From NCBI GenBank assembly GCA_934148875.1, contig CAKPDJ010000002.1, positions 1,297-65,296 of the forward strand: a stretch of DNA of 64,000 bases, given 5' to 3'. Positions 1 to 64,000 of the stretch are shown here, in pieces; positions within the stretch are counted from its first letter, which is position 1; every line of letters starts with the position of its first letter. A program made the position numbers and the translations under genes. The notes under the pieces were generated by a model. The model had not been told where the DNA came from. It did not search any database and saw only the letters and a list, made by a program, of their open reading frames with translations. The DNA comes from an uncultured Bacilli bacterium (lineage in GTDB: Bacteria; Bacillota_I; Bacilli_A; RF39; UBA660).

Positions 1-1193
1 TATCAAAAGATACAGATAATAAAGATGGTTTTTCAGTTTGTATAGCCATAATAGATGAATACCACAAATGGAAATCTTCAGAAGTATACGAAACTATTAA
101 ATCTGCATTTGGGAAAAGACCACAGGAATTAATTAATGTAATAACTACAGCTGGAATTAATGCAGAAAATTCTCCTTGTAAAATAGAAGAAGAAACATGT
201 AAAAAAATTCTCGAAGGTCATATTCCTAACATGGAAAATTATTTTGTAATTATAAGAGAATTAGATAAGGATGACAATCCACATGACATGAGTGTATGGC
301 CTAAAGCTGCTCCTATGTTAAATGAAGTTGCTAACGGCAATGAATATGCAAAAATATTAGCTGAACAAATTAAAAGTGACCATGATTTAGCTTATGGAAG
401 TAATGATTACGGTAAAATAAGAGAATTTTTAACTAAAAGATGTGATTTATGGCAAAATGATAGCGAAAATATGTTCTTAGATGGATTAATGGATAAATTT
501 AAATCTTTAGCAGTAAGCAGAGAAGAATTTTTAAAACTTACTAAAGGTAGAGAATGTATAGCAGGTATTGACTTATCTAAGGCAACAGACCTTACGGCAA
601 CAGGATATTTATTTAGACTAGAAGATGGAAGGTATGCATTTACAGCACATGGATATATAGCAGAAGACAAAGCAGCAAAACACGAAAGAACAGATAGAGT
701 TCCATATATGCATTGGGCAGATGAAGGCTGGTGTACGTTAACTCCTGGTGGAGTAGTAGATTATACCTACTTAATTAATGATATTTTAGATGTAAATAAG
801 AAATATGATTGGAAAGTTAGAGAAGTAGCATATGACCCATATTCAGCTGAATATTGTACTCAAGATCTTTACAAAAAAGGAATTACAAGAGTTGAAGTTC
901 CACAGAGAGTTAGTTATTTATCTGAGGCTACTAAATTATTTAAACATTTAATTATAGAAGGAAATTTAGTTCATGATGGAAGCCCATTATTCATATGGTG
1001 TGCATCTAATGCTGTAATAACTACAGATCATCAGGAAAATATTATGCTTTCTAAAAAAGATAGAAATGATACACAGAGAATTGATTTATTAGCAGCATCT
1101 ATTAATGCTTTAAGTCGTGGAATGAGTGTATTAAGGCCTAAACGCTCTATTATATATGTACCGAATAGGCGCAAAAAGGGGGTGAGCAATTGA
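1..1193 (+). CDS. terL: Terminase large subunit, 3' part (gene enters the window truncated)
   Basis: The frame of the 231..1193 track ORF is open back to nt 3 (SKDTDNKDGFSVCIAIIDEYHKWKSS...). It has an acidic IDEYH motif like the terminase ATPase Walker-B region and a nuclease-like C-terminal half. Its stop overlaps the portal start. Confidence 0.85.
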   Translation, partial: SKDTDNKDGFSVCIAIIDEYHKWKSSEVYETIKSAFGKRPQELINVITTAGINAENSPCKIEEETCKKILEGHIPNMENYFVIIRELDKDDNPHDMSVWPKAAPMLNEVANGNEYAKILAEQIKSDHDLAYGSNDYGKIREFLTKRCDLWQNDSENMFLDGLMDKFKSLAVSREEFLKLTKGRECIAGIDLSKATDLTATGYLFRLEDGRYAFTAHGYIAEDKAAKHERTDRVPYMHWADEGWCTLTPGGVVDYTYLINDILDVNKKYDWKVREVAYDPYSAEYCTQDLYKKGITRVEVPQRVSYLSEATKLFKHLIIEGNLVHDGSPLFIWCASNAVITTDHQENIMLSKKDRNDTQRIDLLAASINALSRGMSVLRPKRSIIYVPNRRKKGVSN

Positions 1194-2410
1194 AAATCTT
1201 AAATAAATTAAAAAGTGTTTTTGCAAGTACACCAAGAAAGAAAAATATTAAACTTGTTAGAAATTTCGGTTGGAAATTTTATAATAGAGATTTAGCAACA
1301 AATGAAACTATATTTAGTGCTGTAATGATAAAAGCTAATGCAATAGCTTCAGCACCAATACAAATACAACAAAATTATCAAAAATTAACTCCATATGAGC
1401 ATAATTTAGCATATTTATTTAAATTTGGGCCTAATCCAAGACAAACAATGTTTAATTTTATTCAATTCATGGAAGCTTCAAGGAATACAAATTCAGGAGC
1501 ATATGCCATTATAGAATATGATAGATTAGGAGATGCAAAATTTATATGGCCACTAAAATCTGACTATGTAACACCACTTCTAAATGAAGATGATAATGAA
1601 CTTTATTATAGAATAAGAGACATAGAAAGTAACGATATAGCTTATATTCATAATAGCCACATAATTGCACTAGAATATTTAGATAATAATGGTTATAAAG
1701 GCATAAATCCATTAGATATCTTAAAAAATACAATTGATTATGATATTGAAGTAAAGGAATTTTCTTTAAACCAGATGAAAGAAAGCCTAAAAGCAAATGC
1801 TGTAGTAACTATTCAATCAGAATTATCACCAGAACTTATTGATGAATATGATGAGATGATGGAAGGAATGCAAGAAGCAGGAATAATTTACTTAGACAGT
1901 ACAATGAAGTTTGAAGAGCTATCAGGTAAAACTGCGGTTGATGCTAATATTGGAACAGTAGATCAGATAACAGTAGAAAGAGTAGAGAGAGTTTTTAATA
2001 TAGTTGGTAAGCTAACTAAAGGCTCTAGTTCAAATAATAAGGGAAGTAATTCAGATACAGAAGATTTGCTATTCTTAAAAGACAGTTTACTTCCTATCGT
2101 AAGACAATATGAGCAAGAATTTAGTAAAAAATTACTAAATGAGCATGAGAAAATGAATGGATATGAAATAAAAATCCAAATGAATGGATATGCCAGAGCA
2201 ACTATGGAGAAAAGGGGTAACTTCTATCAGATTATGCTTAGAAATGGCGTAATGTCTGTTAATGAAGTTAGAGCACTAGAAGACCTTAGACCAGTTAAAG
2301 ATGGGGATAAACGTTATATGTCTAGGGACTTATGGGATGCAGAGAGATATGATGAATTTATGACAAGCAATTCTGGGAATAACTTAAATAAAAATGATGA
2401 AGAGGCTTAA
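1190..2410 (+). CDS. Portal protein (HK97-type size and position)
   Basis: 406 aa, directly after terL. TTG start behind SD AAGGGGGTGA, overlapping the terL TGA. Gene order is terL-portal-protease-capsid. Confidence 0.8.
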   Translation: MKILNKLKSVFASTPRKKNIKLVRNFGWKFYNRDLATNETIFSAVMIKANAIASAPIQIQQNYQKLTPYEHNLAYLFKFGPNPRQTMFNFIQFMEASRNTNSGAYAIIEYDRLGDAKFIWPLKSDYVTPLLNEDDNELYYRIRDIESNDIAYIHNSHIIALEYLDNNGYKGINPLDILKNTIDYDIEVKEFSLNQMKESLKANAVVTIQSELSPELIDEYDEMMEGMQEAGIIYLDSTMKFEELSGKTAVDANIGTVDQITVERVERVFNIVGKLTKGSSSNNKGSNSDTEDLLFLKDSLLPIVRQYEQEFSKKLLNEHEKMNGYEIKIQMNGYARATMEKRGNFYQIMLRNGVMSVNEVRALEDLRPVKDGDKRYMSRDLWDAERYDEFMTSNSGNNLNKNDEEA

Positions 2411-2455
2411 AAGGCCTATTTTTTATACCTAAAATTACTGAAAGGGGGTGAGATA

Positions 2456-3178
2456 GTGAAAAAATACTGGGAATTTAAGAATATAGCAGAAACAAGTGCT
2501 GAATTATTCATATATGGTGATATATCTAGTTATGAATATGAAGGAAGTACATCTGCAAACCTTTTTAAAAAGGAGTTAGACTCTATTAACCCTGAAGCAG
2601 ACATTAATATTTTTATTAATAGTCCTGGGGGAGAAGTATTTGAAGGTATTGCAATAGGCAATATGATAAAACGTAGAAAAGGGAAAACTACTTGTACAGT
2701 AGATGCTTTAGCTGCAAGTATAGCAACTGTTATAGCTTCAAGTTGCGATAAAGTTTATATGTATAAGAACAGTATGTTTATGATCCATAATGCTTCATCT
2801 ATCGTTTGGGGAAATGCCAATGAAATGAGAAAAATGGCAGATGATTTAGATAGAATTACTGAATCAATTAAAGAAACTTACCTTGAAAAGTGTAAGAAAA
2901 AGACCACAAAAGCTGAGTTTACAAGGCTTATGGATAATGAAACATGGTTATCTGCTGATGAGACTAAAGAATTAGGTCTATGTGATAAGGTTTTAGCAGA
3001 AAACAAAGCAGTTGCAAGTATAAATAGTGAATTATTTAAAAATTATAAAAATGTTCCTGAAGGCTTAACAAAGCCTTTTTTTGATGCCCAAAAACCAGTA
3101 ATGAGTGAGGAAACAAAAGCATTATTGGAGGAAGTAAAAGCAATGAAGGGCTATGAAAATTTTGATAAATTATTTTAA
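2456..3178 (+). CDS. Prohead (ClpP/S14-like) maturation protease
   Basis: GTG start behind SD GAAAGGGGGTGAG. ClpP-like motifs INSPGGEVFEG and SMFMIHNAS. Lies between portal and capsid. Confidence 0.85.
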   Translation: MKKYWEFKNIAETSAELFIYGDISSYEYEGSTSANLFKKELDSINPEADINIFINSPGGEVFEGIAIGNMIKRRKGKTTCTVDALAASIATVIASSCDKVYMYKNSMFMIHNASSIVWGNANEMRKMADDLDRITESIKETYLEKCKKKTTKAEFTRLMDNETWLSADETKELGLCDKVLAENKAVASINSELFKNYKNVPEGLTKPFFDAQKPVMSEETKALLEEVKAMKGYENFDKLF

Positions 3179-3194
3179 AAGGAGGCCGAAAAAT

Positions 3195-4343
3195 ATGGCA
3201 AAAAACAGATTTAAAATTCAACAACAATTAGAAGGAACTAGAGCTTCTCTTAAAGAAGCAGTAAATAAAGTAGATGCAGCTTATGCTGATGTAACATCAA
3301 CTTTAGAACAAAGAGCTGCATTAGAAGAAATAGTAAAAGATCTTAAAAATAGAGTAGAAAAATATGAAAATGATTTAAAAGAATTAGATGAAGAAGCTGC
3401 AGAAAACTTTAAGAGAGAAAATTCTATTCACAATTTAAGAAAATCAGGAGATGAAAAAATAGAAGCAAAAGCTGAATTAATCAGAGCTACTATGAAAAAA
3501 GAAAAAGTAAGTCAAAGAGTTCTTAATGCTTTAGGAGAAGGATCAGGTGCAGGAAATGGTGAAAACTTATTACCAACAACTTTAATGACAGAATTAGTTA
3601 CTGAACCATTTGCAGTTAACCCATTAAGAGGAGTTTCAACAATGACTAATATCACAAACCTTGAAATTCCTAAATTAGCTTTCACATTAGATGATGATGA
3701 ATTCTTAACTTCTAATAGTGCAACTGCAAAAGAAATGGCTATGTCAGCATCTAAAATTAAATTTGAAAGAAAAGACTTTAGAGTATTTGCAGACATCACA
3801 GATGCAGTTTTAAGAGGAAGCAATGTTAATTTAGTAGGATATGTAGAAAATGCTTTAAGAAGTGGTATGGCAAAGAAAGAAAAGAAACTTGCTTTTGCTG
3901 TTGGAACATCAAATCCAGAAACTTCATTCTATAACAAGACTGGTTCTAACTATGACATCACTGCTATTACTAAAGAAAGTAAATACTTAGCAATAAAAGC
4001 AGCACTTGCAGATTTAGAAGATGATTATGCTGATAAAGCAAAAATTGTTATGAGAAGAGCAGATTATTATGACATAATCGAAGCTTTAGCAAACGGAAAT
4101 GCTTCTTTATACCAAGCACAACCAGAATCAGTATTAGGTGCTCCAGTTATCTTCTGTGACTTAGCAACTATTCCAGTAGTTGGTGACTTTTCTTACTCTC
4201 ACTTCAACTATGATTTAGATGCTACTTATGAATCAGATAAAAACATCAAAACAGGAATCACTTCTTTCGTATTAACAGGATACTTAGATCACAAGATTAA
4301 AATGAAATCTGCATTCAGATTAGCTTTAGTACAGGGGGAGTAA
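3195..4343 (+). CDS. Major capsid protein (HK97-like, with N-terminal coiled-coil delta/scaffold region)
   Basis: The internal ATG at 3195 has SD AAAGGAGG. The N-terminal region is coiled-coil (EQRAALEEIVKDLKNRVEKYENDLKELDEE), followed by a ~280-aa capsid body. Follows the protease. Confidence 0.85.
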   Translation: MAKNRFKIQQQLEGTRASLKEAVNKVDAAYADVTSTLEQRAALEEIVKDLKNRVEKYENDLKELDEEAAENFKRENSIHNLRKSGDEKIEAKAELIRATMKKEKVSQRVLNALGEGSGAGNGENLLPTTLMTELVTEPFAVNPLRGVSTMTNITNLEIPKLAFTLDDDEFLTSNSATAKEMAMSASKIKFERKDFRVFADITDAVLRGSNVNLVGYVENALRSGMAKKEKKLAFAVGTSNPETSFYNKTGSNYDITAITKESKYLAIKAALADLEDDYADKAKIVMRRADYYDIIEALANGNASLYQAQPESVLGAPVIFCDLATIPVVGDFSYSHFNYDLDATYESDKNIKTGITSFVLTGYLDHKIKMKSAFRLALVQGE

Positions 4344-4537
4344 TTAACCCTGTTAAATCTGCAGTAGCTCCTTTAAGTGTGGACGATGAAATTGCTGCAA
4401 CAATAGACGAGCCTACTGTGGATTATAGCTCGTACACGGTAGCTCAGCTGAAATCTATTGCAGATGAAAGCGGGGTAGAATACCCATCTAATATTAAAAA
4501 AGCTGATTTAATTGCTAAATTAGAGGAACAGGCATAG
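4337..4537 (+). CDS. -1-frame extension ORF of the capsid gene (HeH/Rho-N-like C-terminal module); has no start codon of its own
   Basis: The -1 frame is open 4301-4537 with no in-frame ATG and no SD. It encodes ...YTVAQLKSIADESGVEYPSNIKKADLIAKLEEQA. It meets the capsid frame at the G5 run 4334-4338. Confidence 0.45.
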   Translation, partial: GVINPVKSAVAPLSVDDEIAATIDEPTVDYSSYTVAQLKSIADESGVEYPSNIKKADLIAKLEEQA

Positions 4538-4565
4538 GCCTTTTCCTCTAAAAAGGGGAGGGCTT

Positions 4566-4853
4566 ATGGTTCAATTAGAAGATGCCAAATCTTATATGAT
4601 GATTGATTTTAGCGAAAAGGATAATGATATCATTAATTTTATAGAAGAGGCAAAAACAATAATAGAAACAAGTACCGGAGCAGAAGCAGAAATTGTTTAT
4701 AGTTCTGGTGATGAAAAATTAATGCATCTATACGATATAGTACATAAAATTGTAATTAAAAACTTATGGGATGAGCAATCAACAAGTGGTGCGAGACTTA
4801 CAAATCTTTATATTAAATTAAGAGCTTATTACAGGAAGGTAACAAATGGCTAA
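4566..4853 (+). CDS. Head-tail connector (gp6-like DNA-packaging/connector protein)
   Basis: 95 aa, SD GGGGAGGG. First gene after the capsid. N-terminus MVQLEDAKSYMMIDFSEKDNDIINFIEEAK resembles gp6-type connectors. Confidence 0.55.
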   Translation: MVQLEDAKSYMMIDFSEKDNDIINFIEEAKTIIETSTGAEAEIVYSSGDEKLMHLYDIVHKIVIKNLWDEQSTSGARLTNLYIKLRAYYRKVTNG

Positions 4854-5184
4854 TGCTTTTAAAATGACAGAAAAAGTAGCATTTGTAAGTACTGAAACAG
4901 TAGAAAATGAGAATGGATTTAAAATTACTACAAATACAACAGTCTATGAATGCTGGGCAAATAGATTAAATCTAAGCAATGATGAATTTACAAATACTTA
5001 TGCCACTTTTAATAAATACATTATTAGCTTTAGAGTAAGATATTGCAAATTTACTAAAGAATTAGAATTTAATACTAAAAAATATAAGCTAAAATATAAA
5101 GATAATTTATTCAATATTATAAGTGCTCAAGATTATAAGAACCTTCATAAATACGTAGATGTAAAAGTAGAGGTGCAAATATGA
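4846..5184 (+). CDS. Head closure / head-tail adaptor protein
   Basis: 112 aa, overlaps the previous stop, SD CAGGAAGG. Called by position in the connector block. Confidence 0.45.
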   Translation: MANAFKMTEKVAFVSTETVENENGFKITTNTTVYECWANRLNLSNDEFTNTYATFNKYIISFRVRYCKFTKELEFNTKKYKLKYKDNLFNIISAQDYKNLHKYVDVKVEVQI

Positions 5185-5534
5185 GTGGAGTAACTATAAC
5201 TGGAATAGAACAAACAGAAAGTCTATTTAAAGAATTAACAGATGCTCAAGTAAGAAATGTTGCAAACAAAATTGGAGATATTGTAGTAGATGCAATGAGT
5301 GCTAATATAGCTCGTGACACAGGTGCTTCACAAAAATCAATTAAAAAACAAGTAAGGAAGAGTGATGGAGGTATAAAGGTATCCATTTCACCACATACTC
5401 ATTACTATATTTATGATGAATTTGGAACTTCTAAAGTTAAAAATAATATAGGAAAACTATACAGAGCTATAGAAGGTAGTAAAAATGAATGTATTGATAC
5501 AGCAAAGGAGCTGGCTAAAAACTATGCTAAGTAA
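5181..5534 (+). CDS. HK97 gp10-like neck/tail component
   Basis: 117 aa with an ATGA overlap to the upstream gene, SD AGAGGTG. Size and position fit the gp10 family. Confidence 0.5.
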   Translation: MSGVTITGIEQTESLFKELTDAQVRNVANKIGDIVVDAMSANIARDTGASQKSIKKQVRKSDGGIKVSISPHTHYYIYDEFGTSKVKNNIGKLYRAIEGSKNECIDTAKELAKNYAK

Positions 5535-5856
5535 ATTAAAAAAAGATTTAGAAGAAATAACCAGCATTCCTATATATGCATTTATAAAGCCAGAGGAAGA
5601 AATAAAAGATACTTATATAGAATATAGGATTATAAGTGATATAGATGCAGATTTTGCTGGTAATAAAAATTTAACTGAAATATATACAATTCAAATTGAT
5701 ATATTTAGTTATTATGACTATATAGAATTAGCAAAAACAATTAAAAATACTCTCAAAGCTAAAGGATATGTTTATATTCAAGGGGATGGGGATCTTTATG
5801 AACCAGATACTAAACTATACCATAAAGCAATGAGATTTAAATATAAAAAATTTTAG
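5524..5856 (+). CDS. Tail completion/terminator-like protein
   Basis: The track ORF is 5485..5856. The ATG at 5524 overlaps the upstream stop. It is the last gene before the major tail protein. Confidence 0.4.
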   Translation: MLSKLKKDLEEITSIPIYAFIKPEEEIKDTYIEYRIISDIDADFAGNKNLTEIYTIQIDIFSYYDYIELAKTIKNTLKAKGYVYIQGDGDLYEPDTKLYHKAMRFKYKKF

Positions 5857-5877
5857 AGCGTTAATCGCTCTTTTTTT
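5855..5877 (+). terminator. Rho-independent terminator-like hairpin
   Basis: AGAGCG-TTAAT-CGCTCT followed by T7. Confidence 0.7.
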
Positions 5878-5891
5878 AAGGAGGAATTTAA

Positions 5892-6341
5892 ATGGCAGTT
5901 GTAGCAAAACTAGAAAATGGTTTAAGAAAACTAAAAATGGCCCAATTAAGTGATGATGGTTCATATGGTGATATTTTCACTGTTGCAGACATGACACAAA
6001 TTACAGCAGAAACTAGTGAGGGTGAAACAAAATTAGCAGCTGGTAATGCTGTTATTTATTCAAAAAAGAGCAAAGGATCTACGACAGGTACTGTTGGATT
6101 TTACTCAACTGATGAAGATACAGAAGCTAAAATATTTGGTTATAAGAAAAATGAAGCAGGAAACATTTTATATGGAATGACTGATAACAAACCATTTGTT
6201 GCAATTATAGCAGAATTTACAGCAGTTAATCCTGCAACTGGTAATGAAGAAAATGGATATTTAATATTCCCTAAATGTGCTTTAGGAGAAATTTCTCAGG
6301 ACATTAGCACTAAGGATGCAGACGGTAGACTAGTTGCCGCT
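5892..6341 (+). CDS. Major tail protein, exon 1
   Basis: SD TAAGGAGG. 150 aa of a phi13/TP901-like tail tube N-terminal part (MAVVAKLENGLRKLKMAQLSDDGSYGD...). The ORF stops at 6342-6344 although the C-terminal part of the protein lies downstream. Confidence 0.75.
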
Positions 6342-6622
6342 TAAATCAGAAATGATTTAATGAAAATCGGTGAAAAAACTGGAAGGCTAAGTAAATTATT
6401 GAAATAAATTCTTTGGTATGTTTTAATGTAATAATTTATATGCTAATCAGAGGTGAAGGCTAGGTTTAAAAACTTAGTCAGCCGCAACGCATACAGATTG
6501 AACCTAGAAATAGAATATAATATCTGCAAGAGGCACCGATATCTTAGCAAGTAAAGTTGAAGATAAAAAGATATGCTGAACTTATAGAAAACTATAAGAA
6601 CTATGGGATAAAAAGCCTATAG
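6342..6622 (+). ncRNA. Group-I-like intron without an ORF, interrupting the major tail protein gene (boundaries +/-1 nt)
   Basis: There is no ORF in 6345-6622. It follows a U and ends in G. Helices: 6385-6392/6472-6479 interleaved with 6460-6466/6501-6507 (P3/P7-type pseudoknot), 6392-6400/6430-6438, a GAAA-loop hairpin at 6341-6360, and hairpins at 6581-6598 and 6601-6622. Confidence 0.55.
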
Positions 6623-6775
6623 GATAACAAATTGAACGAAACTTTCAATGCTAAATCATTAGCATTTACTGCAATGGCTTTAGACAATGCAAATAAAACT
6701 TATAAATTAAAAGGCTTTGGAGAAACACCAGCAACATTAACTGCTGAAATGTTTGTACCAAAAGCATCAGTTTAA
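6623..6775 (+). CDS. Major tail protein, exon 2 (C-terminal 50 aa)
   Basis: A start-less open frame DNKLNETFNAKSLAFTAMALDNANKTYKLKGFGETPATLTAEMFVPKASV*. It is in phase with exon 1 when 6342-6622 is removed. Confidence 0.65.
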   Translation, partial: DNKLNETFNAKSLAFTAMALDNANKTYKLKGFGETPATLTAEMFVPKASV

Positions 6776-6790
6776 TAAAATGGAGGGCTT

Positions 6791-7390
6791 ATGCTAATTT
6801 GTGATGATAATATATTGATAATAACAATTAATAATATAAAAATAGAAGTGAAAGTTACTTTTAATGTTTTAAGAAATCTATATAACTTCTTACAAGATGA
6901 TATAAGTAGAGAATTAGATGTAAGCTCTCCGTTTGATTTATTAGAAAAATTAAATGAAGATAACAAATATAGAGCTGCTTTATTATACTGTATGGCTAAT
7001 GGTAAAATTCCTTATTACGAAATAAAAGAACATTTAAAGGAACTTCCAGAAATTTATTTTAAGTTAATTGAAACATCAGTATTAAACAGCTTAATTTACA
7101 TAGATAAAAATGAAGAAAAACACGAAGGCAAAGAAGAATCACAAGATTTTGAAGAATATTTTAATTTTTTATACTGTTCAGCAATAACAGTATTACATTT
7201 CACAAAAGAACAATTTTTTGAAACCACTCCTAGAGAATTAAAAGCATTATTAAATGCATATAAATTAAATCAGAAGAATATTCTTTTAACTTCATATATA
7301 GAAATAATGAAATCTTTAAATAAGCCTACTACTAAAAAAGAAGAAGTAATAAAAGCTCAAGATGCCAATGACTTTTTTAATTTAATATAG
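6791..7390 (+). CDS. Tail assembly chaperone (Gp15/G-T-like, single ORF)
   Basis: SD TGGAGGG. 199 aa between the tail tube and tape measure genes. I saw no obvious slippery site. Confidence 0.55.
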   Translation: MLICDDNILIITINNIKIEVKVTFNVLRNLYNFLQDDISRELDVSSPFDLLEKLNEDNKYRAALLYCMANGKIPYYEIKEHLKELPEIYFKLIETSVLNSLIYIDKNEEKHEGKEESQDFEEYFNFLYCSAITVLHFTKEQFFETTPRELKALLNAYKLNQKNILLTSYIEIMKSLNKPTTKKEEVIKAQDANDFFNLI

Positions 7391-7415
7391 AACTTTTTAA
7401 AATCTAGTGCATATA
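7384..7415 (+). promoter_or_regulatory. Variant copy of the repeated GGTACT-N16-CATATA promoter-like element
   Basis: TAGAAC(7388)-N16-CATATA(7410). The downstream part AGTGCATATATTATATTAAAAAGGTTAAAGGAG closely matches the copies at 52758 and 62326. Confidence 0.4.
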
Positions 7416-7444
7416 TTATATTAAAAAGGTTAAAGGAGAATAAA

Positions 7445-7783
7445 ATGAAACTTCTAAAAAGATGCTTATTAATAATAAGCTTATTACTCAATCTATCACT
7501 AATATATATTTATTTTGACACATATAATGAATTAAATGGGAAAATAAATGAATATGAAGTAGCAGTAAAATATTTGCAAAATAATAATAGGCGAGAATGG
7601 AATATAACAGAAGAAAAAAAGAAAGAAATTCTTATGTATTACATGTCAATAAGAGAATTAGATCTAGTTGAAGCTCAATATTTAATAGATAGTTATAATT
7701 TTTTATATCAATATGAAATAAGTTTAGATGATAATTTAATAATTCAAGGGGAACTATATACTCCTATATATTGGAACTCATAA
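7445..7783 (+). CDS. Small membrane-anchored protein (moron-like insert in the tail module)
   Basis: SD TAAAGGAGAA. N-terminal TM or signal anchor MKLLKRCLLIISLLLNLSLIYIYF. Has its own promoter-like element and terminator. Confidence 0.6.
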   Translation: MKLLKRCLLIISLLLNLSLIYIYFDTYNELNGKINEYEVAVKYLQNNNRREWNITEEKKKEILMYYMSIRELDLVEAQYLIDSYNFLYQYEISLDDNLIIQGELYTPIYWNS

Positions 7784-7796
7784 GAGTTCCTTTTTT
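7773..7796 (+). terminator. Rho-independent terminator
   Basis: GGAACTC-ATAA-GAGTTCC followed by T6. Overlaps the end of 7445..7783. Confidence 0.7.
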
Positions 7797-7816
7797 ATTT
7801 AGAAAGGAGGGAACAT

Positions 7817-10800
7817 ATGAGTGATTCTCAAATTAAAATTGAATATTTATTAAATTCATCTGAGTTTAATAAAAATATGGCCAGCATGAAGAAAAATATG
7901 CAGTTATGCAATGAAGAAGTAAAAAATTCAGCTAAAGAAATGAATACATATGGTTCCAATATTCAAACTTTGACTTCAAGGCAAAAAGCTATTCAACAAG
8001 CTATGGAACAAAGTAAAAAAATAATGGCTGAATACAATTCTAATTTAGAAAAAAATAAAAAAGCTTTAGAAGGGAATAAGCAATCTTTAGAAGATTTATC
8101 TAAAGCTAAGAAGCAAGCTAATAATGAATATAAAAATGCTGTAAAGATGTATGGTGAAGAATCAGAAGAAGCTTTAAAATTAAAAGAAGCTTTAGATGAA
8201 GTATCAGATGAATATGCAAATATGAAATCTAGAGTAAAAGGTAATGAAGATACTATTGTAAGTAATACAGCTCAATTAGAAAAACAAAGAGGTGTTTTAA
8301 TTGATTTAGAAGGACAGTTAAAAGCTACAAATAAAGCCTTAGAAGAACAATCTAATAAATTCATATTAGCTAGTAAAAGATTTAGTGAATGGGGGAAAAA
8401 CCTAGAAAAAATAGGTGGAAGTCTTAAAAATTTAGGAGAAGATGTACAAAAAGCTGGTGCGATAATTGTAACTGCAAGTGCAGGCTTAGCAACTTTGGCT
8501 ATGAGTGCAGAATCAGGTTTTGCAAAAGTAAACACTTTAGCAAAAGATTCTGGAGAAAGTTTAAAAAACTTTAAAAAAGATGTTTATGATTTATCAGATA
8601 ATACAGGACAATCAGTTGAAGATTTAACAGATGCTTTATACAATGCTGTAAGTGCTGGAGTAGATTATTCTCAATCAGTTGAATTTATGGATCAAGTTAA
8701 TAAAGTTGCTACTGGTGGATTTGGTGAAATAGCAGATGCATCTAGTGCATTAACTAGTATAATGAATATTTATGGTAAAACAGTAAAAGACACAGGAGAA
8801 ATATCTGATAAGCTGTTTGTTACACAAGAAAAAGGTGTATTAACAGTAGGAGAATTAAGTTCAGTGTTAGGTGAATCTGCTTCTAGTGCTAAAGCTTATA
8901 ATGTAGATTTAGATAACTTACTTAGTGGATATGTATCACTTACTAAAGCAGGTATTAATGTAAATCAATCAAATACCAAACTTAGAGCTATGTTCGAAGA
9001 ATTAGGTGATACTGGTTCAAATGTAGGTAAAATCCTTCAAGAAAAAACAGGTAAATCATTTACTCAATTAATGGAAGATGGTAATTCTTTAGCAGATGTA
9101 CTAAGTATTATAACTGATAGCGTTAATGGATCAAAAGATGATTTTAATGCTTTGTGGAGTAGTAGTGAAGCTGCAGGTGCTGGATTTGTAATTGCTAGTG
9201 AAGGTGGAAAAGTATTTAAAGATGCACTAAAAGGCATGGGAGAAAGTGCTGGCAAATGTAATGGTGCTTTTGAAGAGGTTGCAAATACTAGTGAATTTAA
9301 ATTTAAGAAAAGTATAAATGAAGTTAAAAATAGTGCTTCTAAATTAGGAGAATCTTTATTACCGGTTTTAGATGAAGTTTCTAAAGGTATTAGTAATGTT
9401 GCTAAATATATTTCCAAATTAAATCCTGAGACAGTTGTTGCAGTTGCAAAATTTGGAGCACTTGCTTTAGTGTTCGGAACTGCCATGAAAGCTACTGGTT
9501 CACTTGTAGAAGGTTTAGGAAAAGGTGCACAAGCATTATCAGGATTATTTAAAATTGCTGCAGATACTAAGTCATTTGGAAGTTTTTCAAAAGCTTTAGC
9601 TGAAAGTGATACTGCTATTGGTGGTTTAGTTAAATCTGCTGGTGGATTATCTGAAGTGTTTGGTGGATTTACTTTAACAGGTGGATTAATAGGGGGAGCA
9701 ATAGCTGGTGTAGCCGCGTTAGGAGTAGCTTTTTATAATAATCAAAAAGAAATAGAAGAATCAGAAGCTAAGCTAGCTGAAATGGCTGATTGTTATGATG
9801 ATTTTACAGGAAGAATACGAACTAACGAAAATATATGGACAGAGATATTTGGTAAAGAATACAATATAAAATTTGGAGATGACTATAAACAAGCATTAGC
9901 TAATACAGAAGCAGATGTTGAAGCATGGGTAGAAAACCTAAGAAGTATGCAGGACGATATAAATGCCCTTTTAAATGATACAGAGAAGTCTGACGAAACT
10001 AAACAAAAAGAATTAGAACAGATGGTTCAAATAGTTCCTGAAAGCAACAATAAAGAAGAACATAAGCTACAATTCAAGAGCGGTTTAGAAGAAGCGGGGA
10101 TAACAGGGGAATCACAAGAAAAATATTTGCAACTTTGGTCTGAAGCATATGATAATGCACAACAAGTAGTAGATGGCGGCGAAAAGAAAATTGCAGAAAT
10201 AATTAGAAATAACCTAGGCGAAGATGGTAATATTACCGAAGAAGGTATGAAACAAATAGAGGAAGTAAGAAAAGATGTCCAAGATGAAATGGCACAAGTT
10301 CAATCTAATGATTTTGATACTATGTTGGCTATGACAGAAAGCCATATTGCACAAGAAGAAGCAATATATAAAGGTGCAGAAAAAGGCTCAGTTGAAGCAA
10401 TTAGAAATAAATATAAAACTATGAATGACGAAAGAATAAAAGAATTAGAAAATGAAAAAAATTTTATAGATGAACGTGCAGGATTAAGCGAACAAGAGAA
10501 ACAAGCACTTAAAGATAATATCAATAATCAAATAAATAATATTAATGCTATAGAACAAGCACAGATGGCAAGTCTTAATCGTAGGGCTATGTATGATCAA
10601 GAATATGCAAAACAAAATGGGTTAGCTGTTCAGCAAATTAATGATAATATGTGGACGGTTATAGATACTAATACTGGAATTGAAACATCATTCTTTGACA
10701 CAGAAGCGGCCATGCAAGAATATGCTAATAATATGGGGCTACAAACTTCTTATGTTTCCGATGAATTTGGTAATATGCATATGGTTATTCAAGATGCAGG

Positions 10801-11632
10801 TGGTGGAATAATGGGTATGTTAGATAGTTCAGCTACATCATTTGGTTTCTTTGGTAATGAAGCTTGGGCCGCAATGCAACAAGTAATAGATCAAGCAGGT
10901 GTAACCCAAGGAACTGCAGAACAGAAATTTGCTGCAATATGTGCAGCTATAGATAATGGTACATTAAAAGCAGAAGATTTTGGCTTTACAAGTTCAGAAG
11001 AATTTAAAGCAGCAGCAAAAGAAATGGTTAACGCAGGTGGCAGTGCTGATGATTTAAAAGGAAAAATAAACAACCTACCTAAAAATACAAATGTAAAAGT
11101 AGAAACTAAAATAAAAGGCGAAAGTGATTTAGATAATTTGATTACTAAATTAGGAAGCTTTGCAGGAAAGGTGTTTACAGCTACAGCTAAAGTTGTTTCA
11201 AAAGGTGTTGATGTAGTAACAGGAGTTTTAGGTAAAAAAGAAACTGGTGGTACTATAAACGAAAGTGGTGTATATAACATTAACGAAGCAGGTACAGAAT
11301 TAGTAGATCCTTTTGGGGCATCAACAACTTCAAATTATTCACTAGCTTCTGCTGTAAGAGGAGAATATGCATACCTAGAACAAGGAACTAAAGTTACTAA
11401 CGCTTTAATGACTACACAAAAAATGAACGATATGGTAAATACGAGAGTTGATCAAAGGTTTTTAAATATAGATAAAAGATTAGATAGACTTTGCACTGTA
11501 TTAGAAAGAGCAGGTATAAATACTGGTTCTAATATAAACGTGACAATGAATAATCCTAACTTTACAGATCAAAACTCACAAAAGAAAAAGTTAAATGAAA
11601 TGGTAACGCTTATAAAGGGGGTTAAGAGATAA
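7817..11632 (+). CDS. Tape measure protein
   Basis: 1271 aa, SD AAAGGAGGG. Long coiled-coil N-terminus, a Gly/Ala-rich TM-like central segment (GGFTLTGGLIGGAIAGVAALGVAF), and the canonical position. Confidence 0.9.
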   Translation: MSDSQIKIEYLLNSSEFNKNMASMKKNMQLCNEEVKNSAKEMNTYGSNIQTLTSRQKAIQQAMEQSKKIMAEYNSNLEKNKKALEGNKQSLEDLSKAKKQANNEYKNAVKMYGEESEEALKLKEALDEVSDEYANMKSRVKGNEDTIVSNTAQLEKQRGVLIDLEGQLKATNKALEEQSNKFILASKRFSEWGKNLEKIGGSLKNLGEDVQKAGAIIVTASAGLATLAMSAESGFAKVNTLAKDSGESLKNFKKDVYDLSDNTGQSVEDLTDALYNAVSAGVDYSQSVEFMDQVNKVATGGFGEIADASSALTSIMNIYGKTVKDTGEISDKLFVTQEKGVLTVGELSSVLGESASSAKAYNVDLDNLLSGYVSLTKAGINVNQSNTKLRAMFEELGDTGSNVGKILQEKTGKSFTQLMEDGNSLADVLSIITDSVNGSKDDFNALWSSSEAAGAGFVIASEGGKVFKDALKGMGESAGKCNGAFEEVANTSEFKFKKSINEVKNSASKLGESLLPVLDEVSKGISNVAKYISKLNPETVVAVAKFGALALVFGTAMKATGSLVEGLGKGAQALSGLFKIAADTKSFGSFSKALAESDTAIGGLVKSAGGLSEVFGGFTLTGGLIGGAIAGVAALGVAFYNNQKEIEESEAKLAEMADCYDDFTGRIRTNENIWTEIFGKEYNIKFGDDYKQALANTEADVEAWVENLRSMQDDINALLNDTEKSDETKQKELEQMVQIVPESNNKEEHKLQFKSGLEEAGITGESQEKYLQLWSEAYDNAQQVVDGGEKKIAEIIRNNLGEDGNITEEGMKQIEEVRKDVQDEMAQVQSNDFDTMLAMTESHIAQEEAIYKGAEKGSVEAIRNKYKTMNDERIKELENEKNFIDERAGLSEQEKQALKDNINNQINNINAIEQAQMASLNRRAMYDQEYAKQNGLAVQQINDNMWTVIDTNTGIETSFFDTEAAMQEYANNMGLQTSYVSDEFGNMHMVIQDAGGGIMGMLDSSATSFGFFGNEAWAAMQQVIDQAGVTQGTAEQKFAAICAAIDNGTLKAEDFGFTSSEEFKAAAKEMVNAGGSADDLKGKINNLPKNTNVKVETKIKGESDLDNLITKLGSFAGKVFTATAKVVSKGVDVVTGVLGKKETGGTINESGVYNINEAGTELVDPFGASTTSNYSLASAVRGEYAYLEQGTKVTNALMTTQKMNDMVNTRVDQRFLNIDKRLDRLCTVLERAGINTGSNINVTMNNPNFTDQNSQKKKLNEMVTLIKGVKR

Positions 11633-12435
11633 TGATAGATTGCACTTATATAGAGTTAAATGGTTTAATATTACAACCATCAAGAGACTATGTTTCTAGA
11701 TTAGATGGAATAATGAATTTTCAAAAGAATATAAGCGAGTCTGAATTATTTTATGATGGCTCCTTTTATGGTAGTTCAAAAGTTACTTCTAGGGACCTTA
11801 CTTTAAGTGTAATAATAAAACATCAATTTAATGTAAATGAAAATAAAGCTGAAAAGCAATTAAATTTTATATTAAAAGAAGAAAACATTAAATTAAGATT
11901 TAAATTAGAAAATGATGATAATTTTTATGAGTGCATAGTAAATTGTACATCTAAAGCTACAAATATTGATGAAATTACATGTACATTACATTTAAGTAAT
12001 CCTAATATATATAAATCACAAATTACAACTGAATTAGAAAAAATAATGCAAGGTGGTTTTTATTTTACTCCAGATGGATTTACTATAAGTGGAAGTGGAT
12101 TTGAATTTAATGAAACGCTAATAGGTAATATAGCAGAAATACTAAATCCTAGTACTACTATATATCCTGCTTTTAATATAAAAGGAGATACAGATTATAT
12201 TAATATATCTAACTTAACTACTGGAGAAGTTTTAAAAATTAATTGTAACATTTCATCAGAATATACCTTATTTATTGACTGTAATCCATCTTCAAGAAAG
12301 ATTAGGTACAATAATAAATCTTATATGAGATATAAGTCCGGAAATTATATAAGTTTAGTAAATGGCTCTAATATAATAAGAGTAGATTATTCCGGATCAT
12401 GTACAGTTGAAATATCATATAAGGAAGTGATTTAA
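11632..12435 (+). CDS. Distal tail protein (Dit-like)
   Basis: 267 aa. The start overlaps the tape-measure stop (TAATG). Called by position. Confidence 0.55.
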   Translation: MIDCTYIELNGLILQPSRDYVSRLDGIMNFQKNISESELFYDGSFYGSSKVTSRDLTLSVIIKHQFNVNENKAEKQLNFILKEENIKLRFKLENDDNFYECIVNCTSKATNIDEITCTLHLSNPNIYKSQITTELEKIMQGGFYFTPDGFTISGSGFEFNETLIGNIAEILNPSTTIYPAFNIKGDTDYINISNLTTGEVLKINCNISSEYTLFIDCNPSSRKIRYNNKSYMRYKSGNYISLVNGSNIIRVDYSGSCTVEISYKEVI

Positions 12436-13541
12436 TGTATTACTTAAAATTATATGATAGAAATAAAGTGTTAAAAGATAATTGTGAAATATATTTATTT
12501 TCTGATCTTACTTATACTAAAACATTAAATGGTACTGGTAATTTAAGCTTTAATACCCCAATTAAGTATATAAAAGAAAATGAAATTAATTTCCTACCTG
12601 GGGATTGTATAGAATTGTATTTATCAGAGAATAATTCTGAAGAATGTATATGGTGGGGTGTTGTAGTTAATCCTTCTAATACAGGACTGAATCAAATGAG
12701 TATTGTATGCGAGGGATATTTTTCATGCCTTAAAAACCGTATGCAAAAGCATTTATTTGACTTTGCAATATCTAGTAATAATATGAATTACTTAGAAGAA
12801 ACCTACACAAATGTAGGTCACGGAGAATTAATTCTAAGTCTAATAGGTACACAAAATTATTATGATAATACAGGTGTAACTCAAGGAGTTAATAAAGATT
12901 ACTCCGAAATAAAAACAACTCGAGTTATTAAATGGGACGATAAATTAGATGAAAAAATAAATGAATTTATAGAAGATGGTTGTTTATATTTTAATATAGA
13001 TCAAAATCGTAAAATGAACATATATTCTGAATATGGAGAAGATAAATCGGAGTTCTATATAGTACATGATGGTAATTTAATAGATTGTAGTCAAGCTATA
13101 ATAGATTATTCTCAAATAATTAATCAAGTATATGTTTTGAATCAATTTACTGAAGAGTTAGAAGACGGCTCGAGCGTAGATAGAAGCGTTTATTACATAG
13201 CAGAAGATAAAGAAAGTATAAAATTATTTGGATTAAGACAAGAAGTACTTAGTGTTAACGATATAAGATTAGTAGAAACAGCTAAAAAATACGCTGAACA
13301 AGAACTTAAAAAAGTATCTTCTCCTATTGTAAACATAGAATTAGAAGCTAATATAACTGATGATTTAGATATATTCCATATAGAACCGGGCGATTATATA
13401 GGAATAGATTCGGAATTGTTAAATTTAAAAGGAAAATTTAGAGTAATGGAATATACAGTAGATATTTCTAATAATACAGTAAAAATTAATTTAGGTAATT
13501 GCATATTCAGAAAAAATAATATTGTAAGTTATAGATATTAG
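12435..13541 (+). CDS. Tail-associated protein (Tal / tail endopeptidase-family-like)
   Basis: 368 aa, TAATG overlap with Dit. Called by position. Confidence 0.5.
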   Translation: MYYLKLYDRNKVLKDNCEIYLFSDLTYTKTLNGTGNLSFNTPIKYIKENEINFLPGDCIELYLSENNSEECIWWGVVVNPSNTGLNQMSIVCEGYFSCLKNRMQKHLFDFAISSNNMNYLEETYTNVGHGELILSLIGTQNYYDNTGVTQGVNKDYSEIKTTRVIKWDDKLDEKINEFIEDGCLYFNIDQNRKMNIYSEYGEDKSEFYIVHDGNLIDCSQAIIDYSQIINQVYVLNQFTEELEDGSSVDRSVYYIAEDKESIKLFGLRQEVLSVNDIRLVETAKKYAEQELKKVSSPIVNIELEANITDDLDIFHIEPGDYIGIDSELLNLKGKFRVMEYTVDISNNTVKINLGNCIFRKNNIVSYRY

Positions 13542-13555
13542 AAAGGAGTAGGAAA

Positions 13556-14443
13556 ATGGCAGAAAAAATTTATCCTGTTGCATCGAGCAATCATGTTTAT
13601 TATACATCTGATATAAAAAATTTAAACAAAACATTAATTAAGGATAAAACTTTAATATTATCAACATCTTTGGAAGTTACAGCAAAAACAAGCCCAAATA
13701 TGACAGTTTCAATATCCTCCGGTTCTGCTTTTAATGATGGAATGTTTTATCAGAATAGTGCTACTGTTAGCTTAACTATAGACAGTAATACTGGCTCACT
13801 CCCAAGAAAGGATGCTATTTGTATAGAATTTAATGGTGCAAACAGTAAACTTGTTGTAATAAAAGGAAATCCCGCAACAAGTCCAGTAATCTCAAGTACA
13901 GCTACAGATAGTAACCATATTTTATTAGCAGAAGTATTAGTAGGTGTAGGTGCAACAAGTATACAAACATCTAATATAACAGATAAAAGAAATTATTCCG
14001 GACAATATACGCTAGAAAGTTTAGATAAATCTATCCACACATTAGAAGATAAAGTTAAAAAATTAGAAGATGGCAAAATGGTAACGTATTACAATCACAC
14101 ACAGAACGATAACTATATTTTAAATACAAACTTAATGGAATTTAAAGAAACAACTATGAAAATATCTAGCATGTATTTTTATTTAAGTCCTAATTATATA
14201 GCGTCAACTAAAATTAATGGGAAAAATTATAGTGCTGTTACTTTGCCTTACTTTTATAGCATAGGTACTACTTATTCTGTTAATGTAAATTTATCAGCAA
14301 ACCAAGATGCAATTCTATCTGGTAAATTTAGTGGAGATATTTTGTTTACATTACCTAATTCTAAAGGATTTAACATTTTTATTCCTAACAACACAAATGA
14401 CGCTTACGATTGTACATTATTTATTAATGTAGTAGGTAAATAA
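13556..14443 (+). CDS. Baseplate/fibre protein
   Basis: SD GAAAGGAG. The N-terminal pattern ...LPRKDAICIEF...NHILLAEVLVGVGATSIQTSNITDKR is typical of fibre shoulder domains, followed by a short coiled coil. Confidence 0.45.
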   Translation: MAEKIYPVASSNHVYYTSDIKNLNKTLIKDKTLILSTSLEVTAKTSPNMTVSISSGSAFNDGMFYQNSATVSLTIDSNTGSLPRKDAICIEFNGANSKLVVIKGNPATSPVISSTATDSNHILLAEVLVGVGATSIQTSNITDKRNYSGQYTLESLDKSIHTLEDKVKKLEDGKMVTYYNHTQNDNYILNTNLMEFKETTMKISSMYFYLSPNYIASTKINGKNYSAVTLPYFYSIGTTYSVNVNLSANQDAILSGKFSGDILFTLPNSKGFNIFIPNNTNDAYDCTLFINVVGK

Positions 14444-14452
14444 GGTGATAAA

Positions 14453-14668
14453 ATGATTTTAAAATTTTATAAAAATGGTTATAACCCAGATAAAAAGTAT
14501 ATTTTATATAAAAAAATAGATAATGCTAGCGGAACTATAGAATACTACAAAGAAATTAAAAAAACAAAAGAAGAATTATATGTAGAAGAGCTACAAAATG
14601 TTAAAGAACAACTAAATGCTGCTCAAGAAGCAATAGACTTTTTAATTGAGATAGGAGGTGATGTATGA
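14453..14668 (+). CDS. Hypothetical protein (71 aa)
   Basis: SD AAGGTGA, with a coiled-coil C-terminus. Lies in the tail fibre block. Confidence 0.5.
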   Translation: MILKFYKNGYNPDKKYILYKKIDNASGTIEYYKEIKKTKEELYVEELQNVKEQLNAAQEAIDFLIEIGGDV

Positions 14669-14823
14669 TGGCAGGATATTTGGCTATGAGAATTGAAGGC
14701 GGACATTTAGATTATAGTATAGTCTACAGAAAAAACTATAGACAATTTAAAGAAACTGTAGATGATATTTTAATTTTAGATGGATATCAAAATTTAATTC
14801 AACCAGATCCAAATGAAATATAA
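14665..14823 (+). CDS. Hypothetical small protein (52 aa; not in the ORF track)
   Basis: ATGATG start overlapping the upstream TGA, SD GGAGGTGA. Sequence MMAGYLAMRIEGGHLDYSIVYRKNY... Confidence 0.45.
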   Translation: MMAGYLAMRIEGGHLDYSIVYRKNYRQFKETVDDILILDGYQNLIQPDPNEI

Positions 14824-14839
14824 GAAAGGAGAATAATTT

Positions 14840-15940
14840 ATGAATCCTATTACTAAAAAACAAATAATAATGAAATGCTTAGCAGATGGGGATACTGCAA
14901 AATTGCCTAAACCTAGTTCTAAAATAGAAACCTATCTTTATATATGGTGTAAAGGTAGTGGAAATATACCAACACCAGCAAATAAAGAAGAGATGTATTT
15001 TGCATACCTAGCAAGTCAAGCGGGTGGTACAGGCTTTAGTGGTACACTGCCCAAACCTACAAGCAGAATAGAAACTTTTTTACACGCTTTAGCTTTAGGA
15101 AACACACCTAGCTTAAAAGCCAATAGTAGATATGAATTATTTTTAAAAGGCATTGCAACCGGTGGAAGTTCTGTTATGCCTATTCCACAAACAATAGAAG
15201 AATATTATCTTAAATATTTAGCAGAAAATATGCAAGATGATAACACTTATGGAGAAATAGTATTAGATAAAACTGCATTAACAATAAATGAAAATGCTAC
15301 AGGTACTATTCAAGTTAAATTAAGTACAGCACCTAGTGTTAATCAAAATATTTCAGTATCCCTATCAAACGGAAATGCAAGTATTGATAAAACTGCATTA
15401 ACATTTACACCATCAAACTATAATGCTTATCAAACTATTACAGTAACAGGAACTCATTTAGCAGGAAACTTTAATAATAACCAATGTGTATTAACATTTA
15501 AATCTAAGAAAACAGTAGCAACTAAAACTTGTACAGTAACAATAAATAACATAGATGCAGATACTACTCCTTATATGTATTATGGTAGATTAAGTTTCTC
15601 AGATGTAGGAAGTAGAGTAATTCAGTTCAATGAAATAACAGAAGCTATGATTCTAAAAGGCGTTGCTGACGGCAAATTAACCAAGTCTACACCTCATACA
15701 CTTGGAAAGACATCTCTAGGATTAGCATCAACAACAGCAGAATCAGATTATCAAATAGTGATTGTGCCAACTGCTAATAATTACGCAGTAACTAAGGATA
15801 ATGGTTTTGGTGGAAAAACAGTATTTGACGAAGAAACAGCAGGTGCTAATGGCATAGATATTACTATTAATACAGTACCATGCAAGCTATATGGAGAAAT
15901 TCTTATAGCACAAGGTGAAACATTTATTTATGTAGATTAG
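14840..15940 (+). CDS. Tail fibre / receptor-binding accessory protein with internal repeats and an Ig-like module
   Basis: SD GAAAGGAG. Repeated motifs LPKPSSKIETYLYIW / LPKPTSRIETFLHAL / NSRYELFLKGIA. The module YGEIVLDKTALTI...NYNAYQTITVTG recurs in 15953..18838. Confidence 0.5.
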   Translation: MNPITKKQIIMKCLADGDTAKLPKPSSKIETYLYIWCKGSGNIPTPANKEEMYFAYLASQAGGTGFSGTLPKPTSRIETFLHALALGNTPSLKANSRYELFLKGIATGGSSVMPIPQTIEEYYLKYLAENMQDDNTYGEIVLDKTALTINENATGTIQVKLSTAPSVNQNISVSLSNGNASIDKTALTFTPSNYNAYQTITVTGTHLAGNFNNNQCVLTFKSKKTVATKTCTVTINNIDADTTPYMYYGRLSFSDVGSRVIQFNEITEAMILKGVADGKLTKSTPHTLGKTSLGLASTTAESDYQIVIVPTANNYAVTKDNGFGGKTVFDEETAGANGIDITINTVPCKLYGEILIAQGETFIYVD

Positions 15941-15952
15941 GAGGTATAATAA

Positions 15953-18838
15953 ATGGCAACAGATTTTACTTATAATAATAAAACAATTAATATTAGTGGG
16001 CCTGCAAAACCATCAGGTAAAAATCAACCTTTAGATCCAAGAACCGAGGTTAAATTATATGCAGATATAAAAAGCATACCATCTCCTTACGTAGGTATGA
16101 TTGTTACTGTATTGGAAGATGAAACTAACTCTAATAAAATGACAGATTACAAAGTACTTTCATTAAAAGCTAATGCATCAGGGATAGCTAATTCAGTTGT
16201 AGACCAAGTGCAAAGATATGTAGATTATTTAGGTGCTGGGAGTGTATCTCAAGAGGATATAAATACAGCTGTTAATAATTATCTTACAGAAAATCCAGTA
16301 CAAAGTGGGGCTACAGCGGAACAAGCAGCTCAAATAGAAGCTAACAGAATAGCTATAGGTGATACTAATAGTGGATTAATAAAAGAAGTTAATGATATTA
16401 AAAATATTGAATTGCAAAATTTAAATACAGCTATTAATACTTTAGAAACTTTAGTTGGATTAGACGAAACAGTAGGTGATAAAAACGGATTACCTAAAGG
16501 TGATGCAAATATTATTGCTAGTATTAATAGAATTGATAATAAGACAGGTGGGCAAGTTGTATATAAAGCACCCGCTGTTAATCTATTTAATTATACTACA
16601 ATACAACAAGATACAGTAAATGGAGTAACGGGTTATTATTCTGATTATATTAATTATGATGATAGTAAAAAATATGTAATAAATATGCCACAGCTGACTT
16701 ATAAATATTTTGATTCCAATAAAAATTATGTTAGTAGTCAACAATTAAATACACATAATAGTGGTAGTTATTCAATAATACCTACTATATCCGATAATAC
16801 TGTAAAATATATTAGACTTTACTTTGGTACATCTATGCCTAATTGGGTTAACAATAGCCATTTTGTAGAAGAAGGTACTGTACCATTGCTTGATTATTCA
16901 AAAACTTATACTACTAAAAATAGATGGTTTGGGAAAAAATTATTAGTTTTAGGAGATGGCATTTCAACAGAAAGAGCTGGTTTATCAGATATAACATATG
17001 CTACACAATTAGGAATAGAATATGGTTTTAGTTCAGTAACTAATTTATCAATTAGCGAAAAAACAATTTTATGGCACATAGAAAATCTAAATAAATATTC
17101 AGATGATTATGACTTGGTTATAATAATGTGTGGAACTAATGATCATGGAAATAATACTACTATAGGTGATATCAATTCTACTGATAATACTACTATAAGT
17201 GGTAGAGTTGATATATTGATAAATGCATTAATAGAAAAAAAAATGGAAGCGCTAATTGTATTTTTAACTCCTATAAAAAGAGTTGGTACTATAGGTTCAG
17301 AGGATGAAGCTCTTAATACTACTGATGGATATTATACTAAATCAGGCGTCACTACAAAAGAAGTTGGAGAAGCAATAAAAAATAAATGTAAACAATATTC
17401 GATACCATGTATAGATTTATATGATTCAATAGAACCAAAATTAGCATCAATAAGAAATAAATATTTCAATAGTCCTAACGACGGAACACACCCAAGCACA
17501 TTAGGGCATGCTAAATATATTTCACCTAAAGTTGTAAGTGAAATAGGAAGATTAGCTCCTTTCCCACCTGTATCTATCAACACATCAACAGAAGTATATG
17601 GAAATATAGTTACTAATCCTTCTTCTTTAAGTTTAAATAGTGGAGAAAGTGGAAGTTTTGCTGTAAAACTCGATAAAGCACCTACAAATGAACAAACTAT
17701 TTCTATTGAATCAACTAATTCCAATGTTACATTATCAGCTAGAGAGTTAAGATTTACTTCTGATAATTATAATAATGAACAGACTATTACCTTTACAGTG
17801 CCATCTTCAGTAACTAATAACTTCACAATATCTTTAACTAACCCTAACGTAGTAAATAAATCAGTTGAAGTTATTGTAACAAATGGTGAAACAACAAACG
17901 TATTGGTTGATAGTGTAAGTCTTAACAAAGAGAACATCACATTAACAGTTGGTAATACAGAACAATTAATACCAACTATAAGTCCTTCTAACGCAACAAA
18001 TAAAGAAGTAAACTGGAGTTGTAATAATGATAATTGTACAGTTGTTGATGGTTTAGTAACAGCTATTAAAGAAGGTTCAAGTGTAATTACTGTAACAACA
18101 GTTGATGGTAATAAAACAGCAAACTGTAATGTTACAGTTTCAGGAGAAAGTTCTAAAGATATTATTGAAGACGGTTTGGTATTTAGACTAGATGGTAAAA
18201 ATACAGACTCCAATGCATATTTAACAGACACAGTAAATGGGGTGACATGTAATATTTTAAATACTGGTTATACCAAAACTAATAATGGGGTAGTTATTCC
18301 CAAAGATTCAACTGCTTGTATAGAAATACCAGCTTCAGAAACCAATTACGGTATAACTAACGAAATGACTTTAGAAGTTCAAACAATTTCACCTGGAAAG
18401 CTATCTGTTTTTGGAAAAGATGCGAATTCGAGTATTGCTGCAGATAATGTTTTTAAAGTATATATCAATTACATGAATACTTCTGATGTAAGTAGTTATA
18501 AAAAGAATCAAAATTACGATGTAGAAAATGCCAATAAGTTTATGACTGGTTTACACCGAATTTCGGTAACAATTTCTACTGATGGTAATGTGCTAACCTA
18601 TGTAGATGGAGAGCTATATACTGGATTTAGCGATACTATTATAACAGATTATAAAGATCTATCCACACTATTCGCATCAAAAAATTATTCTTTAAAAGAT
18701 ACCATGTATAGTGGAAAATCTGTAGACGAATCTACTTTTGTTAGTATGACATTATATAATAGGGCTTTAAGTGCTGATGAAATAAAGCAAAATTATGATT
18801 CAGACCTATTCCTAGAAAACATACTGGTGTTACCCTGA
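15953..18838 (+). CDS. Tail fibre with SGNH/GDSL-like esterase, Ig-like (Big_2-type) and LamG/ConA-like domains
   Basis: SD TTAGGAGG. Motifs LGDGIS, MCGTNDH and DGTHPS (SGNH blocks). A Big_2-like repeat (VDSVSLNKENITLTVGNTEQL...). A LamG-like C-terminus ending LYNRALSADEIKQNYD. Ends at CCC TGA (18833-18838). Confidence 0.75.
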   Translation: MATDFTYNNKTINISGPAKPSGKNQPLDPRTEVKLYADIKSIPSPYVGMIVTVLEDETNSNKMTDYKVLSLKANASGIANSVVDQVQRYVDYLGAGSVSQEDINTAVNNYLTENPVQSGATAEQAAQIEANRIAIGDTNSGLIKEVNDIKNIELQNLNTAINTLETLVGLDETVGDKNGLPKGDANIIASINRIDNKTGGQVVYKAPAVNLFNYTTIQQDTVNGVTGYYSDYINYDDSKKYVINMPQLTYKYFDSNKNYVSSQQLNTHNSGSYSIIPTISDNTVKYIRLYFGTSMPNWVNNSHFVEEGTVPLLDYSKTYTTKNRWFGKKLLVLGDGISTERAGLSDITYATQLGIEYGFSSVTNLSISEKTILWHIENLNKYSDDYDLVIIMCGTNDHGNNTTIGDINSTDNTTISGRVDILINALIEKKMEALIVFLTPIKRVGTIGSEDEALNTTDGYYTKSGVTTKEVGEAIKNKCKQYSIPCIDLYDSIEPKLASIRNKYFNSPNDGTHPSTLGHAKYISPKVVSEIGRLAPFPPVSINTSTEVYGNIVTNPSSLSLNSGESGSFAVKLDKAPTNEQTISIESTNSNVTLSARELRFTSDNYNNEQTITFTVPSSVTNNFTISLTNPNVVNKSVEVIVTNGETTNVLVDSVSLNKENITLTVGNTEQLIPTISPSNATNKEVNWSCNNDNCTVVDGLVTAIKEGSSVITVTTVDGNKTANCNVTVSGESSKDIIEDGLVFRLDGKNTDSNAYLTDTVNGVTCNILNTGYTKTNNGVVIPKDSTACIEIPASETNYGITNEMTLEVQTISPGKLSVFGKDANSSIAADNVFKVYINYMNTSDVSSYKKNQNYDVENANKFMTGLHRISVTISTDGNVLTYVDGELYTGFSDTIITDYKDLSTLFASKNYSLKDTMYSGKSVDESTFVSMTLYNRALSADEIKQNYDSDLFLENILVLP

Positions 18839-20789
18839 AGCAGTCAATTTAAATATTAATGAAAGTAGAAATATACATGTAACCACTTCCCCTAGCAATA
18901 TAAAAAATGAGTGTAATTTTATTTTTAATAGTGGAAACGAAGGTTTTGTATCAGTGAATGACGGTGTGTTATTAGGAAAATCGGCTGGTACAACTATAGT
19001 AAATATTATCGCTTCATATAAAGATAGAACCATAAATAAATTCATTAATGTTACCGTGGGGAATGTGTCTGAAGGAAGTTCTGGTGATATAGTACCATCT
19101 AGGACTCCGACTGGCATTGTTATAAACAACCCTATTGAAGAAATTAATGTGGGTGAATATTATCCTTTAATGGCAACTGCTATACCTTATGATATCATGG
19201 ATGAAAATTTAGTAAAATTCTCATCATCAAACCCAGAAGTTTGTTCTATAGATTATGGTGTTATAGTAGCCCATAAAGAAGGAAATGCCGAAATAACCGT
19301 TAGCACACTAGACAATAGCATATCAACTTCTTTCAATTTAAAAATAAATCCTAACTTAGATAGGATTGACGATAAAATAACAAAAATTAAAAATTTAACA
19401 TTAGCTGAAAGTGGATTGGTTGAAAATGATAACTCTTATTTAACTGCAAAAAATAATACTATTAATCTCCAAAATATAATAAATGAAGCAATAAATAACA
19501 ACTATCAAAAATTAGTATTACCCAACGGAAAGTTTTATATAACTCCAGAAGTTGAATTAGTTCCAGAATCTGAAAGGCAATTATTGTCAGGGTGGTCAAC
19601 CCCTTCTTATTCTATAACTATAAACAAACCTGGAGATGATGTATTTGTATTAGATTTTAATGGAAGTGAATTTGAAATAATACAATCATATTGGACATTA
19701 TGGAAATATGGACGTGAGAATGAAAATTCTAATAAAAATGGATATAGAATGTTCACTATAACAGAAAATTCATCAAATGTAGAATTGAGAAACGGTACTA
19801 TAAACGGGGAAAGATATACTGCGACTTATCCAGAGTCAGAATTTGATGCTTCAGAAATGTGTATGTCATTAAATTTAAATGGTAATAATAATGGGATATA
19901 TAATATGTCGTTCGATAACTCTCCCGGATTTAATATTGGATTCTCTCAAACCAGAAAAATAATTCATAATGGTGTACCATACACTAATTTTGAAGCTGGT
20001 GGATTTGATGACAATGGTAATAAAATAGAATTAATTGAAACAGGAACATGGAGAACCATAGATTTAATGGAAATTAATGAGATAAGCAACAGTTATGCAT
20101 TTGGATTTATATTCGGATATCAGGGATTCTCATATTTAAGAAGTAGATTATATTCTATATATTTCTATGATAAAAATAGAAATTTTATAGAATGTCAAAA
20201 GTATAATCTTCAATATTATAAATATACTATGCCTAAAAATACTAAATATTATGGTATAGAAATATATCAAGAAAATGCTCCTACTAGTGGATATGGTGAT
20301 TATAATAATGCTGTTGCTAATTTATATGAACCTATTGGTGAAAAATGCTATGCTAGAAATTGTACATTTAAAAACAACTATTCTAGTGCAATTGCATTAA
20401 CAACACGAAATACTATATTAGAAAATAATATACTTGAAAATAATGGTCAAAGAGCACCTCTTAGTGGATTTGTATTTGAAGATGGATGGGAAAATATGAT
20501 TGGAAATATTATAATAAATAATAAGTTCAACAATAATGGTCAAGGATTATGTACATGTGCTGGCAATAGTTTTGTTATATATAATAATATTTTTGAAAAT
20601 GATTTAGTCAATATATATAGTAGAACCCAACATACAAGAATGTATAAAAATATATTTGTTGATACTACTGTTAATTTTTCTACTCAAGGAGATTCAGTAT
20701 TCGCCAAAAATAGTATTAGTGGGAGAGGTTCTATAACTTATGGTAAACATCATGAAAATGCTAATTATAAAGTTAGGGTTATAGAATAA
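18837..20789 (+). CDS. Big_2 x2 + right-handed beta-helix (pectate-lyase-like depolymerase) protein; probably the +1-frame continuation of 15953..18838
   Basis: The frame is open from 18816. A complete Big_2 domain starts at 18837 (EAVNLNINESRNIHVTTSPSN...). The track start (GTG 18954) has no SD and would cut that domain. Beta-helix repeats include NCTFKNNYSSAIAL...NNILENNGQ...IIINNKFNNNGQG. Confidence 0.65.
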   Translation, partial: EAVNLNINESRNIHVTTSPSNIKNECNFIFNSGNEGFVSVNDGVLLGKSAGTTIVNIIASYKDRTINKFINVTVGNVSEGSSGDIVPSRTPTGIVINNPIEEINVGEYYPLMATAIPYDIMDENLVKFSSSNPEVCSIDYGVIVAHKEGNAEITVSTLDNSISTSFNLKINPNLDRIDDKITKIKNLTLAESGLVENDNSYLTAKNNTINLQNIINEAINNNYQKLVLPNGKFYITPEVELVPESERQLLSGWSTPSYSITINKPGDDVFVLDFNGSEFEIIQSYWTLWKYGRENENSNKNGYRMFTITENSSNVELRNGTINGERYTATYPESEFDASEMCMSLNLNGNNNGIYNMSFDNSPGFNIGFSQTRKIIHNGVPYTNFEAGGFDDNGNKIELIETGTWRTIDLMEINEISNSYAFGFIFGYQGFSYLRSRLYSIYFYDKNRNFIECQKYNLQYYKYTMPKNTKYYGIEIYQENAPTSGYGDYNNAVANLYEPIGEKCYARNCTFKNNYSSAIALTTRNTILENNILENNGQRAPLSGFVFEDGWENMIGNIIINNKFNNNGQGLCTCAGNSFVIYNNIFENDLVNIYSRTQHTRMYKNIFVDTTVNFSTQGDSVFAKNSISGRGSITYGKHHENANYKVRVIE

Positions 20790-20796
20790 AAAATAA

Positions 20797-20831
20797 ATAG
20801 AGAAACATAAAATAGTGTTTCTCTATTTTTA
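20797..20831 (+). terminator. Rho-independent terminator ending the structural operon
   Basis: ATAGAGAAACA-TAAAATAG-TGTTTCTCTAT followed by T5. Confidence 0.85.
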
Positions 20832-21153
20832 TAATAAATCTATATAAAATATATTTTTTGTATCTTTAATCTATATCAATATGCAACCTATTGAAAACTA
20901 TTAAGAATATGATTTAAATGAAGAAAAAAGAATGGAAGAAATAATGAATCTAACATATAACTAAATTAGTAGGAATTGAATAATATTTTTAGATTTGGAA
21001 AATATAACTATATTTCAAAGTTAGGATGTGGTATAGTGGAAGACTTATACAAAAAACAGGCAGAAACTAATAAAACTAATTGGATAAAACAAATAATAAA
21101 ATAGTTATGATTATATTAAAAGGAGATGGGGCAAATATGAGAGGAATGATAAT

Positions 21154-21450
21154 ATGGATCAAGAACTTTTAAAATTTGCCATTAGTCAAGGGCTGTTCGC
21201 AGCTCTTTTTGTATGGCTATTAATAGACACTAGAAAAGAATCTAAAGCTAGAGAAGAATCTCTTAATAAAACAATAGAAGAAAATAAAAAAAGTGCTACA
21301 GATAGAGAAGATAAACTAAACAAAGCGTTATCTGAAAATCAAATTATATTAGTTGAAAATCAACGAATTATTAGTGAACTAACAGATAAATTTAATTTAG
21401 TAGAAGATATAAAATTAGATATTAAGGAGTTAAAAGATAAACTCTTGTAA
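21154..21450 (+). CDS. BhlA/UviB-family holin-like protein
   Basis: N-terminus MDQELLKFAISQGLFAALFVWLLIDTRKESKAREE matches the BhlA/UviB pattern (a TM segment, then a charged coiled coil). Confidence 0.7.
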   Translation: MDQELLKFAISQGLFAALFVWLLIDTRKESKAREESLNKTIEENKKSATDREDKLNKALSENQIILVENQRIISELTDKFNLVEDIKLDIKELKDKLL

Positions 21451-21451
21451 A

Positions 21452-21486
21452 AGAGCAGGCTAGTAGATGCTGGCCTGCTCTTTTTT
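21452..21486 (+). terminator. Rho-independent terminator
   Basis: AGAGCAGGC-N12-GCCTGCTCT followed by a T-run. Confidence 0.85.
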
Positions 21487-21560
21487 CTGTTACCAAATTA
21501 GTTTAGCAATTGATACTTCTATTATAACTCTAAAAAAAATTTTTTCAACATTTTTTGAAC

Positions 21561-21593
21561 TTTTGGAACAAAAAAGTGTAAAAAGTAATACTA
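21561..21593 (+). promoter_or_regulatory. Promoter-like element copy (GGAACA-N17-ATACTA)
   Basis: TTTTGGAACAAAAAAGTGTAAAAAGTAATACTA aligns with the GGTACT-N16/17-CATATA family. It lies ~30 nt upstream of the SD of 21626. Confidence 0.45.
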
Positions 21594-21625
21594 TATACTA
21601 TAAAAGAAAAAAGGAGACAAAGAAA

Positions 21626-21772
21626 ATGGAAGTTTTAATTATTAAAGACAATAAAAAGGTTATGGATTTAAATACTAAGAGGTTAGGATCTTTATTAAAG
21701 ATATTTTTAACAACAATAACAGTAGATACAAGTATAATTGCATTAGTAAAATTAATAACAATACTTAATTAG
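21626..21772 (+). CDS. Small protein with hydrophobic C-terminus (48 aa)
   Basis: The internal ATG of track ORF 21467..21772 has SD AAAGGAGAC. The upstream part of the track ORF spans a terminator and promoter. Sequence MEVLIIKDNKK...FLTTITVDTSIIALVKLITILN. Confidence 0.5.
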   Translation: MEVLIIKDNKKVMDLNTKRLGSLLKIFLTTITVDTSIIALVKLITILN

Positions 21773-21773
21773 C

Positions 21774-21800
21774 TGGAGGGCATTTGCCTTCCATTTTTTT
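21774..21800 (+). terminator. Rho-independent terminator
   Basis: TGGAGGGC-ATTT-GCCTTCCA (one G-U pair) followed by T7. Confidence 0.7.
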
Positions 21801-21835
21801 GTACATGACAAAAAGTAAAAAAGATTATAAAATAT

Positions 21836-21876
21836 TTTTGGTACTTTTGGTACTAAATTAAACACTTATACATAGA
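21836..21876 (+). promoter_or_regulatory. Promoter-like element copy (tandem GGTACT, N16, CATAGA)
   Basis: TTTTGGTACTTTTGGTACT(21849)-N16-CATAGA, ~30 nt upstream of the parM-like SD. Confidence 0.55.
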
Positions 21877-21907
21877 ATATAGTAAAAAATCAAAAAGGAG
21901 AAACAGT

Positions 21908-22756
21908 ATGGAAAATTTATCTATCGAAATTGGCAATAGAAATATAAAAACCAATAAAGGCATTGTATTTCCAAGCAGATATACAATGTTTAATCAAATA
22001 GGAACAGAGATAATACAATACAAAGGAATAAATTACTTTATAGGTAATGGAGAATACGATATAGAATTAGAAAAGTCTAAAAAAGATTTTATGCCTTTAT
22101 TATTAACAGCAATAGCAAAGAGCACAACAAGTGAAGAAATAAACTTAGTATTAGGAACACCTATTAATCAGAAAAATTCAAAGGAGGATTTTATTAAGAA
22201 ACTTAAAGACAAAGAATTTTTCTTTAACTATATTAATAAACAAGGTAAAAAATCTACTAGGATTATAAGAATAAATAAAGTTGAAGTAATTCTAGAAGGA
22301 TTAGGCTCTATAAAATATTTACCCAAAGAAGCAGGTAAAAGATCTATACTAATAGATATCGGTGGATGGACAACTAATGTGTTGTATATAAGCAATAATA
22401 AAATAGAAGATGCTTTTACGGTTCCAAAGGGAATCTTAAGTTTCTATCAGCTTGTAAAAGATAGAAAAGATACTGAAGATAAATGTTCTTATAAACTAGA
22501 AGAAATAGAAGATGCTATTAAGAATGGATATATTACAGATTGGGAAAATGAAAAAATAACAATCTTTAATAGCATTATAAAAGAAATAAAAAATAGAAGG
22601 CCAATAAAGTTATATGATAAATACTTTACTGGTGGAGGATCTACAGACTTTAAAGAGTATATAAGAAAAATTAATTGTGAAATATTAGATAATAATCTAT
22701 TTACTAATGTAAATGGGAATCTAATAATAGCAGAAGAAAAATGGAGGAGAGAATAA
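21908..22756 (+). CDS. parM: Actin-like plasmid segregation ATPase (ParM/Alp family)
   Basis: Actin-fold motifs IEIGNRNIK (phosphate 1), LIDIGGWTTNV (phosphate 2) and YFTGGGS (adenosine). The layout LVLGTP...VEVILEGLGS parallels R1 ParM. Confidence 0.8.
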   Translation: MENLSIEIGNRNIKTNKGIVFPSRYTMFNQIGTEIIQYKGINYFIGNGEYDIELEKSKKDFMPLLLTAIAKSTTSEEINLVLGTPINQKNSKEDFIKKLKDKEFFFNYINKQGKKSTRIIRINKVEVILEGLGSIKYLPKEAGKRSILIDIGGWTTNVLYISNNKIEDAFTVPKGILSFYQLVKDRKDTEDKCSYKLEEIEDAIKNGYITDWENEKITIFNSIIKEIKNRRPIKLYDKYFTGGGSTDFKEYIRKINCEILDNNLFTNVNGNLIIAEEKWRRE

Positions 22757-22757
22757 T

Positions 22758-22925
22758 ATGAAACTTGAAATAAATGAAAAAGGTTGTGCAAGAATTAACC
22801 TTTATTTAAATACAGTAAGAAATGAAGATGAAAAATTAATATATGAAAAATTAAAAGATGAAAAATATCCATCAAATAAAATAAAAGAGATTTTATATAA
22901 GTATTTTAAAGAAGAGGAGCAATAA
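22758..22925 (+). CDS. Candidate ParR-like adaptor (55 aa; not in the ORF track)
   Basis: SD GGAGGAG, ATG 1 nt after the parM stop. Small and basic/acidic (MKLEINEKGCARINLYLNTVRNEDEK...). Called by position downstream of parM. Confidence 0.45.
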   Translation: MKLEINEKGCARINLYLNTVRNEDEKLIYEKLKDEKYPSNKIKEILYKYFKEEEQ

Positions 22926-22950
22926 GCTCCCCTTTTTTAATTAAATTTTT

Positions 22951-23095
22951 ACATTTAACCAATTTTAATTAAAATTAACTAGAATTAATTAAAATTCATT
23001 AACTTTAACTAAATATAATTAAATTTAACTAAGTTTTACTCAAAATCAATTAGAATAAACTAAAATTTAAAATATTAAATTAAAATTAATTAAAT
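22951..23095. repeat. Helically phased AT-rich repeat array (about 14 x 10 bp, consensus AAAATTAAYT); parC-like centromere candidate
   Basis: The units read aattttaatt/aaaattaact/agaattaatt/aaaattcatt/aactttaact/aaatataatt/aaatttaact/aagttttact... with strict 10-bp phasing. The array lies between the parMR terminator and the next promoter. Confidence 0.55.
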
Positions 23096-23127
23096 TTTGG
23101 TACATATAATTGAAATTTGAGTAATAT
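23095..23127 (+). promoter_or_regulatory. Promoter-like element copy (GGTACA-N17-TAATAT)
   Basis: TTTTGGTACATATAATTGAAATTTGAGTAATAT, ~25 nt upstream of the SD of 23159. Confidence 0.45.
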
Positions 23128-23158
23128 ATATTAACAGAGCAATTAAGGAGAAGAAAAA

Positions 23159-23374
23159 ATGAAGAAATATAACTACACGACAAAGACATTAAACTTAAAC
23201 AGAGATAATGAAGAGGATCTAAGAATATTAGAGTATCTAAATACTAAAAGAAAAGTAAGTGATTACTTAAGAGAACTTGTACTAAATGACATGAAAAAAG
23301 AAACTCCTATTATAGAAGAAAAGAAAGAAGAATCAAAGGATAATGGTATAGATATTTTAGGCTTTGATAATTAG
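23159..23374 (+). CDS. Ribbon-helix-helix (CopG/TraY-like) DNA-binding protein
   Basis: SD TTAAGGAG. RHH-like N-terminus KTLNLNRDNEEDLRILEYLNTKRKVSDYLRELVLNDM. Confidence 0.55.
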   Translation: MKKYNYTTKTLNLNRDNEEDLRILEYLNTKRKVSDYLRELVLNDMKKETPIIEEKKEESKDNGIDILGFDN

Positions 23375-23385
23375 GAGGAATTAAA

Positions 23386-23787
23386 ATGTTAGAAATCTTA
23401 GATATGTGTAAGACACTTTGCTATGTTGCTATTGGTGCTCCAGCTGCAGGTATTATATTTCAATGGGTTGTTAATAAGTTTAAAGATGGAAATGTACAGC
23501 AGATAATGACTTCTACTTTTGGTAACTATAAAGTTGCAGAAAAAAGAGAAGAAGAAGAACGTGTTAAATATGTTCTTCATGTAGCTCCTGGAAAAGGATT
23601 AGAAGATTACATGAAGAAGATTAGCATGTTAGAAAAAACATTTAAAGGTAAGATCCTTATAGAGGATATCCCTTACAGCGATGAAATAATAATTTATTGC
23701 TACAAGAAACCTATAGATACTCCTGAAGAAGAAATAGAGATTAATGATGTTAATAAAGAAATCAATAATATTCTTGGAGGAAAATAA
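23386..23787 (+). CDS. Membrane-anchored protein preceding the FtsK-like ATPase
   Basis: SD TTAGGAGG. TM segment TLCYVAIGAPAAGIIFQWVV. Its stop abuts the next start. Confidence 0.5.
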   Translation: MLEILDMCKTLCYVAIGAPAAGIIFQWVVNKFKDGNVQQIMTSTFGNYKVAEKREEEERVKYVLHVAPGKGLEDYMKKISMLEKTFKGKILIEDIPYSDEIIIYCYKKPIDTPEEEIEINDVNKEINNILGGK

Positions 23788-25152
23788 ATGTTAATTGATT
23801 TGGCTATTATAGGACTTATAGGTGGTATTATTACAACTGGACTAGATGCAACTGGCCTTACACAAAAGATTTCTGACAAACTTTTTACTAAAAGCCCTAA
23901 GAAACTTACAGATGAAGAAAAGCAGAAACAACTAGAAAAGAAACAATTATCTTACATGCACTACCAATGGTGCAACTTTTTACAAGCTGCAAAGCTTAAT
24001 GATTTTAGAATAAATAAAATAGAAAAAATAACTAATGGATATAAAGTATTATTACAAATACCAGTATCTAAAAGTACAGAAGATGTAGAAAAGCTAAAAG
24101 CTCCAATAGAAAATTATTTTAAATGTAATTCTTATATTAATAAAATACCATATTCTAATATGGTAGAAGTATTAATATATACCACTAAAGTTAATAATTA
24201 TGTTTATACTCCTGTTAAGTGTAATCACAATCAGGTGTACTTAGGAAAAGATGAAAAAGGATTAGATATAATAGTTGAACTTAAAAGAGATCCACACTTC
24301 ATGTTTCCAGGACTTACTGGTTCAGGAAAATCTTTTGCAGAAGGAATATTTATTACAAACCTTTTATACTTCAATAAACAGATAGAACTCTATTTATACC
24401 AAATAGGTAAAAGTGAATTAGATAGATATAAAAGTGTACCTCAATGTAAAGTGTTTGCAGATACATTGGAAGTAACAGCAAAACATCTACAAGCTGCAGT
24501 AGAAGAAATTAATAGGCGTTCTAAGTTATTTGCATCTTATGGTATTGCAGATATAGAGCAATATAATAAGTATGCAAATAAAGAAATGAAAAGGCAATTT
24601 CATGTCTTTGATGAAATCAGCTTTTATGCTAAAGATAAAACAGAGGTTGATGAAAATGAAGTGGCCTTAAAAGAAATATGCTGGGGCTGTCTATGGCAAA
24701 TAGTAAAAGCAGGTAGAAGTGTAGGCATACATTTTGTAGGAGCTACACAAAGAATAACAGCAGAGCAATTAGGTGGCAATGGAAATTTAAAATCATGTCT
24801 AACATTCCTATGTTTAAAAACTAACACCGAACATGATTCTGAATTAGCAATAGGAACTAAAGATGCTTTCTATTTAGCAGATAGAGAGATGATTTACAAA
24901 GGTAATAAAGGCACTATGAAAATAAAGATACCTACATTGGACCAAGAATTTAAATTATTAAATCATTTCAATAAAGATATTAAGATCTTAGATGATGAAA
25001 TGATAAAAAAATTAAAAGAAGATACATCTCCTAAAAAAGAGATTAAAGAAAATAAAAAAGAAGAACCTAAGCCTGCTCCTAAAAAGAAAAATAAAGGAAC
25101 TAAAAAGAAAGTTCAAGAGCATAATTTATCTATGAAAGATTTATATATTTAA
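23788..25152 (+). CDS. FtsK/SpoIIIE-family DNA translocase (TcpA/TraB-like)
   Basis: N-terminal TM, Walker A FPGLTGSGKSF, Walker B FHVFDEISF, followed by VGIHFVGATQR. Lys-rich tail. Confidence 0.8.
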   Translation: MLIDLAIIGLIGGIITTGLDATGLTQKISDKLFTKSPKKLTDEEKQKQLEKKQLSYMHYQWCNFLQAAKLNDFRINKIEKITNGYKVLLQIPVSKSTEDVEKLKAPIENYFKCNSYINKIPYSNMVEVLIYTTKVNNYVYTPVKCNHNQVYLGKDEKGLDIIVELKRDPHFMFPGLTGSGKSFAEGIFITNLLYFNKQIELYLYQIGKSELDRYKSVPQCKVFADTLEVTAKHLQAAVEEINRRSKLFASYGIADIEQYNKYANKEMKRQFHVFDEISFYAKDKTEVDENEVALKEICWGCLWQIVKAGRSVGIHFVGATQRITAEQLGGNGNLKSCLTFLCLKTNTEHDSELAIGTKDAFYLADREMIYKGNKGTMKIKIPTLDQEFKLLNHFNKDIKILDDEMIKKLKEDTSPKKEIKENKKEEPKPAPKKKNKGTKKKVQEHNLSMKDLYI

Positions 25153-25206
25153 AGGAGCATCAGCTCCTTTATTTTTTGAATAATAATTTTAAAAGGTGGG
25201 TATACT

Positions 25207-25860
25207 ATGTATATAACAGAAAGGGATAAATATTTATTAAAGCATATAGAAGAGAACGGATCATTAAGTCTTATTAATGCTTCTAATCTTTTCTTTTATG
25301 GCCATAAAGATAATGCTTCCAGAAGACTTAATCAATTAGTTAAGGCTAAGAAACTAAAGAGCTATAGAACTGAATATGATTTTTTAACACACCAGGAAAA
25401 GATATTTATACTTCCAGGCATGAAAAAAGTAAAAGAACACGAGCTATTAAGAGAAAACTTTAAAGCTCTTTTAGAACTTCAATTTACAGATGATGAAAAT
25501 GAATATGTATGTGAAGATAGTATATCTTTAACATTCCCTTTTATGTATACAGAAGATAAGAAATTTCATAAATTCATGAAGCCAGACTATATAGTTAAAT
25601 ATATTTATAAAGGGATTCAATATACAATTATCTTAGAAATAGATTATACTCACTATACAAGTTTAGATAAGCAGCAAACTATGTTGGATAAAAAAGAACA
25701 AATAGAAGATATACTATATAAAAATAATCTATATTCTAAACATTGGTATATAGTAATAGCCAGTAATAAAGAACAAGATCATATACCTGGAATAATATAT
25801 ACAGATCTATTCTTCACAAACCTTTTTGCAAGCATCCATAAATATAAAATTCATAATTAG
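25207..25860 (+). CDS. Replication-relaxation family protein (wHTH)
   Basis: SD AAAGGTGGG. N-terminus ITERDKYLLKHIEENGSLSLINASNLFF...ASRRLNQLVKAKKLKSYR fits the Replic_Relax pattern. Confidence 0.65.
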   Translation: MYITERDKYLLKHIEENGSLSLINASNLFFYGHKDNASRRLNQLVKAKKLKSYRTEYDFLTHQEKIFILPGMKKVKEHELLRENFKALLELQFTDDENEYVCEDSISLTFPFMYTEDKKFHKFMKPDYIVKYIYKGIQYTIILEIDYTHYTSLDKQQTMLDKKEQIEDILYKNNLYSKHWYIVIASNKEQDHIPGIIYTDLFFTNLFASIHKYKIHN

Positions 25861-25927
25861 CTAAAATAAAAATGACAACATTAAAATAAGAATTGAGCTA
25901 TAGCTTGTTTCAAACTACATCAAATTG

Positions 25928-25961
25928 ACAACATTGTTTTATTCAATGTTGTTATTTTTTT
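25928..25961 (+). terminator. Rho-independent terminator
   Basis: ACAACATTG-TTTTATT-CAATGTTGT followed by a T-run. Confidence 0.8.
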
Positions 25962-26242
25962 GCTCTAACTATAGGAAAATACCTAGAAAAGCGAAGCGGA
26001 TAAAATAAGAAGGCGTGAGCGAAGCGGAAGCCTGAGTATTTTTAAGACAGATAGTGCAGCAACAAAGCACGGCATCTTGCAGGACATCTGGACAAGCTAT
26101 AACAAGCAAAAAAGCATCTACTAAAATAGTAAATGCTTTTTTAATGATTACAGTATATAAATATAATTTAAATGATATTTAATAAGAAATATTGAGTTCT
26201 ATTGATATTATAACCTATAAATAAAAAAATATTCAACTAAAA

Positions 26243-26271
26243 AGTACTAAAAATTTAAAAAATGAATATAG
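26243..26271 (+). promoter_or_regulatory. Promoter-like element copy (AGTACT-N16-AATATA)
   Basis: AAAAGTACTAAAAATTTAAAAAATGAATATAG, ~20 nt upstream of the SD of 26303. Confidence 0.4.
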
Positions 26272-26302
26272 TGTATTAAAGAACAATGAAGAGGTTAAAT
26301 AA

Positions 26303-26455
26303 ATGATAATTTTTATTTTAACATTAATAGTACTAGAACACTTATTCTTGAAAAAATTAACTAAAAAATATTTTCAGGAGAAGTGTATAAAAAAATCTAG
26401 TTTAAAACATACTATTAATATAAACTTACTCAAAATTAAATGCAAATTTATTTAA
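26303..26455 (+). CDS. Small hydrophobic/basic peptide (50 aa; not in the ORF track)
   Basis: SD AGAGG. Sequence MIIFILTLIVLEHLFLKKLTKKYFQEKCIKK... Bounded by a promoter-like element and a terminator. Confidence 0.45.
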   Translation: MIIFILTLIVLEHLFLKKLTKKYFQEKCIKKSSLKHTININLLKIKCKFI

Positions 26456-26468
26456 TCATCTCCGAAAG

Positions 26469-26495
26469 GGCAACTCTTATTGAGTTGCCTTTTTT
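26469..26495 (+). terminator. Rho-independent terminator
   Basis: GGCAACTC-TTATT-GAGTTGCC followed by T6. Confidence 0.85.
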
Positions 26496-26558
26496 AGTTT
26501 AACTTACCTAGTATCAATTAATCGTCTTTGGATAACCTAATACCAAGGAGATGATACT

Positions 26559-26978
26559 ATGAAAAAATCTACACATTTAACTATTGGATGTATACTGACT
26601 TACTTTCTATATACTCTTAACTTCGGGTGGCTAAGTTGTTTAGTAGGACTTTATGGAAGCGTAGCACCAGATATAGATTTAAAATTACATATAAGGCATA
26701 GAACTATTACACACTCTATAATAGCCTTAATACTAACCACAGTGCCTTTATATTTGTTTTCAGATACTTTAGGTATAGTTTGGTTGTTGAATTATTCAAG
26801 CCATCTTATAGCTGATTCTATAACTAAAATGGGCGTGCCTTATTTTTATCCATATAAAAAATACTTTGGCCTTAAATTAATTAGGACAAGCTCTAAGGAA
26901 GAACATATTTTTTGTTTAATATTAATTGCTCTATTTTCTTTATATATATTAAATAAATATTTTTATAAAATTTTTTAA
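26559..26978 (+). CDS. YdjM/DUF457-like membrane-bound metal-dependent hydrolase
   Basis: SD CAAGGAG. Motifs THLTIG, GSVAPDIDL, RHRTITHS and SHLIADSITKMGVP, with several TM segments. Confidence 0.65.
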   Translation: MKKSTHLTIGCILTYFLYTLNFGWLSCLVGLYGSVAPDIDLKLHIRHRTITHSIIALILTTVPLYLFSDTLGIVWLLNYSSHLIADSITKMGVPYFYPYKKYFGLKLIRTSSKEEHIFCLILIALFSLYILNKYFYKIF

Positions 26979-26980
26979 AC

Positions 26981-27012
26981 TATTGGTACTAAAAAGTACA
27001 AAAGTACATATA
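26981..27012 (+). promoter_or_regulatory. Promoter-like element copy (GGTACT-N16-CATATA)
   Basis: TATTGGTACTAAAAAGTACAAAAGTACATATA. Contains the GTACT-AAAA-AGTAC palindrome. Confidence 0.55.
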
Positions 27013-27067
27013 GATATAATATATAAATTTAAACGTAAGAAAAAACATGAGAAAGGAGCAGGTCGAT

Positions 27068-27469
27068 ATGACCAAAACGATATTAATATTAGGAGCAACT
27101 TTTTCTATTGGCAGAATTGCATTCTACTATGTAAGTTTAAAGCTAAAAGAAAAGGTAAAAGGTAAAAAAAGAAATTACGCAGAAGATATAATTAATAAAC
27201 AATTCATTCCAACAGCATTGAATGAAGGAGAAAAAGAAGAATTAGATACATTTAAAAAATCTTTTAGTTATTTATTAAAGCATAAAAAAATAACTAGAAG
27301 TGAAATACTAAAGGTAAGAGATTACATTAGAAAAAATGTTAAATATCCTAAGAAACAATTTAACAATGATGCACATGAAATATTTAGCGCTTGTTGTCAT
27401 GGTCAATGGGAGCCTTACTGCATACAACAACTAAATAATTATTTACAAAAGATAGAAGATAGAATTTAA
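27068..27469 (+). CDS. Membrane-anchored hypothetical protein (133 aa)
   Basis: The ATG at 27068 has SD GAAAGGAG. N-terminal TM TILILGATFSIGRIAFYYV. Confidence 0.55.
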   Translation: MTKTILILGATFSIGRIAFYYVSLKLKEKVKGKKRNYAEDIINKQFIPTALNEGEKEELDTFKKSFSYLLKHKKITRSEILKVRDYIRKNVKYPKKQFNNDAHEIFSACCHGQWEPYCIQQLNNYLQKIEDRI

Positions 27470-27480
27470 GGAGAACATAT

Positions 27481-27648
27481 ATGATAAAAACATTTAAGGA
27501 ATTTATACAAGATTATAATGAATATTATCAAACCAACTTATTGGCTATATATACTAATACTAATGAATTGCCAGAAGTAATGTTTGACCTATATAATACA
27601 GATGATTTTGAAATAAATTATGATGAAGAAACAATTGAATTATTTTAA
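27481..27648 (+). CDS. Hypothetical acidic protein (55 aa; not in the ORF track)
   Basis: SD TAAGGAGAA, 8 nt before the ATG. Confidence 0.45.
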   Translation: MIKTFKEFIQDYNEYYQTNLLAIYTNTNELPEVMFDLYNTDDFEINYDEETIELF

Positions 27649-27658
27649 GGAGACACAA

Positions 27659-27823
27659 ATGAAAATAACACCAGGAACTATTAAAAAACTATATAAATAT
27701 AATTACAGAAAAGGTCTTACTACCAGCAAAGCAATAAATATTCTAAATAGAATAGATAATAATTACAGCACTGAAAGCTGGAACTGCAAAGATTTATTAG
27801 AAGCAATAAAAGATGTAATGTAA
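27659..27823 (+). CDS. Hypothetical protein (54 aa)
   Basis: The internal ATG of the track ORF has SD TAAGGAGAC. Confidence 0.45.
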   Translation: MKITPGTIKKLYKYNYRKGLTTSKAINILNRIDNNYSTESWNCKDLLEAIKDVM

Positions 27824-27839
27824 AAAAGGAGATGTACTT

Positions 27840-28091
27840 ATGAAAGAAAAGTTATATACTATTAAATCCTATGCTTTATTTTATATATATAATATAGCAA
27901 AGCTTACAGCATTAACACTTGCAGGAATAGGAATGTATGTTTATTCTTATTTCATAACAAGTGAAGTTTTAAAAGCTGCTTTAGGATTAATTACTATTTA
28001 TCTAATAGTCCCTAACATACTTATTTCTTACTTCCAATTTGGGAATATAGAATCAATATGTAGGCACTATAAAAAGAAAAAACTTTCTTAA
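27840..28091 (+). CDS. Two-TM membrane protein (83 aa)
   Basis: SD AAAGGAGA, with hydrophobic segments. Confidence 0.5.
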   Translation: MKEKLYTIKSYALFYIYNIAKLTALTLAGIGMYVYSYFITSEVLKAALGLITIYLIVPNILISYFQFGNIESICRHYKKKKLS

Positions 28092-28112
28092 GAGCTTCGG
28101 CTCTTTCTTTTT
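28091..28112 (+). terminator. Rho-independent terminator
   Basis: AGAGC-TTCG-GCTCT followed by a T-rich run. Confidence 0.7.
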
Positions 28113-28182
28113 AAAAAATTTATATATTTTATTCTAAAATATTGTATTAATTTTAGTAAAGAAGTATATAATAATAAAAAGT

Positions 28183-28210
28183 GGTACTTTTAGTACTAAA
28201 TAGATTATAT
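28183..28210 (+). promoter_or_regulatory. Promoter-like element copy (GGTACT-TTT-AGTACT; N16 TTATAT)
   Basis: GTGGTACTTTTAGTACTAAATAGATTATAT. The half-sites form an inverted repeat. Confidence 0.45.
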
Positions 28211-28227
28211 AAAACCAAATTTTTTTA

Positions 28228-28255
28228 TTGATTAATACACTAATTAGTGTATAAT
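28228..28255 (+). promoter_or_regulatory. SigmaA-like promoter with a palindromic operator in the spacer
   Basis: TTGATT-N16-TATAAT. The perfect 14-bp palindrome ACACTAATTAGTGT (28237-28250) fills the spacer. The SD of 28277 follows. Confidence 0.55.
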
Positions 28256-28276
28256 AAAATTAAAGGAGATGTTTAT

Positions 28277-29383
28277 ATGTTATATAGTGGTACATTTAGT
28301 TGTGGTCACGAAGGGAAAGTAAATATTATAGGTAAGGCAAAGGATAGAGAATGGAAAATAGAAAGAGCATTCTCTAATATGTGCCCTGACTGTTATAAAA
28401 AATGGTTAGAAGAAGAACATCAAAGAAAAAATAAAGAAGCAATGGAAGAAGCTAAAGAAATGGATTTACCAGAATTAACTGGTACAGAAAAACAAATAGC
28501 TTGGGCAAATACATTAAGAAAAAAATTCATTGATACAGTAGAAGATAGAATAGAATCTTTAAAAACAAAAAATGCACCAAAGAAAACTAAAAGATATCAA
28601 GAAACTTTAGATCATATTCTTCTAACTAAAACAGAAGCTAAATATTACATTGATAACAGATACCAACTTGTAGAAGATGTAATAGATAGTTTTAAAGAAG
28701 AATATAAAAAAGGCTTCCAAGAAGATATTGAAGAACAAGAAGTTTTAATAGAAGATACAATTAGACCAGAAGATAGTAAACCAGGTGTTGTAGAAATTTT
28801 AGAAACTGAAGATAAATTAATTTGTAAATATGAAAAGAATGAAGAATTTAGAACTCTTGTTAAAAGTTTAGGCTACAAATGGAATAACCAGTGGGAACGC
28901 ACAATAACAGAAACTAATGGTCCTATTGAAGATAGAATAGCAGAATTAGGGAATAAACTATTAAATGCAGGATTTGCAGTATGTATACATGACAAAAAGT
29001 TAAGAGAAAAAGCAGGAAAAGCAGATTATGAACCTGAATGTACTAGATGGATAAAACTTGTAGAAGAAAGTTTTTATATTACATGGAGCGAGCATAGCGA
29101 CAGTTTATATGCAGCAGCTAAAAAACTTCCTGGTGCTAAGTGGCATAATCGTGGAATGTGGGTTAAACTTTCTTATTATTCAGAAGTAGAAGATTTTGCA
29201 GAACAATTAGGATTTAAATTTACTACAAAAGCTCTAAGATATAAAGAAGATTATAAGCAACAATTTAACAATACAGAAATAGTTATTCCAGAAAAATCTA
29301 AACAAAAACAAGAAAAGAATGGACTACAGGATATTTTAAATTCAAGTACCGATATCCTAGATGACTTAAAAGAATGCGATTAA
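28277..29383 (+). CDS. Zinc-ribbon protein with repeated C-terminal modules; first gene of the SNF2 operon
   Basis: The ATG at 28277 has SD TAAAGGAGA. Cys/His motif SCGHEG...CPDCYKKW, motif TEKQIAWANTLRKKF, and repeats LGYKWNNQWERT / LPGAKWHNRGMWV. Confidence 0.6.
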   Translation: MLYSGTFSCGHEGKVNIIGKAKDREWKIERAFSNMCPDCYKKWLEEEHQRKNKEAMEEAKEMDLPELTGTEKQIAWANTLRKKFIDTVEDRIESLKTKNAPKKTKRYQETLDHILLTKTEAKYYIDNRYQLVEDVIDSFKEEYKKGFQEDIEEQEVLIEDTIRPEDSKPGVVEILETEDKLICKYEKNEEFRTLVKSLGYKWNNQWERTITETNGPIEDRIAELGNKLLNAGFAVCIHDKKLREKAGKADYEPECTRWIKLVEESFYITWSEHSDSLYAAAKKLPGAKWHNRGMWVKLSYYSEVEDFAEQLGFKFTTKALRYKEDYKQQFNNTEIVIPEKSKQKQEKNGLQDILNSSTDILDDLKECD

Positions 29384-30810
29384 TTACAGAAATGTACTCT
29401 CACCAAATAAAAGCCGTAGAGAAATTAAAAAGAATAAAAATAGGAGCTGCTTATATGGAGATGGGTACAGGAAAGACAAGAGTTGCATTAGATCTTATAA
29501 ACATAAGACTACAAAAAGACAGGATAGACCATGTAATATGGCTCTGTCCTTGTTCTGTAAAAGAAAACTTAAAAAGAGATATTATTAAACATACTGGAGA
29601 AGAACAAGAATGCATAACCATATGTGGTATAGAAACACTATCTTCTAGTATAAAAGCTAATTCTTATTTATTAGATTTAGTAAAAAACAAAAGATGTTAC
29701 TTAATCGTAGATGAAAGTAATTTGGTTAAAAACCATAAAGCTAAGAGAAGCCAAAATATAATCAGATTAGCTCAATATTGTACCTATAAACTTATATTAA
29801 ATGGTACTCCAGTAACAAAAAATGAAGCAGATTTATTTACTCAATGGTACATCTTAGACTGGAGGGTACTAGGATATAAATCTTATTGGTCATTTTCTGC
29901 TAATCATTTAGAATACGATGATAAAGGAAGAATAAGAAAATGCCTTAATGTAGACTACCTAGTCGAAAAAATAGGTCCTTATAGTTACCAAGTAAAAAAG
30001 GAAGAATGCTTAGATCTTCCTCCTAAAACTTATGAAAAAGTATATTACGAATTAACAAATGAACAATATGAACATTATCTTAATGTTGCTGATGAGCTTA
30101 TGTTTTCTCTAAATGAATTTAAGCCATGGACCATCTACAGAATGTTAACAGCATTGCAAGATGTAATAAGTGGTATGTTAGTAAACACATCTAAAGATAA
30201 CATACAAACAAGTCCATATTTCGATAATCCACTAGATAATCCAAGAATAAAAACATTAATGGAACTATTAGATGGATTAGAAGAAAAGACAATTATATTT
30301 TGTAAATATCAAAGTGAAATAGAGGATATTACAAATATAATTAATTCTAAATATGGTAAAGATACAGCAGTACCCTTTACAGGAGACTTAACACAAAAGA
30401 AGAGACAAAATAATTTAGATTTATTTCAAACTACTTCACAGTATTTAGTAGCTAATAAACAATGTGGAGCATATGGACTCAACCTGCAATTCTGCAGTTA
30501 CATTATTTTTTACAGCAATGATTGGAACTATGGAACAAGATCACAAGCAGAAGATAGAGTGCATAGAATAGGCCAAACAGAAAATGTGCATATAGTAGAT
30601 ATATGTGCAGCAGATACATTAGATGAAAGAATATTAAAATGCTTAGATAAAAAAGAAAATCTAGTAGACAGCATAAGAGAAGAGATAGAAAAAAATAAAG
30701 ATAAAGAAGATAAATTGTATTCTTGGATAACTAAAAAGGATTGGAGAAAAAGAAAATATTCACTAAAGATAAAAAATAAAGATAAGGAGGATTTATATGA
30801 AAACTTATAA
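29374..30810 (+). CDS. SNF2-family helicase/translocase
   Basis: Motifs MEMGTGKTRVAL (I), LIVDESNLVKN (II), LILNGTPVTKN (III) and SQAEDRVHRIGQ (VI). Overlaps both neighbouring genes. Confidence 0.85.
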   Translation: MRLITEMYSHQIKAVEKLKRIKIGAAYMEMGTGKTRVALDLINIRLQKDRIDHVIWLCPCSVKENLKRDIIKHTGEEQECITICGIETLSSSIKANSYLLDLVKNKRCYLIVDESNLVKNHKAKRSQNIIRLAQYCTYKLILNGTPVTKNEADLFTQWYILDWRVLGYKSYWSFSANHLEYDDKGRIRKCLNVDYLVEKIGPYSYQVKKEECLDLPPKTYEKVYYELTNEQYEHYLNVADELMFSLNEFKPWTIYRMLTALQDVISGMLVNTSKDNIQTSPYFDNPLDNPRIKTLMELLDGLEEKTIIFCKYQSEIEDITNIINSKYGKDTAVPFTGDLTQKKRQNNLDLFQTTSQYLVANKQCGAYGLNLQFCSYIIFYSNDWNYGTRSQAEDRVHRIGQTENVHIVDICAADTLDERILKCLDKKENLVDSIREEIEKNKDKEDKLYSWITKKDWRKRKYSLKIKNKDKEDLYENL

Positions 30811-32101
30811 TAATAAAGATGTCTATACAGCAGCTAAAGAAAGAATAGAATATATATTTGATGAATTTGAACATATATGTATTTCTTTTTCTGGTGGTAA
30901 GGATAGTGGAACAGTCCTTAATATGTGTATAGACGAAGCAAGAAAAAGAAAAAGGAAAATAGGAGTACTCTTTATAGACTTAGAAGCATTCTATAAAAAG
31001 ACAATAGAATTTGTTGAAAGAATGCTAGAAAACAATAAAGATGTATTAGAACCTTATTGGATATGCTTACCTATGGAAAGTCCAAACTCACTATCTTATT
31101 TAGAGCCTACATGGATATGGTGGGATAAAGAAAAAGAACCTATATGGGTAAGACCTATGCCTAAGAAGGAATATGTAATAAACGAAGAAAATAACCCGCT
31201 AGGTTTCTATAAAAAAAATATGCCGTTTGAAGAATTTATTAAACACTTCGGGAACTGGTATGGAAAAGGTGAAAAGACTGCAACATTAGTTGGAATAAGA
31301 ACAGATGAAAGTCTTAACCGTTTTAGAGCCATAGCTGGTACTAAATCTATGTATAAGGATAAAAACTATTCAACTAAAGTAACTGAAAATGTATATAATT
31401 TTTATCCAATATATGATTGGAGTGTAGAAGATATATGGACTTACAACGGAAAGTTCCAAAAAGATTACAATAAGCTTTATGATCTATTTTATAAGGCTGG
31501 TGTAAGTATACACAAGATGAGAGTCGATGAACCATTTGGAAACGAGGCTAAAGCTGGTTTAAGCATGTTTAGAGTAATAGAACCAGATACATGGGCAAAG
31601 GTTGTTAATAGAGTAAGTGGAGCAAACTTTGGTAATATTTATAGTGGAAATAAAATTATGACCGCACACTATAAATTGCCTAAAAACCACACATGGAAAA
31701 GTTTCACCTTCTTCTTATTAGATACCTTACCACCAGAAATATCAGAACATTATAAAATAAAGTTCAGCAAGTTTATAAAATACTGGGTAGAAAAAGGGTG
31801 CCCTGTAACAGAAGAGCACATAAAGATAATGGAAGAAACTTGTCCTGATGCCATTATAAATACCCATGAGTTTAGTAGAAGAGGAAAAGGAGATAAAGAG
31901 GTTATTAAATTCACTAAAGTAGTAGATGAAATACCTGGAGTAGATAATAAAGATGATGTACTTACATGGAGAAGAATGGCCATGTGTATTATAAAAAATG
32001 ATTATACATGTAAGAGTTTAAGTTTTGGAATGACTAAAGACCTTACAGTAAGACAAAAAGCAATAATGGAAAAATATAAAAATATAATAAGGGGAAGATA
32101 A
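30797..32101 (+). CDS. PP-loop ATP pyrophosphatase of the PAPS-reductase superfamily with a long C-terminal extension (IbrA/DUF3440-like architecture)
   Basis: SD TAAGGAGG. PP-loop ICISFSGGKDSGTV. 434 aa, with ~200 aa beyond the PP-loop domain. Confidence 0.75.
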   Translation: MKTYNNKDVYTAAKERIEYIFDEFEHICISFSGGKDSGTVLNMCIDEARKRKRKIGVLFIDLEAFYKKTIEFVERMLENNKDVLEPYWICLPMESPNSLSYLEPTWIWWDKEKEPIWVRPMPKKEYVINEENNPLGFYKKNMPFEEFIKHFGNWYGKGEKTATLVGIRTDESLNRFRAIAGTKSMYKDKNYSTKVTENVYNFYPIYDWSVEDIWTYNGKFQKDYNKLYDLFYKAGVSIHKMRVDEPFGNEAKAGLSMFRVIEPDTWAKVVNRVSGANFGNIYSGNKIMTAHYKLPKNHTWKSFTFFLLDTLPPEISEHYKIKFSKFIKYWVEKGCPVTEEHIKIMEETCPDAIINTHEFSRRGKGDKEVIKFTKVVDEIPGVDNKDDVLTWRRMAMCIIKNDYTCKSLSFGMTKDLTVRQKAIMEKYKNIIRGR

Positions 32102-32102
32102 T

Positions 32103-32723
32103 ATGAATACAAATATAATAGAACTATTATTACAACTAAAGAAAGAGTTTAATTCTATAGATAATATAGAGGAAAAAGTACAAATGTTAAATTTAATAAA
32201 AAATAACTTAAAAGAAATATCACCTTTTATGGATCCAGTCGATAACGTTAAATGGATACCAATGAATAAAATCAAAGCTAACTCTTATAATCCTAATAGA
32301 GTGGCTGGACCAGAAATGAAATTACTATATGATTCTATAAAATGTGATGGATACACACAACCTATAGTTGTATCCAAACAAGATGATGGAACTTATGAAG
32401 TAGTAGATGGTTTCCATAGAAATAGGATAGGTAAAGAACATGAAGATATAAAAGATAGAGTACATGGATATCTTCCAGTCGTTGAACTGGATAAAGATAC
32501 GAGCGATAGAATGGCATCAACAATCCGTCACAATAGAGCAAGAGGTAGTCACGACGTAGATCTTATGAGTAACATCGTAGCAGAGTTACATGAAATGGGA
32601 AAGACAGATAGATGGATATCTAAACATTTAGGAATGGATTTAGATGAAATAATAAGATTAAAACAAATAACTGGTTTAGCATCTCTATTTGCTGATAGAG
32701 ATTTTAGTAGGAGTTGGGAATAG
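32103..32723 (+). CDS. ParB/sulfiredoxin-fold protein (IbrB-like)
   Basis: SD TAAGGGGAAG. ParB-N motifs IKANSYNPNRV...LLYDSIKCDGYTQPIVV...VVDGFHRNRIG...TIRHNRARG. Confidence 0.75.
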   Translation: MNTNIIELLLQLKKEFNSIDNIEEKVQMLNLIKNNLKEISPFMDPVDNVKWIPMNKIKANSYNPNRVAGPEMKLLYDSIKCDGYTQPIVVSKQDDGTYEVVDGFHRNRIGKEHEDIKDRVHGYLPVVELDKDTSDRMASTIRHNRARGSHDVDLMSNIVAELHEMGKTDRWISKHLGMDLDEIIRLKQITGLASLFADRDFSRSWE

Positions 32724-32899
32724 TGTTTTTAGAAGAGGTTATAACAGTCAAAGAAGCTGCAATTTTATATAAAAAAGATATAAGTACTATTAAGCGTAAC
32801 ATTTATAAAAATTTTAAAGAGGGCATAGATTATCGTTATAGTGGTGCTACAATACTAATAAATAAAAAATCTTTAGACAATTTTTATAGAGCCAAATAA
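32723..32899 (+). CDS. Small HTH (excisionase/MerR-like) protein
   Basis: The GTG at 32723 overlaps the upstream TAG, 10 nt after AGGAG. Sequence ITVKEAAILYKKDISTIKRNIYK. Confidence 0.45.
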   Translation: MFLEEVITVKEAAILYKKDISTIKRNIYKNFKEGIDYRYSGATILINKKSLDNFYRAK

Positions 32900-32911
32900 G
32901 GCTCTTTTTTT
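32888..32911 (+). terminator. Rho-independent terminator
   Basis: AGAGCC-AAATAA-GGCTCT followed by T7. Confidence 0.85.
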
Positions 32912-32985
32912 ATATAGAAATAAAGTGCCAAGAAAAAATCTTAGCACTTTTTTTACTTTTTTTAATAAAAGTATAGAAATATGTA

Positions 32986-33128
32986 GTTTTTAGTAGTATA
33001 CTAAAAACGAATTAAATATAATTTGTATCAATAAATTAAGTTTGCCGACTTAATTTATTTAGAAACTAACAGGTATACACAGAATACCCACTAGTAGCAC
33101 ATTTATATTTTAATTATAATATAAATGT
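32986..33128. repeat. Cluster of three perfect inverted repeats plus a TAACAGGTAT site (origin/regulatory candidate)
   Basis: GTTTTTAGTA-gta-TACTAAAAAC (32986-33008). AATAAATTAAGT-N6-ACTTAATTTATT (33030-33059). ACATTTATAT-N10-ATATAAATGT (33099-33128). TAACAGGTAT at 33067. Confidence 0.5.
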
Positions 33129-33162
33129 CGAAATGTGTAAAGAGATAATTATAAAAATTTAT

Positions 33163-33200
33163 AAAAAATCTCCAGGTATGAATTACCTGGAGATTTTTTT
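33163..33200 (+). terminator. Strong symmetric (A-run/T-run) terminator hairpin
   Basis: AAAAAATCTCCAGGTA-TGAAT-TACCTGGAGATTTTTT. Confidence 0.8.
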
Positions 33201-33273
33201 ACGTTATTGAATGAATAATTTTCAGATAATAGGATAACATAAATTTATGTACAAAATTTTATAGGAGGAAAAA

Positions 33274-33597
33274 ATGAGAGCGTATAAGAATGAATTCAGC
33301 GAAGAAGTCAAAATGATTTTTAATAGCACTGAATATTCAGATAAAAAAATAAAAATTTATATGGCTATTTATCAAAAGCTAATAAAATACATGGATAATT
33401 CTACAAGACAAGTAACTAGAAAGTCTTGTGAAATATACCAATTAATAAAAATGGACTGGGAAAATAATCAAAACAGAAAATGCTTTGGTTATGATTACTT
33501 CAAAAAAATAATTAAGGATTTAGAAAGACTAGGACTTATACTATTGACAAAAGTTGGTAAGTATCAAAAAGTTTTTATTTTAAAAATAATTTATTAA
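33274..33597 (+). CDS. wHTH-like protein, short paralogue of 33643..34398
   Basis: SD ATAGGAGG. About 90 aa are alignable with the next gene (KKIKIYMAIYQKLIKYMDNSTRQV... against NKIKKYLAVYSKLIKYMDAESRAV...). Confidence 0.6.
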   Translation: MRAYKNEFSEEVKMIFNSTEYSDKKIKIYMAIYQKLIKYMDNSTRQVTRKSCEIYQLIKMDWENNQNRKCFGYDYFKKIIKDLERLGLILLTKVGKYQKVFILKIIY

Positions 33598-33642
33598 CTT
33601 TATATAAATATAAACTATTTACAATTTTTCAGGAGGAAAACT

Positions 33643-34398
33643 ATGGAATATACTAAAGTATATCCAAATAAAATAGATAAAAAAGTTAAAGCTATTTTAA
33701 ATATGACTGGATATAAAGAGAATAAAATAAAAAAATATCTTGCTGTATATAGTAAGCTAATAAAATACATGGATGCTGAAAGTCGAGCTGTTGAAAGATC
33801 ATCTGCTGAAATATATAAATTAATAAAATATGACTGGGAATATAATCAATGTAAAAAATGTTTTAGCTATTCTTACTTTAAAGAAATAATACAAGATTTA
33901 GCAAATTTAGGACTTTTAATATTAAAAAAATCTAGTAAGTATCAACTAATTTTTATTCAAAAAGTGTCCAATATTGTGGCCAAAGAAAAAACCCCTAAAC
34001 ACCTTAAAAATACAAGCTTAGAGGGCAATTCAAATTTTTTGTCCCATTTATCCAATAAAAATTATAATACTAATACTTTATTACAGAAAATAAAAAGTCT
34101 TTATAAAGGAATTAGAAAAGTAAAATATGCAACTAAGAAAGAATTAAAAGATATAGCAATAGCATCTATGGTTAACTATAAAGTAACTGATCCAGAATTA
34201 CAGAACTTAATTCTTAATAAAGTTCATAACTCTAAACAAAAGATAAATATACAAGGTGCAGTAGACTATATAGATACCATTGTAGTAGAAAAATTAATAG
34301 AGTTTGACTGCAAAAAAACAGGGGGAACCTTTAAGTATCAAGACCCTGTAGAAGATAAGCTAGAAGAAGATTTATTGGCATGGTATCAAACATGTTAA
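33643..34398 (+). CDS. wHTH-like protein, candidate replication initiator or regulator
   Basis: SD TCAGGAGG. The N-terminal domain is paralogous to 33274..33597, and there is an extra 150-aa C-terminal part. Confidence 0.55.
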   Translation: MEYTKVYPNKIDKKVKAILNMTGYKENKIKKYLAVYSKLIKYMDAESRAVERSSAEIYKLIKYDWEYNQCKKCFSYSYFKEIIQDLANLGLLILKKSSKYQLIFIQKVSNIVAKEKTPKHLKNTSLEGNSNFLSHLSNKNYNTNTLLQKIKSLYKGIRKVKYATKKELKDIAIASMVNYKVTDPELQNLILNKVHNSKQKINIQGAVDYIDTIVVEKLIEFDCKKTGGTFKYQDPVEDKLEEDLLAWYQTC

Positions 34399-35033
34399 AG
34401 TTATTTAACAAATTAAAATATAAATATGATTTATTCACTGCATTTAGTGACTTTTTAGAGGTAAGTGCTATAGCTATAAGTAATGCTGTATCCTTTAATC
34501 AAGAGAAAGAAAATAGGTATTTTCAAATTAAAAAGAAATACACCAAAGAAGACTTTGAAATATTTACACAGCTACTAGCAAAGCTATGTGAAGAACTAGA
34601 GAAAAACTATAATGATGTACTAGGACAGCTATATATGGAACTAGGACTAGGTAGTAAATGGCATGGCCAATTCTTTACGCCTTATCACGTATGTAAATTA
34701 ACAGCATCCTTAACTTCTGATAACATGGATGATATAATAAAGCAAAAAGGATATATAACGCTTAATGAACCATGCGCAGGGGGAGGGGCTATGGTCATTG
34801 CCTATGCGGAGATAATGAAAGATAAAGGCTATAATCCACAAAAACAGCTACTTGTAATAGCTCAAGATCTAGACATTAAAGCAGTACATATGTCCTATAT
34901 ACAATTAAGTTTACTAGGCATACCAGCAGTAGTGTATCACATGAATACATTAAGTCTAGAAACTTATAGTGAATGGAAAACACCATTCTGGATAATAAAC
35001 AATGGAGATAGAAGGTGGAGAGATGAGACTTAG
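34380..35033 (+). CDS. N6-adenine-MTase-like SAM-binding protein lacking the (D/N)PP(Y/F) catalytic motif
   Basis: Motif X-like GQFFTPYHVCKL and motif I LNEPCAGGGAM. The protein ends ~20 aa before the point where NPPF/Y would be expected. An alternative start is ATG 34392. Confidence 0.6.
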   Translation: MVSNMLKLFNKLKYKYDLFTAFSDFLEVSAIAISNAVSFNQEKENRYFQIKKKYTKEDFEIFTQLLAKLCEELEKNYNDVLGQLYMELGLGSKWHGQFFTPYHVCKLTASLTSDNMDDIIKQKGYITLNEPCAGGGAMVIAYAEIMKDKGYNPQKQLLVIAQDLDIKAVHMSYIQLSLLGIPAVVYHMNTLSLETYSEWKTPFWIINNGDRRWRDET

Positions 35034-35523
35034 AAGAGGTTACTTAAGCAGTGAAGAAGAAAATAACTTTATGATGTTAGCAACTTTAAGCATAAGTATG
35101 AGTAGTAAAAGTGAAAGAGGAAATTATATAGAATTACTAGAGAAAAGAGGCATGCTAACAAAAGAAACTAGAAAAGAATTTAAAATGTTTTATACTTATC
35201 TAAACAAGTATCTAAAGGATACGTATAGTATGCTAGATGAAACTACTCAAAAGAGATTAATGAAAAGGCTTAGAAAGTTTGACTTTAAAATAATAGACGA
35301 TTACCAATTGCAAAGAGTTATGAGAGAAGCTAATGAAAAGCTGAAAGATGTTGTACTATCGAGAGAAACTTTCGAGGACCTAATAGAAGATATAACAGAA
35401 GTACGTTGTAAAAACTGTACTAAGGATTATCAATCATGTGAAATCTATAAAGCACTCTATGAGGCCCTACTAGATGCACCAGGACTTGCACCTAATTGTC
35501 CGTATGCATGGAGGGAAGAGTAA
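35023..35523 (+). CDS. Hypothetical protein with a C-terminal Cys cluster (166 aa)
   Basis: The ATG at 35023 has SD AAGGTGGAGAG. Cys cluster CKNCTKDYQSCE...NCPY. Confidence 0.5.
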   Translation: MRLRRGYLSSEEENNFMMLATLSISMSSKSERGNYIELLEKRGMLTKETRKEFKMFYTYLNKYLKDTYSMLDETTQKRLMKRLRKFDFKIIDDYQLQRVMREANEKLKDVVLSRETFEDLIEDITEVRCKNCTKDYQSCEIYKALYEALLDAPGLAPNCPYAWREE

Positions 35524-35999
35524 TGAAAATAGCTAATATATTACCAACTACATTTGCAGATGGAGAAAGAGCAAGAACCAGTATATACTTTGCAGGCTGC
35601 GATATACAATGTGAGGGCTGTCATAATAAAGACCTATGGAATATAAATACAGGCCATGAAATGTCAGTAGAAGGAATTATAACTTACATAGAAGATGAAA
35701 GCTTACAGACAAAACAGGTATCTATACTAGGTGGAGAACCTACTATGCAGTTAAACTCACTACAAGCTCTTTTAAAAGTTTTAAAAGAAAAAGGATATAA
35801 TATATGGTTATATACAGGAAAACTATTTGAGGACTTAATAAACATGGATATTTTAATATATATAGATATTCTAGTAGATGGACCATACATTCAAGAACTA
35901 AAAAAAGAAAATCTTAAATACAGAGGAAGTTCTAATCAAAGAATAATAGATGTTCAAAAATCCTTAAAAGAAAATAAAATAATTATCTATATGGAGTAG
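35523..35999 (+). CDS. NrdG-like radical-SAM activase (anaerobic RNR activating protein family)
   Basis: The ATG at 35523 has SD GGAGGGAAG. Motifs YFAGCDIQCEGCHNKDLW (CxxxCxxC), ILGGEPT, WLYTG and DILVDGPY...YRGSSNQRIIDV. No nrdD is present in the window. Confidence 0.75.
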   Translation: MKIANILPTTFADGERARTSIYFAGCDIQCEGCHNKDLWNINTGHEMSVEGIITYIEDESLQTKQVSILGGEPTMQLNSLQALLKVLKEKGYNIWLYTGKLFEDLINMDILIYIDILVDGPYIQELKKENLKYRGSSNQRIIDVQKSLKENKIIIYME

Positions 36000-36011
36000 G
36001 AGGAAAATAAA

Positions 36012-36197
36012 ATGCTTGAATTAAGAAGAATAGAAGATAATATTACACAGCTAAAAGTAAATAATAAACACAACAAATTTCTAATAGAACAATTTAAATT
36101 TATTGGAGCAGTACCAGTTAAAGAAAGTAGTTTATATACATACTTTGTATTTAATGGTTCATTTAATGATTGTAAAAAATACTTAGGAATAGGTTAA
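36012..36197 (+). CDS. Hypothetical protein (61 aa)
   Basis: SD TAGGAGGAAAA. Confidence 0.45.
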   Translation: MLELRRIEDNITQLKVNNKHNKFLIEQFKFIGAVPVKESSLYTYFVFNGSFNDCKKYLGIG

Positions 36198-36505
36198 TGA
36201 ATAACTTGATTATATTACGAACTAGATTGGAGAGAAATATGGAACAATTAAGTTTTATACAAAGCGAAAAAACTCTTAAAGATAAAATAACTAAGCAAAT
36301 GAAAACAGTCCTTAAGAAAGGTATTATGCCAGGTGCATTGGTATATTTTGATGAAGATAAAAAACATTGCTATGAGGTTTTTAGTTTAGTAATAGATAAT
36401 GATTTAAACTTAGCAGCAAGATTAAGAGATAAAGGAAGCCAATTGTTATGGAGAGCAGATAGTGATAGATTGCATGTAATAGGTTTTCATGATTACAGAA
36501 AGTAG
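36197..36505 (+). CDS. Hypothetical protein (102 aa)
   Basis: TAATG overlap with the upstream gene. Confidence 0.45.
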   Translation: MNNLIILRTRLERNMEQLSFIQSEKTLKDKITKQMKTVLKKGIMPGALVYFDEDKKHCYEVFSLVIDNDLNLAARLRDKGSQLLWRADSDRLHVIGFHDYRK

Positions 36506-36586
36506 TGATTATATTACGCACGACTTATCATATTTCCCACGTGGGAATAATGGTCAAGCAATATTCGAATTTAAGGAGGAAAATAT

Positions 36587-36724
36587 ATGTTAAAGATTGT
36601 ATGCCCAGAATGTAAAAGTGATTGTATATTTGACTTTGTTACATATGAAGGGGAAGTTTATTTTAGATGTGATAATTGTGAATATAAGTTTGGAACTGAG
36701 GAGATGGAATTAGATTATGAATAA
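36587..36724 (+). CDS. Zinc-ribbon mini-protein (45 aa; not in the ORF track)
   Basis: SD TAAGGAGGAAA. Cys motifs CPECKSDC...CDNCEYKF. Confidence 0.45.
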
Positions 36725-36977
36725 ATTAACACCATTAGAAAATCAAAGGTTAAGAAGAATGATAGGGAGAGTTGTAACTCACTTTAAAGGAAAAGATTAT
36801 TTAGTTATAGATGTTGCAGAACATACAGAAACAGGTGAGGATTTAGTGATTTATAAAGCATTATATGGAGCTAATATTGTATATGCAAGACCAATAAAGA
36901 TGTTTTTAAGTGAAGTTGACCATGAAAAATATCCTGATGTGACACAAAAATATAGATTGGAGCTTAAAGAAGAATAA
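36717..36977 (+). CDS. DUF1653-like protein
   Basis: [30 protein letters not shown]...ARPIKMF matches the DUF1653 pattern. Confidence 0.6.
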
Positions 36978-37246
36978 TGATAGAACTATATTTTAAATTA
37001 AGAATTTTAATTCCATTAATTATATTTTTATCAATTTTATTCTATTTAATTATGTTAACAATTAAACATAAAATAGATACTAAATTTAAAAAGAATTGCT
37101 TTAATTGTAAATATTATAAGTTATATGATGTAGCTTCATTTGGTAATAGTTGTAGATATAAGTGTACTTTAAAAAAGAGATATTATAGACACAATTTTAA
37201 TGATAGAACTAAACTTACTAAATGCAAGGAGTTTGAAAGGAAGTAA
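36977..37246 (+). CDS. Membrane-anchored Cys-rich protein (89 aa)
   Basis: TAATG overlap. An N-terminal TM, then CFNCKYY...CRYKC. Confidence 0.45.
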   Translation: MIELYFKLRILIPLIIFLSILFYLIMLTIKHKIDTKFKKNCFNCKYYKLYDVASFGNSCRYKCTLKKRYYRHNFNDRTKLTKCKEFERK

Positions 37247-37248
37247 TT

Positions 37249-37485
37249 ATGGCAGATATATTTGAAAATGAAAGTGAATGGAGCAAAAAACATATAAAGC
37301 ATAATAATAGATATGGTTATATAGATTGTCCATATTGTGGTTGTCATCATTACATGGATAACTATATTGATGATGATTTTGAATTTGATGACTGTTTTAC
37401 AATGGAATGTTATCATTGCAAAGAAGATTTTGAAGTTAGGTGGAAAGCAGATACAAAAGAATTAGACACTTTTTATATTATCTAA
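37249..37485 (+). CDS. Cys/His-rich small protein (78 aa)
   Basis: Motifs CPYCGCHH...CYHCKEDF. Confidence 0.45.
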   Translation: MADIFENESEWSKKHIKHNNRYGYIDCPYCGCHHYMDNYIDDDFEFDDCFTMECYHCKEDFEVRWKADTKELDTFYII

Positions 37486-37501
37486 TAAGGAGTAAAGTTA
37501 T

Positions 37502-37864
37502 ATGGAGATAATAAATAGAGTTTTAGAATTATCAGATAAAGATTTTGATAATATATTAAATAATAAAGGGAACAAGGTATTAGATAAGCTTGAAGAGGAA
37601 CTAAAAAAGAATAATTATAGTTTTAATGATTTTTCTGAAATTAAATTAGATGGCTCACAATTAAGGCATAGAAAATATATAGAACTTTATTCAGAAATTA
37701 TTTGTGAATTTTGGAATAAGAAAGATTTTAAATTAAAGTCAGATGAAGAAATAAAACAAATGGAAAAATCAGAAAGAATATCTTATTATACACAGATGTT
37801 AAGAGCTGAGAAAATAACACCTAATCATATGAGAAAATTAGAAGGATTAATAGAAAGAAGATAA
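37502..37864 (+). CDS. Hypothetical protein (120 aa)
   Basis: SD TAAGGAGTAA. Confidence 0.45.
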   Translation: MEIINRVLELSDKDFDNILNNKGNKVLDKLEEELKKNNYSFNDFSEIKLDGSQLRHRKYIELYSEIICEFWNKKDFKLKSDEEIKQMEKSERISYYTQMLRAEKITPNHMRKLEGLIERR

Positions 37865-37868
37865 AAAA

Positions 37869-38114
37869 ATGAAACAATGCATAGAATGTAACACAAATGA
37901 TAATATAATAGAATATGAAACTTATAATGATGATGGAGAAAAGAAAATTATTAATGTATGTAGTAAGTGTTTAGATTATTTTAATTATTATAATGATGTT
38001 CATACTACAAATTGTGATATATGTGGTAGTCTATTAGAAGTAGATCCTTATCATTACTTTAAAGATAATACAACTATATATTATTGTTATATTTGTGAAG
38101 TATGGACATATTAA
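37869..38114 (+). CDS. Double zinc-ribbon small protein (81 aa)
   Basis: Motifs CIECN...CSKC...CDICG...CYIC. Confidence 0.45.
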   Translation: MKQCIECNTNDNIIEYETYNDDGEKKIINVCSKCLDYFNYYNDVHTTNCDICGSLLEVDPYHYFKDNTTIYYCYICEVWTY

Positions 38115-38187
38115 ATAATTTTAAAATAATGAATAAAATTATTAATTTTAGAACATACTATAAATGACATATCCTAAGTCACCGCAG

Positions 38188-38210
38188 GGGAGCCGAAAGG
38201 CTCTCTTTTT
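38188..38210 (+). terminator. Terminator hairpin between convergent transcription units
   Basis: GGAGCC-GAAA-GGCTCT followed by a T-run. Confidence 0.7.
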
Positions 38211-38267
38211 GCTATAATAAAAAATTCCTATTAATTAAAAATATAATCAATAGGAATATATACAAAA

Positions 38268-38597
38268 TTAAATAATATTTTTATTCTTTATTTCTGCCAT
38301 CACTTCATCATAAATTGTTATGACTTTTGACTGAAATTTGTTGTGTAATTCTTTTTCAGCGTTAGTCATGCTTGAATATTCTGATTCATCTACACAAGCA
38401 CCAACGTAAAGATAATATTCATTATCTTTTTCTGAAAAACAAGTTAAATCAAAATATTCTGTTATAGATCTATCTTTTTTTAATTCATCTAAATCTATTA
38501 AATCATAGATATAGTCTTTTATATCCTTATCTAGTTCATTGTTTTTTATAATCTCAATAACTTCAGTAGGTGATAAATCATAATTAAATCCTAACAT
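38268..38597 (-). CDS. Highly acidic protein (109 aa); second gene of the only minus-strand cassette
   Basis: The ATG at 38597 has SD GGAGGT inside the upstream gene's end, with a 1-nt gap after the upstream stop. Asp/Glu-rich (DKDIKDYIYDLIDLDELKKD...VDESEYSS). Confidence 0.6.
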   Translation of the reverse strand: MLGFNYDLSPTEVIEIIKNNELDKDIKDYIYDLIDLDELKKDRSITEYFDLTCFSEKDNEYYLYVGACVDESEYSSMTNAEKELHNKFQSKVITIYDEVMAEIKNKNII

Positions 38598-38598
38598 T

Positions 38599-38934
38599 TT
38601 ATACCTCCAAATCAATTAAATTTCTATTTGTTAAAGCTTCTTTTAAATCTTCTAGTTCTTGCATTAATTCATTAACTACAGTTGGTAGTAAAGGTGGTAA
38701 TGATATTCTTTCATTATCATCAAAATTATTAACCATTTTAGAAATACAATTAATGCTACTTTCTACTCTTCCGTACTTAATATTTAAGTTATTCTTTGTA
38801 CTCTTAATATCTTTTTCTACTAAATCCATAATATATTCTGATATTTTCATATTCTTATCTATAACTCTTTTTCTTATTAGCTTTTTTTCTTCACTTGTTA
38901 ATCTTAAAGAGAGCCTTTCTTGTTTTAGTTCCAT
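38599..38934 (-). CDS. RHH / MobC-like DNA-binding protein (111 aa)
   Basis: The ATG at 38934 has SD AAAGGAAG. RLSLRLTSEEKKLIRKRVIDKNMKISEYIMDLV is an RHH motif. The later segment SSINCISKMVNNF resembles the MobC-type second motif. Confidence 0.55.
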   Translation of the reverse strand: MELKQERLSLRLTSEEKKLIRKRVIDKNMKISEYIMDLVEKDIKSTKNNLNIKYGRVESSINCISKMVNNFDDNERISLPPLLPTVVNELMQELEDLKEALTNRNLIDLEV

Positions 38935-38971
38935 GTTAAAACTTCCTTTCTTAATTTCATTTCTTAATTTC

Positions 38972-39000
38972 ATTGTACGCCTTGACATACAAAAAGTCAA
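38972..39000 (-). promoter_or_regulatory. Near-consensus sigmaA-type promoter for the minus-strand cassette
   Basis: The minus strand reads TTGACT-N17-TACAAT. The spacer contains TTGAC/GTCAA inverted repeats, and the 5' UTR carries a GAAATTAAGAAA x2 direct repeat. Confidence 0.65.
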
Positions 39001-39235
39001 TATATTTTTACTTTAATAATAAAAATATATTCTAAATAACTAAAAGTCTCTCTTTTTTTTTGTTATTTTTTTCTTAGACACGAAAGCTAAAATTAAATTT
39101 TAAATAAATGGTTTTACCAGACCGAAACATAAAAATAAAATTATATAAAAATTATATAAATATGAATAAAAGATAACAAAAATGGAAATAGTAGAAGTAT
39201 AAGGATAACAAGGACTTAAAAGGAAGGTAATAAAG

Positions 39236-39364
39236 ATGATATATTTTATAGAATTATTTGTATTTATTATTTGGCACTTTATGGAGCATAGAGGAGTAGA
39301 TAAAGTCACTTATACTAAAAACAATATAAAAATAACTAAAGAAATAAATGGAGATGAAATTTAA
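39236..39364 (+). CDS. Small hydrophobic peptide (42 aa; not in the ORF track)
   Basis: SD AAAGGAAGG. Sequence MIYFIELFVFIIWHFMEH... TAATG overlap with the next gene. Confidence 0.4.
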   Translation: MIYFIELFVFIIWHFMEHRGVDKVTYTKNNIKITKEINGDEI

Positions 39365-39876
39365 TGTATTTACTATTTAAAGAAAACAACAAAATTATAA
39401 GAAAAGAAAAGATAGATGAATATCTAATTAAGAAACCTATATTAAATACTCTAAGAGCTAAATACTTATATAGAGCAGATTATTTAATGCAAGAAAAAGA
39501 TTATTCAGATTTACAAAAGGCAGTAACAGATCCAGCGGATAAACAAGTAGTAGATTTTCTATTAGGAAAAGAATTTAATAAAGAAGATATTAGGGAACTA
39601 ACAGCAATCCTTTTACTTAATACCTTCAAATTTGAAGGATTAAGAATAAGAGAGGCTATAGATAATTTAATTGAAGTTATAAGAACAGTAGGAGAAGAAT
39701 ATGAAGCATTCCAATTTACTAATATAATACTTCCAGGAAAAGTAGTAACAATAAAAGGCATAGTAAATAAAACTGGAGTAGTAAAGGAAATAAATGAAAA
39801 TGTAGCAACTATAAAACTATTTACAGGAGAGATATTAGAAATACATGACATGTATAACGTACTAACAGTAATATAG
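39364..39876 (+). CDS. Hypothetical protein (170 aa)
   Basis: Coupled to the upstream small ORF. No motif recognised. Confidence 0.5.
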   Translation: MYLLFKENNKIIRKEKIDEYLIKKPILNTLRAKYLYRADYLMQEKDYSDLQKAVTDPADKQVVDFLLGKEFNKEDIRELTAILLLNTFKFEGLRIREAIDNLIEVIRTVGEEYEAFQFTNIILPGKVVTIKGIVNKTGVVKEINENVATIKLFTGEILEIHDMYNVLTVI

Positions 39877-39885
39877 GAGAAGACA

Positions 39886-40059
39886 ATGGATAAAGAAAAA
39901 ATTAAAAATTATATCTACAGATTAGAAATAAAGATAGGACTTTATTTTCTAGCACAATGTGATGAAGCTAAAGAAGAATATAGAAGGGAAGTAGAAAAAG
40001 TAGAAAGGGAATTATTTGAGTATTTATATGAAAAGAATAATATTAATAATAGCAATTAG
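39886..40059 (+). CDS. Hypothetical protein (57 aa; not in the ORF track)
   Basis: SD ATAGGAGAAG, 7 nt before the ATG. Confidence 0.4.
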   Translation: MDKEKIKNYIYRLEIKIGLYFLAQCDEAKEEYRREVEKVERELFEYLYEKNNINNSN

Positions 40060-40504
40060 TATGTGTTATTTACTATCAATTATGTATTTTATAGATTATC
40101 TCCAGCACAAGGGAATACAACAAGAAGAAACAGTAGAAACATTTATTATGGAGGAAGCTATAGAAGAGCCCAAACAACAATCCAATAGAATTTATTGTAC
40201 TTTTAATATTAGCTTTTACGATGCATGTATAGAGTGTTGTGGCAAAGATGATGGTATATGTGCTAATGGAGAACTAGGTATTCCGTGGGTAACATGTGCA
40301 GCACCTGCAAGCATTCCATTTGGAAGCACAGTACATATAGAAGGACTAGGGGATTTTATAGTAACTGATAGAGGCGGGGCTATAGTACAAGAGGGTAATG
40401 AGTATTGTATAGATATATACGTGAATACACATGAAGAAGCATTACAGTACGGGAGACAATATAAAGAAGGATATATAGAATTGGAGGATTATTATGGTTA
40501 TTAA
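40028..40504 (+). CDS. 3D-domain (MltA/RlpA-like double-psi barrel) cell-wall hydrolase with N-terminal anchor
   Basis: TM segment RIILIIAISMCYLLSIMYF. The 3D-domain-like C-terminus reads CANGELGIPWVTCAAPASIPFGSTVHIEGLGDFIVTDRGGAI...CIDIYV. Confidence 0.65.
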   Translation: MKRIILIIAISMCYLLSIMYFIDYLQHKGIQQEETVETFIMEEAIEEPKQQSNRIYCTFNISFYDACIECCGKDDGICANGELGIPWVTCAAPASIPFGSTVHIEGLGDFIVTDRGGAIVQEGNEYCIDIYVNTHEEALQYGRQYKEGYIELEDYYGY

Positions 40505-40646
40505 ATTAAAAATAAAAAAGACAGGAGAAATAAAAGAATTACTAGAATTACGTAGGATAAATAGACATGGCTTTATAGAAAAGCAATATGTCTTAAAAGA
40601 TGATGAAATGAATTATAGATTAGAATATGAATTGGAGGAAGTTTAA
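40494..40646 (+). CDS. Hypothetical protein (50 aa; not in the ORF track)
   Basis: SD TTGGAGGATT. Overlaps the upstream stop. Confidence 0.4.
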   Translation: MVIKLKIKKTGEIKELLELRRINRHGFIEKQYVLKDDEMNYRLEYELEEV

Positions 40647-40647
40647 A

Positions 40648-40893
40648 ATGAAAGCAACAGGAATAGTAAGACCCGTGGATCAATTAGGGAGGATAGTAGT
40701 TCCAAAGGAGTTAAGAAGAATATTGGGAGTAGAAGAGGGAAAAACTAGCTTTGAAATATTTATAGATGATAATAACAATATAGTATTAAGAAAATATAAT
40801 CCAGGATGTATAGTATGTGGTATATTAGAAAACTTAAAAGATGTAAATGGAATAAAGCTATGTAAGAATTGTATAGAAAAATTTAATGGCTAA
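40648..40893 (+). CDS. abrB: AbrB/SpoVT-family transition-state regulator homologue
   Basis: The ATG at 40648 has SD TTGGAGGAAG. MKATGIVRPVDQLGRIVVPKELRRILGVEEG...IVLRKY is the swapped-hairpin AbrB N-domain signature. Confidence 0.85.
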   Translation: MKATGIVRPVDQLGRIVVPKELRRILGVEEGKTSFEIFIDDNNNIVLRKYNPGCIVCGILENLKDVNGIKLCKNCIEKFNG

Positions 40894-40932
40894 ATCTCTT
40901 TTGATATAATTAAAACAAAGGAGGAATGATTT

Positions 40933-41220
40933 ATGATAAATATAAATATACAGCCATTAATAGTAAATTTATCTATGGAAGAAGAAATAGAATATCTAAT
41001 GTGCGAGGTTTCTGAATTTATAGAAGCATTAGAAACAGGATCTAATGCAGAAGCTATCAGTGAAATGTACGATGTATGTCAAGTAATGCAAGGCCTACTA
41101 ACTCAATATAAGAAATGCAATAGATATGAAATAGAAGTAGGTAATACAATACATCAGCATAAAATAGATAGATATATAAAAGAAAAGAAACATGATTTTA
41201 AATACAATAAAAATATTTAG
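40933..41220 (+). CDS. MazG-like nucleotide pyrophosphohydrolase (tentative)
   Basis: SD AAAGGAGGAA. The pattern EEEIEYLMCEVSEFIEALETGSNAEAISEMYDVCQV is an all-alpha NTP-PPase-like EExxE/D pattern. Confidence 0.4.
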   Translation: MININIQPLIVNLSMEEEIEYLMCEVSEFIEALETGSNAEAISEMYDVCQVMQGLLTQYKKCNRYEIEVGNTIHQHKIDRYIKEKKHDFKYNKNI

Positions 41221-41249
41221 AGAGAAATAAAAAAATTTCTCTCTTTTTT
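41221..41249 (+). terminator. Rho-independent terminator
   Basis: AGAGAAAT-AAAAAA-ATTTCTCT followed by T6. Confidence 0.75.
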
Positions 41250-41301
41250 ATTCTAAAAATTAGGAACAAACATATACATTATAACAAAGGAGAGTGGTAA
41301 A

Positions 41302-41439
41302 ATGAAACTAACAAGTAAATTATTTAAGACTATACAGGAAGTACAAGAGGCTAGAAAACAAATTAAGGATAACGAAAGAGAAGTAGGACTAAAAGAAACT
41401 AAAGAAGGTTATATTCTAACAATATTAAAGGTGGGATAA
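41302..41439 (+). CDS. Hypothetical protein (45 aa; not in the ORF track)
   Basis: SD AAAGGAGAGTGG. Confidence 0.4.
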   Translation: MKLTSKLFKTIQEVQEARKQIKDNEREVGLKETKEGYILTILKVG

Positions 41440-41441
41440 AT

Positions 41442-41786
41442 ATGACACTAGAGATATTAAAGGACTTAGAAAAACAACTAACAGATTATGAAGAATTAAT
41501 ATTAACTGCACCAAGAAGACATATCCAGGATAAAAACTTAGCAAGAGAATATAATAAAACCATTACAACTATAAGACATGAAAGAAAACAGTATAGCTTA
41601 CTATTAAGCCAACTAATTATTTATGGAAGAAGAGGTCATCAGTTTAAAAATAGGACAACTATAAGAAGACAAAAATATGCAGCTGCTAAACGTTTAGAAA
41701 GAAAAGATTATACAGCAGAAGAAATAGCAAAAGTATTAAACATAAAAATAGAGGAAGTAGAAGAATTTTTATATAGGAGGATCTAA
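41442..41786 (+). CDS. Basic protein with C-terminal HTH (114 aa)
   Basis: SD AAAGGTGGG. C-terminus YTAEEIAKVLNIKIEEVEEFLYRR. Confidence 0.45.
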   Translation: MTLEILKDLEKQLTDYEELILTAPRRHIQDKNLAREYNKTITTIRHERKQYSLLLSQLIIYGRRGHQFKNRTTIRRQKYAAAKRLERKDYTAEEIAKVLNIKIEEVEEFLYRRI

Positions 41787-42175
41787 TGTGCGAATGCGTA
41801 AATTGTGGACGACCTGCAAGGGATAAGCACCATTGTGTTTTTAGAAGTAAAGTTAAAGCTTTAACAAAATGTCCTAAGAACATAGTAAACTTATGCGGAG
41901 ATTGCCACTATGATATACATCATAAATCTAAAAGCAATATAGACATAAAGATGAAACTAAGATTTCAAAATTATTTAGAAGAATCTTGGTTAAAGAATGA
42001 GTTAACATATGAAGAAGTAAAAGATACTTTAAAAATATCTGATGCTAATGTACACAGAATATTAAAAACATGTACACTAAAGAATGGTTATTATCAGAGA
42101 GAAGATGTAATAAGAGAGTGTATGGGGGGAAGGCTCTATACATTAGAAGATTTAAATAGAGGAGAGAAAGTATAA
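41786..42175 (+). CDS. HNH/zinc-finger nuclease-like protein
   Basis: CVNCGRPARDKHHCVFRS...NLCGDCHYDIHHK (CxxC...HH...CxxCH). Confidence 0.5.
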   Translation: MCECVNCGRPARDKHHCVFRSKVKALTKCPKNIVNLCGDCHYDIHHKSKSNIDIKMKLRFQNYLEESWLKNELTYEEVKDTLKISDANVHRILKTCTLKNGYYQREDVIRECMGGRLYTLEDLNRGEKV

Positions 42176-42189
42176 CTTTCTCTCTTTTT
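42162..42189 (+). terminator. Rho-independent terminator
   Basis: GAGAGAAAGT-ATA-ACTTTCTCTC followed by T5. Confidence 0.8.
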
Positions 42190-42230
42190 GTATATAATTC
42201 AGAAAACTGGGGAAAATAAAAGGAGGATAT

Positions 42231-42509
42231 ATGTATAAAAAAGAAGCTGAAGAATTTAACAATATAATAAAAAGATTCAGAATACTAAGAGATGATGATG
42301 TAATTGAAGCTTATGATTTAATGAAGAGGAGCTTAGTTCTTTATGATAGATTTAGTTATATAAAAGCAGATCTTGCAAAGAATTTTGAGAGAGGTAATCC
42401 TACAAAGAAAAGACTCCAGGAAATTGGAGATATATTATTAAATATTCATGTGACTACCAGACAGATATATCAAAATATAAAAGCTGAAAGGCTGGTGAAG
42501 CGTGATTGA
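42231..42509 (+). CDS. Hypothetical protein (92 aa)
   Basis: SD AAAAGGAGGAT. Confidence 0.45.
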   Translation: MYKKEAEEFNNIIKRFRILRDDDVIEAYDLMKRSLVLYDRFSYIKADLAKNFERGNPTKKRLQEIGDILLNIHVTTRQIYQNIKAERLVKRD

Positions 42510-42895
42510 TAATAGTAAAAGGAAAAGTAAGAGGAAAAGCTAGACCAAGAAAAGGTAAGCATGGTTTTTATACTCCTAATGATACAAAGAGTTATGAAGA
42601 GAGTATAAGAAAAGAATATATAAGACAGTATAATAAAAAACTAGAAGGCCCAGTAGAATTTATTCTTACTATATATAAAACTAAATCTAAATTTACTAAA
42701 AAAGAGAAAGCTTTAATAGAAGAAGATAAATACTGGTGCATCACTAAACCTGATACCGATAACGTAGTTAAGTTAGTACTGGATGCACTTAATAAAACTG
42801 CTTATGATGATGATAATCAAGTAGTGAAAATAACAGCATTTAAAAAGTGGACATTAGATGATGAAAGAATTGAATTTATAATTCAAGAAATATGA
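42506..42895 (+). CDS. rusA: RusA-family Holliday junction resolvase
   Basis: GKARPR...YTPNDTKSYEESI...KPDTDNVVKLVLDALNKTAYDDDNQV is the RusA catalytic Asp pattern. TTG start overlaps the upstream TGA. Confidence 0.8.
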   Translation: MIIVKGKVRGKARPRKGKHGFYTPNDTKSYEESIRKEYIRQYNKKLEGPVEFILTIYKTKSKFTKKEKALIEEDKYWCITKPDTDNVVKLVLDALNKTAYDDDNQVVKITAFKKWTLDDERIEFIIQEI

Positions 42896-42929
42896 AAATA
42901 TACAAATATGTTGTAAAATAAAAGTAGGG

Positions 42930-43514
42930 ATGGATGTGGAGTTTAAAAATAAAAACTTTAGAGTTAGAGCATATTATAAGGATAATATAATCTATATAAA
43001 TGCTGAAGATACTGCTAGAGAATTTGGATTTATTAAAAATAATAGAATAGATATAAATAAACTAAATAGATATGCAATAGAATTTGGATATCCAAAGGTA
43101 GAAGAATATATAGAGGAAACCTTATTTTTAATGTTAGGTATGAGAGCAGAAAAGAAAGAAGCTAAGGATTTTCAATTGTGGGTAGCGACAGAGATAATGC
43201 CAGCGCTAAGAAAAGGAGATAGTGAAGAAATTCAAAAATTAAGTATGACCTTTATAGAAACTACCGAGAAAGCAAAGCAACAGTTTAAGCCTACTCATAA
43301 GACTAAGCTTTATTATAACAAGCTAATAAAACAGCTTACTAATAATAAAAAAGAGCAGGAGATAGTTAAAAGCTGGGTATTTGCAACATTAAATGCACGT
43401 AAATGGGAAGATATATCTGTAAATGATCATGATAAAGTAATAGAAATAATAAAGACTGTAGCAGCATTAATAACTACTAAAGAAGAACAAATAACTTTTT
43501 TAAAGGAGAAATAA
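42930..43514 (+). CDS. Bro-N/antirepressor-like protein
   Basis: N-terminal FRVRAYYKDNIIYINAEDTAREFGF...ETLFLMLGMRAEKKEAKDFQLWVATEIMPALRK resembles the Bro-N domain. Confidence 0.55.
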   Translation: MDVEFKNKNFRVRAYYKDNIIYINAEDTAREFGFIKNNRIDINKLNRYAIEFGYPKVEEYIEETLFLMLGMRAEKKEAKDFQLWVATEIMPALRKGDSEEIQKLSMTFIETTEKAKQQFKPTHKTKLYYNKLIKQLTNNKKEQEIVKSWVFATLNARKWEDISVNDHDKVIEIIKTVAALITTKEEQITFLKEK

Positions 43515-43515
43515 T

Positions 43516-43749
43516 ATGGATAATGAAATAAATTTATTAACAATAGCAGCAGACATTGCAGGGAAAGTAGATATAGATAAGGTAGATAAAGACCAATTAA
43601 AATTAAGTGAATATTACATGCAAAGTGATTTAGAGGAATTAAGAAGAATAACTAAAGCCGATAGCGAAGGCTTTAATCCTATTAAAATAAAATTATTACA
43701 AAACATTGCAAAGGAAGCTATAAGATCTATATACATTCTAGGATATTAA
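43516..43749 (+). CDS. Hypothetical protein (77 aa)
   Basis: SD AAAGGAGAAA. Confidence 0.45.
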   Translation: MDNEINLLTIAADIAGKVDIDKVDKDQLKLSEYYMQSDLEELRRITKADSEGFNPIKIKLLQNIAKEAIRSIYILGY

Positions 43750-43765
43750 AAAAGGATGATGCAAA

Positions 43766-44278
43766 ATGGGAAGACGAGTATATGTTAGACAAGTTAATAT
43801 CGAAGAAATCTTAAGAGATTACTATAAAGAAAAAAGACTTATACCAAAGTATCAAGAAAAAATAGAAAATTTAAAACTAGAAGATGAACAACTAGAAAAA
43901 AGATTAAAAAAGAATGACTATACTCTCAGCACCGAATTAACTGCATTAACTATTAGTGAAAAGATACAAGCTAATAGTGAGGGCATTAGTCAACAAGAAA
44001 AAGAAATGTATAAACAATGTCAGTGTATATTAAATAGACAGCAAATAATTTGGGACAAGATAAATGCATATGAAGAAAGAATATTACAGATAAAATTAAA
44101 AGCTAATGATGTAGAAATAGCATTAGAGATACTAAAAGAAGAAGAAAAGCAATTTATAGAATTAAAATACAACAATGAAAAACAATGGCTAGAACTTATG
44201 GAAGAAATGCATATAAGTAAATCAACTGTGAAATATCGGAATGATAAGATAATGAATAAGCTTAAAAAATATTTATAA
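43766..44278 (+). CDS. ArpU / sigma-70 region-4-like late transcriptional regulator
   Basis: C-terminal EEKQFIELKYNNEKQWLELMEEMHISKSTVKYRNDKIMNKL is a sigma region 4-type HTH. Size is typical of the ArpU family. Confidence 0.6.
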   Translation: MGRRVYVRQVNIEEILRDYYKEKRLIPKYQEKIENLKLEDEQLEKRLKKNDYTLSTELTALTISEKIQANSEGISQQEKEMYKQCQCILNRQQIIWDKINAYEERILQIKLKANDVEIALEILKEEEKQFIELKYNNEKQWLELMEEMHISKSTVKYRNDKIMNKLKKYL

Positions 44279-44378
44279 AAATTAATCACAAATTTATAAA
44301 AATATTTTTTAAAAAATGTTCATAAAAAAATAAATTTTTAATATATATTACTATCAAGACAAAAAAGGAGATAGAAAT

Positions 44379-44546
44379 ATGAAATTAAAGATTTATCAAA
44401 CTACAGGAAAGGATAATGCAACTTTAGTTGTTAATGCAACAATTAAGGAACCTATAGTTTTAGAAAAACTAATTCAATTCTGGATTCAACAAGAAAACCT
44501 AGAAGAAGTAACAGTAATGATAAAAAGAGGCGACAAAGATGCCTAA
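44379..44546 (+). CDS. Hypothetical protein (55 aa; not in the ORF track)
   Basis: SD AAAAGGAGATAG. Confidence 0.4.
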   Translation: MKLKIYQTTGKDNATLVVNATIKEPIVLEKLIQFWIQQENLEEVTVMIKRGDKDA

Positions 44547-44712
44547 AATAATTTATATAGTTGATATTTACTATACAGAAGATGGTGAGTTCTATGACTG
44601 TATAGAAACTACCAGTGAAATAACAGCAAGAAATATTTATGCAGAATATGCATCTCAAAGAATGTTTATAGCATATATGCATAAATACGAAAATGGAGTA
44701 AAAATTTATTAA
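44539..44712 (+). CDS. Hypothetical protein (57 aa; not in the ORF track)
   Basis: Overlaps the upstream stop. The antisense track ORF 44452..44682 is rejected. Confidence 0.4.
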   Translation: MPKIIYIVDIYYTEDGEFYDCIETTSEITARNIYAEYASQRMFIAYMHKYENGVKIY

Positions 44713-44732
44713 GTTGTTAAGGAGTTTTATGT

Positions 44733-45629
44733 ATGGAAAATATCATACACTGTTCAGAATGGAAGATTAAACATGTTGATGATAATTTAGAAAAAATAAA
44801 AGAATCTGGATATACAGCAGTCTTGGTTGGACCAGTTCAATATAGCAAAGAAGGACATGAATGGTGGAAACTATACCAACCTTATGGATTTAGTATAGGG
44901 AATAAATTAGGAACTAAAGAAGATTTAGAAAAGCTATGCTATCATGCAAAATTCTTAGGAATAAAAGTAATTGTAGATGTAGTAATAGAACATGTAGCAT
45001 CAGATGAAAAATTGAATTTAGTTCCTCATGAAAAAGTAGATAAAACATTAACATCAAATCATTACTTTTGGAAAGAGGCTATCAAAATAACAAATTGGAA
45101 TGATAGAAGCCAAGTAGTTAATTTATCACCAGGACTTCCTACTATGGATACATCAAATTATGAACTACAAGATATTATTTACAACTTTTTATTAGAACTT
45201 ATAAACATTGGGGTAAATGGAGTAAGAATTGATAGTGCTAAAAATATAAGTTTACCTGAAGAAAACGGAAATCATTTTTACACAAGAGTAATAGGAAATC
45301 TTCCAAAAGATTTTTACGTAATGAGTGAGTTGATATTTATAGATGAAAAACTTCTTAATATGTATTCAAAATATACAAAAGTTCTAACAGAAAACCAAAG
45401 TTATAAAAATAAAAGTAAGTTAGTTACATTTGCAGAATCTCATGATAGTTATTTGGAATTTAAAAGTACAGCTGCATGGGATAAACAAAAATTAATAAAG
45501 AAATATCAAGAGGCTGCTAAAAACAATAATGGTGCCGACCTAATGTTTTATGTAAGGCCCCTTGAAGATAAATGCAATAATTTATGGTGCCACCCAGATA
45601 TTATTGCTGTTAATAAAACAAGATTATAG
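44733..45629 (+). CDS. GH13 alpha-amylase catalytic-domain protein (AmyE-like core; no signal peptide, no C-terminal domains)
   Basis: SD TAAGGAG. GH13 regions GIKVIVDVVIEHVA (I), GVNGVRIDSAKNI (II, nucleophile Asp), YVMSELIF (III, Glu) and LVTFAESHDSY (IV). The N-terminus parallels AmyE (SGYTAVLVGPVQ...WWKLYQPYGFSIGNKLGT). Confidence 0.75.
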   Translation: MENIIHCSEWKIKHVDDNLEKIKESGYTAVLVGPVQYSKEGHEWWKLYQPYGFSIGNKLGTKEDLEKLCYHAKFLGIKVIVDVVIEHVASDEKLNLVPHEKVDKTLTSNHYFWKEAIKITNWNDRSQVVNLSPGLPTMDTSNYELQDIIYNFLLELINIGVNGVRIDSAKNISLPEENGNHFYTRVIGNLPKDFYVMSELIFIDEKLLNMYSKYTKVLTENQSYKNKSKLVTFAESHDSYLEFKSTAAWDKQKLIKKYQEAAKNNNGADLMFYVRPLEDKCNNLWCHPDIIAVNKTRL

Positions 45630-45679
45630 TATAGAATATTAAAAAAAATAAAAAGTGTTACTGAAAGGAGGTGATAAAA

Positions 45680-45922
45680 ATGAAACAAATTTTTAAATCT
45701 CTAGTAACTAGATTGAATAATAAAGGTACTATAGTATCTTTAGCAGCTTTAATAGTAAGTCTATTATGCCAATTTGGACTTAATATTGATAGTGAAAAAA
45801 TATTAACTATAGTACAAACTATCTGTAGCATTTTAATAATTCTAGGATTACTAAATGATCCTACAGATAATACAAAAGGATACATTCCAGGAATTAGTGA
45901 CAAACTTGTAAATAAGGAGTGA
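45680..45922 (+). CDS. Holin
   Basis: The ATG at 45680 has SD AAAGGAGGTGA. Two TM segments (IVSLAALIVSLLCQFGL and ILTIVQTICSILIILGLL). Lies directly upstream of the endolysin. Confidence 0.7.
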   Translation: MKQIFKSLVTRLNNKGTIVSLAALIVSLLCQFGLNIDSEKILTIVQTICSILIILGLLNDPTDNTKGYIPGISDKLVNKE

Positions 45923-45926
45923 TTTT

Positions 45927-46913
45927 ATGGATTGTAAGATAATTGATATCAGTTTTTATCAAGGGAATATTAATTGGGATATCATCAAAAGTTCATATCA
46001 AGGTGTTATTATAAAATCATCACAGTATAACTGGGAAGACACTATGCTAAGAAGCCATATACAGAATTGCATAGATAGAGATATACCATTTGGATTATAT
46101 CACTATTATGGTAATGATTCTATTTCCGCTGGTAATGGAACAGAAGAAGCAAAATTCTTCTTGCAATATATTAATGAATTTAAGGACCACATAAGGCTTA
46201 TGTGTTTCTTAGATATAGAAGCAAGTATGAAAGGTGGAGAATTAGAATGTCTTAATTATTTAATTCAAAATTCTCCAGTTAAAATAGGAATATATAGTGG
46301 AGAATATTTCTATAGAGATAACTTAGCAGCAATTAATCCAGGAGTACCTATATGGATTGCAAATTATAGTAATAAGCCAAACTTAGATATGATAGGTTGG
46401 CAATACAGTTGCACAGAAACTATAGATGGAATAGATGTAGATCATAATGTTTTTAATCAAGAAGTATTTCTTAAAAAGCAAGTCACAAACAATAATTTAG
46501 TAGGAGGTATTTATAAGATGGCAGGAAATATAAATATGAGAGCTAAATACAGAGAAAATGGAGTAGATGTATGGACCAGATGGTATAACATGGATACAGA
46601 ATCATGCACACCATATAAAAATATTACTGGTATAGAAATTTATACAGAGCTTCCATTAAAATGGGGAGTATGCATGAATGAAAAATATATTAATATTGAA
46701 GGTTCAGGTGTAATAGAAGGTTCTGAAATCTATGCATTCCAAGCTTATCTAACAGACCAATCTAAAAAGACTTATTATTGGGTAAGTTCACCAGGAGATG
46801 TAGAAGGATATGAATGGTGGGCAAATAATTGTAAAACAGAAAATATACCTGCTGTATGTGCAAACACTAAAGGATGCAGTCCATTAAATGCTATAAAATT
46901 AAGACTAGGATAA
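45927..46913 (+). CDS. Endolysin: GH25 muramidase + C-terminal binding domain
   Basis: SD AAGGAGTGA. The N-terminus IIDISFYQGNINWDIIK...GLYHY...LDIE...VDHNVF fits the GH25 pattern. About 130 aa of C-terminal domain are uncharacterised. Confidence 0.8.
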   Translation: MDCKIIDISFYQGNINWDIIKSSYQGVIIKSSQYNWEDTMLRSHIQNCIDRDIPFGLYHYYGNDSISAGNGTEEAKFFLQYINEFKDHIRLMCFLDIEASMKGGELECLNYLIQNSPVKIGIYSGEYFYRDNLAAINPGVPIWIANYSNKPNLDMIGWQYSCTETIDGIDVDHNVFNQEVFLKKQVTNNNLVGGIYKMAGNINMRAKYRENGVDVWTRWYNMDTESCTPYKNITGIEIYTELPLKWGVCMNEKYINIEGSGVIEGSEIYAFQAYLTDQSKKTYYWVSSPGDVEGYEWWANNCKTENIPAVCANTKGCSPLNAIKLRLG

Positions 46914-46925
46914 AATACAAGAGGG

Positions 46926-46949
46926 GGAGCCACTAGGCTCCTTCTTTTT
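46926..46949 (+). terminator. Rho-independent terminator
   Basis: GGAGCC-ACTA-GGCTCC followed by a T-rich run. Confidence 0.8.
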
Positions 46950-46991
46950 GTTTATAGTATATTCTAAGTTACTATTTTATATAATAAAGAC

Positions 46992-47231
46992 AGGAGGTGA
47001 TAAAGTGAAATGTAATAAAATAACCTTTACAATCCTACAGTAAGTAGGTTCAAGGTGTGAGCCTACACAGGGCAATAGATTGACAATCCTATAGATGAAT
47101 AGCACCAAGCAAGTGATTAAGCATAGGTAAAATTTTATAAAGTAGCGTAGCAGAATGTTAAAACTGCTATATGGGAAGCTTATAAAGTTGCCTTATTTGA
47201 TGTGTAAAAAATATCAAATAAGGTGTAAAGG
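46992..47231 (+). promoter_or_regulatory. Structured leader: mini-ORF + competing hairpins + SD-sequestering hairpin
   Basis: AGGAGGTGA SD, then GTG 47005 and a 12-codon ORF ending TAA 47041. CCTAC(47034)/GTAGG(47044)/CCTAC(47062) form alternative pairings. ACAATCCTAYAG occurs twice (47029, 47083). An 11-bp stem 47191-47201/47213-47223 covers AAGG of the SD. Confidence 0.45.
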
Positions 47232-47960
47232 TTGATAAATCAAATAAATTTTGAAGGAAAGAATAAAGTAGATATAGCGATAGAAAGATTAAAAGCATTT
47301 GAACCTAAAGAAGGTTACTATGTAGCAATAAGTGGAGGAAAAGATTCTGATGTAATAGTAAAGTTATGCGAGCTTGCTAACGTGAAATATGACTTACATC
47401 ATCAGCATACAACTTTAGATGCTCCACAAACAGTTTATTATATTAGAGATACATATCCTAATTGCGAAATAGATTATCCAGAAACAAGTGCATGGAAGCT
47501 TATTGAAAAGCAAGGGGTTCCTCCTACAAGGTTAATGAGATATTGTTGTAAGATATTAAAAGAGTATGGTGGTGAAGGAAGAACTAAGGTACTAGGTGTG
47601 AGATGGGCTGAAAGCACAGGAAGAAAAAACAATAGAAGAATGACAGAAATGTGTTATAAAAATCATACAGTAACAGTAAATCCAATAATAGACTGGAGCG
47701 AAGCAGAAGTATGGGAATTTCATAGAGAATATGATCTTCCACATAATCCACTATATGATATGGGATATAAAAGAATAGGCTGTATAGGATGTCCACAAAA
47801 AGGTAAGAAAGCTATGCTAGAAGACTTTAAAAGATTTCCTAAATATAAAGAGAATTATTTAAAAGCATTTAATAGAATGTTAAAAGTAAGAAAAGAAAAA
47901 GGATTAGAAACCACATGGAAAAGTGCTGAAGAAGTTTTTGACTGGTGGATAAATTTATAG
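47232..47960 (+). CDS. PAPS-reductase-family PP-loop enzyme (second copy of this superfamily)
   Basis: TTG start 6 nt after AAGGTG. PP-loop YVAISGGKDSDV. CysH-like C-terminus NPIIDWSEAEVWEF...NPLYDMGYKRIGCIGCP. Confidence 0.75.
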   Translation: MINQINFEGKNKVDIAIERLKAFEPKEGYYVAISGGKDSDVIVKLCELANVKYDLHHQHTTLDAPQTVYYIRDTYPNCEIDYPETSAWKLIEKQGVPPTRLMRYCCKILKEYGGEGRTKVLGVRWAESTGRKNNRRMTEMCYKNHTVTVNPIIDWSEAEVWEFHREYDLPHNPLYDMGYKRIGCIGCPQKGKKAMLEDFKRFPKYKENYLKAFNRMLKVRKEKGLETTWKSAEEVFDWWINL

Positions 47961-48533
47961 TGTATATTTTCCAATAAATTAGTTATAATAATATGTGTAA
48001 GATATAAAACCTAAAAAGAACGTTGGTAACGATTATCTTACAAGTATGTTTTTTAAAGTTAGCTGCAGATATACTTTAAATAACTAATAATTATAAATTA
48101 CGAGAAACTATATTTCACTTCTAGGAACCCGAAGCGCATTTGTGCTAGTTTTATACTGCTAGCAAAAATTATAGGCTCTTAACAAGAGCTTATCCACAAA
48201 AAAATAATATTTAAATTAATGCACTAGTATATGTATTATGGACAATAGTATATGTAATTAAAACTTTATAAAAATGAGTCAGGGGACAACAAGTCTCCAT
48301 TATCCGTCAGGATAAAAAACATTACTTAAAAAATAAGGTAGGAACAAACAACCAATCTTAACTAATTTAAAATAATATCTTTAATAAAGCTGGACATTAA
48401 AGATAAATAACTAAAAGGGAGGGAAACCTTCCTACACACAATATATAAAACCAGCCTTACTGTGTTAAAAAAGGAGGGAAACCACAAAAATTTTACATTA
48501 TAAAATTGCCTTTCAAAATAGCAGTAAGAAAAG

Positions 48534-48594
48534 AAGACTTAGGAATGGAACATAACACCCGGGATTATGTTTTTATTTTCTAAGTCTTTTTTTT
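48534..48594 (+). terminator. Compound terminator (nested stems) closing the ORF-free 47.96-48.6 kb region
   Basis: The outer stem is AAGACTTAG/CTAAGTCTT and the inner stem AACATAA/TTATGTT, followed by T8. Confidence 0.7.
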
Positions 48595-48623
48595 AGTACT
48601 AAAAAGTTAAAAAAGTACATATA
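48591..48623 (+). promoter_or_regulatory. Promoter-like element copy (AGTACT-N17-CATATA)
   Basis: TTTTAGTACTAAAAAGTTAAAAAAGTACATATA, ~25 nt upstream of the SD of 48654. Confidence 0.55.
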
Positions 48624-48653
48624 TATTACTAAACCAATAAAAAAGGAGTTAGT

Positions 48654-48791
48654 ATGAAAGGACAAGTAGCTTTTAGTACTAAAGAAAAAACTTTACTAGA
48701 GATAAGAGAAACAGCAGAAAATATTTTAAAAACATTAGATAAGCTAAGTGAAAAAATAAATAAATTAGAGGAGGGGTATAAGAAATTATGA
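48654..48791 (+). CDS. Small coiled-coil protein (45 aa; not in the ORF track), coupled to the patatin gene
   Basis: SD AAAAGGAG. ATGA overlap with 48788. Confidence 0.45.
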   Translation: MKGQVAFSTKEKTLLEIRETAENILKTLDKLSEKINKLEEGYKKL

Positions 48792-49573
48792 GAGCTATAG
48801 TATTAGGGGGAGGCGGGAGCCTTGGAGCATACCAAATAGGAGTATGGAGAGCACTTAAAGAGCTAGGCTATAAATACGATATGGTAATAGGAACATCTAT
48901 TGGTGCTGTTAATGGAGCATTGATGGCTCAAGGATTAGACACATATGATTACGCAAAAGAACTTTGGGATAATATTACTATAGAAGATATTACAAATGAT
49001 GATATAGAAATGTATATGAATTTCACAGATCTATTTAATACAATAAAATCATTTGCATCTATAATGAAAGTTTTAAAATACAACTTTAAAACTTTAGGAG
49101 CAGATACAACAAACTTTAAAGAATTTTTAGAAGATAACCTAAATGTAAAAGCAATATATAATTCAGACATACAATTTGCACTAAATACAATTAATATTAC
49201 TATTCCGGGAATAGTAAAAAAGACAACAAAACAGATACCAAGAGAAAAGCTAATAGATTATATTATAGCAAGTTGTAGTGCAACACCAGTATTACAACCA
49301 CATAAAATAGGAATGTGCAAGTATATAGATGGAGGATATGCAGATAACTTAGCAATAGATTATGCTAGAGAACTTGGAGCAACAGAAATACTTGCAGTAG
49401 ATTTATGCTATCTAAAACCAACTCATCAGGAAGAGATGAATGCAAAAGATGTAACTTATATATTTCCATCAGAAAGCCTTGGTAGCTTCTTTAGCTTCAA
49501 CAAAAATGAAATGCTAAGAAATCAAGATATAGGATACAAAGATGCATATAATAAATTACTTTTGTATAAATAA
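48788..49573 (+). CDS. Patatin-like phospholipase
   Basis: Motifs LGGGGSLGAYQIG (oxyanion GGGxxG), IGTSIGAVNG (GxSxG) and YIDGGYADN (catalytic Asp). Confidence 0.85.
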   Translation: MRAIVLGGGGSLGAYQIGVWRALKELGYKYDMVIGTSIGAVNGALMAQGLDTYDYAKELWDNITIEDITNDDIEMYMNFTDLFNTIKSFASIMKVLKYNFKTLGADTTNFKEFLEDNLNVKAIYNSDIQFALNTINITIPGIVKKTTKQIPREKLIDYIIASCSATPVLQPHKIGMCKYIDGGYADNLAIDYARELGATEILAVDLCYLKPTHQEEMNAKDVTYIFPSESLGSFFSFNKNEMLRNQDIGYKDAYNKLLLYK

Positions 49574-49636
49574 TAAGAATAAGGGTATAATAAAAAAAGA
49601 ATACCGAAGTGCATTAAATTAAAGCAATTTAAAAAG

Positions 49637-49659
49637 GGAGCCAAAAAGGCTCCTTTTTT
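49637..49659 (+). terminator. Rho-independent terminator
   Basis: GGAGCC-AAAAA-GGCTCC followed by T6. Confidence 0.85.
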
Positions 49660-49725
49660 ATTTTAATAAATATTGTATATATAAGAAAATAACGGTTAAA
49701 ATAATACTAAAAGGAAGGTGAGGAA

Positions 49726-49944
49726 ATGAAAACAATAAGTACAGGAGAACCATCAAATTTAGAAACATATAGAAATATAGCTTTAGCATTAACAGGAAAT
49801 AAAAATAGTAAGGCTGTAAAATTTTTTGATAAAAAGATACAAGAGAGCCCAAATAAAGAAAAAGAAGAAGTAATAGCAGATGAAAGTCAAATGATGTATT
49901 TAATACTAACACTAATAAAGGAGGATTTTAATGATATATTATAG
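49726..49944 (+). CDS. Hypothetical protein (72 aa)
   Basis: SD AAAGGAAGGTGAGG. Confidence 0.45.
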   Translation: MKTISTGEPSNLETYRNIALALTGNKNSKAVKFFDKKIQESPNKEKEEVIADESQMMYLILTLIKEDFNDIL

Positions 49945-50278
49945 ACATAAAGAAACAGGCTTTCTTATAAGCCATAAAGATTTAAAAGAAAAATATAATG
50001 AAGTAAAAGAGGAATTAGAAAGTAATGAAGTTGTGAGTTTTAGAAGATATAACTTAAATACTGATAAACCTGATAGATTTGCATATGGATTGCTAGAGAT
50101 ACCATTCAGTGATGATTTTGAAATATTAATAAATGATGAAAATTTAGAAACAACAGATTATATTAGGCTTATGAATATTTTAGAAAGTTCTATAATTACA
50201 GATCATGATTTAATTGAAAAAATTAGACCTATAATTCAAAAGAAGATTAAAGTAGAAAAAATATTAAATATTTTTTAA
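49931..50278 (+). CDS. Hypothetical protein (115 aa)
   Basis: SD AAGGAGGAT. Overlaps the upstream gene. Confidence 0.45.
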   Translation: MIYYRHKETGFLISHKDLKEKYNEVKEELESNEVVSFRRYNLNTDKPDRFAYGLLEIPFSDDFEILINDENLETTDYIRLMNILESSIITDHDLIEKIRPIIQKKIKVEKILNIF

Positions 50279-50321
50279 AGATTAAATTAATAATCAATAA
50301 ATATCCAGGAGGGAAATAATA

Positions 50322-50912
50322 ATGAGTAAAGGATATGAAAGCTTAGTACATAAAGTAAAGATAGATTGTGATAATGGAGAAGGATGTTTTAATCCTAATG
50401 GATGTAATCATGAATTTACTAGAATAGTACCAGCAGAAGGTGAGGATAAAAAATTTTTTAATACAATTTGTAAACATATATCAAAGTGTGAACATAAGTA
50501 CTGTGATAAATTCAAATGGATTATAGATAGAGCCAAACATTACGCAGAAAAAACCGGATTGGATTGGGAAGAAATATTAGATTCATGGGAAGAAGATTGT
50601 GATTATTGGTATATGAATTACTATCAAGATGCAAATCAACCATTAATTGAAGGTGATAATGTAAGAGTATTTGAAACGGTAAATGATTTATTAGAAGCTA
50701 TAGAAGATAGAAAATTTAGATGTCCTAGTTGTGGGAAAATTTCAACTGATCCTTATGAATGCAATAGTGGAGCAAAGATGAATAATGAAGAAGTATGCAA
50801 TTGGAAAGTTTATGGTTTATTTGGGGATTTAGGAAAAGGTGCATTTGTTTATTGTAAGGACAAGAAAAAAGGTGAAAAAATCTTTATGCCAATTGCGTGG
50901 GAGAAAAAGTAA
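50322..50912 (+). CDS. Cys-rich protein (196 aa)
   Basis: SD CAGGAGGGAAA. Cys clusters CDNGEGC...CNHE...CEHKYC and CPSCG...CN...CNWK. Confidence 0.5.
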   Translation: MSKGYESLVHKVKIDCDNGEGCFNPNGCNHEFTRIVPAEGEDKKFFNTICKHISKCEHKYCDKFKWIIDRAKHYAEKTGLDWEEILDSWEEDCDYWYMNYYQDANQPLIEGDNVRVFETVNDLLEAIEDRKFRCPSCGKISTDPYECNSGAKMNNEEVCNWKVYGLFGDLGKGAFVYCKDKKKGEKIFMPIAWEKK

Positions 50913-51292
50913 TGAAATTAAACATAGAACAAGTATTAAATAAATTAGTAGAAGATAAAGTAATAGATTTAAATAATCCTAGCTGCAGTAATTGCAATGA
51001 GTGTTGCAGTATATTAACAATGATAACAGAAGAGGAATATAAATTTTATAAATCATATTTCAATAAACATAAAGATATTTTGAAAGCTGCTAAAGAAAGA
51101 AGAAGAAAACTAGAAATAAAAACAAAATCTATAAGTTGGATGTGTCCTTTTTCAACTAATACTAAAAGATGCAGTATATATAATATAAGACCTAAAACAT
51201 GTAGAGAATTTCATTGTAAAAAAGAATTAAATAAATTTAATAAAGATGATATTCAATATACTAAACATCATACTATTAAAGATTTATTATAA
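50912..51292 (+). CDS. YkgJ/UPF0153-like Zn/Fe-chelating cysteine-cluster protein
   Basis: CSNCNECCS (CxxCxxCC) plus CPF...RCSIYNIRPKTCREFHC. The ATG at 50912 overlaps the upstream TAA. Confidence 0.6.
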   Translation: MKLNIEQVLNKLVEDKVIDLNNPSCSNCNECCSILTMITEEEYKFYKSYFNKHKDILKAAKERRRKLEIKTKSISWMCPFSTNTKRCSIYNIRPKTCREFHCKKELNKFNKDDIQYTKHHTIKDLL

Positions 51293-51304
51293 GGAGTTGA
51301 ATTA

Positions 51305-51574
51305 ATGTTTAAATTTATAAAGAAACTATTTAAGAAAAAAGAACCAGAAGAGGATCCTAACATTATTATAGAAGATGAAGAAAAAGCAAAGCAGGAAATA
51401 ATATATACTATAGATAAACATAGAGAAGAAAAAATAAGATTAAATTATAGAACTATAATGTTAACTGGAAAGACTATAGAGCAGCTAATAGAACCATTAA
51501 CTAATATAAAAATAGATTATACAAAAGTACACATAGATTATATTACAATAAAACATAAAGAAATAGAAAAATAA
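51305..51574 (+). CDS. Hypothetical protein (89 aa)
   Basis: SD TAAGGAGTT. Confidence 0.45.
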   Translation: MFKFIKKLFKKKEPEEDPNIIIEDEEKAKQEIIYTIDKHREEKIRLNYRTIMLTGKTIEQLIEPLTNIKIDYTKVHIDYITIKHKEIEK

Positions 51575-51607
51575 TATAGATATATTTATTTAATAAGGAG
51601 AAAGCCA

Positions 51608-51748
51608 ATGTCAAATCAAAGACTAGAACTATTATTAAATATCTATAAAGAAGATATTAAATTCCATAAAAGTATAGGAACTATATATACAGAAAAAGAA
51701 CTAATAAATACATTAAAATTATGTATTGAATTAGTAAATAGAATTTAG
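51608..51748 (+). CDS. Hypothetical protein (46 aa; not in the ORF track)
   Basis: SD TAAGGAGAAAG. Confidence 0.4.
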   Translation: MSNQRLELLLNIYKEDIKFHKSIGTIYTEKELINTLKLCIELVNRI

Positions 51749-51768
51749 AAAGGAAGTTAGAAATAAAA

Positions 51769-52428
51769 ATGCATTTTACAGTAGGAGTATTAGTAGATAA
51801 AAAAGGAAAAAAATTAGAAGAATTACTTGCACCGTATCAAGAGAATAATATGGGGAATTGTCCAAAAGAGTTTTTAGAATTTATGGAAGCTACAACAGAA
51901 ATTAATGAATATGAAGATCATAAAGATGATTATGAAACATTAGATGAATTCATGGAAGATTATTATGGTATTAGAAAAGATAGAGAGACAGGAAAGTATG
52001 GTTATTGGGAAAATCCAAACGCACAATGGGATTGGTATCAAGTTGGAGGAAGATGGAGCAATATGCTTTTATCAAAAAATGGATATAAAAGTGATTATCT
52101 GCAATTAAAAGATATTGATTGGAATGGTATGTATGAAATTAGTAAAAAACAAGCAATAGAAACATGGGATAGTAATGAAAATGAAATATATAGAATGCTT
52201 AATGGCATAAAGAAAGATGATACAAAAGAATCTTATATAGAAAGAATGAGTAAATTTGAAACATATGCAGTTATAACACCTGATGGTAAATGGCATTCAA
52301 AAGATAAAATGGGATTGTTTTCAGTATCAACTAATGAGGACGATAACAGGAATAAAAGCTTTTATGATATTTTTATAAAAGATGCAGATCAAGAATTAAT
52401 ATTAGTTATAGTAGATTGTCATATTTAA
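51769..52428 (+). CDS. Hypothetical protein (219 aa) with WDWYQVGGRW motif
   Basis: SD GAAAGGAAG. No function recognised. Confidence 0.5.
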   Translation: MHFTVGVLVDKKGKKLEELLAPYQENNMGNCPKEFLEFMEATTEINEYEDHKDDYETLDEFMEDYYGIRKDRETGKYGYWENPNAQWDWYQVGGRWSNMLLSKNGYKSDYLQLKDIDWNGMYEISKKQAIETWDSNENEIYRMLNGIKKDDTKESYIERMSKFETYAVITPDGKWHSKDKMGLFSVSTNEDDNRNKSFYDIFIKDADQELILVIVDCHI

Positions 52429-52504
52429 GAAGAGGGAACAGTGATAAAAAAACATTATCACTCGCAACTAGAATCCTCGTAAAAGAGTATAAAGGAGAAA
52501 AATA

Positions 52505-52729
52505 ATGCAAATAGATGAAAAATACGTTAAAATACTTAAGAATGTTTTAAGAAATGATATAGCAATAGAGAAAGAACAATTAAAAAGACTAGAAGCTATA
52601 AAAAACAAATTAAATGATAAAGACTTTATGGAAAAATTATTAAGCACTAATCATTTTAAACAAAGACTAGAAGAATTAAAATTAAAAGAAGAAATATTAA
52701 AGGTATTAGAGGGTAATAAAGAAGTCTAA
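52505..52729 (+). CDS. Coiled-coil protein (74 aa)
   Basis: SD TAAAGGAGAAAA. Confidence 0.45.
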   Translation: MQIDEKYVKILKNVLRNDIAIEKEQLKRLEAIKNKLNDKDFMEKLLSTNHFKQRLEELKLKEEILKVLEGNKEV

Positions 52730-52749
52730 AAAGACTTCTTATTTTTTTA
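52719..52749 (+). terminator. Rho-independent terminator
   Basis: AAGAAGTC-TAAAAA-GACTTCTT followed by T7. Confidence 0.8.
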
Positions 52750-52753
52750 TAAA

Positions 52754-52785
52754 AAATGGTACTAAAAGTTAAATTAGTGCATACA
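52754..52785 (+). promoter_or_regulatory. Promoter-like element copy (GGTACT-N16-CATACA)
   Basis: AAATGGTACTAAAAGTTAAATTAGTGCATACA, ~20 nt upstream of the SD of 52815. Confidence 0.55.
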
Positions 52786-52814
52786 ATGTATTAAAAAGAT
52801 AAAAGGAGATTAAT

Positions 52815-52958
52815 ATGGATACTAAATTATTTTTAACTTACCTAGAATTATTAAAAAAATATAATATGGAAGATACTTCAGAAGAGGAGAAAAATGAATT
52901 AGTAGAAGATATGAATTTAATAAGACTTGGATATCTACCATGTAAATATCTTCAATAA
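52815..52958 (+). CDS. Hypothetical protein (47 aa; not in the ORF track)
   Basis: SD AAAAGGAGAT. Confidence 0.4.
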   Translation: MDTKLFLTYLELLKKYNMEDTSEEEKNELVEDMNLIRLGYLPCKYLQ

Positions 52959-53137
52959 AAGAAAGGATGTTAATGAATGAAAGAATTCTTTATTATACTT
53001 ATTGATATTTTAATAATGTGGATCATAACAATAAAAGAGAGCCGATAGGCTCTTTTTTCATGTATAAATAATCCAGTTTAGGTTAAAATAGATATATAAG
53101 GAATAGAACACACTAAATTACCAACAAGGAGCATAAT

Positions 53138-53413
53138 ATGGATAAAATAAGTACATATCAAAGTATATTTAACTGTACAAGAGAAGAAGCAATAGAAAAA
53201 GCCAGTAAAGTTCAAAAGAATTATAAATGTATAAAAGCTCTATCTAAAAGAAAAAAAGAATATCTATTAAGCATATTAGAAGAATATAACATACCTGAAG
53301 TAGAGGATATAGATATAGTATTAACAGCAATAAGTATTATCTCAGTAAGAGAAAATAAAGAATTAACAGAATTAGAGAATATAATAAATAAGGAGATTAA
53401 GAATTTAAATTGA
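53138..53413 (+). CDS. Hypothetical protein (91 aa)
   Basis: SD CAAGGAGCA. Confidence 0.45.
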   Translation: MDKISTYQSIFNCTREEAIEKASKVQKNYKCIKALSKRKKEYLLSILEEYNIPEVEDIDIVLTAISIISVRENKELTELENIINKEIKNLN

Positions 53414-53676
53414 AACTAAATAAAGAAATAATAAGAAGAGAAATAGAAAAACATTTTACAGAAAAAGAAATAAATTTATTAGAAGAATTAACTAATACCA
53501 ATATTTTAAATCTAATAGATTATAATAATTTAAATTATTGTATATTACAATTTGATTTATTAAAAATTCAAGAACATATCGGGATTGAAGAAATAAGAGA
53601 GTATATATTAGAAAATTTTTCTGAAGAACATTTGGAAGCTTTGAAGAAGGCAGTAAGATTAATAATAGAGCTATAA
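53410..53676 (+). CDS. Hypothetical protein (88 aa)
   Basis: TTG start overlapping the upstream stop. Confidence 0.4.
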   Translation: MKLNKEIIRREIEKHFTEKEINLLEELTNTNILNLIDYNNLNYCILQFDLLKIQEHIGIEEIREYILENFSEEHLEALKKAVRLIIEL

Positions 53677-53854
53677 AAAAAGAGCCTAAAAAGGCTCTTA
53701 GAAATAATATAGTAAAGAAATCAAATTCCATTAATATTATACACAAAAAAGATAATAACATGCAAGAAAATCCAAGACAAAAGAAGCAATTGTAGCTTAT
53801 AATAAAGAAAATAAAAATTATATACCAGTGAAGTAAGGTAGAAAGGGAAATCAA

Positions 53855-54244
53855 ATGAGTTTTACAGAGAAAGAAAAAGAAATATTTAATAAAGGTTTAA
53901 AGATATATAGAGAAGAAAGAGAAAAATCCATGAATGAATTTTATGAAAGAATAGAAAAAGAATTAGAAGTTTCTACGGAAGAATATAAAAATATTCAAGG
54001 AAGAGTAAAAAAGTTAGTAAAGCAGTTGGAAGAATATCAACCACTAAAATATGTAGGAGCAATAATAGCTCTAATGATACCAGTTTTTTCAACATATAAA
54101 ATTAAATATGGATATCTAATAAATCTAATATTTTTAATAATACAAGTTTATTTTTTAAATAAACAAATAAACCAAAGTAAAGAGTTTAAAGCAATTAATA
54201 AAGAATTAGATGATTTATATAAAAACCTTGAGGAGATGCAATAG
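53855..54244 (+). CDS. Coiled-coil + two-TM membrane protein (129 aa)
   Basis: SD GAAAGGGAAA. TM segments YVGAIIALMIPVF and LINLIFLIIQVYFL. Confidence 0.5.
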   Translation: MSFTEKEKEIFNKGLKIYREEREKSMNEFYERIEKELEVSTEEYKNIQGRVKKLVKQLEEYQPLKYVGAIIALMIPVFSTYKIKYGYLINLIFLIIQVYFLNKQINQSKEFKAINKELDDLYKNLEEMQ

Positions 54245-54273
54245 CAGAACAAAAGAAAGAAGATGATTTAATA

Positions 54274-55221
54274 ATGAAACATGTATCAATTGAAATAATA
54301 AGAAAATGTCCTAATAACTGTTTACACTGTTCATCATTATCAGGAATAAACTGTAAAGAAAAAATCGAAACAGAATTAGTAAAAAGAGTTATAGATGGAT
54401 TAAAAAAGATTAAAGTTGAATATATTAGCTTATCTGGTGGAGAACCTTTTTTGCATGAGGGATTAATTGAAATAGTACAATATGCTACAAATAAAGGATT
54501 GAAAACTAATATATATACAAGTGGAGTATTATTAAATAACAAATCTATACCACTAGAAATGTTAAAACAAATAAAAGATGCAGGCGTAAATAAATTAATA
54601 TTTAATTTTCAATCATTAAAAGAAAAAGTATATGATCAAATAATGAATACAAGAGGAAATTTAAAAAGTGTTAAAAAATCTATAGAAAATTCTAAAACAT
54701 CAGGAATATATACAGAATTACATTTTGTACCTATGAAATTAAATTATAATGAAATACTTGATATAGTTGAATATGTTAAAGAAAACAATATAGATAAAGT
54801 AAGTTTTTTAGGATTAATACCACATGGAAGAGCAGATTTAAATAAAGATATAATTTTTTTAGATAAAGATATAAATAATAAAGTAAAAGCATTATTAGAT
54901 AATATAAAGAATAAAAAAATAAGAATAGGAACTCCATTAAGTATAAAATCTGAACAATGTAAATGTGAAGCAGGTAAAGATAAGTTATATATTAAGTATG
55001 ATGGTAAAGTTTATGGATGTGAAGCATTTAAATACATTCGTTTATATGATATTGAAGAGGTATTTCCAGATAGTATTTATGAAAAAAATATAGAAGATAT
55101 TTATTATAATTCTAAATACTTACAAGTAGCTCAGGAGAAAATAGATGCAATTTTAAAAAACTATACAGATGAAAATTGTCCTATTCAAGAAGAAATAAGA
55201 GAAAAAAATTATAAAATTTAA
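54274..55221 (+). CDS. Radical-SAM enzyme with C-terminal auxiliary Cys motif (SPASM/twitch-like)
   Basis: Motifs CPNNCLHC (CxxxCxxC), SLSGGEPFL and FLGLIPHGRA. C-terminal CKCEAGKDKLYIKYDGKVYGCEAF. Confidence 0.75.
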   Translation: MKHVSIEIIRKCPNNCLHCSSLSGINCKEKIETELVKRVIDGLKKIKVEYISLSGGEPFLHEGLIEIVQYATNKGLKTNIYTSGVLLNNKSIPLEMLKQIKDAGVNKLIFNFQSLKEKVYDQIMNTRGNLKSVKKSIENSKTSGIYTELHFVPMKLNYNEILDIVEYVKENNIDKVSFLGLIPHGRADLNKDIIFLDKDINNKVKALLDNIKNKKIRIGTPLSIKSEQCKCEAGKDKLYIKYDGKVYGCEAFKYIRLYDIEEVFPDSIYEKNIEDIYYNSKYLQVAQEKIDAILKNYTDENCPIQEEIREKNYKI

Positions 55222-55239
55222 TATAAAGGAAGTAAACAC

Positions 55240-55725
55240 ATGAGATATATAGTACTAGGAAAAACAGAATTAAAAGAAGAACTATTTAATACAGACTTAA
55301 CTGATAACGGAATAAATAAACCAAAAGGAGGACTATGGAGTAGTCCTTATAATAAAGATACTATAAGTGGGTGGTATCAATTTTGTAAAGATGAAAATTT
55401 TATTAAAGGAGATAATTCTGTCGGAGTAATATTTAGCCTAAAAGAAGAAGCAAGAATATATACAATAGATACAAAAGAAGATCTAGATAATCTAGCAAAT
55501 AAATATCCTATAGTAGTAAAAGAAAATTTAAGATATAACTTTATGAGCACTATAGATTATACAAAAGTATCTAAAGATTATGACGCTATATATCTAACAG
55601 ATAAAGGACAATGGGCTACTAGATTTTCAAGACCTAATACTTTATATGGCTGGGACTGTGAAACACTATTAGTATTAAATTTTAATGCTATAGATTTAGA
55701 TTCTATGGAGAAATATAATGGATAA
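55240..55725 (+). CDS. Hypothetical protein (161 aa) with GGLWSSP and YGWDCETL motifs
   Basis: SD AAAGGAAG. No function recognised. Confidence 0.5.
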   Translation: MRYIVLGKTELKEELFNTDLTDNGINKPKGGLWSSPYNKDTISGWYQFCKDENFIKGDNSVGVIFSLKEEARIYTIDTKEDLDNLANKYPIVVKENLRYNFMSTIDYTKVSKDYDAIYLTDKGQWATRFSRPNTLYGWDCETLLVLNFNAIDLDSMEKYNG

Positions 55726-55764
55726 TTTGTTTATATTGAGAATTAATAAAAAGGAGATTTAAAG

Positions 55765-56196
55765 ATGGGTTTAACAATAAGTAGTGTAAATAAAAGTATT
55801 GATTTAGGATATTTTGGGTTTAGAAGATTAAGAATTACTGTTGCAGAATTAGTAAATGAAGAAATTGCAGAGCATTACAAAAGGTTAGAAGATTCTACAT
55901 TCATACTTGAAGAAAATAAAAGGCAAAAATTTTTTGAAAAATATGATGCAAAAACAAAACAGTTGGACGAAAAATATGATTATAAATATAATGCAATACT
56001 GTATTTTTTATATTCCAGTGATTGTGAAGCAACTATAGATGTTGATGTATGCAAAGAACTTTATGAAATAATAAAAGATTATCAAGACGATATACAATAT
56101 GGATATACAGGAAGAAAAGATTGTGCTACATTTAATGATTTTAAAGAAATTATAAAGGATTGCATTGAAAATAATGAACCATTAGAGTGGTTTTAA
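55765..56196 (+). CDS. Hypothetical protein (143 aa)
   Basis: SD AAAAGGAGAT. Confidence 0.5.
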   Translation: MGLTISSVNKSIDLGYFGFRRLRITVAELVNEEIAEHYKRLEDSTFILEENKRQKFFEKYDAKTKQLDEKYDYKYNAILYFLYSSDCEATIDVDVCKELYEIIKDYQDDIQYGYTGRKDCATFNDFKEIIKDCIENNEPLEWF

Positions 56197-56215
56197 TTCG
56201 CAGGAGTGAAAAGTT

Positions 56216-56449
56216 ATGAGGAAATATAAATGTATAAATGAAATGATGATAGAAGTTGTTGATGGAGATGGAGCAATTATTGACAACGAATATAATTTTA
56301 TAGAAAAGGGAAGTGTGTGGGAATTAGATGATTCTGACTTTAGAGTGTGTGATGGAGAAGTTAGGTTATTAAATTTTGAAGATGATAGATATAGTTGGAT
56401 TGAAATGCCTTATGAAGATTTAGAAAAACATTTTGAAGAGTTATTATAA
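56216..56449 (+). CDS. Acidic hypothetical protein (77 aa)
   Basis: SD GCAGGAGTGA. Confidence 0.45.
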   Translation: MRKYKCINEMMIEVVDGDGAIIDNEYNFIEKGSVWELDDSDFRVCDGEVRLLNFEDDRYSWIEMPYEDLEKHFEELL

Positions 56450-56491
56450 CGAACAATTTGTTTATATTGCGAAGTAAATGGAGGGTTAAAA

Positions 56492-56668
56492 ATGAAAACT
56501 ATAAAATTAACAGCAAGTGAGATAAGAACATTAGAACGTTTTTTATATGCTAATCCTTGTTTAAATGGTTGTGCTTATCCTAAAATGCAAAATTCTAAAA
56601 AGAGTTGCGATGAATGTAAATTAACAAAAGACAAGTATTCTATGATAGAAAAATTAGATTCAATTTAA
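56492..56668 (+). CDS. Cys-containing small protein (58 aa; not in the ORF track)
   Basis: SD ATGGAGGGTT. Motif CLNGCAYP...CDECK. Confidence 0.45.
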   Translation: MKTIKLTASEIRTLERFLYANPCLNGCAYPKMQNSKKSCDECKLTKDKYSMIEKLDSI

Positions 56669-57173
56669 TGAACAATTCATTAAAATTATGAATTATTAAT
56701 AAAGTATGCTATAATTAGCTTGTAACTGTTTTTTCAAAATCTCCAGAAGTCACTATACTATAGTGGCTTCTTTTATGTTATAATTAAATGGTAGTAACTT
56801 CTTATAAAGTCTCGTGTATTTACAAAAGGCTGTATTTTTACAGCTTTTTGTGTATAAAACAAAAATAATGGTAATAATATAGTAACACTAATTAACCTTT
56901 AACCCCTTATGCTAATAAAAATTTACTAATCATATGTATATTTTATACTAAATAGTATATAATATAAATGTGAATTTTTTATTGTCGTTTCTATCTTGCA
57001 GGGGGAAGTTATTTACACGTAACTTCCTTTATTATTAATTAAAAACAGAACCCTTTATACAAAATCATACAAAATCATACTCGTACAAAAAAGCACTTAA
57101 ATGTGCTTTTTTATGTATAAAATTAATTTATAAGGATAAAATAAGAATATAATTTAATATAAGAGGTGTAAAT

Positions 57174-57788
57174 ATGGCCAAATATTCAATACATAGAGCT
57201 TTAGCAGAATTAAAGCTATTAGATAAGAGAATAACTAAAACAATTGATAACTTGAAAGTAATTACTTATAAAAAAGGGAATAAGCTGGAATATAATATAA
57301 CTGAAGAGGAATTTAAAGCAGTTGTCAAAGCAGATATGCAAAGTGTTAAAGATTTAATTACTAGAAGAAAAGAAATAAAAGAAAAGATAGTAAAATCTAA
57401 TGCAGAAACTTTGGTAACTATAGCTGGAAAAGAAATGACTGTAGCATCAGCAATAGAAAGAAAAGAATCAATTAAGTATGAAAAGAAATTAGCAGAAGAA
57501 TTAAAAAATCAATTAAATAATTTAAAAGCAATTATTAATAATAGAAATGAACAAGTAGAATATTCATTAGAAAGACAATTAGGGAATCTTACATCTAACC
57601 CTGATGCAGATAAAGAATTAGTATTAACTTTTTCAGAACAATATAGGAATAAAGAGCAATTTGCTTTAGTTGATCCATTAAATATAGAAAAAGTAATAGA
57701 AAAATTAGAAAATGAAATAGATAGTTTTGAAAGTGAAGTAGATTATGTACTAAGTACTTCAAATGCTATTACAGAAATAGAAGTATAA
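57174..57788 (+). CDS. Coiled-coil protein (204 aa)
   Basis: SD AAGAGGTG. Heptad-rich throughout. Confidence 0.5.
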   Translation: MAKYSIHRALAELKLLDKRITKTIDNLKVITYKKGNKLEYNITEEEFKAVVKADMQSVKDLITRRKEIKEKIVKSNAETLVTIAGKEMTVASAIERKESIKYEKKLAEELKNQLNNLKAIINNRNEQVEYSLERQLGNLTSNPDADKELVLTFSEQYRNKEQFALVDPLNIEKVIEKLENEIDSFESEVDYVLSTSNAITEIEV

Positions 57789-58342
57789 TTAATTTTGCAA
57801 GTTATATGAAGAGTATAAATTCTATAATCCTTTTTATCTATAAGGTAAAAATAGATATGTATTTAAAAGCTAAGCAATAGCTATACCACATTTGGGATTG
57901 GTATATAGAATAACTCAAGTTTTAATAAAAGTTTAAATCATAAAGTTAAAAGTATAAAATTTAAATTTTAAAGTTCTTTAATATTAAAGATTAAACTTCA
58001 ATCATTAAAGCTCGATAAAATCTTTGATAAAAAGTGAAGGCGTATTATAGAAGCCAATACCACTTCAAAGCTATATAGCTTGCTATTTCAAATAATTCAA
58101 AAAACGTTTATTCGATAAAAAATAGTTTTAATATATTGTGATTAATTTTAAAAATAAAATCCTCTTAAATTAATAAAAGCACTTGAAAAGGTGCTTTTAT
58201 TATATTACTATATATATATGAATCAAGGTATTGTTTCTTCTTTGAATTCAATTTATAATACGCTAAGAGTCTCGAAAGAGGCTCTTTTTTTTTATAAATA
58301 TTCCAAATTTGGGTATAATAACAATAGAAGGAGAGGTTTAAA

Positions 58343-59380
58343 TTGGAATTATGGTCAGAGAAGGAAATTGAAATATTAAAAGAAAATTATAAAAATCATA
58401 CAATAAATGAATTATCAGAAATGCTACCAAGACGGACTAAAAGAGCAATTGTTTATAAAGTTAAAAATTTAAAAATAAATAAGCAAAAAATATGGACTAA
58501 AGAAGATGTAGAATATTTAAGAGAAAACTATTCTAAATGTGAAACAAAAGAAATAGCAAAATATTTTAATGTATCAGAAACACGAATAAGAGCAGCAGCT
58601 AATAGATATAAAATACCTAAAGAAAGATTATGGTCACAAGAAGAAGTAGATTTTCTACATGAAAGATGGGGTGAAACCCCTATAAGTGCTATAGCTAAAA
58701 AATTAGGTAGAAGCATACAAGCTGTACGTTCTAAAGCTATTAAAGAAAAAATAGGTGGATATATAGAAAATGGAAGTTATATTACTTTAAAGGAATTGTG
58801 CAGAACTATAAATGATGGAGATACCGCTGCAACATATAGAAAAATGTTAAAACTTAAAATACCATGTATTAATAAAAAAATACATTGCCAAAGAATTAAG
58901 GTAATAGATATAAATAAATTTTGGAAATGGGCCAAGGAAAATAAAGGAGATTTAAACTTCGCTAATTTTGAAGAAAATGTCCTAGGGAAAGAACCTAAGT
59001 GGGTAAAAGAAAAGAGAAAAGAAGATATTCAATATAAGCAAAGAAGAGGAGCATGGAGTAAAGAAGAAATAAATATGATGATAGATTTAAATAAAAATTT
59101 TGATATAACAGAAATATCAAAAAGATTAAATAGATCTGAGGGAAGTATAAGAAAACAATTAGGTCAATTAAACATAAAACCTAATATAGGGAAACCTAAA
59201 AAGAAATACTGGACTGAAGAGGAAATAAATCTATTAAAACAAATGATAAGAGAAGGTAAACAATATAATCAAATAATGTTGACATTAGGTAGAAATGAAA
59301 CAACAGTAAGAGGGAAAGTACAGCATTTATTTAATACAAATAGTTTAAGAAAGGTGAGAGAACAACTTGAGATGGAGTAA
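58343..59380 (+). CDS. Myb/SANT-like repeat DNA-binding protein (RsfA-like repeats), paralogue A
   Basis: TTG start 6 nt after GAAGGAGAGG. Five repeats of W(S/T)xEExxxLxxxY/W: WSEKEIEILKENY, WTKEDVEYLRENY, WSQEEVDFLHERW, WSKEEINMMIDL, WTEEEINLLKQMI. Confidence 0.65.
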   Translation: MELWSEKEIEILKENYKNHTINELSEMLPRRTKRAIVYKVKNLKINKQKIWTKEDVEYLRENYSKCETKEIAKYFNVSETRIRAAANRYKIPKERLWSQEEVDFLHERWGETPISAIAKKLGRSIQAVRSKAIKEKIGGYIENGSYITLKELCRTINDGDTAATYRKMLKLKIPCINKKIHCQRIKVIDINKFWKWAKENKGDLNFANFEENVLGKEPKWVKEKRKEDIQYKQRRGAWSKEEINMMIDLNKNFDITEISKRLNRSEGSIRKQLGQLNIKPNIGKPKKKYWTEEEINLLKQMIREGKQYNQIMLTLGRNETTVRGKVQHLFNTNSLRKVREQLEME

Positions 59381-60500
59381 AGAAGAGGAAGAGTTTTTGA
59401 CAGAAAACTGGGGAAATCTATCTATAAAGGCTATAGCTAAAAAATTAAACAGAAGTGAAAATGCAATAGTAGTAAAAAAAAACAGATTAAGCCTTGGATC
59501 TTTTTTAGAAAATGGAGAATATATAACATTTTATCTATTAATGCAAACAATATTAGGAGGTAAAAATCCTTCATATCATATGCAGAGATTAGAACGAGAT
59601 GGTTTTCCTATTAAGCATAAAACAGTAAAAAAGAAAAAATGGAAAGTAGTATATATAAAAGACTTCTGGAAGTGGGCAGAAGAACATCAGTCTAAATTTG
59701 ATTTTAAAGACTTTGAAGAAAATAGCTTAGGGCCAGAACCTAAATGGGCTAAAGAAAAAAGGATAAATGATAGAGCTAAAACTAAAAAACTTACACCATG
59801 GACACCAGAAGAAGATAGAAGACTTATAGAACTTTTAAGAAAATTTAAATATAACAGAAAAGAACTATCTGAAATGCTAAATAGAACAGAAGGTGCTATA
59901 GATAGAAGAATGCTAGAGTTAAAACTTAAAGAAAGACCATTAATAGCAAGTAAAAATAGCCCATGGACAGAAGAACATTTTGAAATTTTAACAGAAATGA
60001 TAAAACAACACAAGAATTATAATCAAATTGCAGGATGTATAGATAAATCAGAAAAGGCTATAAGAGGAAAAGTATATTCCATGTATTTAACAGATAATAT
60101 AGATATAGCAGCTAAATATATAGGTAATGGTAAATTTGGAGATAATAGACCAGATAGAAATATAAAGCATACCACTTTAAATAGAGCAGAAAGAAAACAA
60201 GTAAAAGAAAACCTTACTAAATTCTGCAATATAATATATAAGCAAATGAAAGAAAAATATGATGCTAATGACTACTGGCAATCAGAGATATGTCAAAATT
60301 ACAGTAGAAAGTGTTTAGTACAACAAACATGTTGTGATGAATGTACTAACTTTATAAGAATAAAACCTCAATATTGTAATAGATGTGGAGCAACTGTCAT
60401 GAGTAGAAATAAAGTAACTATCTGTGACAGATGTAAGCTACAAAGAAAGAAACAGTATCAAAAGAAATACATGGCATTAAAAGATATTAAAAAGATTTAA
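59367..60500 (+). CDS. Myb/SANT-like repeat protein, paralogue B, with C-terminal zinc ribbons
   Basis: TTG start after AAAGGTGAGAG, overlapping paralogue A. Repeats WSKEEEEFLTENW, WTPEEDRRLIELL, WTEEHFEILTEMI. C-terminus CCDECTNF...CNRCG...CDRCK. Confidence 0.65.
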   Translation: MRWSKEEEEFLTENWGNLSIKAIAKKLNRSENAIVVKKNRLSLGSFLENGEYITFYLLMQTILGGKNPSYHMQRLERDGFPIKHKTVKKKKWKVVYIKDFWKWAEEHQSKFDFKDFEENSLGPEPKWAKEKRINDRAKTKKLTPWTPEEDRRLIELLRKFKYNRKELSEMLNRTEGAIDRRMLELKLKERPLIASKNSPWTEEHFEILTEMIKQHKNYNQIAGCIDKSEKAIRGKVYSMYLTDNIDIAAKYIGNGKFGDNRPDRNIKHTTLNRAERKQVKENLTKFCNIIYKQMKEKYDANDYWQSEICQNYSRKCLVQQTCCDECTNFIRIKPQYCNRCGATVMSRNKVTICDRCKLQRKKQYQKKYMALKDIKKI

Positions 60501-60546
60501 TAATTATAAGAGGATTTTAAGGACACTTCCTTAAAGGAGGAGAATT

Positions 60547-60834
60547 ATGAAGGAAATAATAGATCTAATACAAGAAAGTTATAAAGCTAAAATACCTAAA
60601 GAAAAACTAAAACAAGAAATAGAAGAAACATATTACTTTGAAAATACAAAAGAAATAGATATACTAATAGAAGACTATTATAATAATCTAACACCTAAGA
60701 GCATCCAAGAAGCAAAAAGAATAAAAACCTTACTAAAGACTAATACACTAAAAGAAACAGCAAATAAACTAAAGCTAAAAGAAAAGAAACTGAAAGGAAA
60801 AATAAAATATTTAAAAAAGAAAGGATTACTATAA
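60547..60834 (+). CDS. Lys-rich hypothetical protein (95 aa)
   Basis: SD TAAAGGAGGAG. Confidence 0.45.
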   Translation: MKEIIDLIQESYKAKIPKEKLKQEIEETYYFENTKEIDILIEDYYNNLTPKSIQEAKRIKTLLKTNTLKETANKLKLKEKKLKGKIKYLKKKGLL

Positions 60835-61233
60835 ATGAATAATATTACATTTGAAGAGCTATATGAGTATATAAAAGAAAACTGTGATGGAGATTATAAT
60901 TTATTGAGTTATTTAGATGGTTTTATTGCTAATATGATGGAAAATTCATTATATCATGCTATTTTTTCATGGTCAGAAAATGAAGCATTTGAAATTTCAA
61001 TTAATGAAAATCCTAATAGTATAACTTATGATGTTATAAAATTAAAAAATACTTCATCATTTGGAAAAGAAAAACCGTTTTTTAAGTTTGAACTTAATAG
61101 ATTAGATTTATTTCATTTATCTGCTATATTATCTGCAGTAGCATATAAACAAGGAAGAGTATTTGAAGAGTTTGGATCTGATGCTGATAGATTAATGAGA
61201 AAATTATTTGATCAAACTCATAAAGAAAAATAG
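60835..61233 (+). CDS. Hypothetical protein (132 aa)
   Basis: The start abuts the upstream stop. Confidence 0.45.
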   Translation: MNNITFEELYEYIKENCDGDYNLLSYLDGFIANMMENSLYHAIFSWSENEAFEISINENPNSITYDVIKLKNTSSFGKEKPFFKFELNRLDLFHLSAILSAVAYKQGRVFEEFGSDADRLMRKLFDQTHKEK

Positions 61234-61245
61234 AAGGAATATAAA

Positions 61246-61425
61246 GTGATAAAATTAAAAGTAATAAAATTATTTAATTATGCACCAGCATTTGATATGT
61301 ATATAGTAGATTTTGTTAGAGAAGCAGGAAAAACAATGGCTATTACTATAAGTGAAGATAATAAAATAGAAACTTGGAACATAGAAGATTTAGAAATAGA
61401 TTATTCAAAAGCAATTAGAGAATAA
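61246..61425 (+). CDS. Hypothetical protein (59 aa; not in the ORF track)
   Basis: GTG start after AGAAGGAAT. Confidence 0.35.
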   Translation: MIKLKVIKLFNYAPAFDMYIVDFVREAGKTMAITISEDNKIETWNIEDLEIDYSKAIRE

Positions 61426-61448
61426 CTTATATGGAAGAGGGGATATTT

Positions 61449-61904
61449 ATGAGTAAATATATAAAAAAACCAGTTGAAGTAGAAGCAGTACAATTTGATG
61501 GAACAGATGAAAGTGTTGAATGGTTATTACCTCAATTAAAAAGTGGGGAAATAGGTAGGGCTTGTAATAAATTATATATAAAAACATTAGAAGGAGTTAT
61601 GGAAGCTAAAGTTGAGGATTACGTAATAAAAGGTGTTAATGGTGAATTTTATCCATGTAAACCAGACATATTTGAAAAAACTTATGAAAAAATAGAAGAT
61701 GATGATCTGTTAAATGAAAAACCAATATTTTTTGAAGATTTAAAAAATGGATATACAAAAGCCTATACAAAAAGCGATATAGATATGTTAATTGAAGATA
61801 ATAAAAGGTTAAAAGAAGAATTATTTATGGAAAGAACAAAAAATGAAGCAGAAATATATTCTAAAGTAGCAGAATTAAAAAGACAACTAGATACATCTAA
61901 TTAA
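61449..61904 (+). CDS. Hypothetical protein (151 aa)
   Basis: The ATG at 61449 has SD GAGGGGAT. N-terminus YIKKPVEVEAVQFDG, with a coiled-coil C-terminus. Confidence 0.45.
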   Translation: MSKYIKKPVEVEAVQFDGTDESVEWLLPQLKSGEIGRACNKLYIKTLEGVMEAKVEDYVIKGVNGEFYPCKPDIFEKTYEKIEDDDLLNEKPIFFEDLKNGYTKAYTKSDIDMLIEDNKRLKEELFMERTKNEAEIYSKVAELKRQLDTSN

Positions 61905-61950
61905 GTAATAAAATACTTAGCTAACTTAATAAAATAAAGGAGAATAAAAG

Positions 61951-62211
61951 ATGTTATTAAAAATTTATTTAGGAACAGTAATAATAGCAGTAATATCTTT
62001 ATTATTGGTATACTTTAGAATGTTTTTGTATAGAAAAGAAATCAAAGAAGTTAGAAAAGAAAATCCAAGTAAAAAGATAAATAAAACAATAGATGGAGTT
62101 ATAATAATAATATTATGGATTATAATACCTATACTAAATATAATTTTAATACTGGGTTCTATATTAAATTTAATAATGCCTAGTGAAAAGTTTATAAAAA
62201 ATATGAATTAA
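61951..62211 (+). CDS. Two-TM membrane protein (86 aa)
   Basis: SD AAAGGAGAAT. Confidence 0.5.
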   Translation: MLLKIYLGTVIIAVISLLLVYFRMFLYRKEIKEVRKENPSKKINKTIDGVIIIILWIIIPILNIILILGSILNLIMPSEKFIKNMN

Positions 62212-62321
62212 AATCAAAAAATAGGATATAATAAAAATACACACCTTTCTAGTATACTTTTAAAATAGAGATAATTAATTATCTCTATTTTTTTATAAAT
62301 TTTTTTAAAAAACTTTTTAAC

Positions 62322-62353
62322 TTTTGGTACTATTTTAACTTTTTGAGCATATA
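62322..62353 (+). promoter_or_regulatory. Promoter-like element copy (GGTACT-N16-CATATA)
   Basis: CTTTTGGTACTATTTTAACTTTTTGAGCATATA, ~25 nt upstream of the SD of 62387. It follows the terminator hairpin at 62266-62297. Confidence 0.55.
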
Positions 62354-62386
62354 TTATACTATAAAAGGTTAAAGGAGATAGAAAAT

Positions 62387-62677
62387 ATGTTAGAAAGTTT
62401 AGTAAGAAAATTTAATGATAGGATATTAGAAAGTGCTTATATAATTCCAGAATATTCAGTAGAAGAAGTTAAAGCAGAATTAGGACAATATGGAATAGAG
62501 ATAGATGAAAGTAAAGAAGAAGGAGCAACAATAATAGAAGATAAAGCTTTTACATGGAATATTTCAAGAGAAAATACATTAGTTACATTCTACTGCGACA
62601 TTATGGATAAAGATGAATACTTAGAAGCATACGAAGAAATAACAGAATTTGAAGAAGATGATGATATAGAAGAATAA
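62387..62677 (+). CDS. Very acidic hypothetical protein (96 aa)
   Basis: SD TAAAGGAGATAG. C-terminus EEITEFEEDDDIEE. Confidence 0.45.
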   Translation: MLESLVRKFNDRILESAYIIPEYSVEEVKAELGQYGIEIDESKEEGATIIEDKAFTWNISRENTLVTFYCDIMDKDEYLEAYEEITEFEEDDDIEE

Positions 62678-62750
62678 TATAAAGGAGGACAAAAGTCCTC
62701 TAGTACATATCCTGGAAACAGGAATAAATAATTAAATGAGGAGATTTTAA

Positions 62751-62993
62751 ATGAAAAAGATAGCAGACTTATACAAAATGGATAAGTACCAAATACTAAG
62801 AGAGGTTTTAGGAGTAAAAGAAGATGACTATTATACAGAAGAATACATTAACCAATTAGAAAGTAAATTTAAACTATTAGTAGATTTAAAAGATACAGCT
62901 GGTGAAGACTTTAATAAATTGTATGATATGTTAAATGAAGAGTTTAGAGAAACCCTTAGGATGTTAAGTTATTTAAGGTATGAAGCAGAATAG
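62751..62993 (+). CDS. Hypothetical protein (80 aa)
   Basis: SD TGAGGAGAT. Confidence 0.45.
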   Translation: MKKIADLYKMDKYQILREVLGVKEDDYYTEEYINQLESKFKLLVDLKDTAGEDFNKLYDMLNEEFRETLRMLSYLRYEAE

Positions 62994-63005
62994 TAGTAAT
63001 AAAAA

Positions 63006-63029
63006 GGACCTGAAGAGGTCCCTTTTTTA
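63006..63029 (+). terminator. Rho-independent terminator
   Basis: GGACC-TGAAGA-GGTCC followed by a T-run. Confidence 0.75.
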
Positions 63030-63086
63030 TTTTAGAATAAATATAGATAACATGATTATACTAATAATAAAGAGGTGTTGGTCAAT

Positions 63087-63599
63087 ATGAATGAATATAG
63101 ACAATGGTTAAAAGAAAAAGGGTATTGTATAAATTGTGGTAAAGAAAAAGCATGGAATGGAAGACTTAAATGTGCTGAATGTTTAGAAAAAGGAAAAGAG
63201 CAATCTGAGAGAACAAGATCAGAATTATCTAAAGAACAACGGAGAAGATATTTAAAGAGGAAGAGGGAATTATGCATAGCATTTGGAGTATGTAGAGAAT
63301 GTTTAAAAAGGCCAGCAAAAGTAGGACAAAAATGTATAGAATGTCATGTAAAAGAAATACATAGAAATAATAATAAAAGAAAAAATGTTCCAAGAAATTT
63401 AAGGGTAGAATTAGGGTTGTGTTATTTTTGTGGAGATGCAGCTATACCAGGAATGAGAACATGTGAAAAACATTATAAGATAGTATCAGAAAATCTTAAT
63501 AAATGGAATAGAGATAATTCAAATCATTATTGGAGGAAATATGATAGAGCAGGAGTAGAACGAAATCATTGGTATAAAGAAAAGAAGCAACCTAAATAG
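63087..63599 (+). CDS. Multi-zinc-ribbon basic protein (170 aa)
   Basis: The ATG at 63087 follows AAGAGGTG. Repeated motifs CINCGK...CAEC, CRECLK...CIEC and CYFCGD...CEKH. Confidence 0.5.
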   Translation: MNEYRQWLKEKGYCINCGKEKAWNGRLKCAECLEKGKEQSERTRSELSKEQRRRYLKRKRELCIAFGVCRECLKRPAKVGQKCIECHVKEIHRNNNKRKNVPRNLRVELGLCYFCGDAAIPGMRTCEKHYKIVSENLNKWNRDNSNHYWRKYDRAGVERNHWYKEKKQPK

Positions 63600-63680
63600 G
63601 AGGCTTCTTTATAAGAAAAAAAGTGAAAACAGATACTAGAATATTATACCATATTTAACAGGTATGTACTAATATAATAC

Positions 63681-63726
63681 TAAGTTAAAACTCAAATTAA
63701 AATTAATTAAACTTTAACTCTAAAAA
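63681..63726. repeat. Second short AT-repeat array, flanked by TAACAGGTAT direct repeats
   Basis: AAATTAAAATTAATTAAACTTTAACTC resembles 22984-23010 of the parC-like array. TAACAGGTAT occurs at 63656 and 63727. Confidence 0.4.
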
Positions 63727-63758
63727 TAACAGGTATATAATGTAATTAGTTATAAGAG

Positions 63759-63789
63759 GCAGGTAATTCAATTTACCTGCTATTTTTTT
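63759..63789 (+). terminator. Terminator-like hairpin
   Basis: GCAGGTAA-TTCAAT-TTACCTGC followed by a T-run. The stem is related to the hairpin at 33163-33200. Confidence 0.7.
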
Positions 63790-63810
63790 ATAAAAAAAGA
63801 GGTGACATCA

Positions 63811-64000
63811 ATGCAGGCAAAGACATTAAATCTAGTTATGCATGAAGTAGAATCTAAGACAGGAATAACTATTCCAGAGGCACAAAGTCTTAATAAAACT
63901 TTAAAGACTTTGGAAAAAGAATCTACAGTAAATGCAGAAGGATTAGCAGAAGAGGTAGGAGTAGCACTAGATAAAGCTCAGCAGATATTGGACATATTAG
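63811..64000 (+). CDS. Hypothetical protein, 5' part (runs off the window)
   Basis: SD AAAGAGGTGA. Sequence MQAKTLNLVMHEVESKTGITIPEAQSLNK... is open to the window end. Confidence 0.45.
   Translation, partial: MQAKTLNLVMHEVESKTGITIPEAQSLNKTLKTLEKESTVNAEGLAEEVGVALDKAQQILDIL

Follow-up and report, generated by a model that had tools for sequence, protein, structure and literature searches.

A probable group I intron without an open reading frame in a phage tail-tube gene

Results

The interrupted tube gene

The window, that is the whole stretch of 64,000 nucleotides analysed here, carries on its plus strand, the strand of every feature given below, a major tail (tube) protein gene of the phrog_88 family at 5892–6775 whose coding sequence is broken. 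The ORF list contains a 150-aa ORF at 5892–6344 that ends in TAA, a start-less frame downstream at 6623–6775 and, in the insert, no ORF longer than 35 aa. An earlier note on this DNA had pointed out both frames and the lack of an ORF in the insert and had proposed that an ORF-less group I intron splits the gene, a reading that five independent lines of evidence now support. The host element is an AT-rich Clostridium-type phage; among GenBank phages no close relative of it was found, the best matches being 67–68% identical over 14% of the query.

Uninterrupted homologues of the tube protein (191 aa, at most 96% identical) read ...KDADG|NETFN... across the junction, and 40 of the 42 top homologues are 188–191 aa long with a query coverage of 97–100%. 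In the homologue alignment, RLVAA* and DNKL are insertions seen only in the window, on either side of ...DADG|NETF..., and the splice junction is placed at 6326|6635. Exon 1 (5892–6326) would thus comprise codons 1–145 and end in the U6326 of GGU (Gly145), the intron (6327–6634, 308 nt, phase 0) would end in the omega-G, G6634, and exon 2 (6635–6775) would supply codons 146–191 (NETFNAKSL...KASV) and the stop codon. Once 6327–6634 is removed, the translation has 191 aa and needs no gap when aligned to the homologues of that length. The intron first suggested, 6342–6622 (~281 nt), can also be removed in frame, but it leaves nine residues (RLVAADNKL) that are absent from all 17 aligned homologues; its ends are off by 15 nt on the 5′ side and 12 nt on the 3′ side. 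The proposed comparison with tail-tube homologues upheld a spliced product, though not that join, and a tblastn search of GenBank phages with the 200-aa product of the join returned no match.

Conceptual splicing at 6326|6635 raises the phrog_88 score from 68 to 81.9 bits and the score of Pfam Phage_TTP_1 from 17–19 bits, below the cut-off of 22, to 23.6 bits, with both matches spanning the junction. At the DNA level the spliced gene (576 nt) shares 94.3% identity with L145 and L146, two alleles that lack the intron. Translation of unspliced RNA would stop at the in-frame TAA at 6342–6344, 16–18 nt into the intron and inside helix P2, and give the 150-aa product ending ...RLVAA. Early in-frame stops are described as generally present in the group I introns of bacteria and phages (PMC2504315).

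P1, the guide sequence and P10

A P1 hairpin can be read from the sequence at 6323–6339, where exon CGGU and intron AG (6323–6328) pair with UUGCCG (6334–6339) around the loop ACUAG, so that a U6326·G6336 wobble lies at the 5′ splice site. The earlier search had found no P1 with a U-G pair; it becomes visible once the 5′ boundary is set to 6326|6327. The putative internal guide sequence 5′-GUUGCCG-3′ (6333–6339) is complementary in 7/7 bases to the ligated junction CGGUAAC: GCCG pairs with exon 1 CGGU in P1, and GUU (6333–6335) pairs with exon 2 AAC (6635–6637) to form P10. The orthologues L005 and L006, located at the same site, have the identical guide sequence.

Covariation and the core fold

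The fold was evaluated on an alignment of 31 full-length homologous phage introns and, for the 3′ domain, on 83 sequences. In the 31-member alignment 88.7% of cells are paired, compared with 33–41% when the partners are slid, 57 of the 67 pairs show compensatory changes, and the covariation score is 0.659 against 0.19, with none of 500 shuffles as high. In the 3′ domain 97.2% of cells are paired and 28 of 33 pairs are compensatory. Taken over both alignments, slid controls are 30–43% paired and 0/500 shuffles match the observed values. The predicted helices P2 to P9.1, including the P3/P7 pseudoknot, are thus backed by strong covariation. The lower pairing of the P3 columns (61%) and P6 columns (69%) in the MAFFT alignment is caused by a register shift. 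At highly conserved columns the window deviates solely by compensated pairs, and every invariant core column is retained. The plus strand is also more stable than its shuffles (z = -2.55), whereas the minus strand is not (z = +0.10); the insert is densely structured as previously described, but the core helices had been assigned wrongly.

At the 5′ end, the 8-bp hairpin with a GAAA tetraloop at 6341–6360, recognised in the earlier note, is real and corresponds to P2; it is conserved in the family, with 8/8 pairs compensatory, compensatory changes in L005 as well, and GNRA loops in 26 of 31 members. P3 pairs AUCGGUG (6366–6372) with CACCGAU (6534–6540) and with P7 makes the pseudoknot. In an alignment-free test, 30 of the 31 members form at least 5 bp of P3 (mostly 7) with their own partner, compared with 34% for the partners of other members. 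The P4 and P5 arm (6379–6450) consists of P4 (6379–6382/6447–6450), P5 (6385–6387/6442–6444) and P5a (6392–6400/6430–6438), the last being the 9-bp helix already noticed, which closes a 29-nt loop. The P4 and P5 columns are 96% paired with 6/7 pairs compensatory, and P5a shows one compensatory change relative to L005 when read by eye. The adjoining segment (6452–6483) comprises P6 (6452–6454/6481–6483), with 3/3 pairs compensatory, and the hairpin P6a (6458–6466/6471–6479), which is 87% paired with 8/9 pairs compensatory.

The earlier note had taken 6385–6392/6472–6479 interleaved with 6460–6466/6501–6507 as P3/P7. Covariation rejects this assignment; the segments belong to the local hairpins P6a and P7.1, and the stretches proposed as R and S core elements likewise correspond to P6a and to the P7.1 arm. 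The R-like element lies instead at 6484–6493 (GCAACGCAUA), comprising J6/7 and the 5′ strand of P7 with A6487, a bulged C6488 and GCAUA (6489–6493), and the S-like element is AAAAGAUAUGCUG (6566–6578), which includes J8/7 (AAAAGA) and the 3′ strand of P7 (UAUGCU) at 6566–6577. P7 (6487, 6489–6493/6572–6577) is 100% paired in the 83 sequences. Its closing pair 6487:6577 covaries (A:U in 45, G:C in 38), while G6489:C6576 is invariant (83/83) next to the unpaired C6488; this pair, placed as in Twort intron 2, is presumed on that ground to bind guanosine.

Between P7 and the 3′ strand of P3 lies an additional arm (6494–6526) formed by P7.1 (6494–6498/6522–6526), which is 99.8% paired with 5/5 pairs compensatory, and an inner P7.1a (6504–6506/6511–6513) with a GAAA loop. 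Subgroup IA2, the type of Twort and T4 td, is marked by two additional helices, P7.1 and P7.2, in the segment separating P7 from P3′. The window's arm is a single stacked helix whose inner hairpin is optional, and the subgroup IA label accommodates both IA1 and IA2.

Three peripheral hairpins had been proposed on the 3′ side. The first is real as P8, at about 6540–6565 rather than 6539–6574, and is 93% paired with 5/5 pairs compensatory; the other two correspond exactly to P9 and P9.1. P9 (6581–6598) has 7 bp, 6/7 compensatory, and a loop of AAAA, the sole non-GNRA sequence among the 46 four-base L9 loops of the family, the other 45/45 being GNRA; its tertiary contact could be weakened. P9.1 (6601–6607/6616–6622, 6/7 pairs compensatory) has the loop AUAAAAAG and is followed by the 3′ tail GAUAACAAAUUG, which runs to 6634 and has the omega-G as its last base.

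Covariance-model searches

A search of the whole window against Rfam at the gathering threshold gave no match. A permissive scan of 6250–6700 recovered Intron_gpI (RF00028) at 10.1 bits (E = 6.2, partly mis-registered), below its gathering threshold of 50 bits. The check with Rfam intron models that the earlier note had suggested was thus negative, whereas model R1, a covariance model derived from the family of the window's intron with Twort sequences excluded, scores 133.5 bits over 6484–6637. R1 also finds introns 2 and 3 of Twort orf142 (39 bits, E ~1.6e-6 over 92 kb). Three family members pass the RF00028 gathering score (L032 at 51, L089 at 54.2 and L090 at 61.4 bits), while 20 of the 23 R1 matches in the same set of 20 loci are missed by RF00028. 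Phage introns have been reported to be able to escape current models (PMC11878797), and the 10 bits that Intron_gpI gives to an intron that is clearly group I by covariation illustrate such a blind spot in detection.

Two further candidates in the window were rejected. A possible second intron copy at 36873–36954 (blastn E = 0.016) reaches at most 4 bits with unfiltered R1, in a region packed with small ORFs. An R1 match at 8395–8475 (16.7 bits, E = 0.097) lies inside an uninterrupted tape-measure ORF and was taken as noise.

Variation at the insertion site

Other copies of this intron at the identical site contain an HNH ORF (L005, L149 and L213) or a LAGLIDADG ORF (L148). No homing-endonuclease ORF was found inside the window's intron, where no ORF exceeds 35 aa, and this copy is the sole ORF-less one seen at the site. 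The P5a loop contains at 6399–6427 a putative endonuclease promoter remnant, TTGAAA-17 nt-TTTAAT. At the homologous place L005 has TTGAAA-17-TATAAT (11/12 matches, with an extended -10) upstream of a 248-aa HNH ORF; the window's version fails the promoter scan that this one passes. These comparisons indicate that a deletion removed an endonuclease gene formerly present in the P5a loop of the window's intron, and the intron would therefore be unable to home by itself.

In the intron-less L145 and L146, identity to the spliced gene falls to 75.6% in the 45-nt bin at the junction, compared with 94.3% overall; the changes are all synonymous, and GACGGU|AACGA is common to the intron-bearing alleles, the intron-less sequence being GATGGA|AATGAG. 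Presence/absence polymorphism at one site was thus found together with co-conversion of the flanking exons. A scan of a genome collection recovered tube genes in Clostridium sp. CAG:221 and C. celatum, all of them intron-less. An exact 25-mer over the deletion junction had 0 matches in the JGI metagenome collection, and a degenerate P1/guide-sequence pattern gave 63 metagenome matches, none of them homologous by blastn and all therefore put down to chance.

Discussion

An intron that would restore the tube protein

We consider it highly probable (roughly 93%) that 6327–6634 is a self-splicing group I intron of subgroup IA, inserted between codons 145 (GGU) and 146 (AAC), whose endonuclease gene has been lost. 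This reading is favored because independent observations agree on it: the colinearity with uninterrupted homologues, the covariation, the relatives in Twort and those that pass the Rfam threshold, the orthologues with endonuclease genes and the intron-less alleles. Splicing and catalysis are inferred from sequence, and the steps that follow all derive from intron anatomy. On the late transcript, ribosomes translating exon 1 would halt at the TAA in P2 and leave the core free to fold into its P4–P6 and P3–P9 domains, joined by the P3/P7 pseudoknot. Free guanosine would then dock at G6489:C6576 beside the bulged C6488 and attack after U6326, presented by P1 in the U6326·G6336 pair. The omega-G 6634 would subsequently occupy the guanosine site while P10 positions exon 2, and the exons would be joined as ...GAC GGU AAC GAA..., the outcome being the 191-aa tube protein. 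The probable true product differs both from the 150-aa tube protein that gene callers give here and from the 200 aa obtained by a naive join.

A low Rfam score, a lost endonuclease gene and a non-GNRA L9 could also be signs of decay, as expected if the gene were dead, with the tube truncated at 150 aa, 6623–6775 a remnant of a replaced allele and the insert decaying mobile DNA that is kept in the RNA. This is highly improbable given the state of the locus: exon 2 is intact and in the required phase, and the only differences between its protein and that of the intron-less alleles are two residues close to the C-terminus (KA versus NP); the core departs from its conserved columns by compensated pairs only; and the guide sequence still matches both exons. 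The tube protein is moreover essential, and a second tube gene was not seen nearby. Less probable still is a tube assembled from two pieces without RNA splicing, the 150-aa N-terminal product and a 47-aa product of the TTG-start ORF at 6632–6775, which has AGGA 8 nt upstream of its start. The AGGA and the TTG are parts of the 3′ strand of P9.1 and of the tail, conserved in the 83 aligned members whatever gene is split, the protein is a single chain in all intron-less homologues, and such an arrangement leaves the conserved ribozyme architecture unexplained.

That a coding sequence is broken and its frame resumes downstream would equally follow from translational bypassing of the T4 gene 60 type, a group II intron, an intein, or the insertion of a MITE or IS element, all of which are effectively refuted. 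Bypassing in T4 gene 60 crosses a short gap (about 50 nt) between matching take-off and landing codons. The gap here, at 308 nt, far exceeds the known ones, and the take-off codon GGU does not match the UUG before exon 2. Stop codons in the reading frame argue against an intein, the absence of a model match and the shortness of the element against a group II intron, and the lack of either a target-site duplication or a terminal inverted repeat at 6326/6635 against a MITE or IS element. The covariation and the R1 result both fit a group I fold.

Relation to known tail-tube introns

The known systems closest to the window's probable group I intron include introns in other tail-tube genes. Staphylococcus phage Twort carries its orf142 introns in a tail-tube protein gene (PMC11878797). 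Introns 2 and 3 of orf142 are experimentally self-splicing group I introns of subgroup IA2; like the window's copy they are ORF-less and about 250–330 nt long, they share the J6/7–P7 layout (an A, a bulged C, then a G:C pair), and they continue in the same order with J8/7, P9, P9.1 and a ...UAACAnAAUUG tail. A crystal structure exists for the Twort intron 2 ribozyme. The two systems differ in that the Twort P9 loop is of the GAAA type whereas L9 of the window is AAAA, in that two hairpins (P7.1 and P7.2) lie between P7 and P3′ in Twort as opposed to one stacked P7.1/P7.1a arm, and in their low sequence similarity outside the 3′ third. The introns also occupy different insertion sites, and the interrupted protein is a myovirus tube in Twort but a siphovirus tube of the Phage_TTP_1/phrog_88 type in the window.

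Introns of class IA have also been described in the tail-tube gene of prophages of Bacillus weihenstephanensis KBAB4 and B. cereus B4264, with related introns in tape-measure and terminase genes (Tourasse and Kolsto, 2008; PMC2504315). As in the window, the tube intron of these prophages is inserted in frame and meets a stop within its first 27 nt, in P1 or P2, with co-conversion tracts at the site and variants with and without an endonuclease gene (PMC2504315). The likeness is drawn from the published description, and the Bacillus introns belong to another host genus and another tube-protein family.

A wider family in Firmicutes phages

Homologous copies consistently interrupt terminase, tape-measure and helicase genes beside endonuclease ORFs. 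Members were found in tape-measure and terminase genes of 6ec-like Staphylococcus phages, the tape-measure gene of phiCD211/phiCDIF1296T, an Enterocloster phage terminase gene, the helicase gene of Bacillus phage PJN02 and more than 100 IMG/VR contigs, and most of them are unannotated in their records. Their 3′ domains are 69–87% identical to that of the window and form the same helices with covariation. In contrast to the window's intron, they split other genes and hence have different guide sequences, and many contain HNH or other endonuclease ORFs. The motif GATAAAAAGC-N6-GATAACA (17 bases) occurs in at least 120 IMG/VR stretches, and the phages among the matches listed are those of Clostridium, Clostridioides, Enterocloster, Staphylococcus, Bacillus and others.

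The intron of the window is an ordinary kind of phage element and leaves the knowledge of group I introns unchanged. What it adds is a single homing site at which close relatives display the whole life cycle: empty, with intron and HNH gene, with intron and LAGLIDADG gene, and with an intron without ORF. Family members interrupt terminase, tape-measure, helicase and tube genes in many Firmicutes phages, where they go unannotated. A more far-reaching and rather doubtful picture is that the window's intron represents a large, AT-rich clade of phage introns within subgroup IA, mostly missed by Rfam, and that the window's copy splices partially or conditionally. Many interrupted essential genes of Firmicutes phages would then probably be wrongly annotated as pairs of ORFs. 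Splicing of the window's copy may be partial or conditional because its endonuclease gene is lost and its non-GNRA L9 is unique, and if this is true, the supply of tube protein would be limited or timed.

The tail-tube gene and its exon junction

The tube gene lies between head-completion genes upstream and, downstream, two small ORFs followed by a 1271-aa tape-measure-like ORF, the position expected for a siphovirus tube gene; G+C of the window is 27.5% and the + strand holds nearly all genes. Exon 1 and the start of the intron form an ORF of 150 aa (5892-6344, + strand), whose product matched PHROG 88 "major tail protein" in a profile search (E = 1e-18). Directly behind it, a start-less open frame runs on the same strand from 6623 to a stop at 6773-6775. 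The nearest tube-protein relatives in a genome-collection search were those of Clostridium sp. CAG:221 and C. celatum, and a close relative of the window's phage was not found among the GenBank phages searched. A terminator-like hairpin (5855-5871, AGAGCG-TTAAT-CGCTCT followed by a T run) is located directly upstream of the tube-gene ribosome-binding site, where its role might be to keep the head transcription unit apart from that of the tail, or to attenuate read-through.

The earlier note had joined the two frames by removing 6342-6622, and a search with the resulting 200-aa protein returned 100 homologues. Of the 42 best, 40 have lengths of 188-191 aa. When aligned, every full-length tube homologue reads ...STKDADG|NETFNAKSL..., and the RLVAA-stop plus DNKL of the window form a 9-residue insertion absent from all other full-length homologues. 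Since homologues are uninterrupted at DADG|NETF, the last codon of exon 1 is GGU (6324-6326) and the first of exon 2 is AAC, from 6635, leaving a phase 0 intron of 308 nt (6327-6634, + strand). The first boundaries thus preserved the frame but were misplaced. Once the junction is moved to 6326|6635, the spliced protein is colinear with the tube proteins of relatives, and scores rise from 68 to 81.9 bits for PHROG 88 and from 17-19 to 23.6 bits for Pfam Phage_TTP_1 (cut-off 22 bits), with both matches crossing the junction. The spliced gene measures 576 nt and its DNA is 94.3% identical to that of L145 and L146, two metagenomic alleles that lack the intron. Some homologue entries of 147-150 aa have RLVAA or RQVAA ends and are the products of other interrupted copies.

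Splice-site pairings and secondary structure

A P1 helix with a U·G pair, which had been missed with the former boundaries, can be read from the sequence after their correction: the exon bases CGGU (6323-6326) and the adjoining intron bases AG pair with UUGCCG (6334-6339, + strand), and U6326·G6336 sits at the cleavage site. Directly 5′ of the P1 3′ strand, GUU (6333-6335, + strand) can form P10 with AAC, the first three bases of exon 2. Through these two pairings the guide sequence 5′-GUUGCCG-3′ is thus complementary at 7/7 positions to the ligated junction CGGUAAC. The last intron base is G6634. An in-frame TAA stop occurs 16-18 nt into the intron, within P2; PMC2504315 describes an early stop so placed as a general feature of group I introns in bacteria and phages.

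A group I structure with P2, P3, P4, P5, P6, P6a, P7, P7.1, P7.1a, P8, P9 and P9.1 was mapped onto the window, and pairs were counted on two MAFFT alignments, one of 31 full-length ORF-less members (A3) and one of 83 3′-domain sequences (A4). In A3, 88.7% of cells paired vs. 33%-41% with slid partners, both sides had changed in 57 of 67 pairs, and the covariation score was 0.659 vs. 0.19 after shuffling, with none of 500 shuffles as high. The corresponding figures for A4 were 97.2% of cells paired and compensatory changes in 28 of 33 pairs. P3 reached only 61% in A3 because the alignment register shifts; in an alignment-free test, a member's own P3′ segment gave at least 5 bp (mostly 7) in 30 of 31 members, compared with 34% for another member's segment. 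P3 (6366-6372/6534-6540, + strand) and P7 (6487, 6489-6493/6572-6577, + strand) interleave as the group I pseudoknot. Within P7, C6488 is bulged, the G:C pair 6489:6576 is invariant (83/83 sequences in A4) and the closing pair covaries between A:U (45) and G:C (38). By covariation, the strands previously taken for P3/P7 belong to two local hairpins, P6a and P7.1. Folding of the + strand is more stable than that of its shuffles (z = -2.55), while the complement shows no excess (z = +0.10).

Relation to proven group I introns

The covariance model of the family 3′ domain (R1, 147 positions, Twort introns outside the seed) gave a single match of 133.5 bits for the window. A search of 92 kb with it also picked up introns 2 and 3 of Twort orf142 (39 bits, E about 1.6e-6), whose P7, P8, P9, P9.1 and tail fall into the expected alignment. 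Twort orf142 carries the annotation "contains group 1 introns", and the gene's product is now known to be the tail-tube protein (PMC11878797). A weak R1 match at 8395-8475 (16.7 bits, E = 0.097), within the uninterrupted tape-measure ORF, is probably due to chance. Rfam Intron_gpI, proposed in the earlier note as a check, passed three family members at its threshold (L032, 51 bits; L089, 54.2; L090, 61.4). It missed 20 of 23 R1 matches in the same 20 loci and scored the window's copy at only 10.1 bits, so the predicted group I membership of this copy rests on architecture and homology rather than on the Rfam score. The covariation-backed P3/P7 fold, the Twort match and the colinear uninterrupted homologues bear out the note's central claim of a group I intron in the tail gene. 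The element is IA-like in having an additional arm between P7 and P3′, which is a single stacked P7.1/P7.1a helix in the window and two hairpins in Twort.

A family of gene-splitting phage elements

By blastn, the insert region matched 48-86 phage records, with matches confined to its 3′ half and ending at 6634-6637. In annotated records the match lies at the 3′ end of an insert splitting a gene, for example the tape measure in Staphylococcus phage 6ec (adjoining an HNH gene) and phiCD211, the terminase in IMEP5 and Enterocloster phages, and a RecD-like helicase in Bacillus phage PJN02 (adjoining a "mobile intron protein" and an endonuclease). At least 120 IMG/VR stretches contain the motif GATAAAAAGC-N6-GATAACA (P9.1 loop and tail). 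In several viral contigs, two or three family copies fall within a few kb, so it is common for one phage to have more than one intron; L069 has copies at 3422-3574 and 3795-3942, L027, L033 and L057 have two or three motif matches each, and L053 and L090 two R1 matches each. The split tape-measure gene of phiCD211 (L019) contains a family member at 1454-1633 (120 bits) about 20 nt before a second element (1654-1919) annotated in the record as misc_RNA Intron_gpI. These look like two adjacent introns with a tiny exon between; neither was reported by the Rfam multi-locus scan at E <= 1. In Enterocloster phage CB457P1 (L002), a second group I intron (2440-2771 / 2675-2816; Rfam 93.6 bits, strong; R1 25.5 bits, weak) lies about 1 kb downstream of a family-type terminase intron and adjoins an annotated intron-associated endonuclease.

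Same-site relatives and history of the copy

In related phages, this intron occupies the identical tube-gene site. The first ~100 nt (P1 to the P5a 5′ strand) are common to the window, L005 (a 35-kb contig) and L006, with changes in P2 that are compensatory; beyond this the two relatives diverge into an ORF, which in L005 encodes a 248-aa HNH protein in the P5a loop. The L005 3′ domain scores 106 bits with R1 and its exon 2 begins AAC. Upstream of the HNH ORF, inside the intron, a near-consensus sigma-70-type promoter (L005 3506-3534, TTGAAA-17-TATAAT, extended -10, 11/12 matches) suggests transcription of the endonuclease gene from within the intron. The window keeps a homologous remnant, TTGAAA-17-TTTAAT at 6399-6427, without an ORF, and the simplest reading is that its endonuclease gene was lost by deletion. 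Same-site introns in L149 (348-aa HNH ORF) and L213 also carry an ORF. In L148, from a gut metagenome, an R1 match (150-288, 70.6 bits) precedes a LAGLIDADG ORF (304-1089, 261 aa) and exon 2 (1099-1242, NETFNAKSL...); the endonuclease may lie in a 3′-peripheral loop, or these may be two tandem elements.

Nucleotide identity to the intron-less alleles, ~95% elsewhere, is only 75.6% across the 45 nt that surround the junction. The flanking differences, about 11 clustered within ~45 nt of the site (6297-6341 and 6635-6660 vs. L145/L146), are all synonymous (GACGGT|AACGAA in the window vs. GATGGA|AATGAG). The flank GACGGU|AACGA is common to intron-bearing alleles, including the divergent L005. Co-conversion, selection for P1/P10 pairing, or the two together would be expected to leave such a pattern. 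Tube genes of the IMG/VR contigs L008 (1520-1681 / 2892-3450) and L010 (2001-2162 / 2887-3450), encoding P0049 and P0052, lack an intron at the window's site and are split near codon 46 (TSEG|ETKL), with R1 matches of 118 and 57 bits immediately before exon 2. With an intron of this family at a second site, the tube-protein family thus has at least two homing sites.

Is the intron still active?

Where a column is conserved in >=85% of the family, the window's only deviations are compensated pairs (6494:6526, 6540:6565 and 6371 with 6535). Its L9 loop (6588-6591) is AAAA, whereas the other 45 four-base L9 loops are without exception GNRA (GAAA 37, GUGA 6, GCGA 2), a difference that might weaken a tetraloop contact. 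With both exons intact and the tube gene essential for a tailed phage, we therefore judge it very likely, with a probability of roughly 0.93, that this is a group I intron that would be spliced out. A dead gene or the remnant of a replaced allele is unlikely given that exons, guide sequence and core are all intact. A tube protein made in two pieces, the second started at TTG 6632 behind an apparent AGGA, is also unlikely, as these bases are conserved intron structure in 83 aligned family members, whatever gene is split. The length, stop codons, termini and fold are at odds with bypassing, a group II intron, an intein or a transposon-type insertion.

Group I introns in phage structural genes, tail-tube genes included, are already well documented. 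Twort orf142 has three, and prophages of B. weihenstephanensis KBAB4 and B. cereus B4264 have one tail-tube-gene intron in common, among prophage introns classed IA1 or IA2 (PMC2504315). The present case is of value mainly for correcting the tube-gene annotation and for showing clearly that the standard model can miss a whole family.

What the first reader, a model, noticed from the sequence alone, without database searches (positions are those of the whole stretch)
18816..18960. CCC-UGA site joins the esterase fibre ORF to the beta-helix ORF: candidate programmed +1 frameshift (or a fresh pseudogene break)
Seen: ORF 15953..18838 ends ...GTG TTA CCC TGA. The +1 frame (open from 18816) reads CCT GAA GCA GTC... 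and starts a complete Big_2-type domain exactly at the junction (P|EAVNLNINESRNIHVTTSPSN...TIVNIIASYKDRTINKFINVTV). No ATG, GTG or TTG exists between 18816 and that domain. The track start (GTG 18954) has no SD and falls in the middle of the domain. A tRNA-Pro on CCC can re-pair on CCU, with the slow UGA in the A site. A GGUG tetramer sits 3 nt upstream of CCC, the same spacing as the stimulatory SD of the prfB +1 site. Established: shifty-stop +1 sites exist in prfB, and as I recall also in structural genes of Listeria phage PSA (proline codon followed by UGA). Inference: two fibre isoforms are made, a 961-aa SGNH-LamG form and a ~1611-aa form that adds two Big_2 domains and a beta-helix depolymerase.
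Basis: partly seen in the sequence, partly recalled or inferred. Interest (0 to 1): 0.7.

Follow-up and report, generated by a model that had tools for sequence, protein, structure and literature searches.

The report
Frameshift site joining two tail-fibre ORFs
A phage tail-fibre gene is split into two reading frames at the sequence CCC-UGA, and comparison with relatives indicates that ribosomes slip forward one base there to make the full-length fibre, a known trick of phages of Gram-positive bacteria that I found no report of in a fibre gene.

Summary
ORF1 (15953..18838) ends GTG TTA CCC TGA. The +1 frame is open from 18816 and runs 650 codons to 20789. It has no start codon before GTG 18954.

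Seven other assemblies carry the same split at the identical GTGTTACCCTGAA, in three sequence clades and on different phage backbones. All keep exactly 650 open codons. The downstream frame is under purifying selection (omega 0.16-0.20). So are the 76 codons upstream of the first start codon shared by all split loci (omega 0.35, p = 0.0009).

More than 25 distant homologues encode the same LamG-like/Ig/Ig/beta-helix region as one uninterrupted ORF with an invariant Pro at the junction. One close relative (3.3% divergent) reads CCT GAA, one C shorter, and is fused. The predicted product ...VLP|E... matches these exactly.

A structure model places the shift site inside the first Ig domain. ORF2 alone would therefore lack strand A.

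Best explanation: a conserved +1 ribosomal frameshift at the shifty stop CCC_UGA, as in the tail-tube genes of Listeria phages PSA, A118 and A500. A pseudogene, a sequencing error and independent initiation are disfavoured. Efficiency, the role of the upstream GGUG and the use of the short isoform remain untested. This is a new member of a known kind, of moderate interest.

The parts
15953..18838 (+). ORF1 (frame 0), 961 aa tail-fibre protein: N-terminal shaft, SGNH esterase, Big_2, LamG-like domain, then strand A of the next Ig domain. Ends CCC TGA.
   Evidence: Pfam Lipase_GDSL_2 aa 334-520 (E = 4e-11). Big_2 aa 652-727 (E = 2e-10). PHROG tail fibre and Ig-domain families.
16952..17512 (+). 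SGNH/GDSL esterase domain of ORF1. It is present in the window and absent from the relative L002.
   Evidence: PF13472; alignment.
18155..18817 (+). LamG-like (concanavalin-like) domain at the C-terminus of ORF1. It is collinear with the N-terminal part of the uninterrupted homologues.
   Evidence: Laminin_G_3, E = 5e-4, below cut-off; alignment with the C30-1 and Bacillaceae ORFs.
18816..18838 (+). Overlap in which both frame 0 and frame +1 are open. In L002 and L024 an extra TAG narrows it to the last 14 nt (G AGG TGT TAC CCT GA).
18826..18829 (+). GGUG, complementary to the CACC of the 16S rRNA 3' tail, 3 nt upstream of CCC. The relatives have GAGGUG or CAGGUG. It is a possible prfB-like stimulator.
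   Evidence: rare codons CTG and GTG; prfB spacing from bioRxiv 10.1101/2024.09.24.614795. The function was not tested, and the motif is also present in the unsplit L021.
18833..18836 (+). Slippery CCC_U. Peptidyl-tRNA-Pro on CCC (18833-35) re-pairs on CCU (18834-36).
   Evidence: relatives read CCT GAA at this position and the window has one extra C. The only re-pairing site within the 14-nt overlap.
18836..18838 (+). UGA stop of ORF1, the slowly decoded A-site codon (shifty stop). The next base is A.
18837..20789 (+). +1-frame ORF of 650 codons (GAA 18837 to TAA 20787-89): the rest of Ig domain 1, Ig domain 2 and a right-handed beta-helix.
   Evidence: (HL_N-beta E = 5e-7; NosD E = 1e-6).
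18818..19058 (+). Ig-like (Big_2-type) domain 1, encoded across the frame change: strand A in frame 0, strand A' onward in frame +1.
   Evidence: AF2, pLDDT 80.6; strands 34-38 and 41-44 flank Pro39. (Pfam Big_2 in L011 and L003 starts 4-5 aa before the junction Pro). (Foldseek LigA Big_2 tandem, E = 6e-10).
19113..19349 (+). Ig-like domain 2 (Big_2 / HL_N-beta).
19437..20786 (+). Right-handed parallel beta-helix module, a putative polysaccharide-degrading or polysaccharide-binding head.
   Evidence: NosD; homologues named 'right-handed parallel beta-helix repeat-containing protein'; Beta_helix in L011 and L003. No enzymatic evidence.
18954..18956 (+). GTG used by ORF callers as the ORF2 start. 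I reject it as a real start.
   Evidence: GTA in L002, no SD, falls inside Ig domain 1. Gene callers chose three different starts in relatives (577, 611 and 636 aa).

Best explanation
ORF1 and the +1-frame ORF are one tail-fibre gene decoded with a conserved +1 ribosomal frameshift at the shifty stop CCC_UGA. When the ribosome has peptidyl-tRNA-Pro on CCC (18833-35) in the P site and UGA in the A site, RF2-dependent termination is slow. Part of the ribosomes terminate and give the 961-aa short fibre. In the others the tRNA-Pro re-pairs on CCU (18834-36). The very common codon GAA (18837-39) is then read and translation continues for 650 codons, giving a 1611-aa fibre. The long form completes an Ig domain and adds a second Ig domain and a beta-helix head. 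The site arose by insertion of one C into an ancestral CCT GAA. Shown here: the anatomy of the site, its conservation, selection on the +1 frame, and collinearity with unsplit homologues. Inferred: the slip itself, its efficiency, a stimulatory role of the upstream GGUG/GAGGUG, and any separate function of the short form.
For: 1. The identical split GTGTTACCCTGAA occurs in the window and in 7 further assemblies (L002, L024-L029). They come from different sequencing runs, fall into 3 sequence clades (6-8% nt divergence in ORF2) and are joined to different fibre N-termini and genome contexts. All have exactly 650 open codons.
2. There is purifying selection in the +1 frame. Window vs L002 gives dS 0.245, dN 0.040, omega 0.16 (82 syn / 61 nonsyn, p = 2e-22). 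Neutral simulation gives a mean of 9.2 stops and P(no stop) = 0.0002. Tree counts for codons 74-650 are 122 syn / 94 nonsyn, p = 1e-32.
3. Codons 1-76 lie upstream of the first start codon shared by all split loci (GTG77). They are also constrained: 19 syn / 24 nonsyn, omega 0.35, p = 0.0009. The candidate starts GTG15, GTG40 and GTG44 are each missing in some loci. None of the tested candidate starts (GTG40, 44, 74, 77, 105; ATG112, 121) has an acceptable SD, whereas ORF1's start has AGGAGGT.
4. The homologues are single ORFs across the junction. These are the Bacillus phage C30-1 874-aa ORF, 12 genomic loci of 1050-1137 aa from Bacillaceae-type genomes (one record titled Pseudomonas), 3 metagenome loci and at least 11 cluster representatives. 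Alignments have no gap at the junction and the Pro is invariant.
5. The close relative L021-L023 reads GTG TTA CCT GAA, one C fewer. It encodes ...ENIQVLPEEVNLN..., exactly the predicted frameshift product. L011 also reads CTA CCT GAA GTT GTC.
6. In L002 and L024 a TAG in the +1 frame limits the possible shift region to 14 nt. Only CCC_U within it allows re-pairing, and it contains no start or near-cognate start codon.
7. The AF2 model (pLDDT 80.6) puts strand A of Ig domain 1 in frame 0 and strand A' in frame +1 (Pfam boundaries).
8. Site properties: CCC is 3.1% of Pro codons, the +1 codon GAA is the second commonest codon (7.5%), and there is no tRNA gene in the window.
9. [quoted passage not shown] CCC_UAA or CCC_UAG is used in SPP1, Q54 and lactococcal PhiC0139 (PMC3082878, PMC5009743, PMC4759559).
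Against: There is no protein, ribosome-profiling or reporter evidence, so the slip and its efficiency are inferred. No downstream RNA structure is predicted (z-scores -0.15 to +1.8). Any stimulation would therefore have to come from the stop context, the C-terminal Pro and perhaps the GGUG. The GGUG/AGGUG motif is also present in the unsplit relative L021, so it is not specific to the split state. Its register on the anti-SD differs by about 2 nt from prfB's AGGGGG (my own reasoning). A close relative lives with the fused gene, which shows the short isoform is dispensable at least there. Selection on codons 1-39 alone is not significant (p = 0.17). The eight split loci share the site by descent, so they count as one or few evolutionary events. 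The direction of change could not be rooted.
Confidence: 0.85

Rival explanations
1. Tolerated 'savior indel'. Only the long protein matters. A one-C insertion happened to create a shift-prone CCC_UGA, enough ribosomes slip to keep the phage viable, and the short 961-aa product is a by-product rather than a used isoform. The slip is the same as in the best explanation; only the biological meaning differs.
For: The unsplit close relative L021-L023 and all distant homologues make only the long form. The site differs from them by exactly one C. The Atkins 2016 review describes frameshifting used for translational 'correction' of indels (PMC5009743, abstract). The pheL paper warns that CCC_UGA shifting can be incidental (PMC3082878).
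Against: The split state has been kept in three clades on different backbones over 6-8% divergence, although loss of a single C restores the ORF. That argues it is not strongly deleterious and may be advantageous. The SD-like GGUG is built from rare codons.
Confidence: 0.35
2. Two separate proteins. ORF2 is translated on its own from an internal start (GTG77, 19065, is the first start shared by all split loci, or GTG 18954 as annotated). This gives a beta-helix protein of about 574-611 aa, like the stand-alone 550-580-aa homologues in Bacillaceae. The stretch 18837-19064 would be untranslated.
For: Stand-alone homologues with one Ig domain plus the beta-helix exist (P0005, P0007-P0009, P0011). 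GTG77 lies at the linker after Ig domain 1.
Against: Codons 1-76 are under purifying selection (omega 0.35, p = 0.0009) and stop-free in all 8 split loci. They are homologous to Ig domain 1 of the unsplit proteins. There is no SD before GTG74/77. The stand-alone homologues carry an N-terminal IDGG(L/S)F repeat peptide that ORF2 lacks. The conserved start codons are conserved Val/Met residues of the protein family.
Confidence: 0.07
3. Inactivating frameshift mutation. The distal module is a decaying pseudogene and the fibre ends at residue 961.
For: A one-nt-shorter C-run in a close relative gives an intact ORF, which is the classic signature of a simple indel.
Against: omega is 0.16-0.20 over 650 codons. 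There is no stop or frame-breaking indel in 8 loci. Neutral expectation is 9.2 stops, with P(no stop) = 0.0002 for window vs L002 alone.
Confidence: 0.03
4. Sequencing or assembly error in the C-run, or a mutational on/off switch (C2/C3 length variation) rather than a translational event.
For: Both C2 and C3 versions exist among close relatives.
Against: C3 is found in 8 independent assemblies from at least two sequencing projects, and C2 in 3 assemblies of one sequence variant. A run of 2-3 C is far too short for frequent polymerase slippage (established knowledge). The C2 and C3 sequences differ by 3.3% elsewhere, so they are not variants within one population.
Confidence: 0.03

Closest known systems
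+1 frameshift at CCC_UGA in the major tail protein (tsh) genes of Listeria phages PSA, A118 and A500 (Zimmer 2003; Dorscht 2009; as summarised in PMC5009743 and PMC3082878)
   Same: The shift site CCC_UGA is identical. The hosts are low-GC Gram-positives in which CCC is a rare Pro codon (5% in Listeria, 3.1% here). The product is a C-terminally extended virion structural protein made alongside the short form.
   Different: The gene is a distal tail fibre, not the tail tube. The extension is 650 aa and includes a beta-helix head, not a single small domain. The shift site lies inside an Ig domain. An SD-like GGUG sits 3 nt upstream. Unsplit siblings exist. There is no proteomic proof here.
CCC_UAA / CCC_UAG shifty stops in Bacillus phage SPP1 gp17.1*, Lactococcus phage Q54 and 936-group phage PhiC0139 MTP-TpeX (PMC4759559, PMC3082878)
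   Same: A proline codon plus a stop codon, a +1 shift, and an Ig-like or carbohydrate-binding extension added to a tail protein of a Firmicutes siphophage.
   Different: The stop codon differs (UAA/UAG there, UGA here). Those are tail-tube decorations. Those cases have western-blot or virion evidence.
prfB (release factor 2) autoregulatory +1 frameshift, AGGGGG-nnn-CUU_UGA_C
   Same: A shifty stop with UGA in the A site. An SD-like element ends 3 nt before the slippery codon. No downstream structure is needed.
   Different: The slippery codon is CCC, not CUU. The base after the stop is A, not C. The SD-like element is weaker (GGUG / GAGGUG) and pairs with a different part of the anti-SD. There is no autoregulatory logic, although efficiency should still depend on RF2.
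Incidental CCC_UGA frameshifting at the end of E. coli pheL (PMC3082878)
   Same: The same hexanucleotide. It shows that the sequence alone can give 2-15% +1 shifting in bacteria.
   Different: There the shifted product has no known use. Here the +1 frame encodes 650 conserved codons.
Uninterrupted LamG-like/Big_2/Big_2/beta-helix tail proteins of Bacillus phage C30-1 and Bacillaceae prophages (L001, L003-L018; some with a BppU_N anchor)
   Same: The C-terminal ~625 residues and the LamG-like domain are homologous and collinear (30-36% identity), with the same invariant junction Pro.
   Different: They are single ORFs with a CCT, CCA, CCG or CCC Pro codon followed by a sense codon, so no recoding is needed.

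Membership tests
Shifty-stop +1 programmed ribosomal frameshift (CCC_UGA class) | Two ORFs overlapping in a 0/+1 arrangement, with the upstream ORF ending at the shift site | tested here: met
   frame 0 ends at TGA 18836-38; the +1 frame is open 18816-20789.
Shifty-stop +1 programmed ribosomal frameshift (CCC_UGA class) | A P-site codon whose tRNA can re-pair in the +1 frame (CCC_U), followed by a stop or other slow codon in the A site | tested here: met
   CCC UGA. It is the only re-pairing site in the 14-nt overlap allowed by L002/L024.
Shifty-stop +1 programmed ribosomal frameshift (CCC_UGA class) | The downstream ORF lacks its own conserved initiation signal | tested here: met
   GTG15, GTG40 and GTG44 are not conserved; the first shared start is GTG77; no SD.
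Shifty-stop +1 programmed ribosomal frameshift (CCC_UGA class) | The site and the frame arrangement are conserved in relatives, with purifying selection on the +1 frame, including the part before any start codon | tested here: met
   8 split loci; omega 0.16-0.20 overall and 0.35 (p = 0.0009) for codons 1-76.
Shifty-stop +1 programmed ribosomal frameshift (CCC_UGA class) | The trans-frame product is collinear with single-ORF homologues | tested here: met
   no gap, invariant Pro, and L021 encodes ...VLPEEVNLN....
Shifty-stop +1 programmed ribosomal frameshift (CCC_UGA class) | The trans-frame protein is detected and the shift efficiency measured | not testable with these tools
   This needs mass spectrometry, western blot or a reporter assay.
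prfB-type SD-stimulated +1 frameshift | An SD-like sequence 3 nt upstream of the slippery codon that stimulates the shift | tested here: inconclusive
   GGUG / GAGGUG / CAGGUG ends 3 nt before CCC in all loci and is built from rare codons. It is also present in the unsplit L021 and absent from the distant homologues. Stimulation was not tested.
Frameshift stimulated by downstream RNA structure (as in the PSA cps gene) | A stable hairpin or pseudoknot a few nt 3' of the shift site | tested here: not met
   MFE z-scores range from -0.15 to +1.8 for the window and L002, and there is no shared structure.
Big_2 (bacterial Ig-like group 2) domain spanning the junction | Pfam PF02368 match or an Ig-like fold | tested here: met
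   In the window the Pfam match is below cut-off (Big_2 E = 0.008 on domain 2; none on domain 1). The homologous residues of L011 (460-526) and L003 (499-563) pass. AF2 pLDDT is 80.6 and Foldseek gives LigA Big_2 tandem at E = 6e-10.
LamG / concanavalin-like lectin domain (C-terminus of ORF1) | Pfam Laminin_G_3 above the gathering score | tested here: inconclusive
   E = 5.4e-4, 20.6 bits against a 27.6-bit cut-off.
SGNH/GDSL esterase | Pfam PF13472 above the gathering score | tested here: met
   44.1 bits against a 32.9-bit cut-off, aa 334-520.
Right-handed beta-helix polysaccharide depolymerase | A beta-helix fold plus catalytic activity on a polysaccharide | tested here: inconclusive
   The fold is supported (NosD 28.8 bits against 23.6; Beta_helix in L011). 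There is no solved relative by sequence, no catalytic residues were identified, and activity cannot be tested.

The most novel reading that the evidence does not exclude
The frameshift is not just a repair. It would be a stoichiometry device for a receptor-binding organelle, setting a fixed ratio of short fibres (esterase plus lectin-like domain only) to long fibres (with the added beta-helix head) on each virion. Because the ratio depends on RF2 and tRNA-Pro supply, it would couple the composition of progeny fibres, and hence adsorption or host range, to the physiological state of the producing cell. The coexistence of C3 (split) and C2 (fused) alleles in nature would then reflect selection for different ratios.
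Probability: 0.2. Interest if true: 0.7.

Novelty: new member of a known kind. Interest (0 to 1): 0.5.

Why it matters
The case extends CCC-stop +1 recoding from tail-tube and capsid genes to a tail-fibre/receptor-binding gene. The recoded part there is a 650-aa putative glycan-active head, so host recognition itself would depend on a recoding event.

Nature also supplies a matched control: a 3.3%-divergent sibling with the frames fused by loss of one C. This makes the contribution of the short isoform and of the shift efficiency directly testable.

There is a practical point as well. Gene callers annotate ORF2 with three different false starts (577, 611 and 636 aa) and split one fibre into two proteins. 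That misleads predictions of receptor-binding proteins and depolymerases for phages of low-GC Gram-positive bacteria.

Tried and rejected
- **Phage-record searches around the site.** Megablast and blastn found nothing. Only tblastn found Bacillus phage C30-1.
- **IMG/VR scans.** Two scans found no relative. The first genome scan, with a single sequence, also failed. The alignment-based scans succeeded.
- **Downstream stimulatory RNA structure.** Folding 62-102 nt after the site in the window and in L002 gave energies no better than shuffles. Rejected.
- **UGA reassignment or readthrough.** Frame 0 hits TAA seven codons after the UGA, and TGA ends 6 other ORFs in the window. Rejected.
- **Phage tRNA-Pro.** There is no tRNA gene in the window.
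- **Other CCC-stop sites in the window.** None was found.
- **Rooting the split/fused tree with distant homologues.** This was inconclusive: sites unique to L021 match the outgroup 3 times against 5. Whether L021 is a revertant or retains the ancestral state is open. Midpoint rooting favours a revertant.
- **Single-sequence AlphaFold model.** It was useless (pLDDT 39). The alignment-based model was used instead.
- **PDB sequence search of ORF2.** No meaningful hit.
- **Look-up of the window's own contig via P0172.** Not on record. The host remains unidentified. MCP and lysin searches point only to low-GC Firmicutes.
- **Literature search for frameshifting in tail-fibre, tailspike or receptor-binding genes.** It returned only tail-chaperone and tail-tube cases.
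Full report
**1. The observation**

The window is a 27.5% G+C phage-like region with essentially all genes on the + strand. Its gene order is capsid, tail tube, tape measure (7817..11632), Dit (11632..12435), tail proteins, then the fibre.

ORF1 (15953..18838, 961 aa) ends ...AAC ATA CTG GTG TTA CCC TGA. The +1 frame has a TAG at 18813-15 and is then open to TAA 20787-89. Read from GAA 18837 it gives 650 codons, so a fusion would be 1611 aa. The first ATG/GTG/TTG in that frame is GTG 18954. Every statement of fact in the finding is confirmed.

The site is compositionally unusual for this genome:
- CCC is 3.1% of Pro codons.
- CTG is 1.4% of Leu codons.
- GTG is 5.4% of Val codons.
- TGA ends 6 of 67 ORFs.
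- No other ORF ends CCC-stop.

**2. What the two ORFs encode**

ORF1 carries an SGNH esterase (aa 334-520), a Big_2 domain (aa 652-727) and a C-terminal domain that matches Laminin_G_3 only weakly. The +1 ORF carries Ig-like domains (HL_N-beta/Big_2) and a NosD-type right-handed beta-helix.

**3. Distant relatives are single ORFs**

tblastn found Bacillus phage C30-1, whose 874-aa ORF aligns collinearly from the LamG-like domain to the end of the beta-helix.

An alignment-based scan of genomes and metagenomes gave 13 prophage loci, mostly from Bacillaceae genomes. Twelve carry complete ORFs of 1050-1137 aa. It also gave three metagenome loci that cross the junction. A full HMMER scan of 1.8 billion representatives gave at least 11 further proteins with one alignment stretch across the junction.

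In all of them the region is one uninterrupted frame. There is no gap at the junction and the junction Pro is invariant (relatives ...GISVNP|SNVQL..., L011 ...VSILP|EVVKL..., window ...NILVLP|EAVNL...).

At the DNA level L011 reads CTA CCT GAA GTT GTC AAA, where the window reads TTA CCC TGA AGC AGT CAA. The window therefore has one extra C.

**4. Close relatives**

The protein database held two neighbours, P0001 and P0002, on one Logan contig (L002) with the identical GTG TTA CCC TGA A junction. Listing the 90% cluster of P0002 exposed ten members, and fetching their contigs gave the key comparison.

| State | Junction | Loci |
|---|---|---|
| Split (C3) | GTG TTA CCC TGA A | window, L002, L024, L025-L029 |
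| Fused (C2) | GTG TTA CCT GAA | L021-L023 (one sequence in three ENA assemblies) |

The fused sequence encodes a single ORF, ...ENIQVLPEEVNLNINESR....

All eleven loci have exactly 650 codons after the junction. The ORF2 sequences form three clades that are 6-8% apart:
- (L002, L024)
- (L025-L029)
- (window, L021-23); the window and the fused allele differ by 3.3%.

The module is attached to different upstream fibre parts (645, 739, 961 and 973-984 aa; the SGNH domain was found only in the window) and sits in different genome contexts. Gene callers gave ORF2 three different starts (577, 611 and 636 aa).

**5. Is the +1 frame translated?**

- Window vs L002: 82 synonymous and 61 non-synonymous changes, omega 0.16, p = 2e-22, no indel.
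- Random substitutions at that density would create 9.2 stops on average, with P(no stop) = 0.0002.
- All pairwise comparisons among split loci give omega 0.13-0.20 for codons 74-650.

This excludes a pseudogene.

**6. Is it translated from its own start?**

- GTG15 exists only in L002 and L024.
- GTG40 (18954) exists only in the window.
- GTG44 is absent from L024 and from the L025 clade.
- GTG74 is absent from L024.
- The first start shared by all split loci is GTG77.

None of the tested candidate starts (GTG40, 44, 74, 77, 105; ATG112, 121) has a usable SD. By contrast, 46 of the 67 window ORFs of at least 90 aa have an SD-like match of 5 nt or more.

Counting changes on the tree, codons 1-76 show 19 synonymous and 24 non-synonymous changes (omega 0.35, p = 0.0009). 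They are clearly homologous to the first Ig domain of the unsplit proteins.

An AlphaFold model built on 14 homologues (pLDDT 80.6) places strand A of that domain at NILVL (frame 0), the junction Pro at the kink, and strand A' at AVNL (+1 frame). Pfam puts the Big_2 start 4-5 residues before the junction Pro in L011 and L003. Foldseek's best match is the LigA tandem Big_2 structure.

So the domain is encoded across the frame change, and ORF2 alone would start with a broken Ig domain. Independent initiation is therefore unlikely as the main route, although a minor product from GTG77 cannot be excluded.

**7. Where and how the frames are joined**

In L002 and L024 the +1 frame has a TAG (ATAGAG), so the change of frame must occur within G AGG TGT TAC CCT GA. 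That stretch has no start or near-cognate start codon in the +1 frame. The only place where a P-site tRNA can re-pair one base forward is CCC_U. The C-run is too short for transcriptional slippage (established knowledge).

The literature held here calls CCC_UGA 'especially +1 shift-prone':
- It gives 15% shifting at E. coli pheL.
- It is the site used in the tail genes of Listeria phages PSA, A118 and A500.
- CCC_UAA or CCC_UAG is used in SPP1, Q54 and lactococcal PhiC0139 (PMC3082878, PMC5009743, PMC4759559).
- When the codon before the prfB stop is randomised, CCC is among the most slippery (PMC10885494).

Favourable features at this site are the rarity of CCC, a C-terminal proline (which slows termination, PMC3082878) and GAA as the incoming +1 codon, the second most used codon at 7.5%. 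No downstream structure is predicted.

**8. The SD-like element**

GGUG (window), GAGGUG (L002/L024) or CAGGUG (L025 clade and L021) ends 3 nt before CCC. This is the linear spacing conserved in prfB. It is built from rare G-ending codons although the encoded residue varies among L, E and Q, and it is absent from the distant homologues.

However, it is also present in the unsplit L021. It also pairs with the CACC end of the anti-SD, so its register differs from prfB's AGGGGG (my reasoning). Its role is a reasonable hypothesis, not a result.

**9. Origin**

The simplest history is one insertion of C into CCT GAA in the ancestor of this low-GC clade. Either L021-23 lost it again (favoured by midpoint rooting) or L021-23 branched off before the insertion. 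Outgroup rooting could not decide between these.

Either way the split state has persisted through the divergence of three clades and through recombination onto different fibres, while a single-base deletion could restore the ORF. This argues that the split is at least well tolerated. Whether the short form is used, or is only a by-product, is the main open question. The fused sibling shows it is not indispensable.

**10. Verdict**

This is a real, conserved recoding site, most probably a +1 programmed frameshift at a CCC_UGA shifty stop (confidence about 0.85). It belongs to a known kind. What is new is the gene, a distal tail fibre with a putative glycan-active head, together with the position of the site inside a domain and the existence of a natural fused allele. 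Interest is moderate.

Noticed in passing
window 16560-17640 (ORF1 aa ~205-560) vs L002 8023-9960: The SGNH esterase block of the fibre is present in the window and missing from the otherwise homologous L002 fibre. The fibres of L024 and L025-L029 have yet other N-terminal parts. The fibre is a mosaic of exchangeable modules.
   Followed up: partly
window 8837-21078 vs L002: Similarity to L002 is patchy: 83% in the tape measure, none detectable in Dit/Tal (11437-14498), 80% in 14498-16546, and 92.8% in 17927-21008. The LamG/frameshift/beta-helix block has a different history from the rest of the tail module.
   Followed up: partly
window 21154-22756 and 45927-46913: Directly after the fibre come a 98-aa ORF related to bacteriocin production/immunity proteins (phrog_2429) and a ParA-like partition protein (phrog_691). 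The lysin homologous to L002's amidase lies about 25 kb further on. The element may be a phage-plasmid or a composite, not a simple prophage layout.
   Followed up: no
window 6345-7783: Between the tail-tube gene (5892..6344) and the tape measure there is a 447-nt stretch with only tiny ORFs, followed by two ORFs (6791..7390 and 7445..7783). These have no PHROG match and no obvious -1 slippery G/GT chaperone arrangement.
   Followed up: no
P0005, P0007-P0009, P0011, P0016 (Bacillaceae and metagenomes): Stand-alone 550-580-aa versions of the Ig plus beta-helix module start with repeated IDGG(L/S)F peptides instead of the LamG and Ig domain 1. These repeats may be a docking peptide for attachment to another fibre protein.
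   Followed up: no
L025-L029, about 8650 to the locus end: In the L025 clade the split fibre gene lies near a 1745-aa ORF with FAD/NAD-binding oxidoreductase Pfam hits, next to a Phage_tail_C protein. This is an unusual neighbour for tail genes.
   Followed up: no
window 18954..20789 and database entries P0169, P0172, P0002: Public gene calls for this ORF start at three different internal GTG codons (577, 611 and 636 aa). All are probably wrong, and the fibre is systematically split in annotations.
   Followed up: yes
L005 5072-5107: One unsplit relative (record titled Bacillus sp. V3B) uses CCC for the junction Pro, followed by TCC (CCC_UCC). The review lists the same pair as the Listeria PSA cps shift site, but here it is read in frame.
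   Followed up: no
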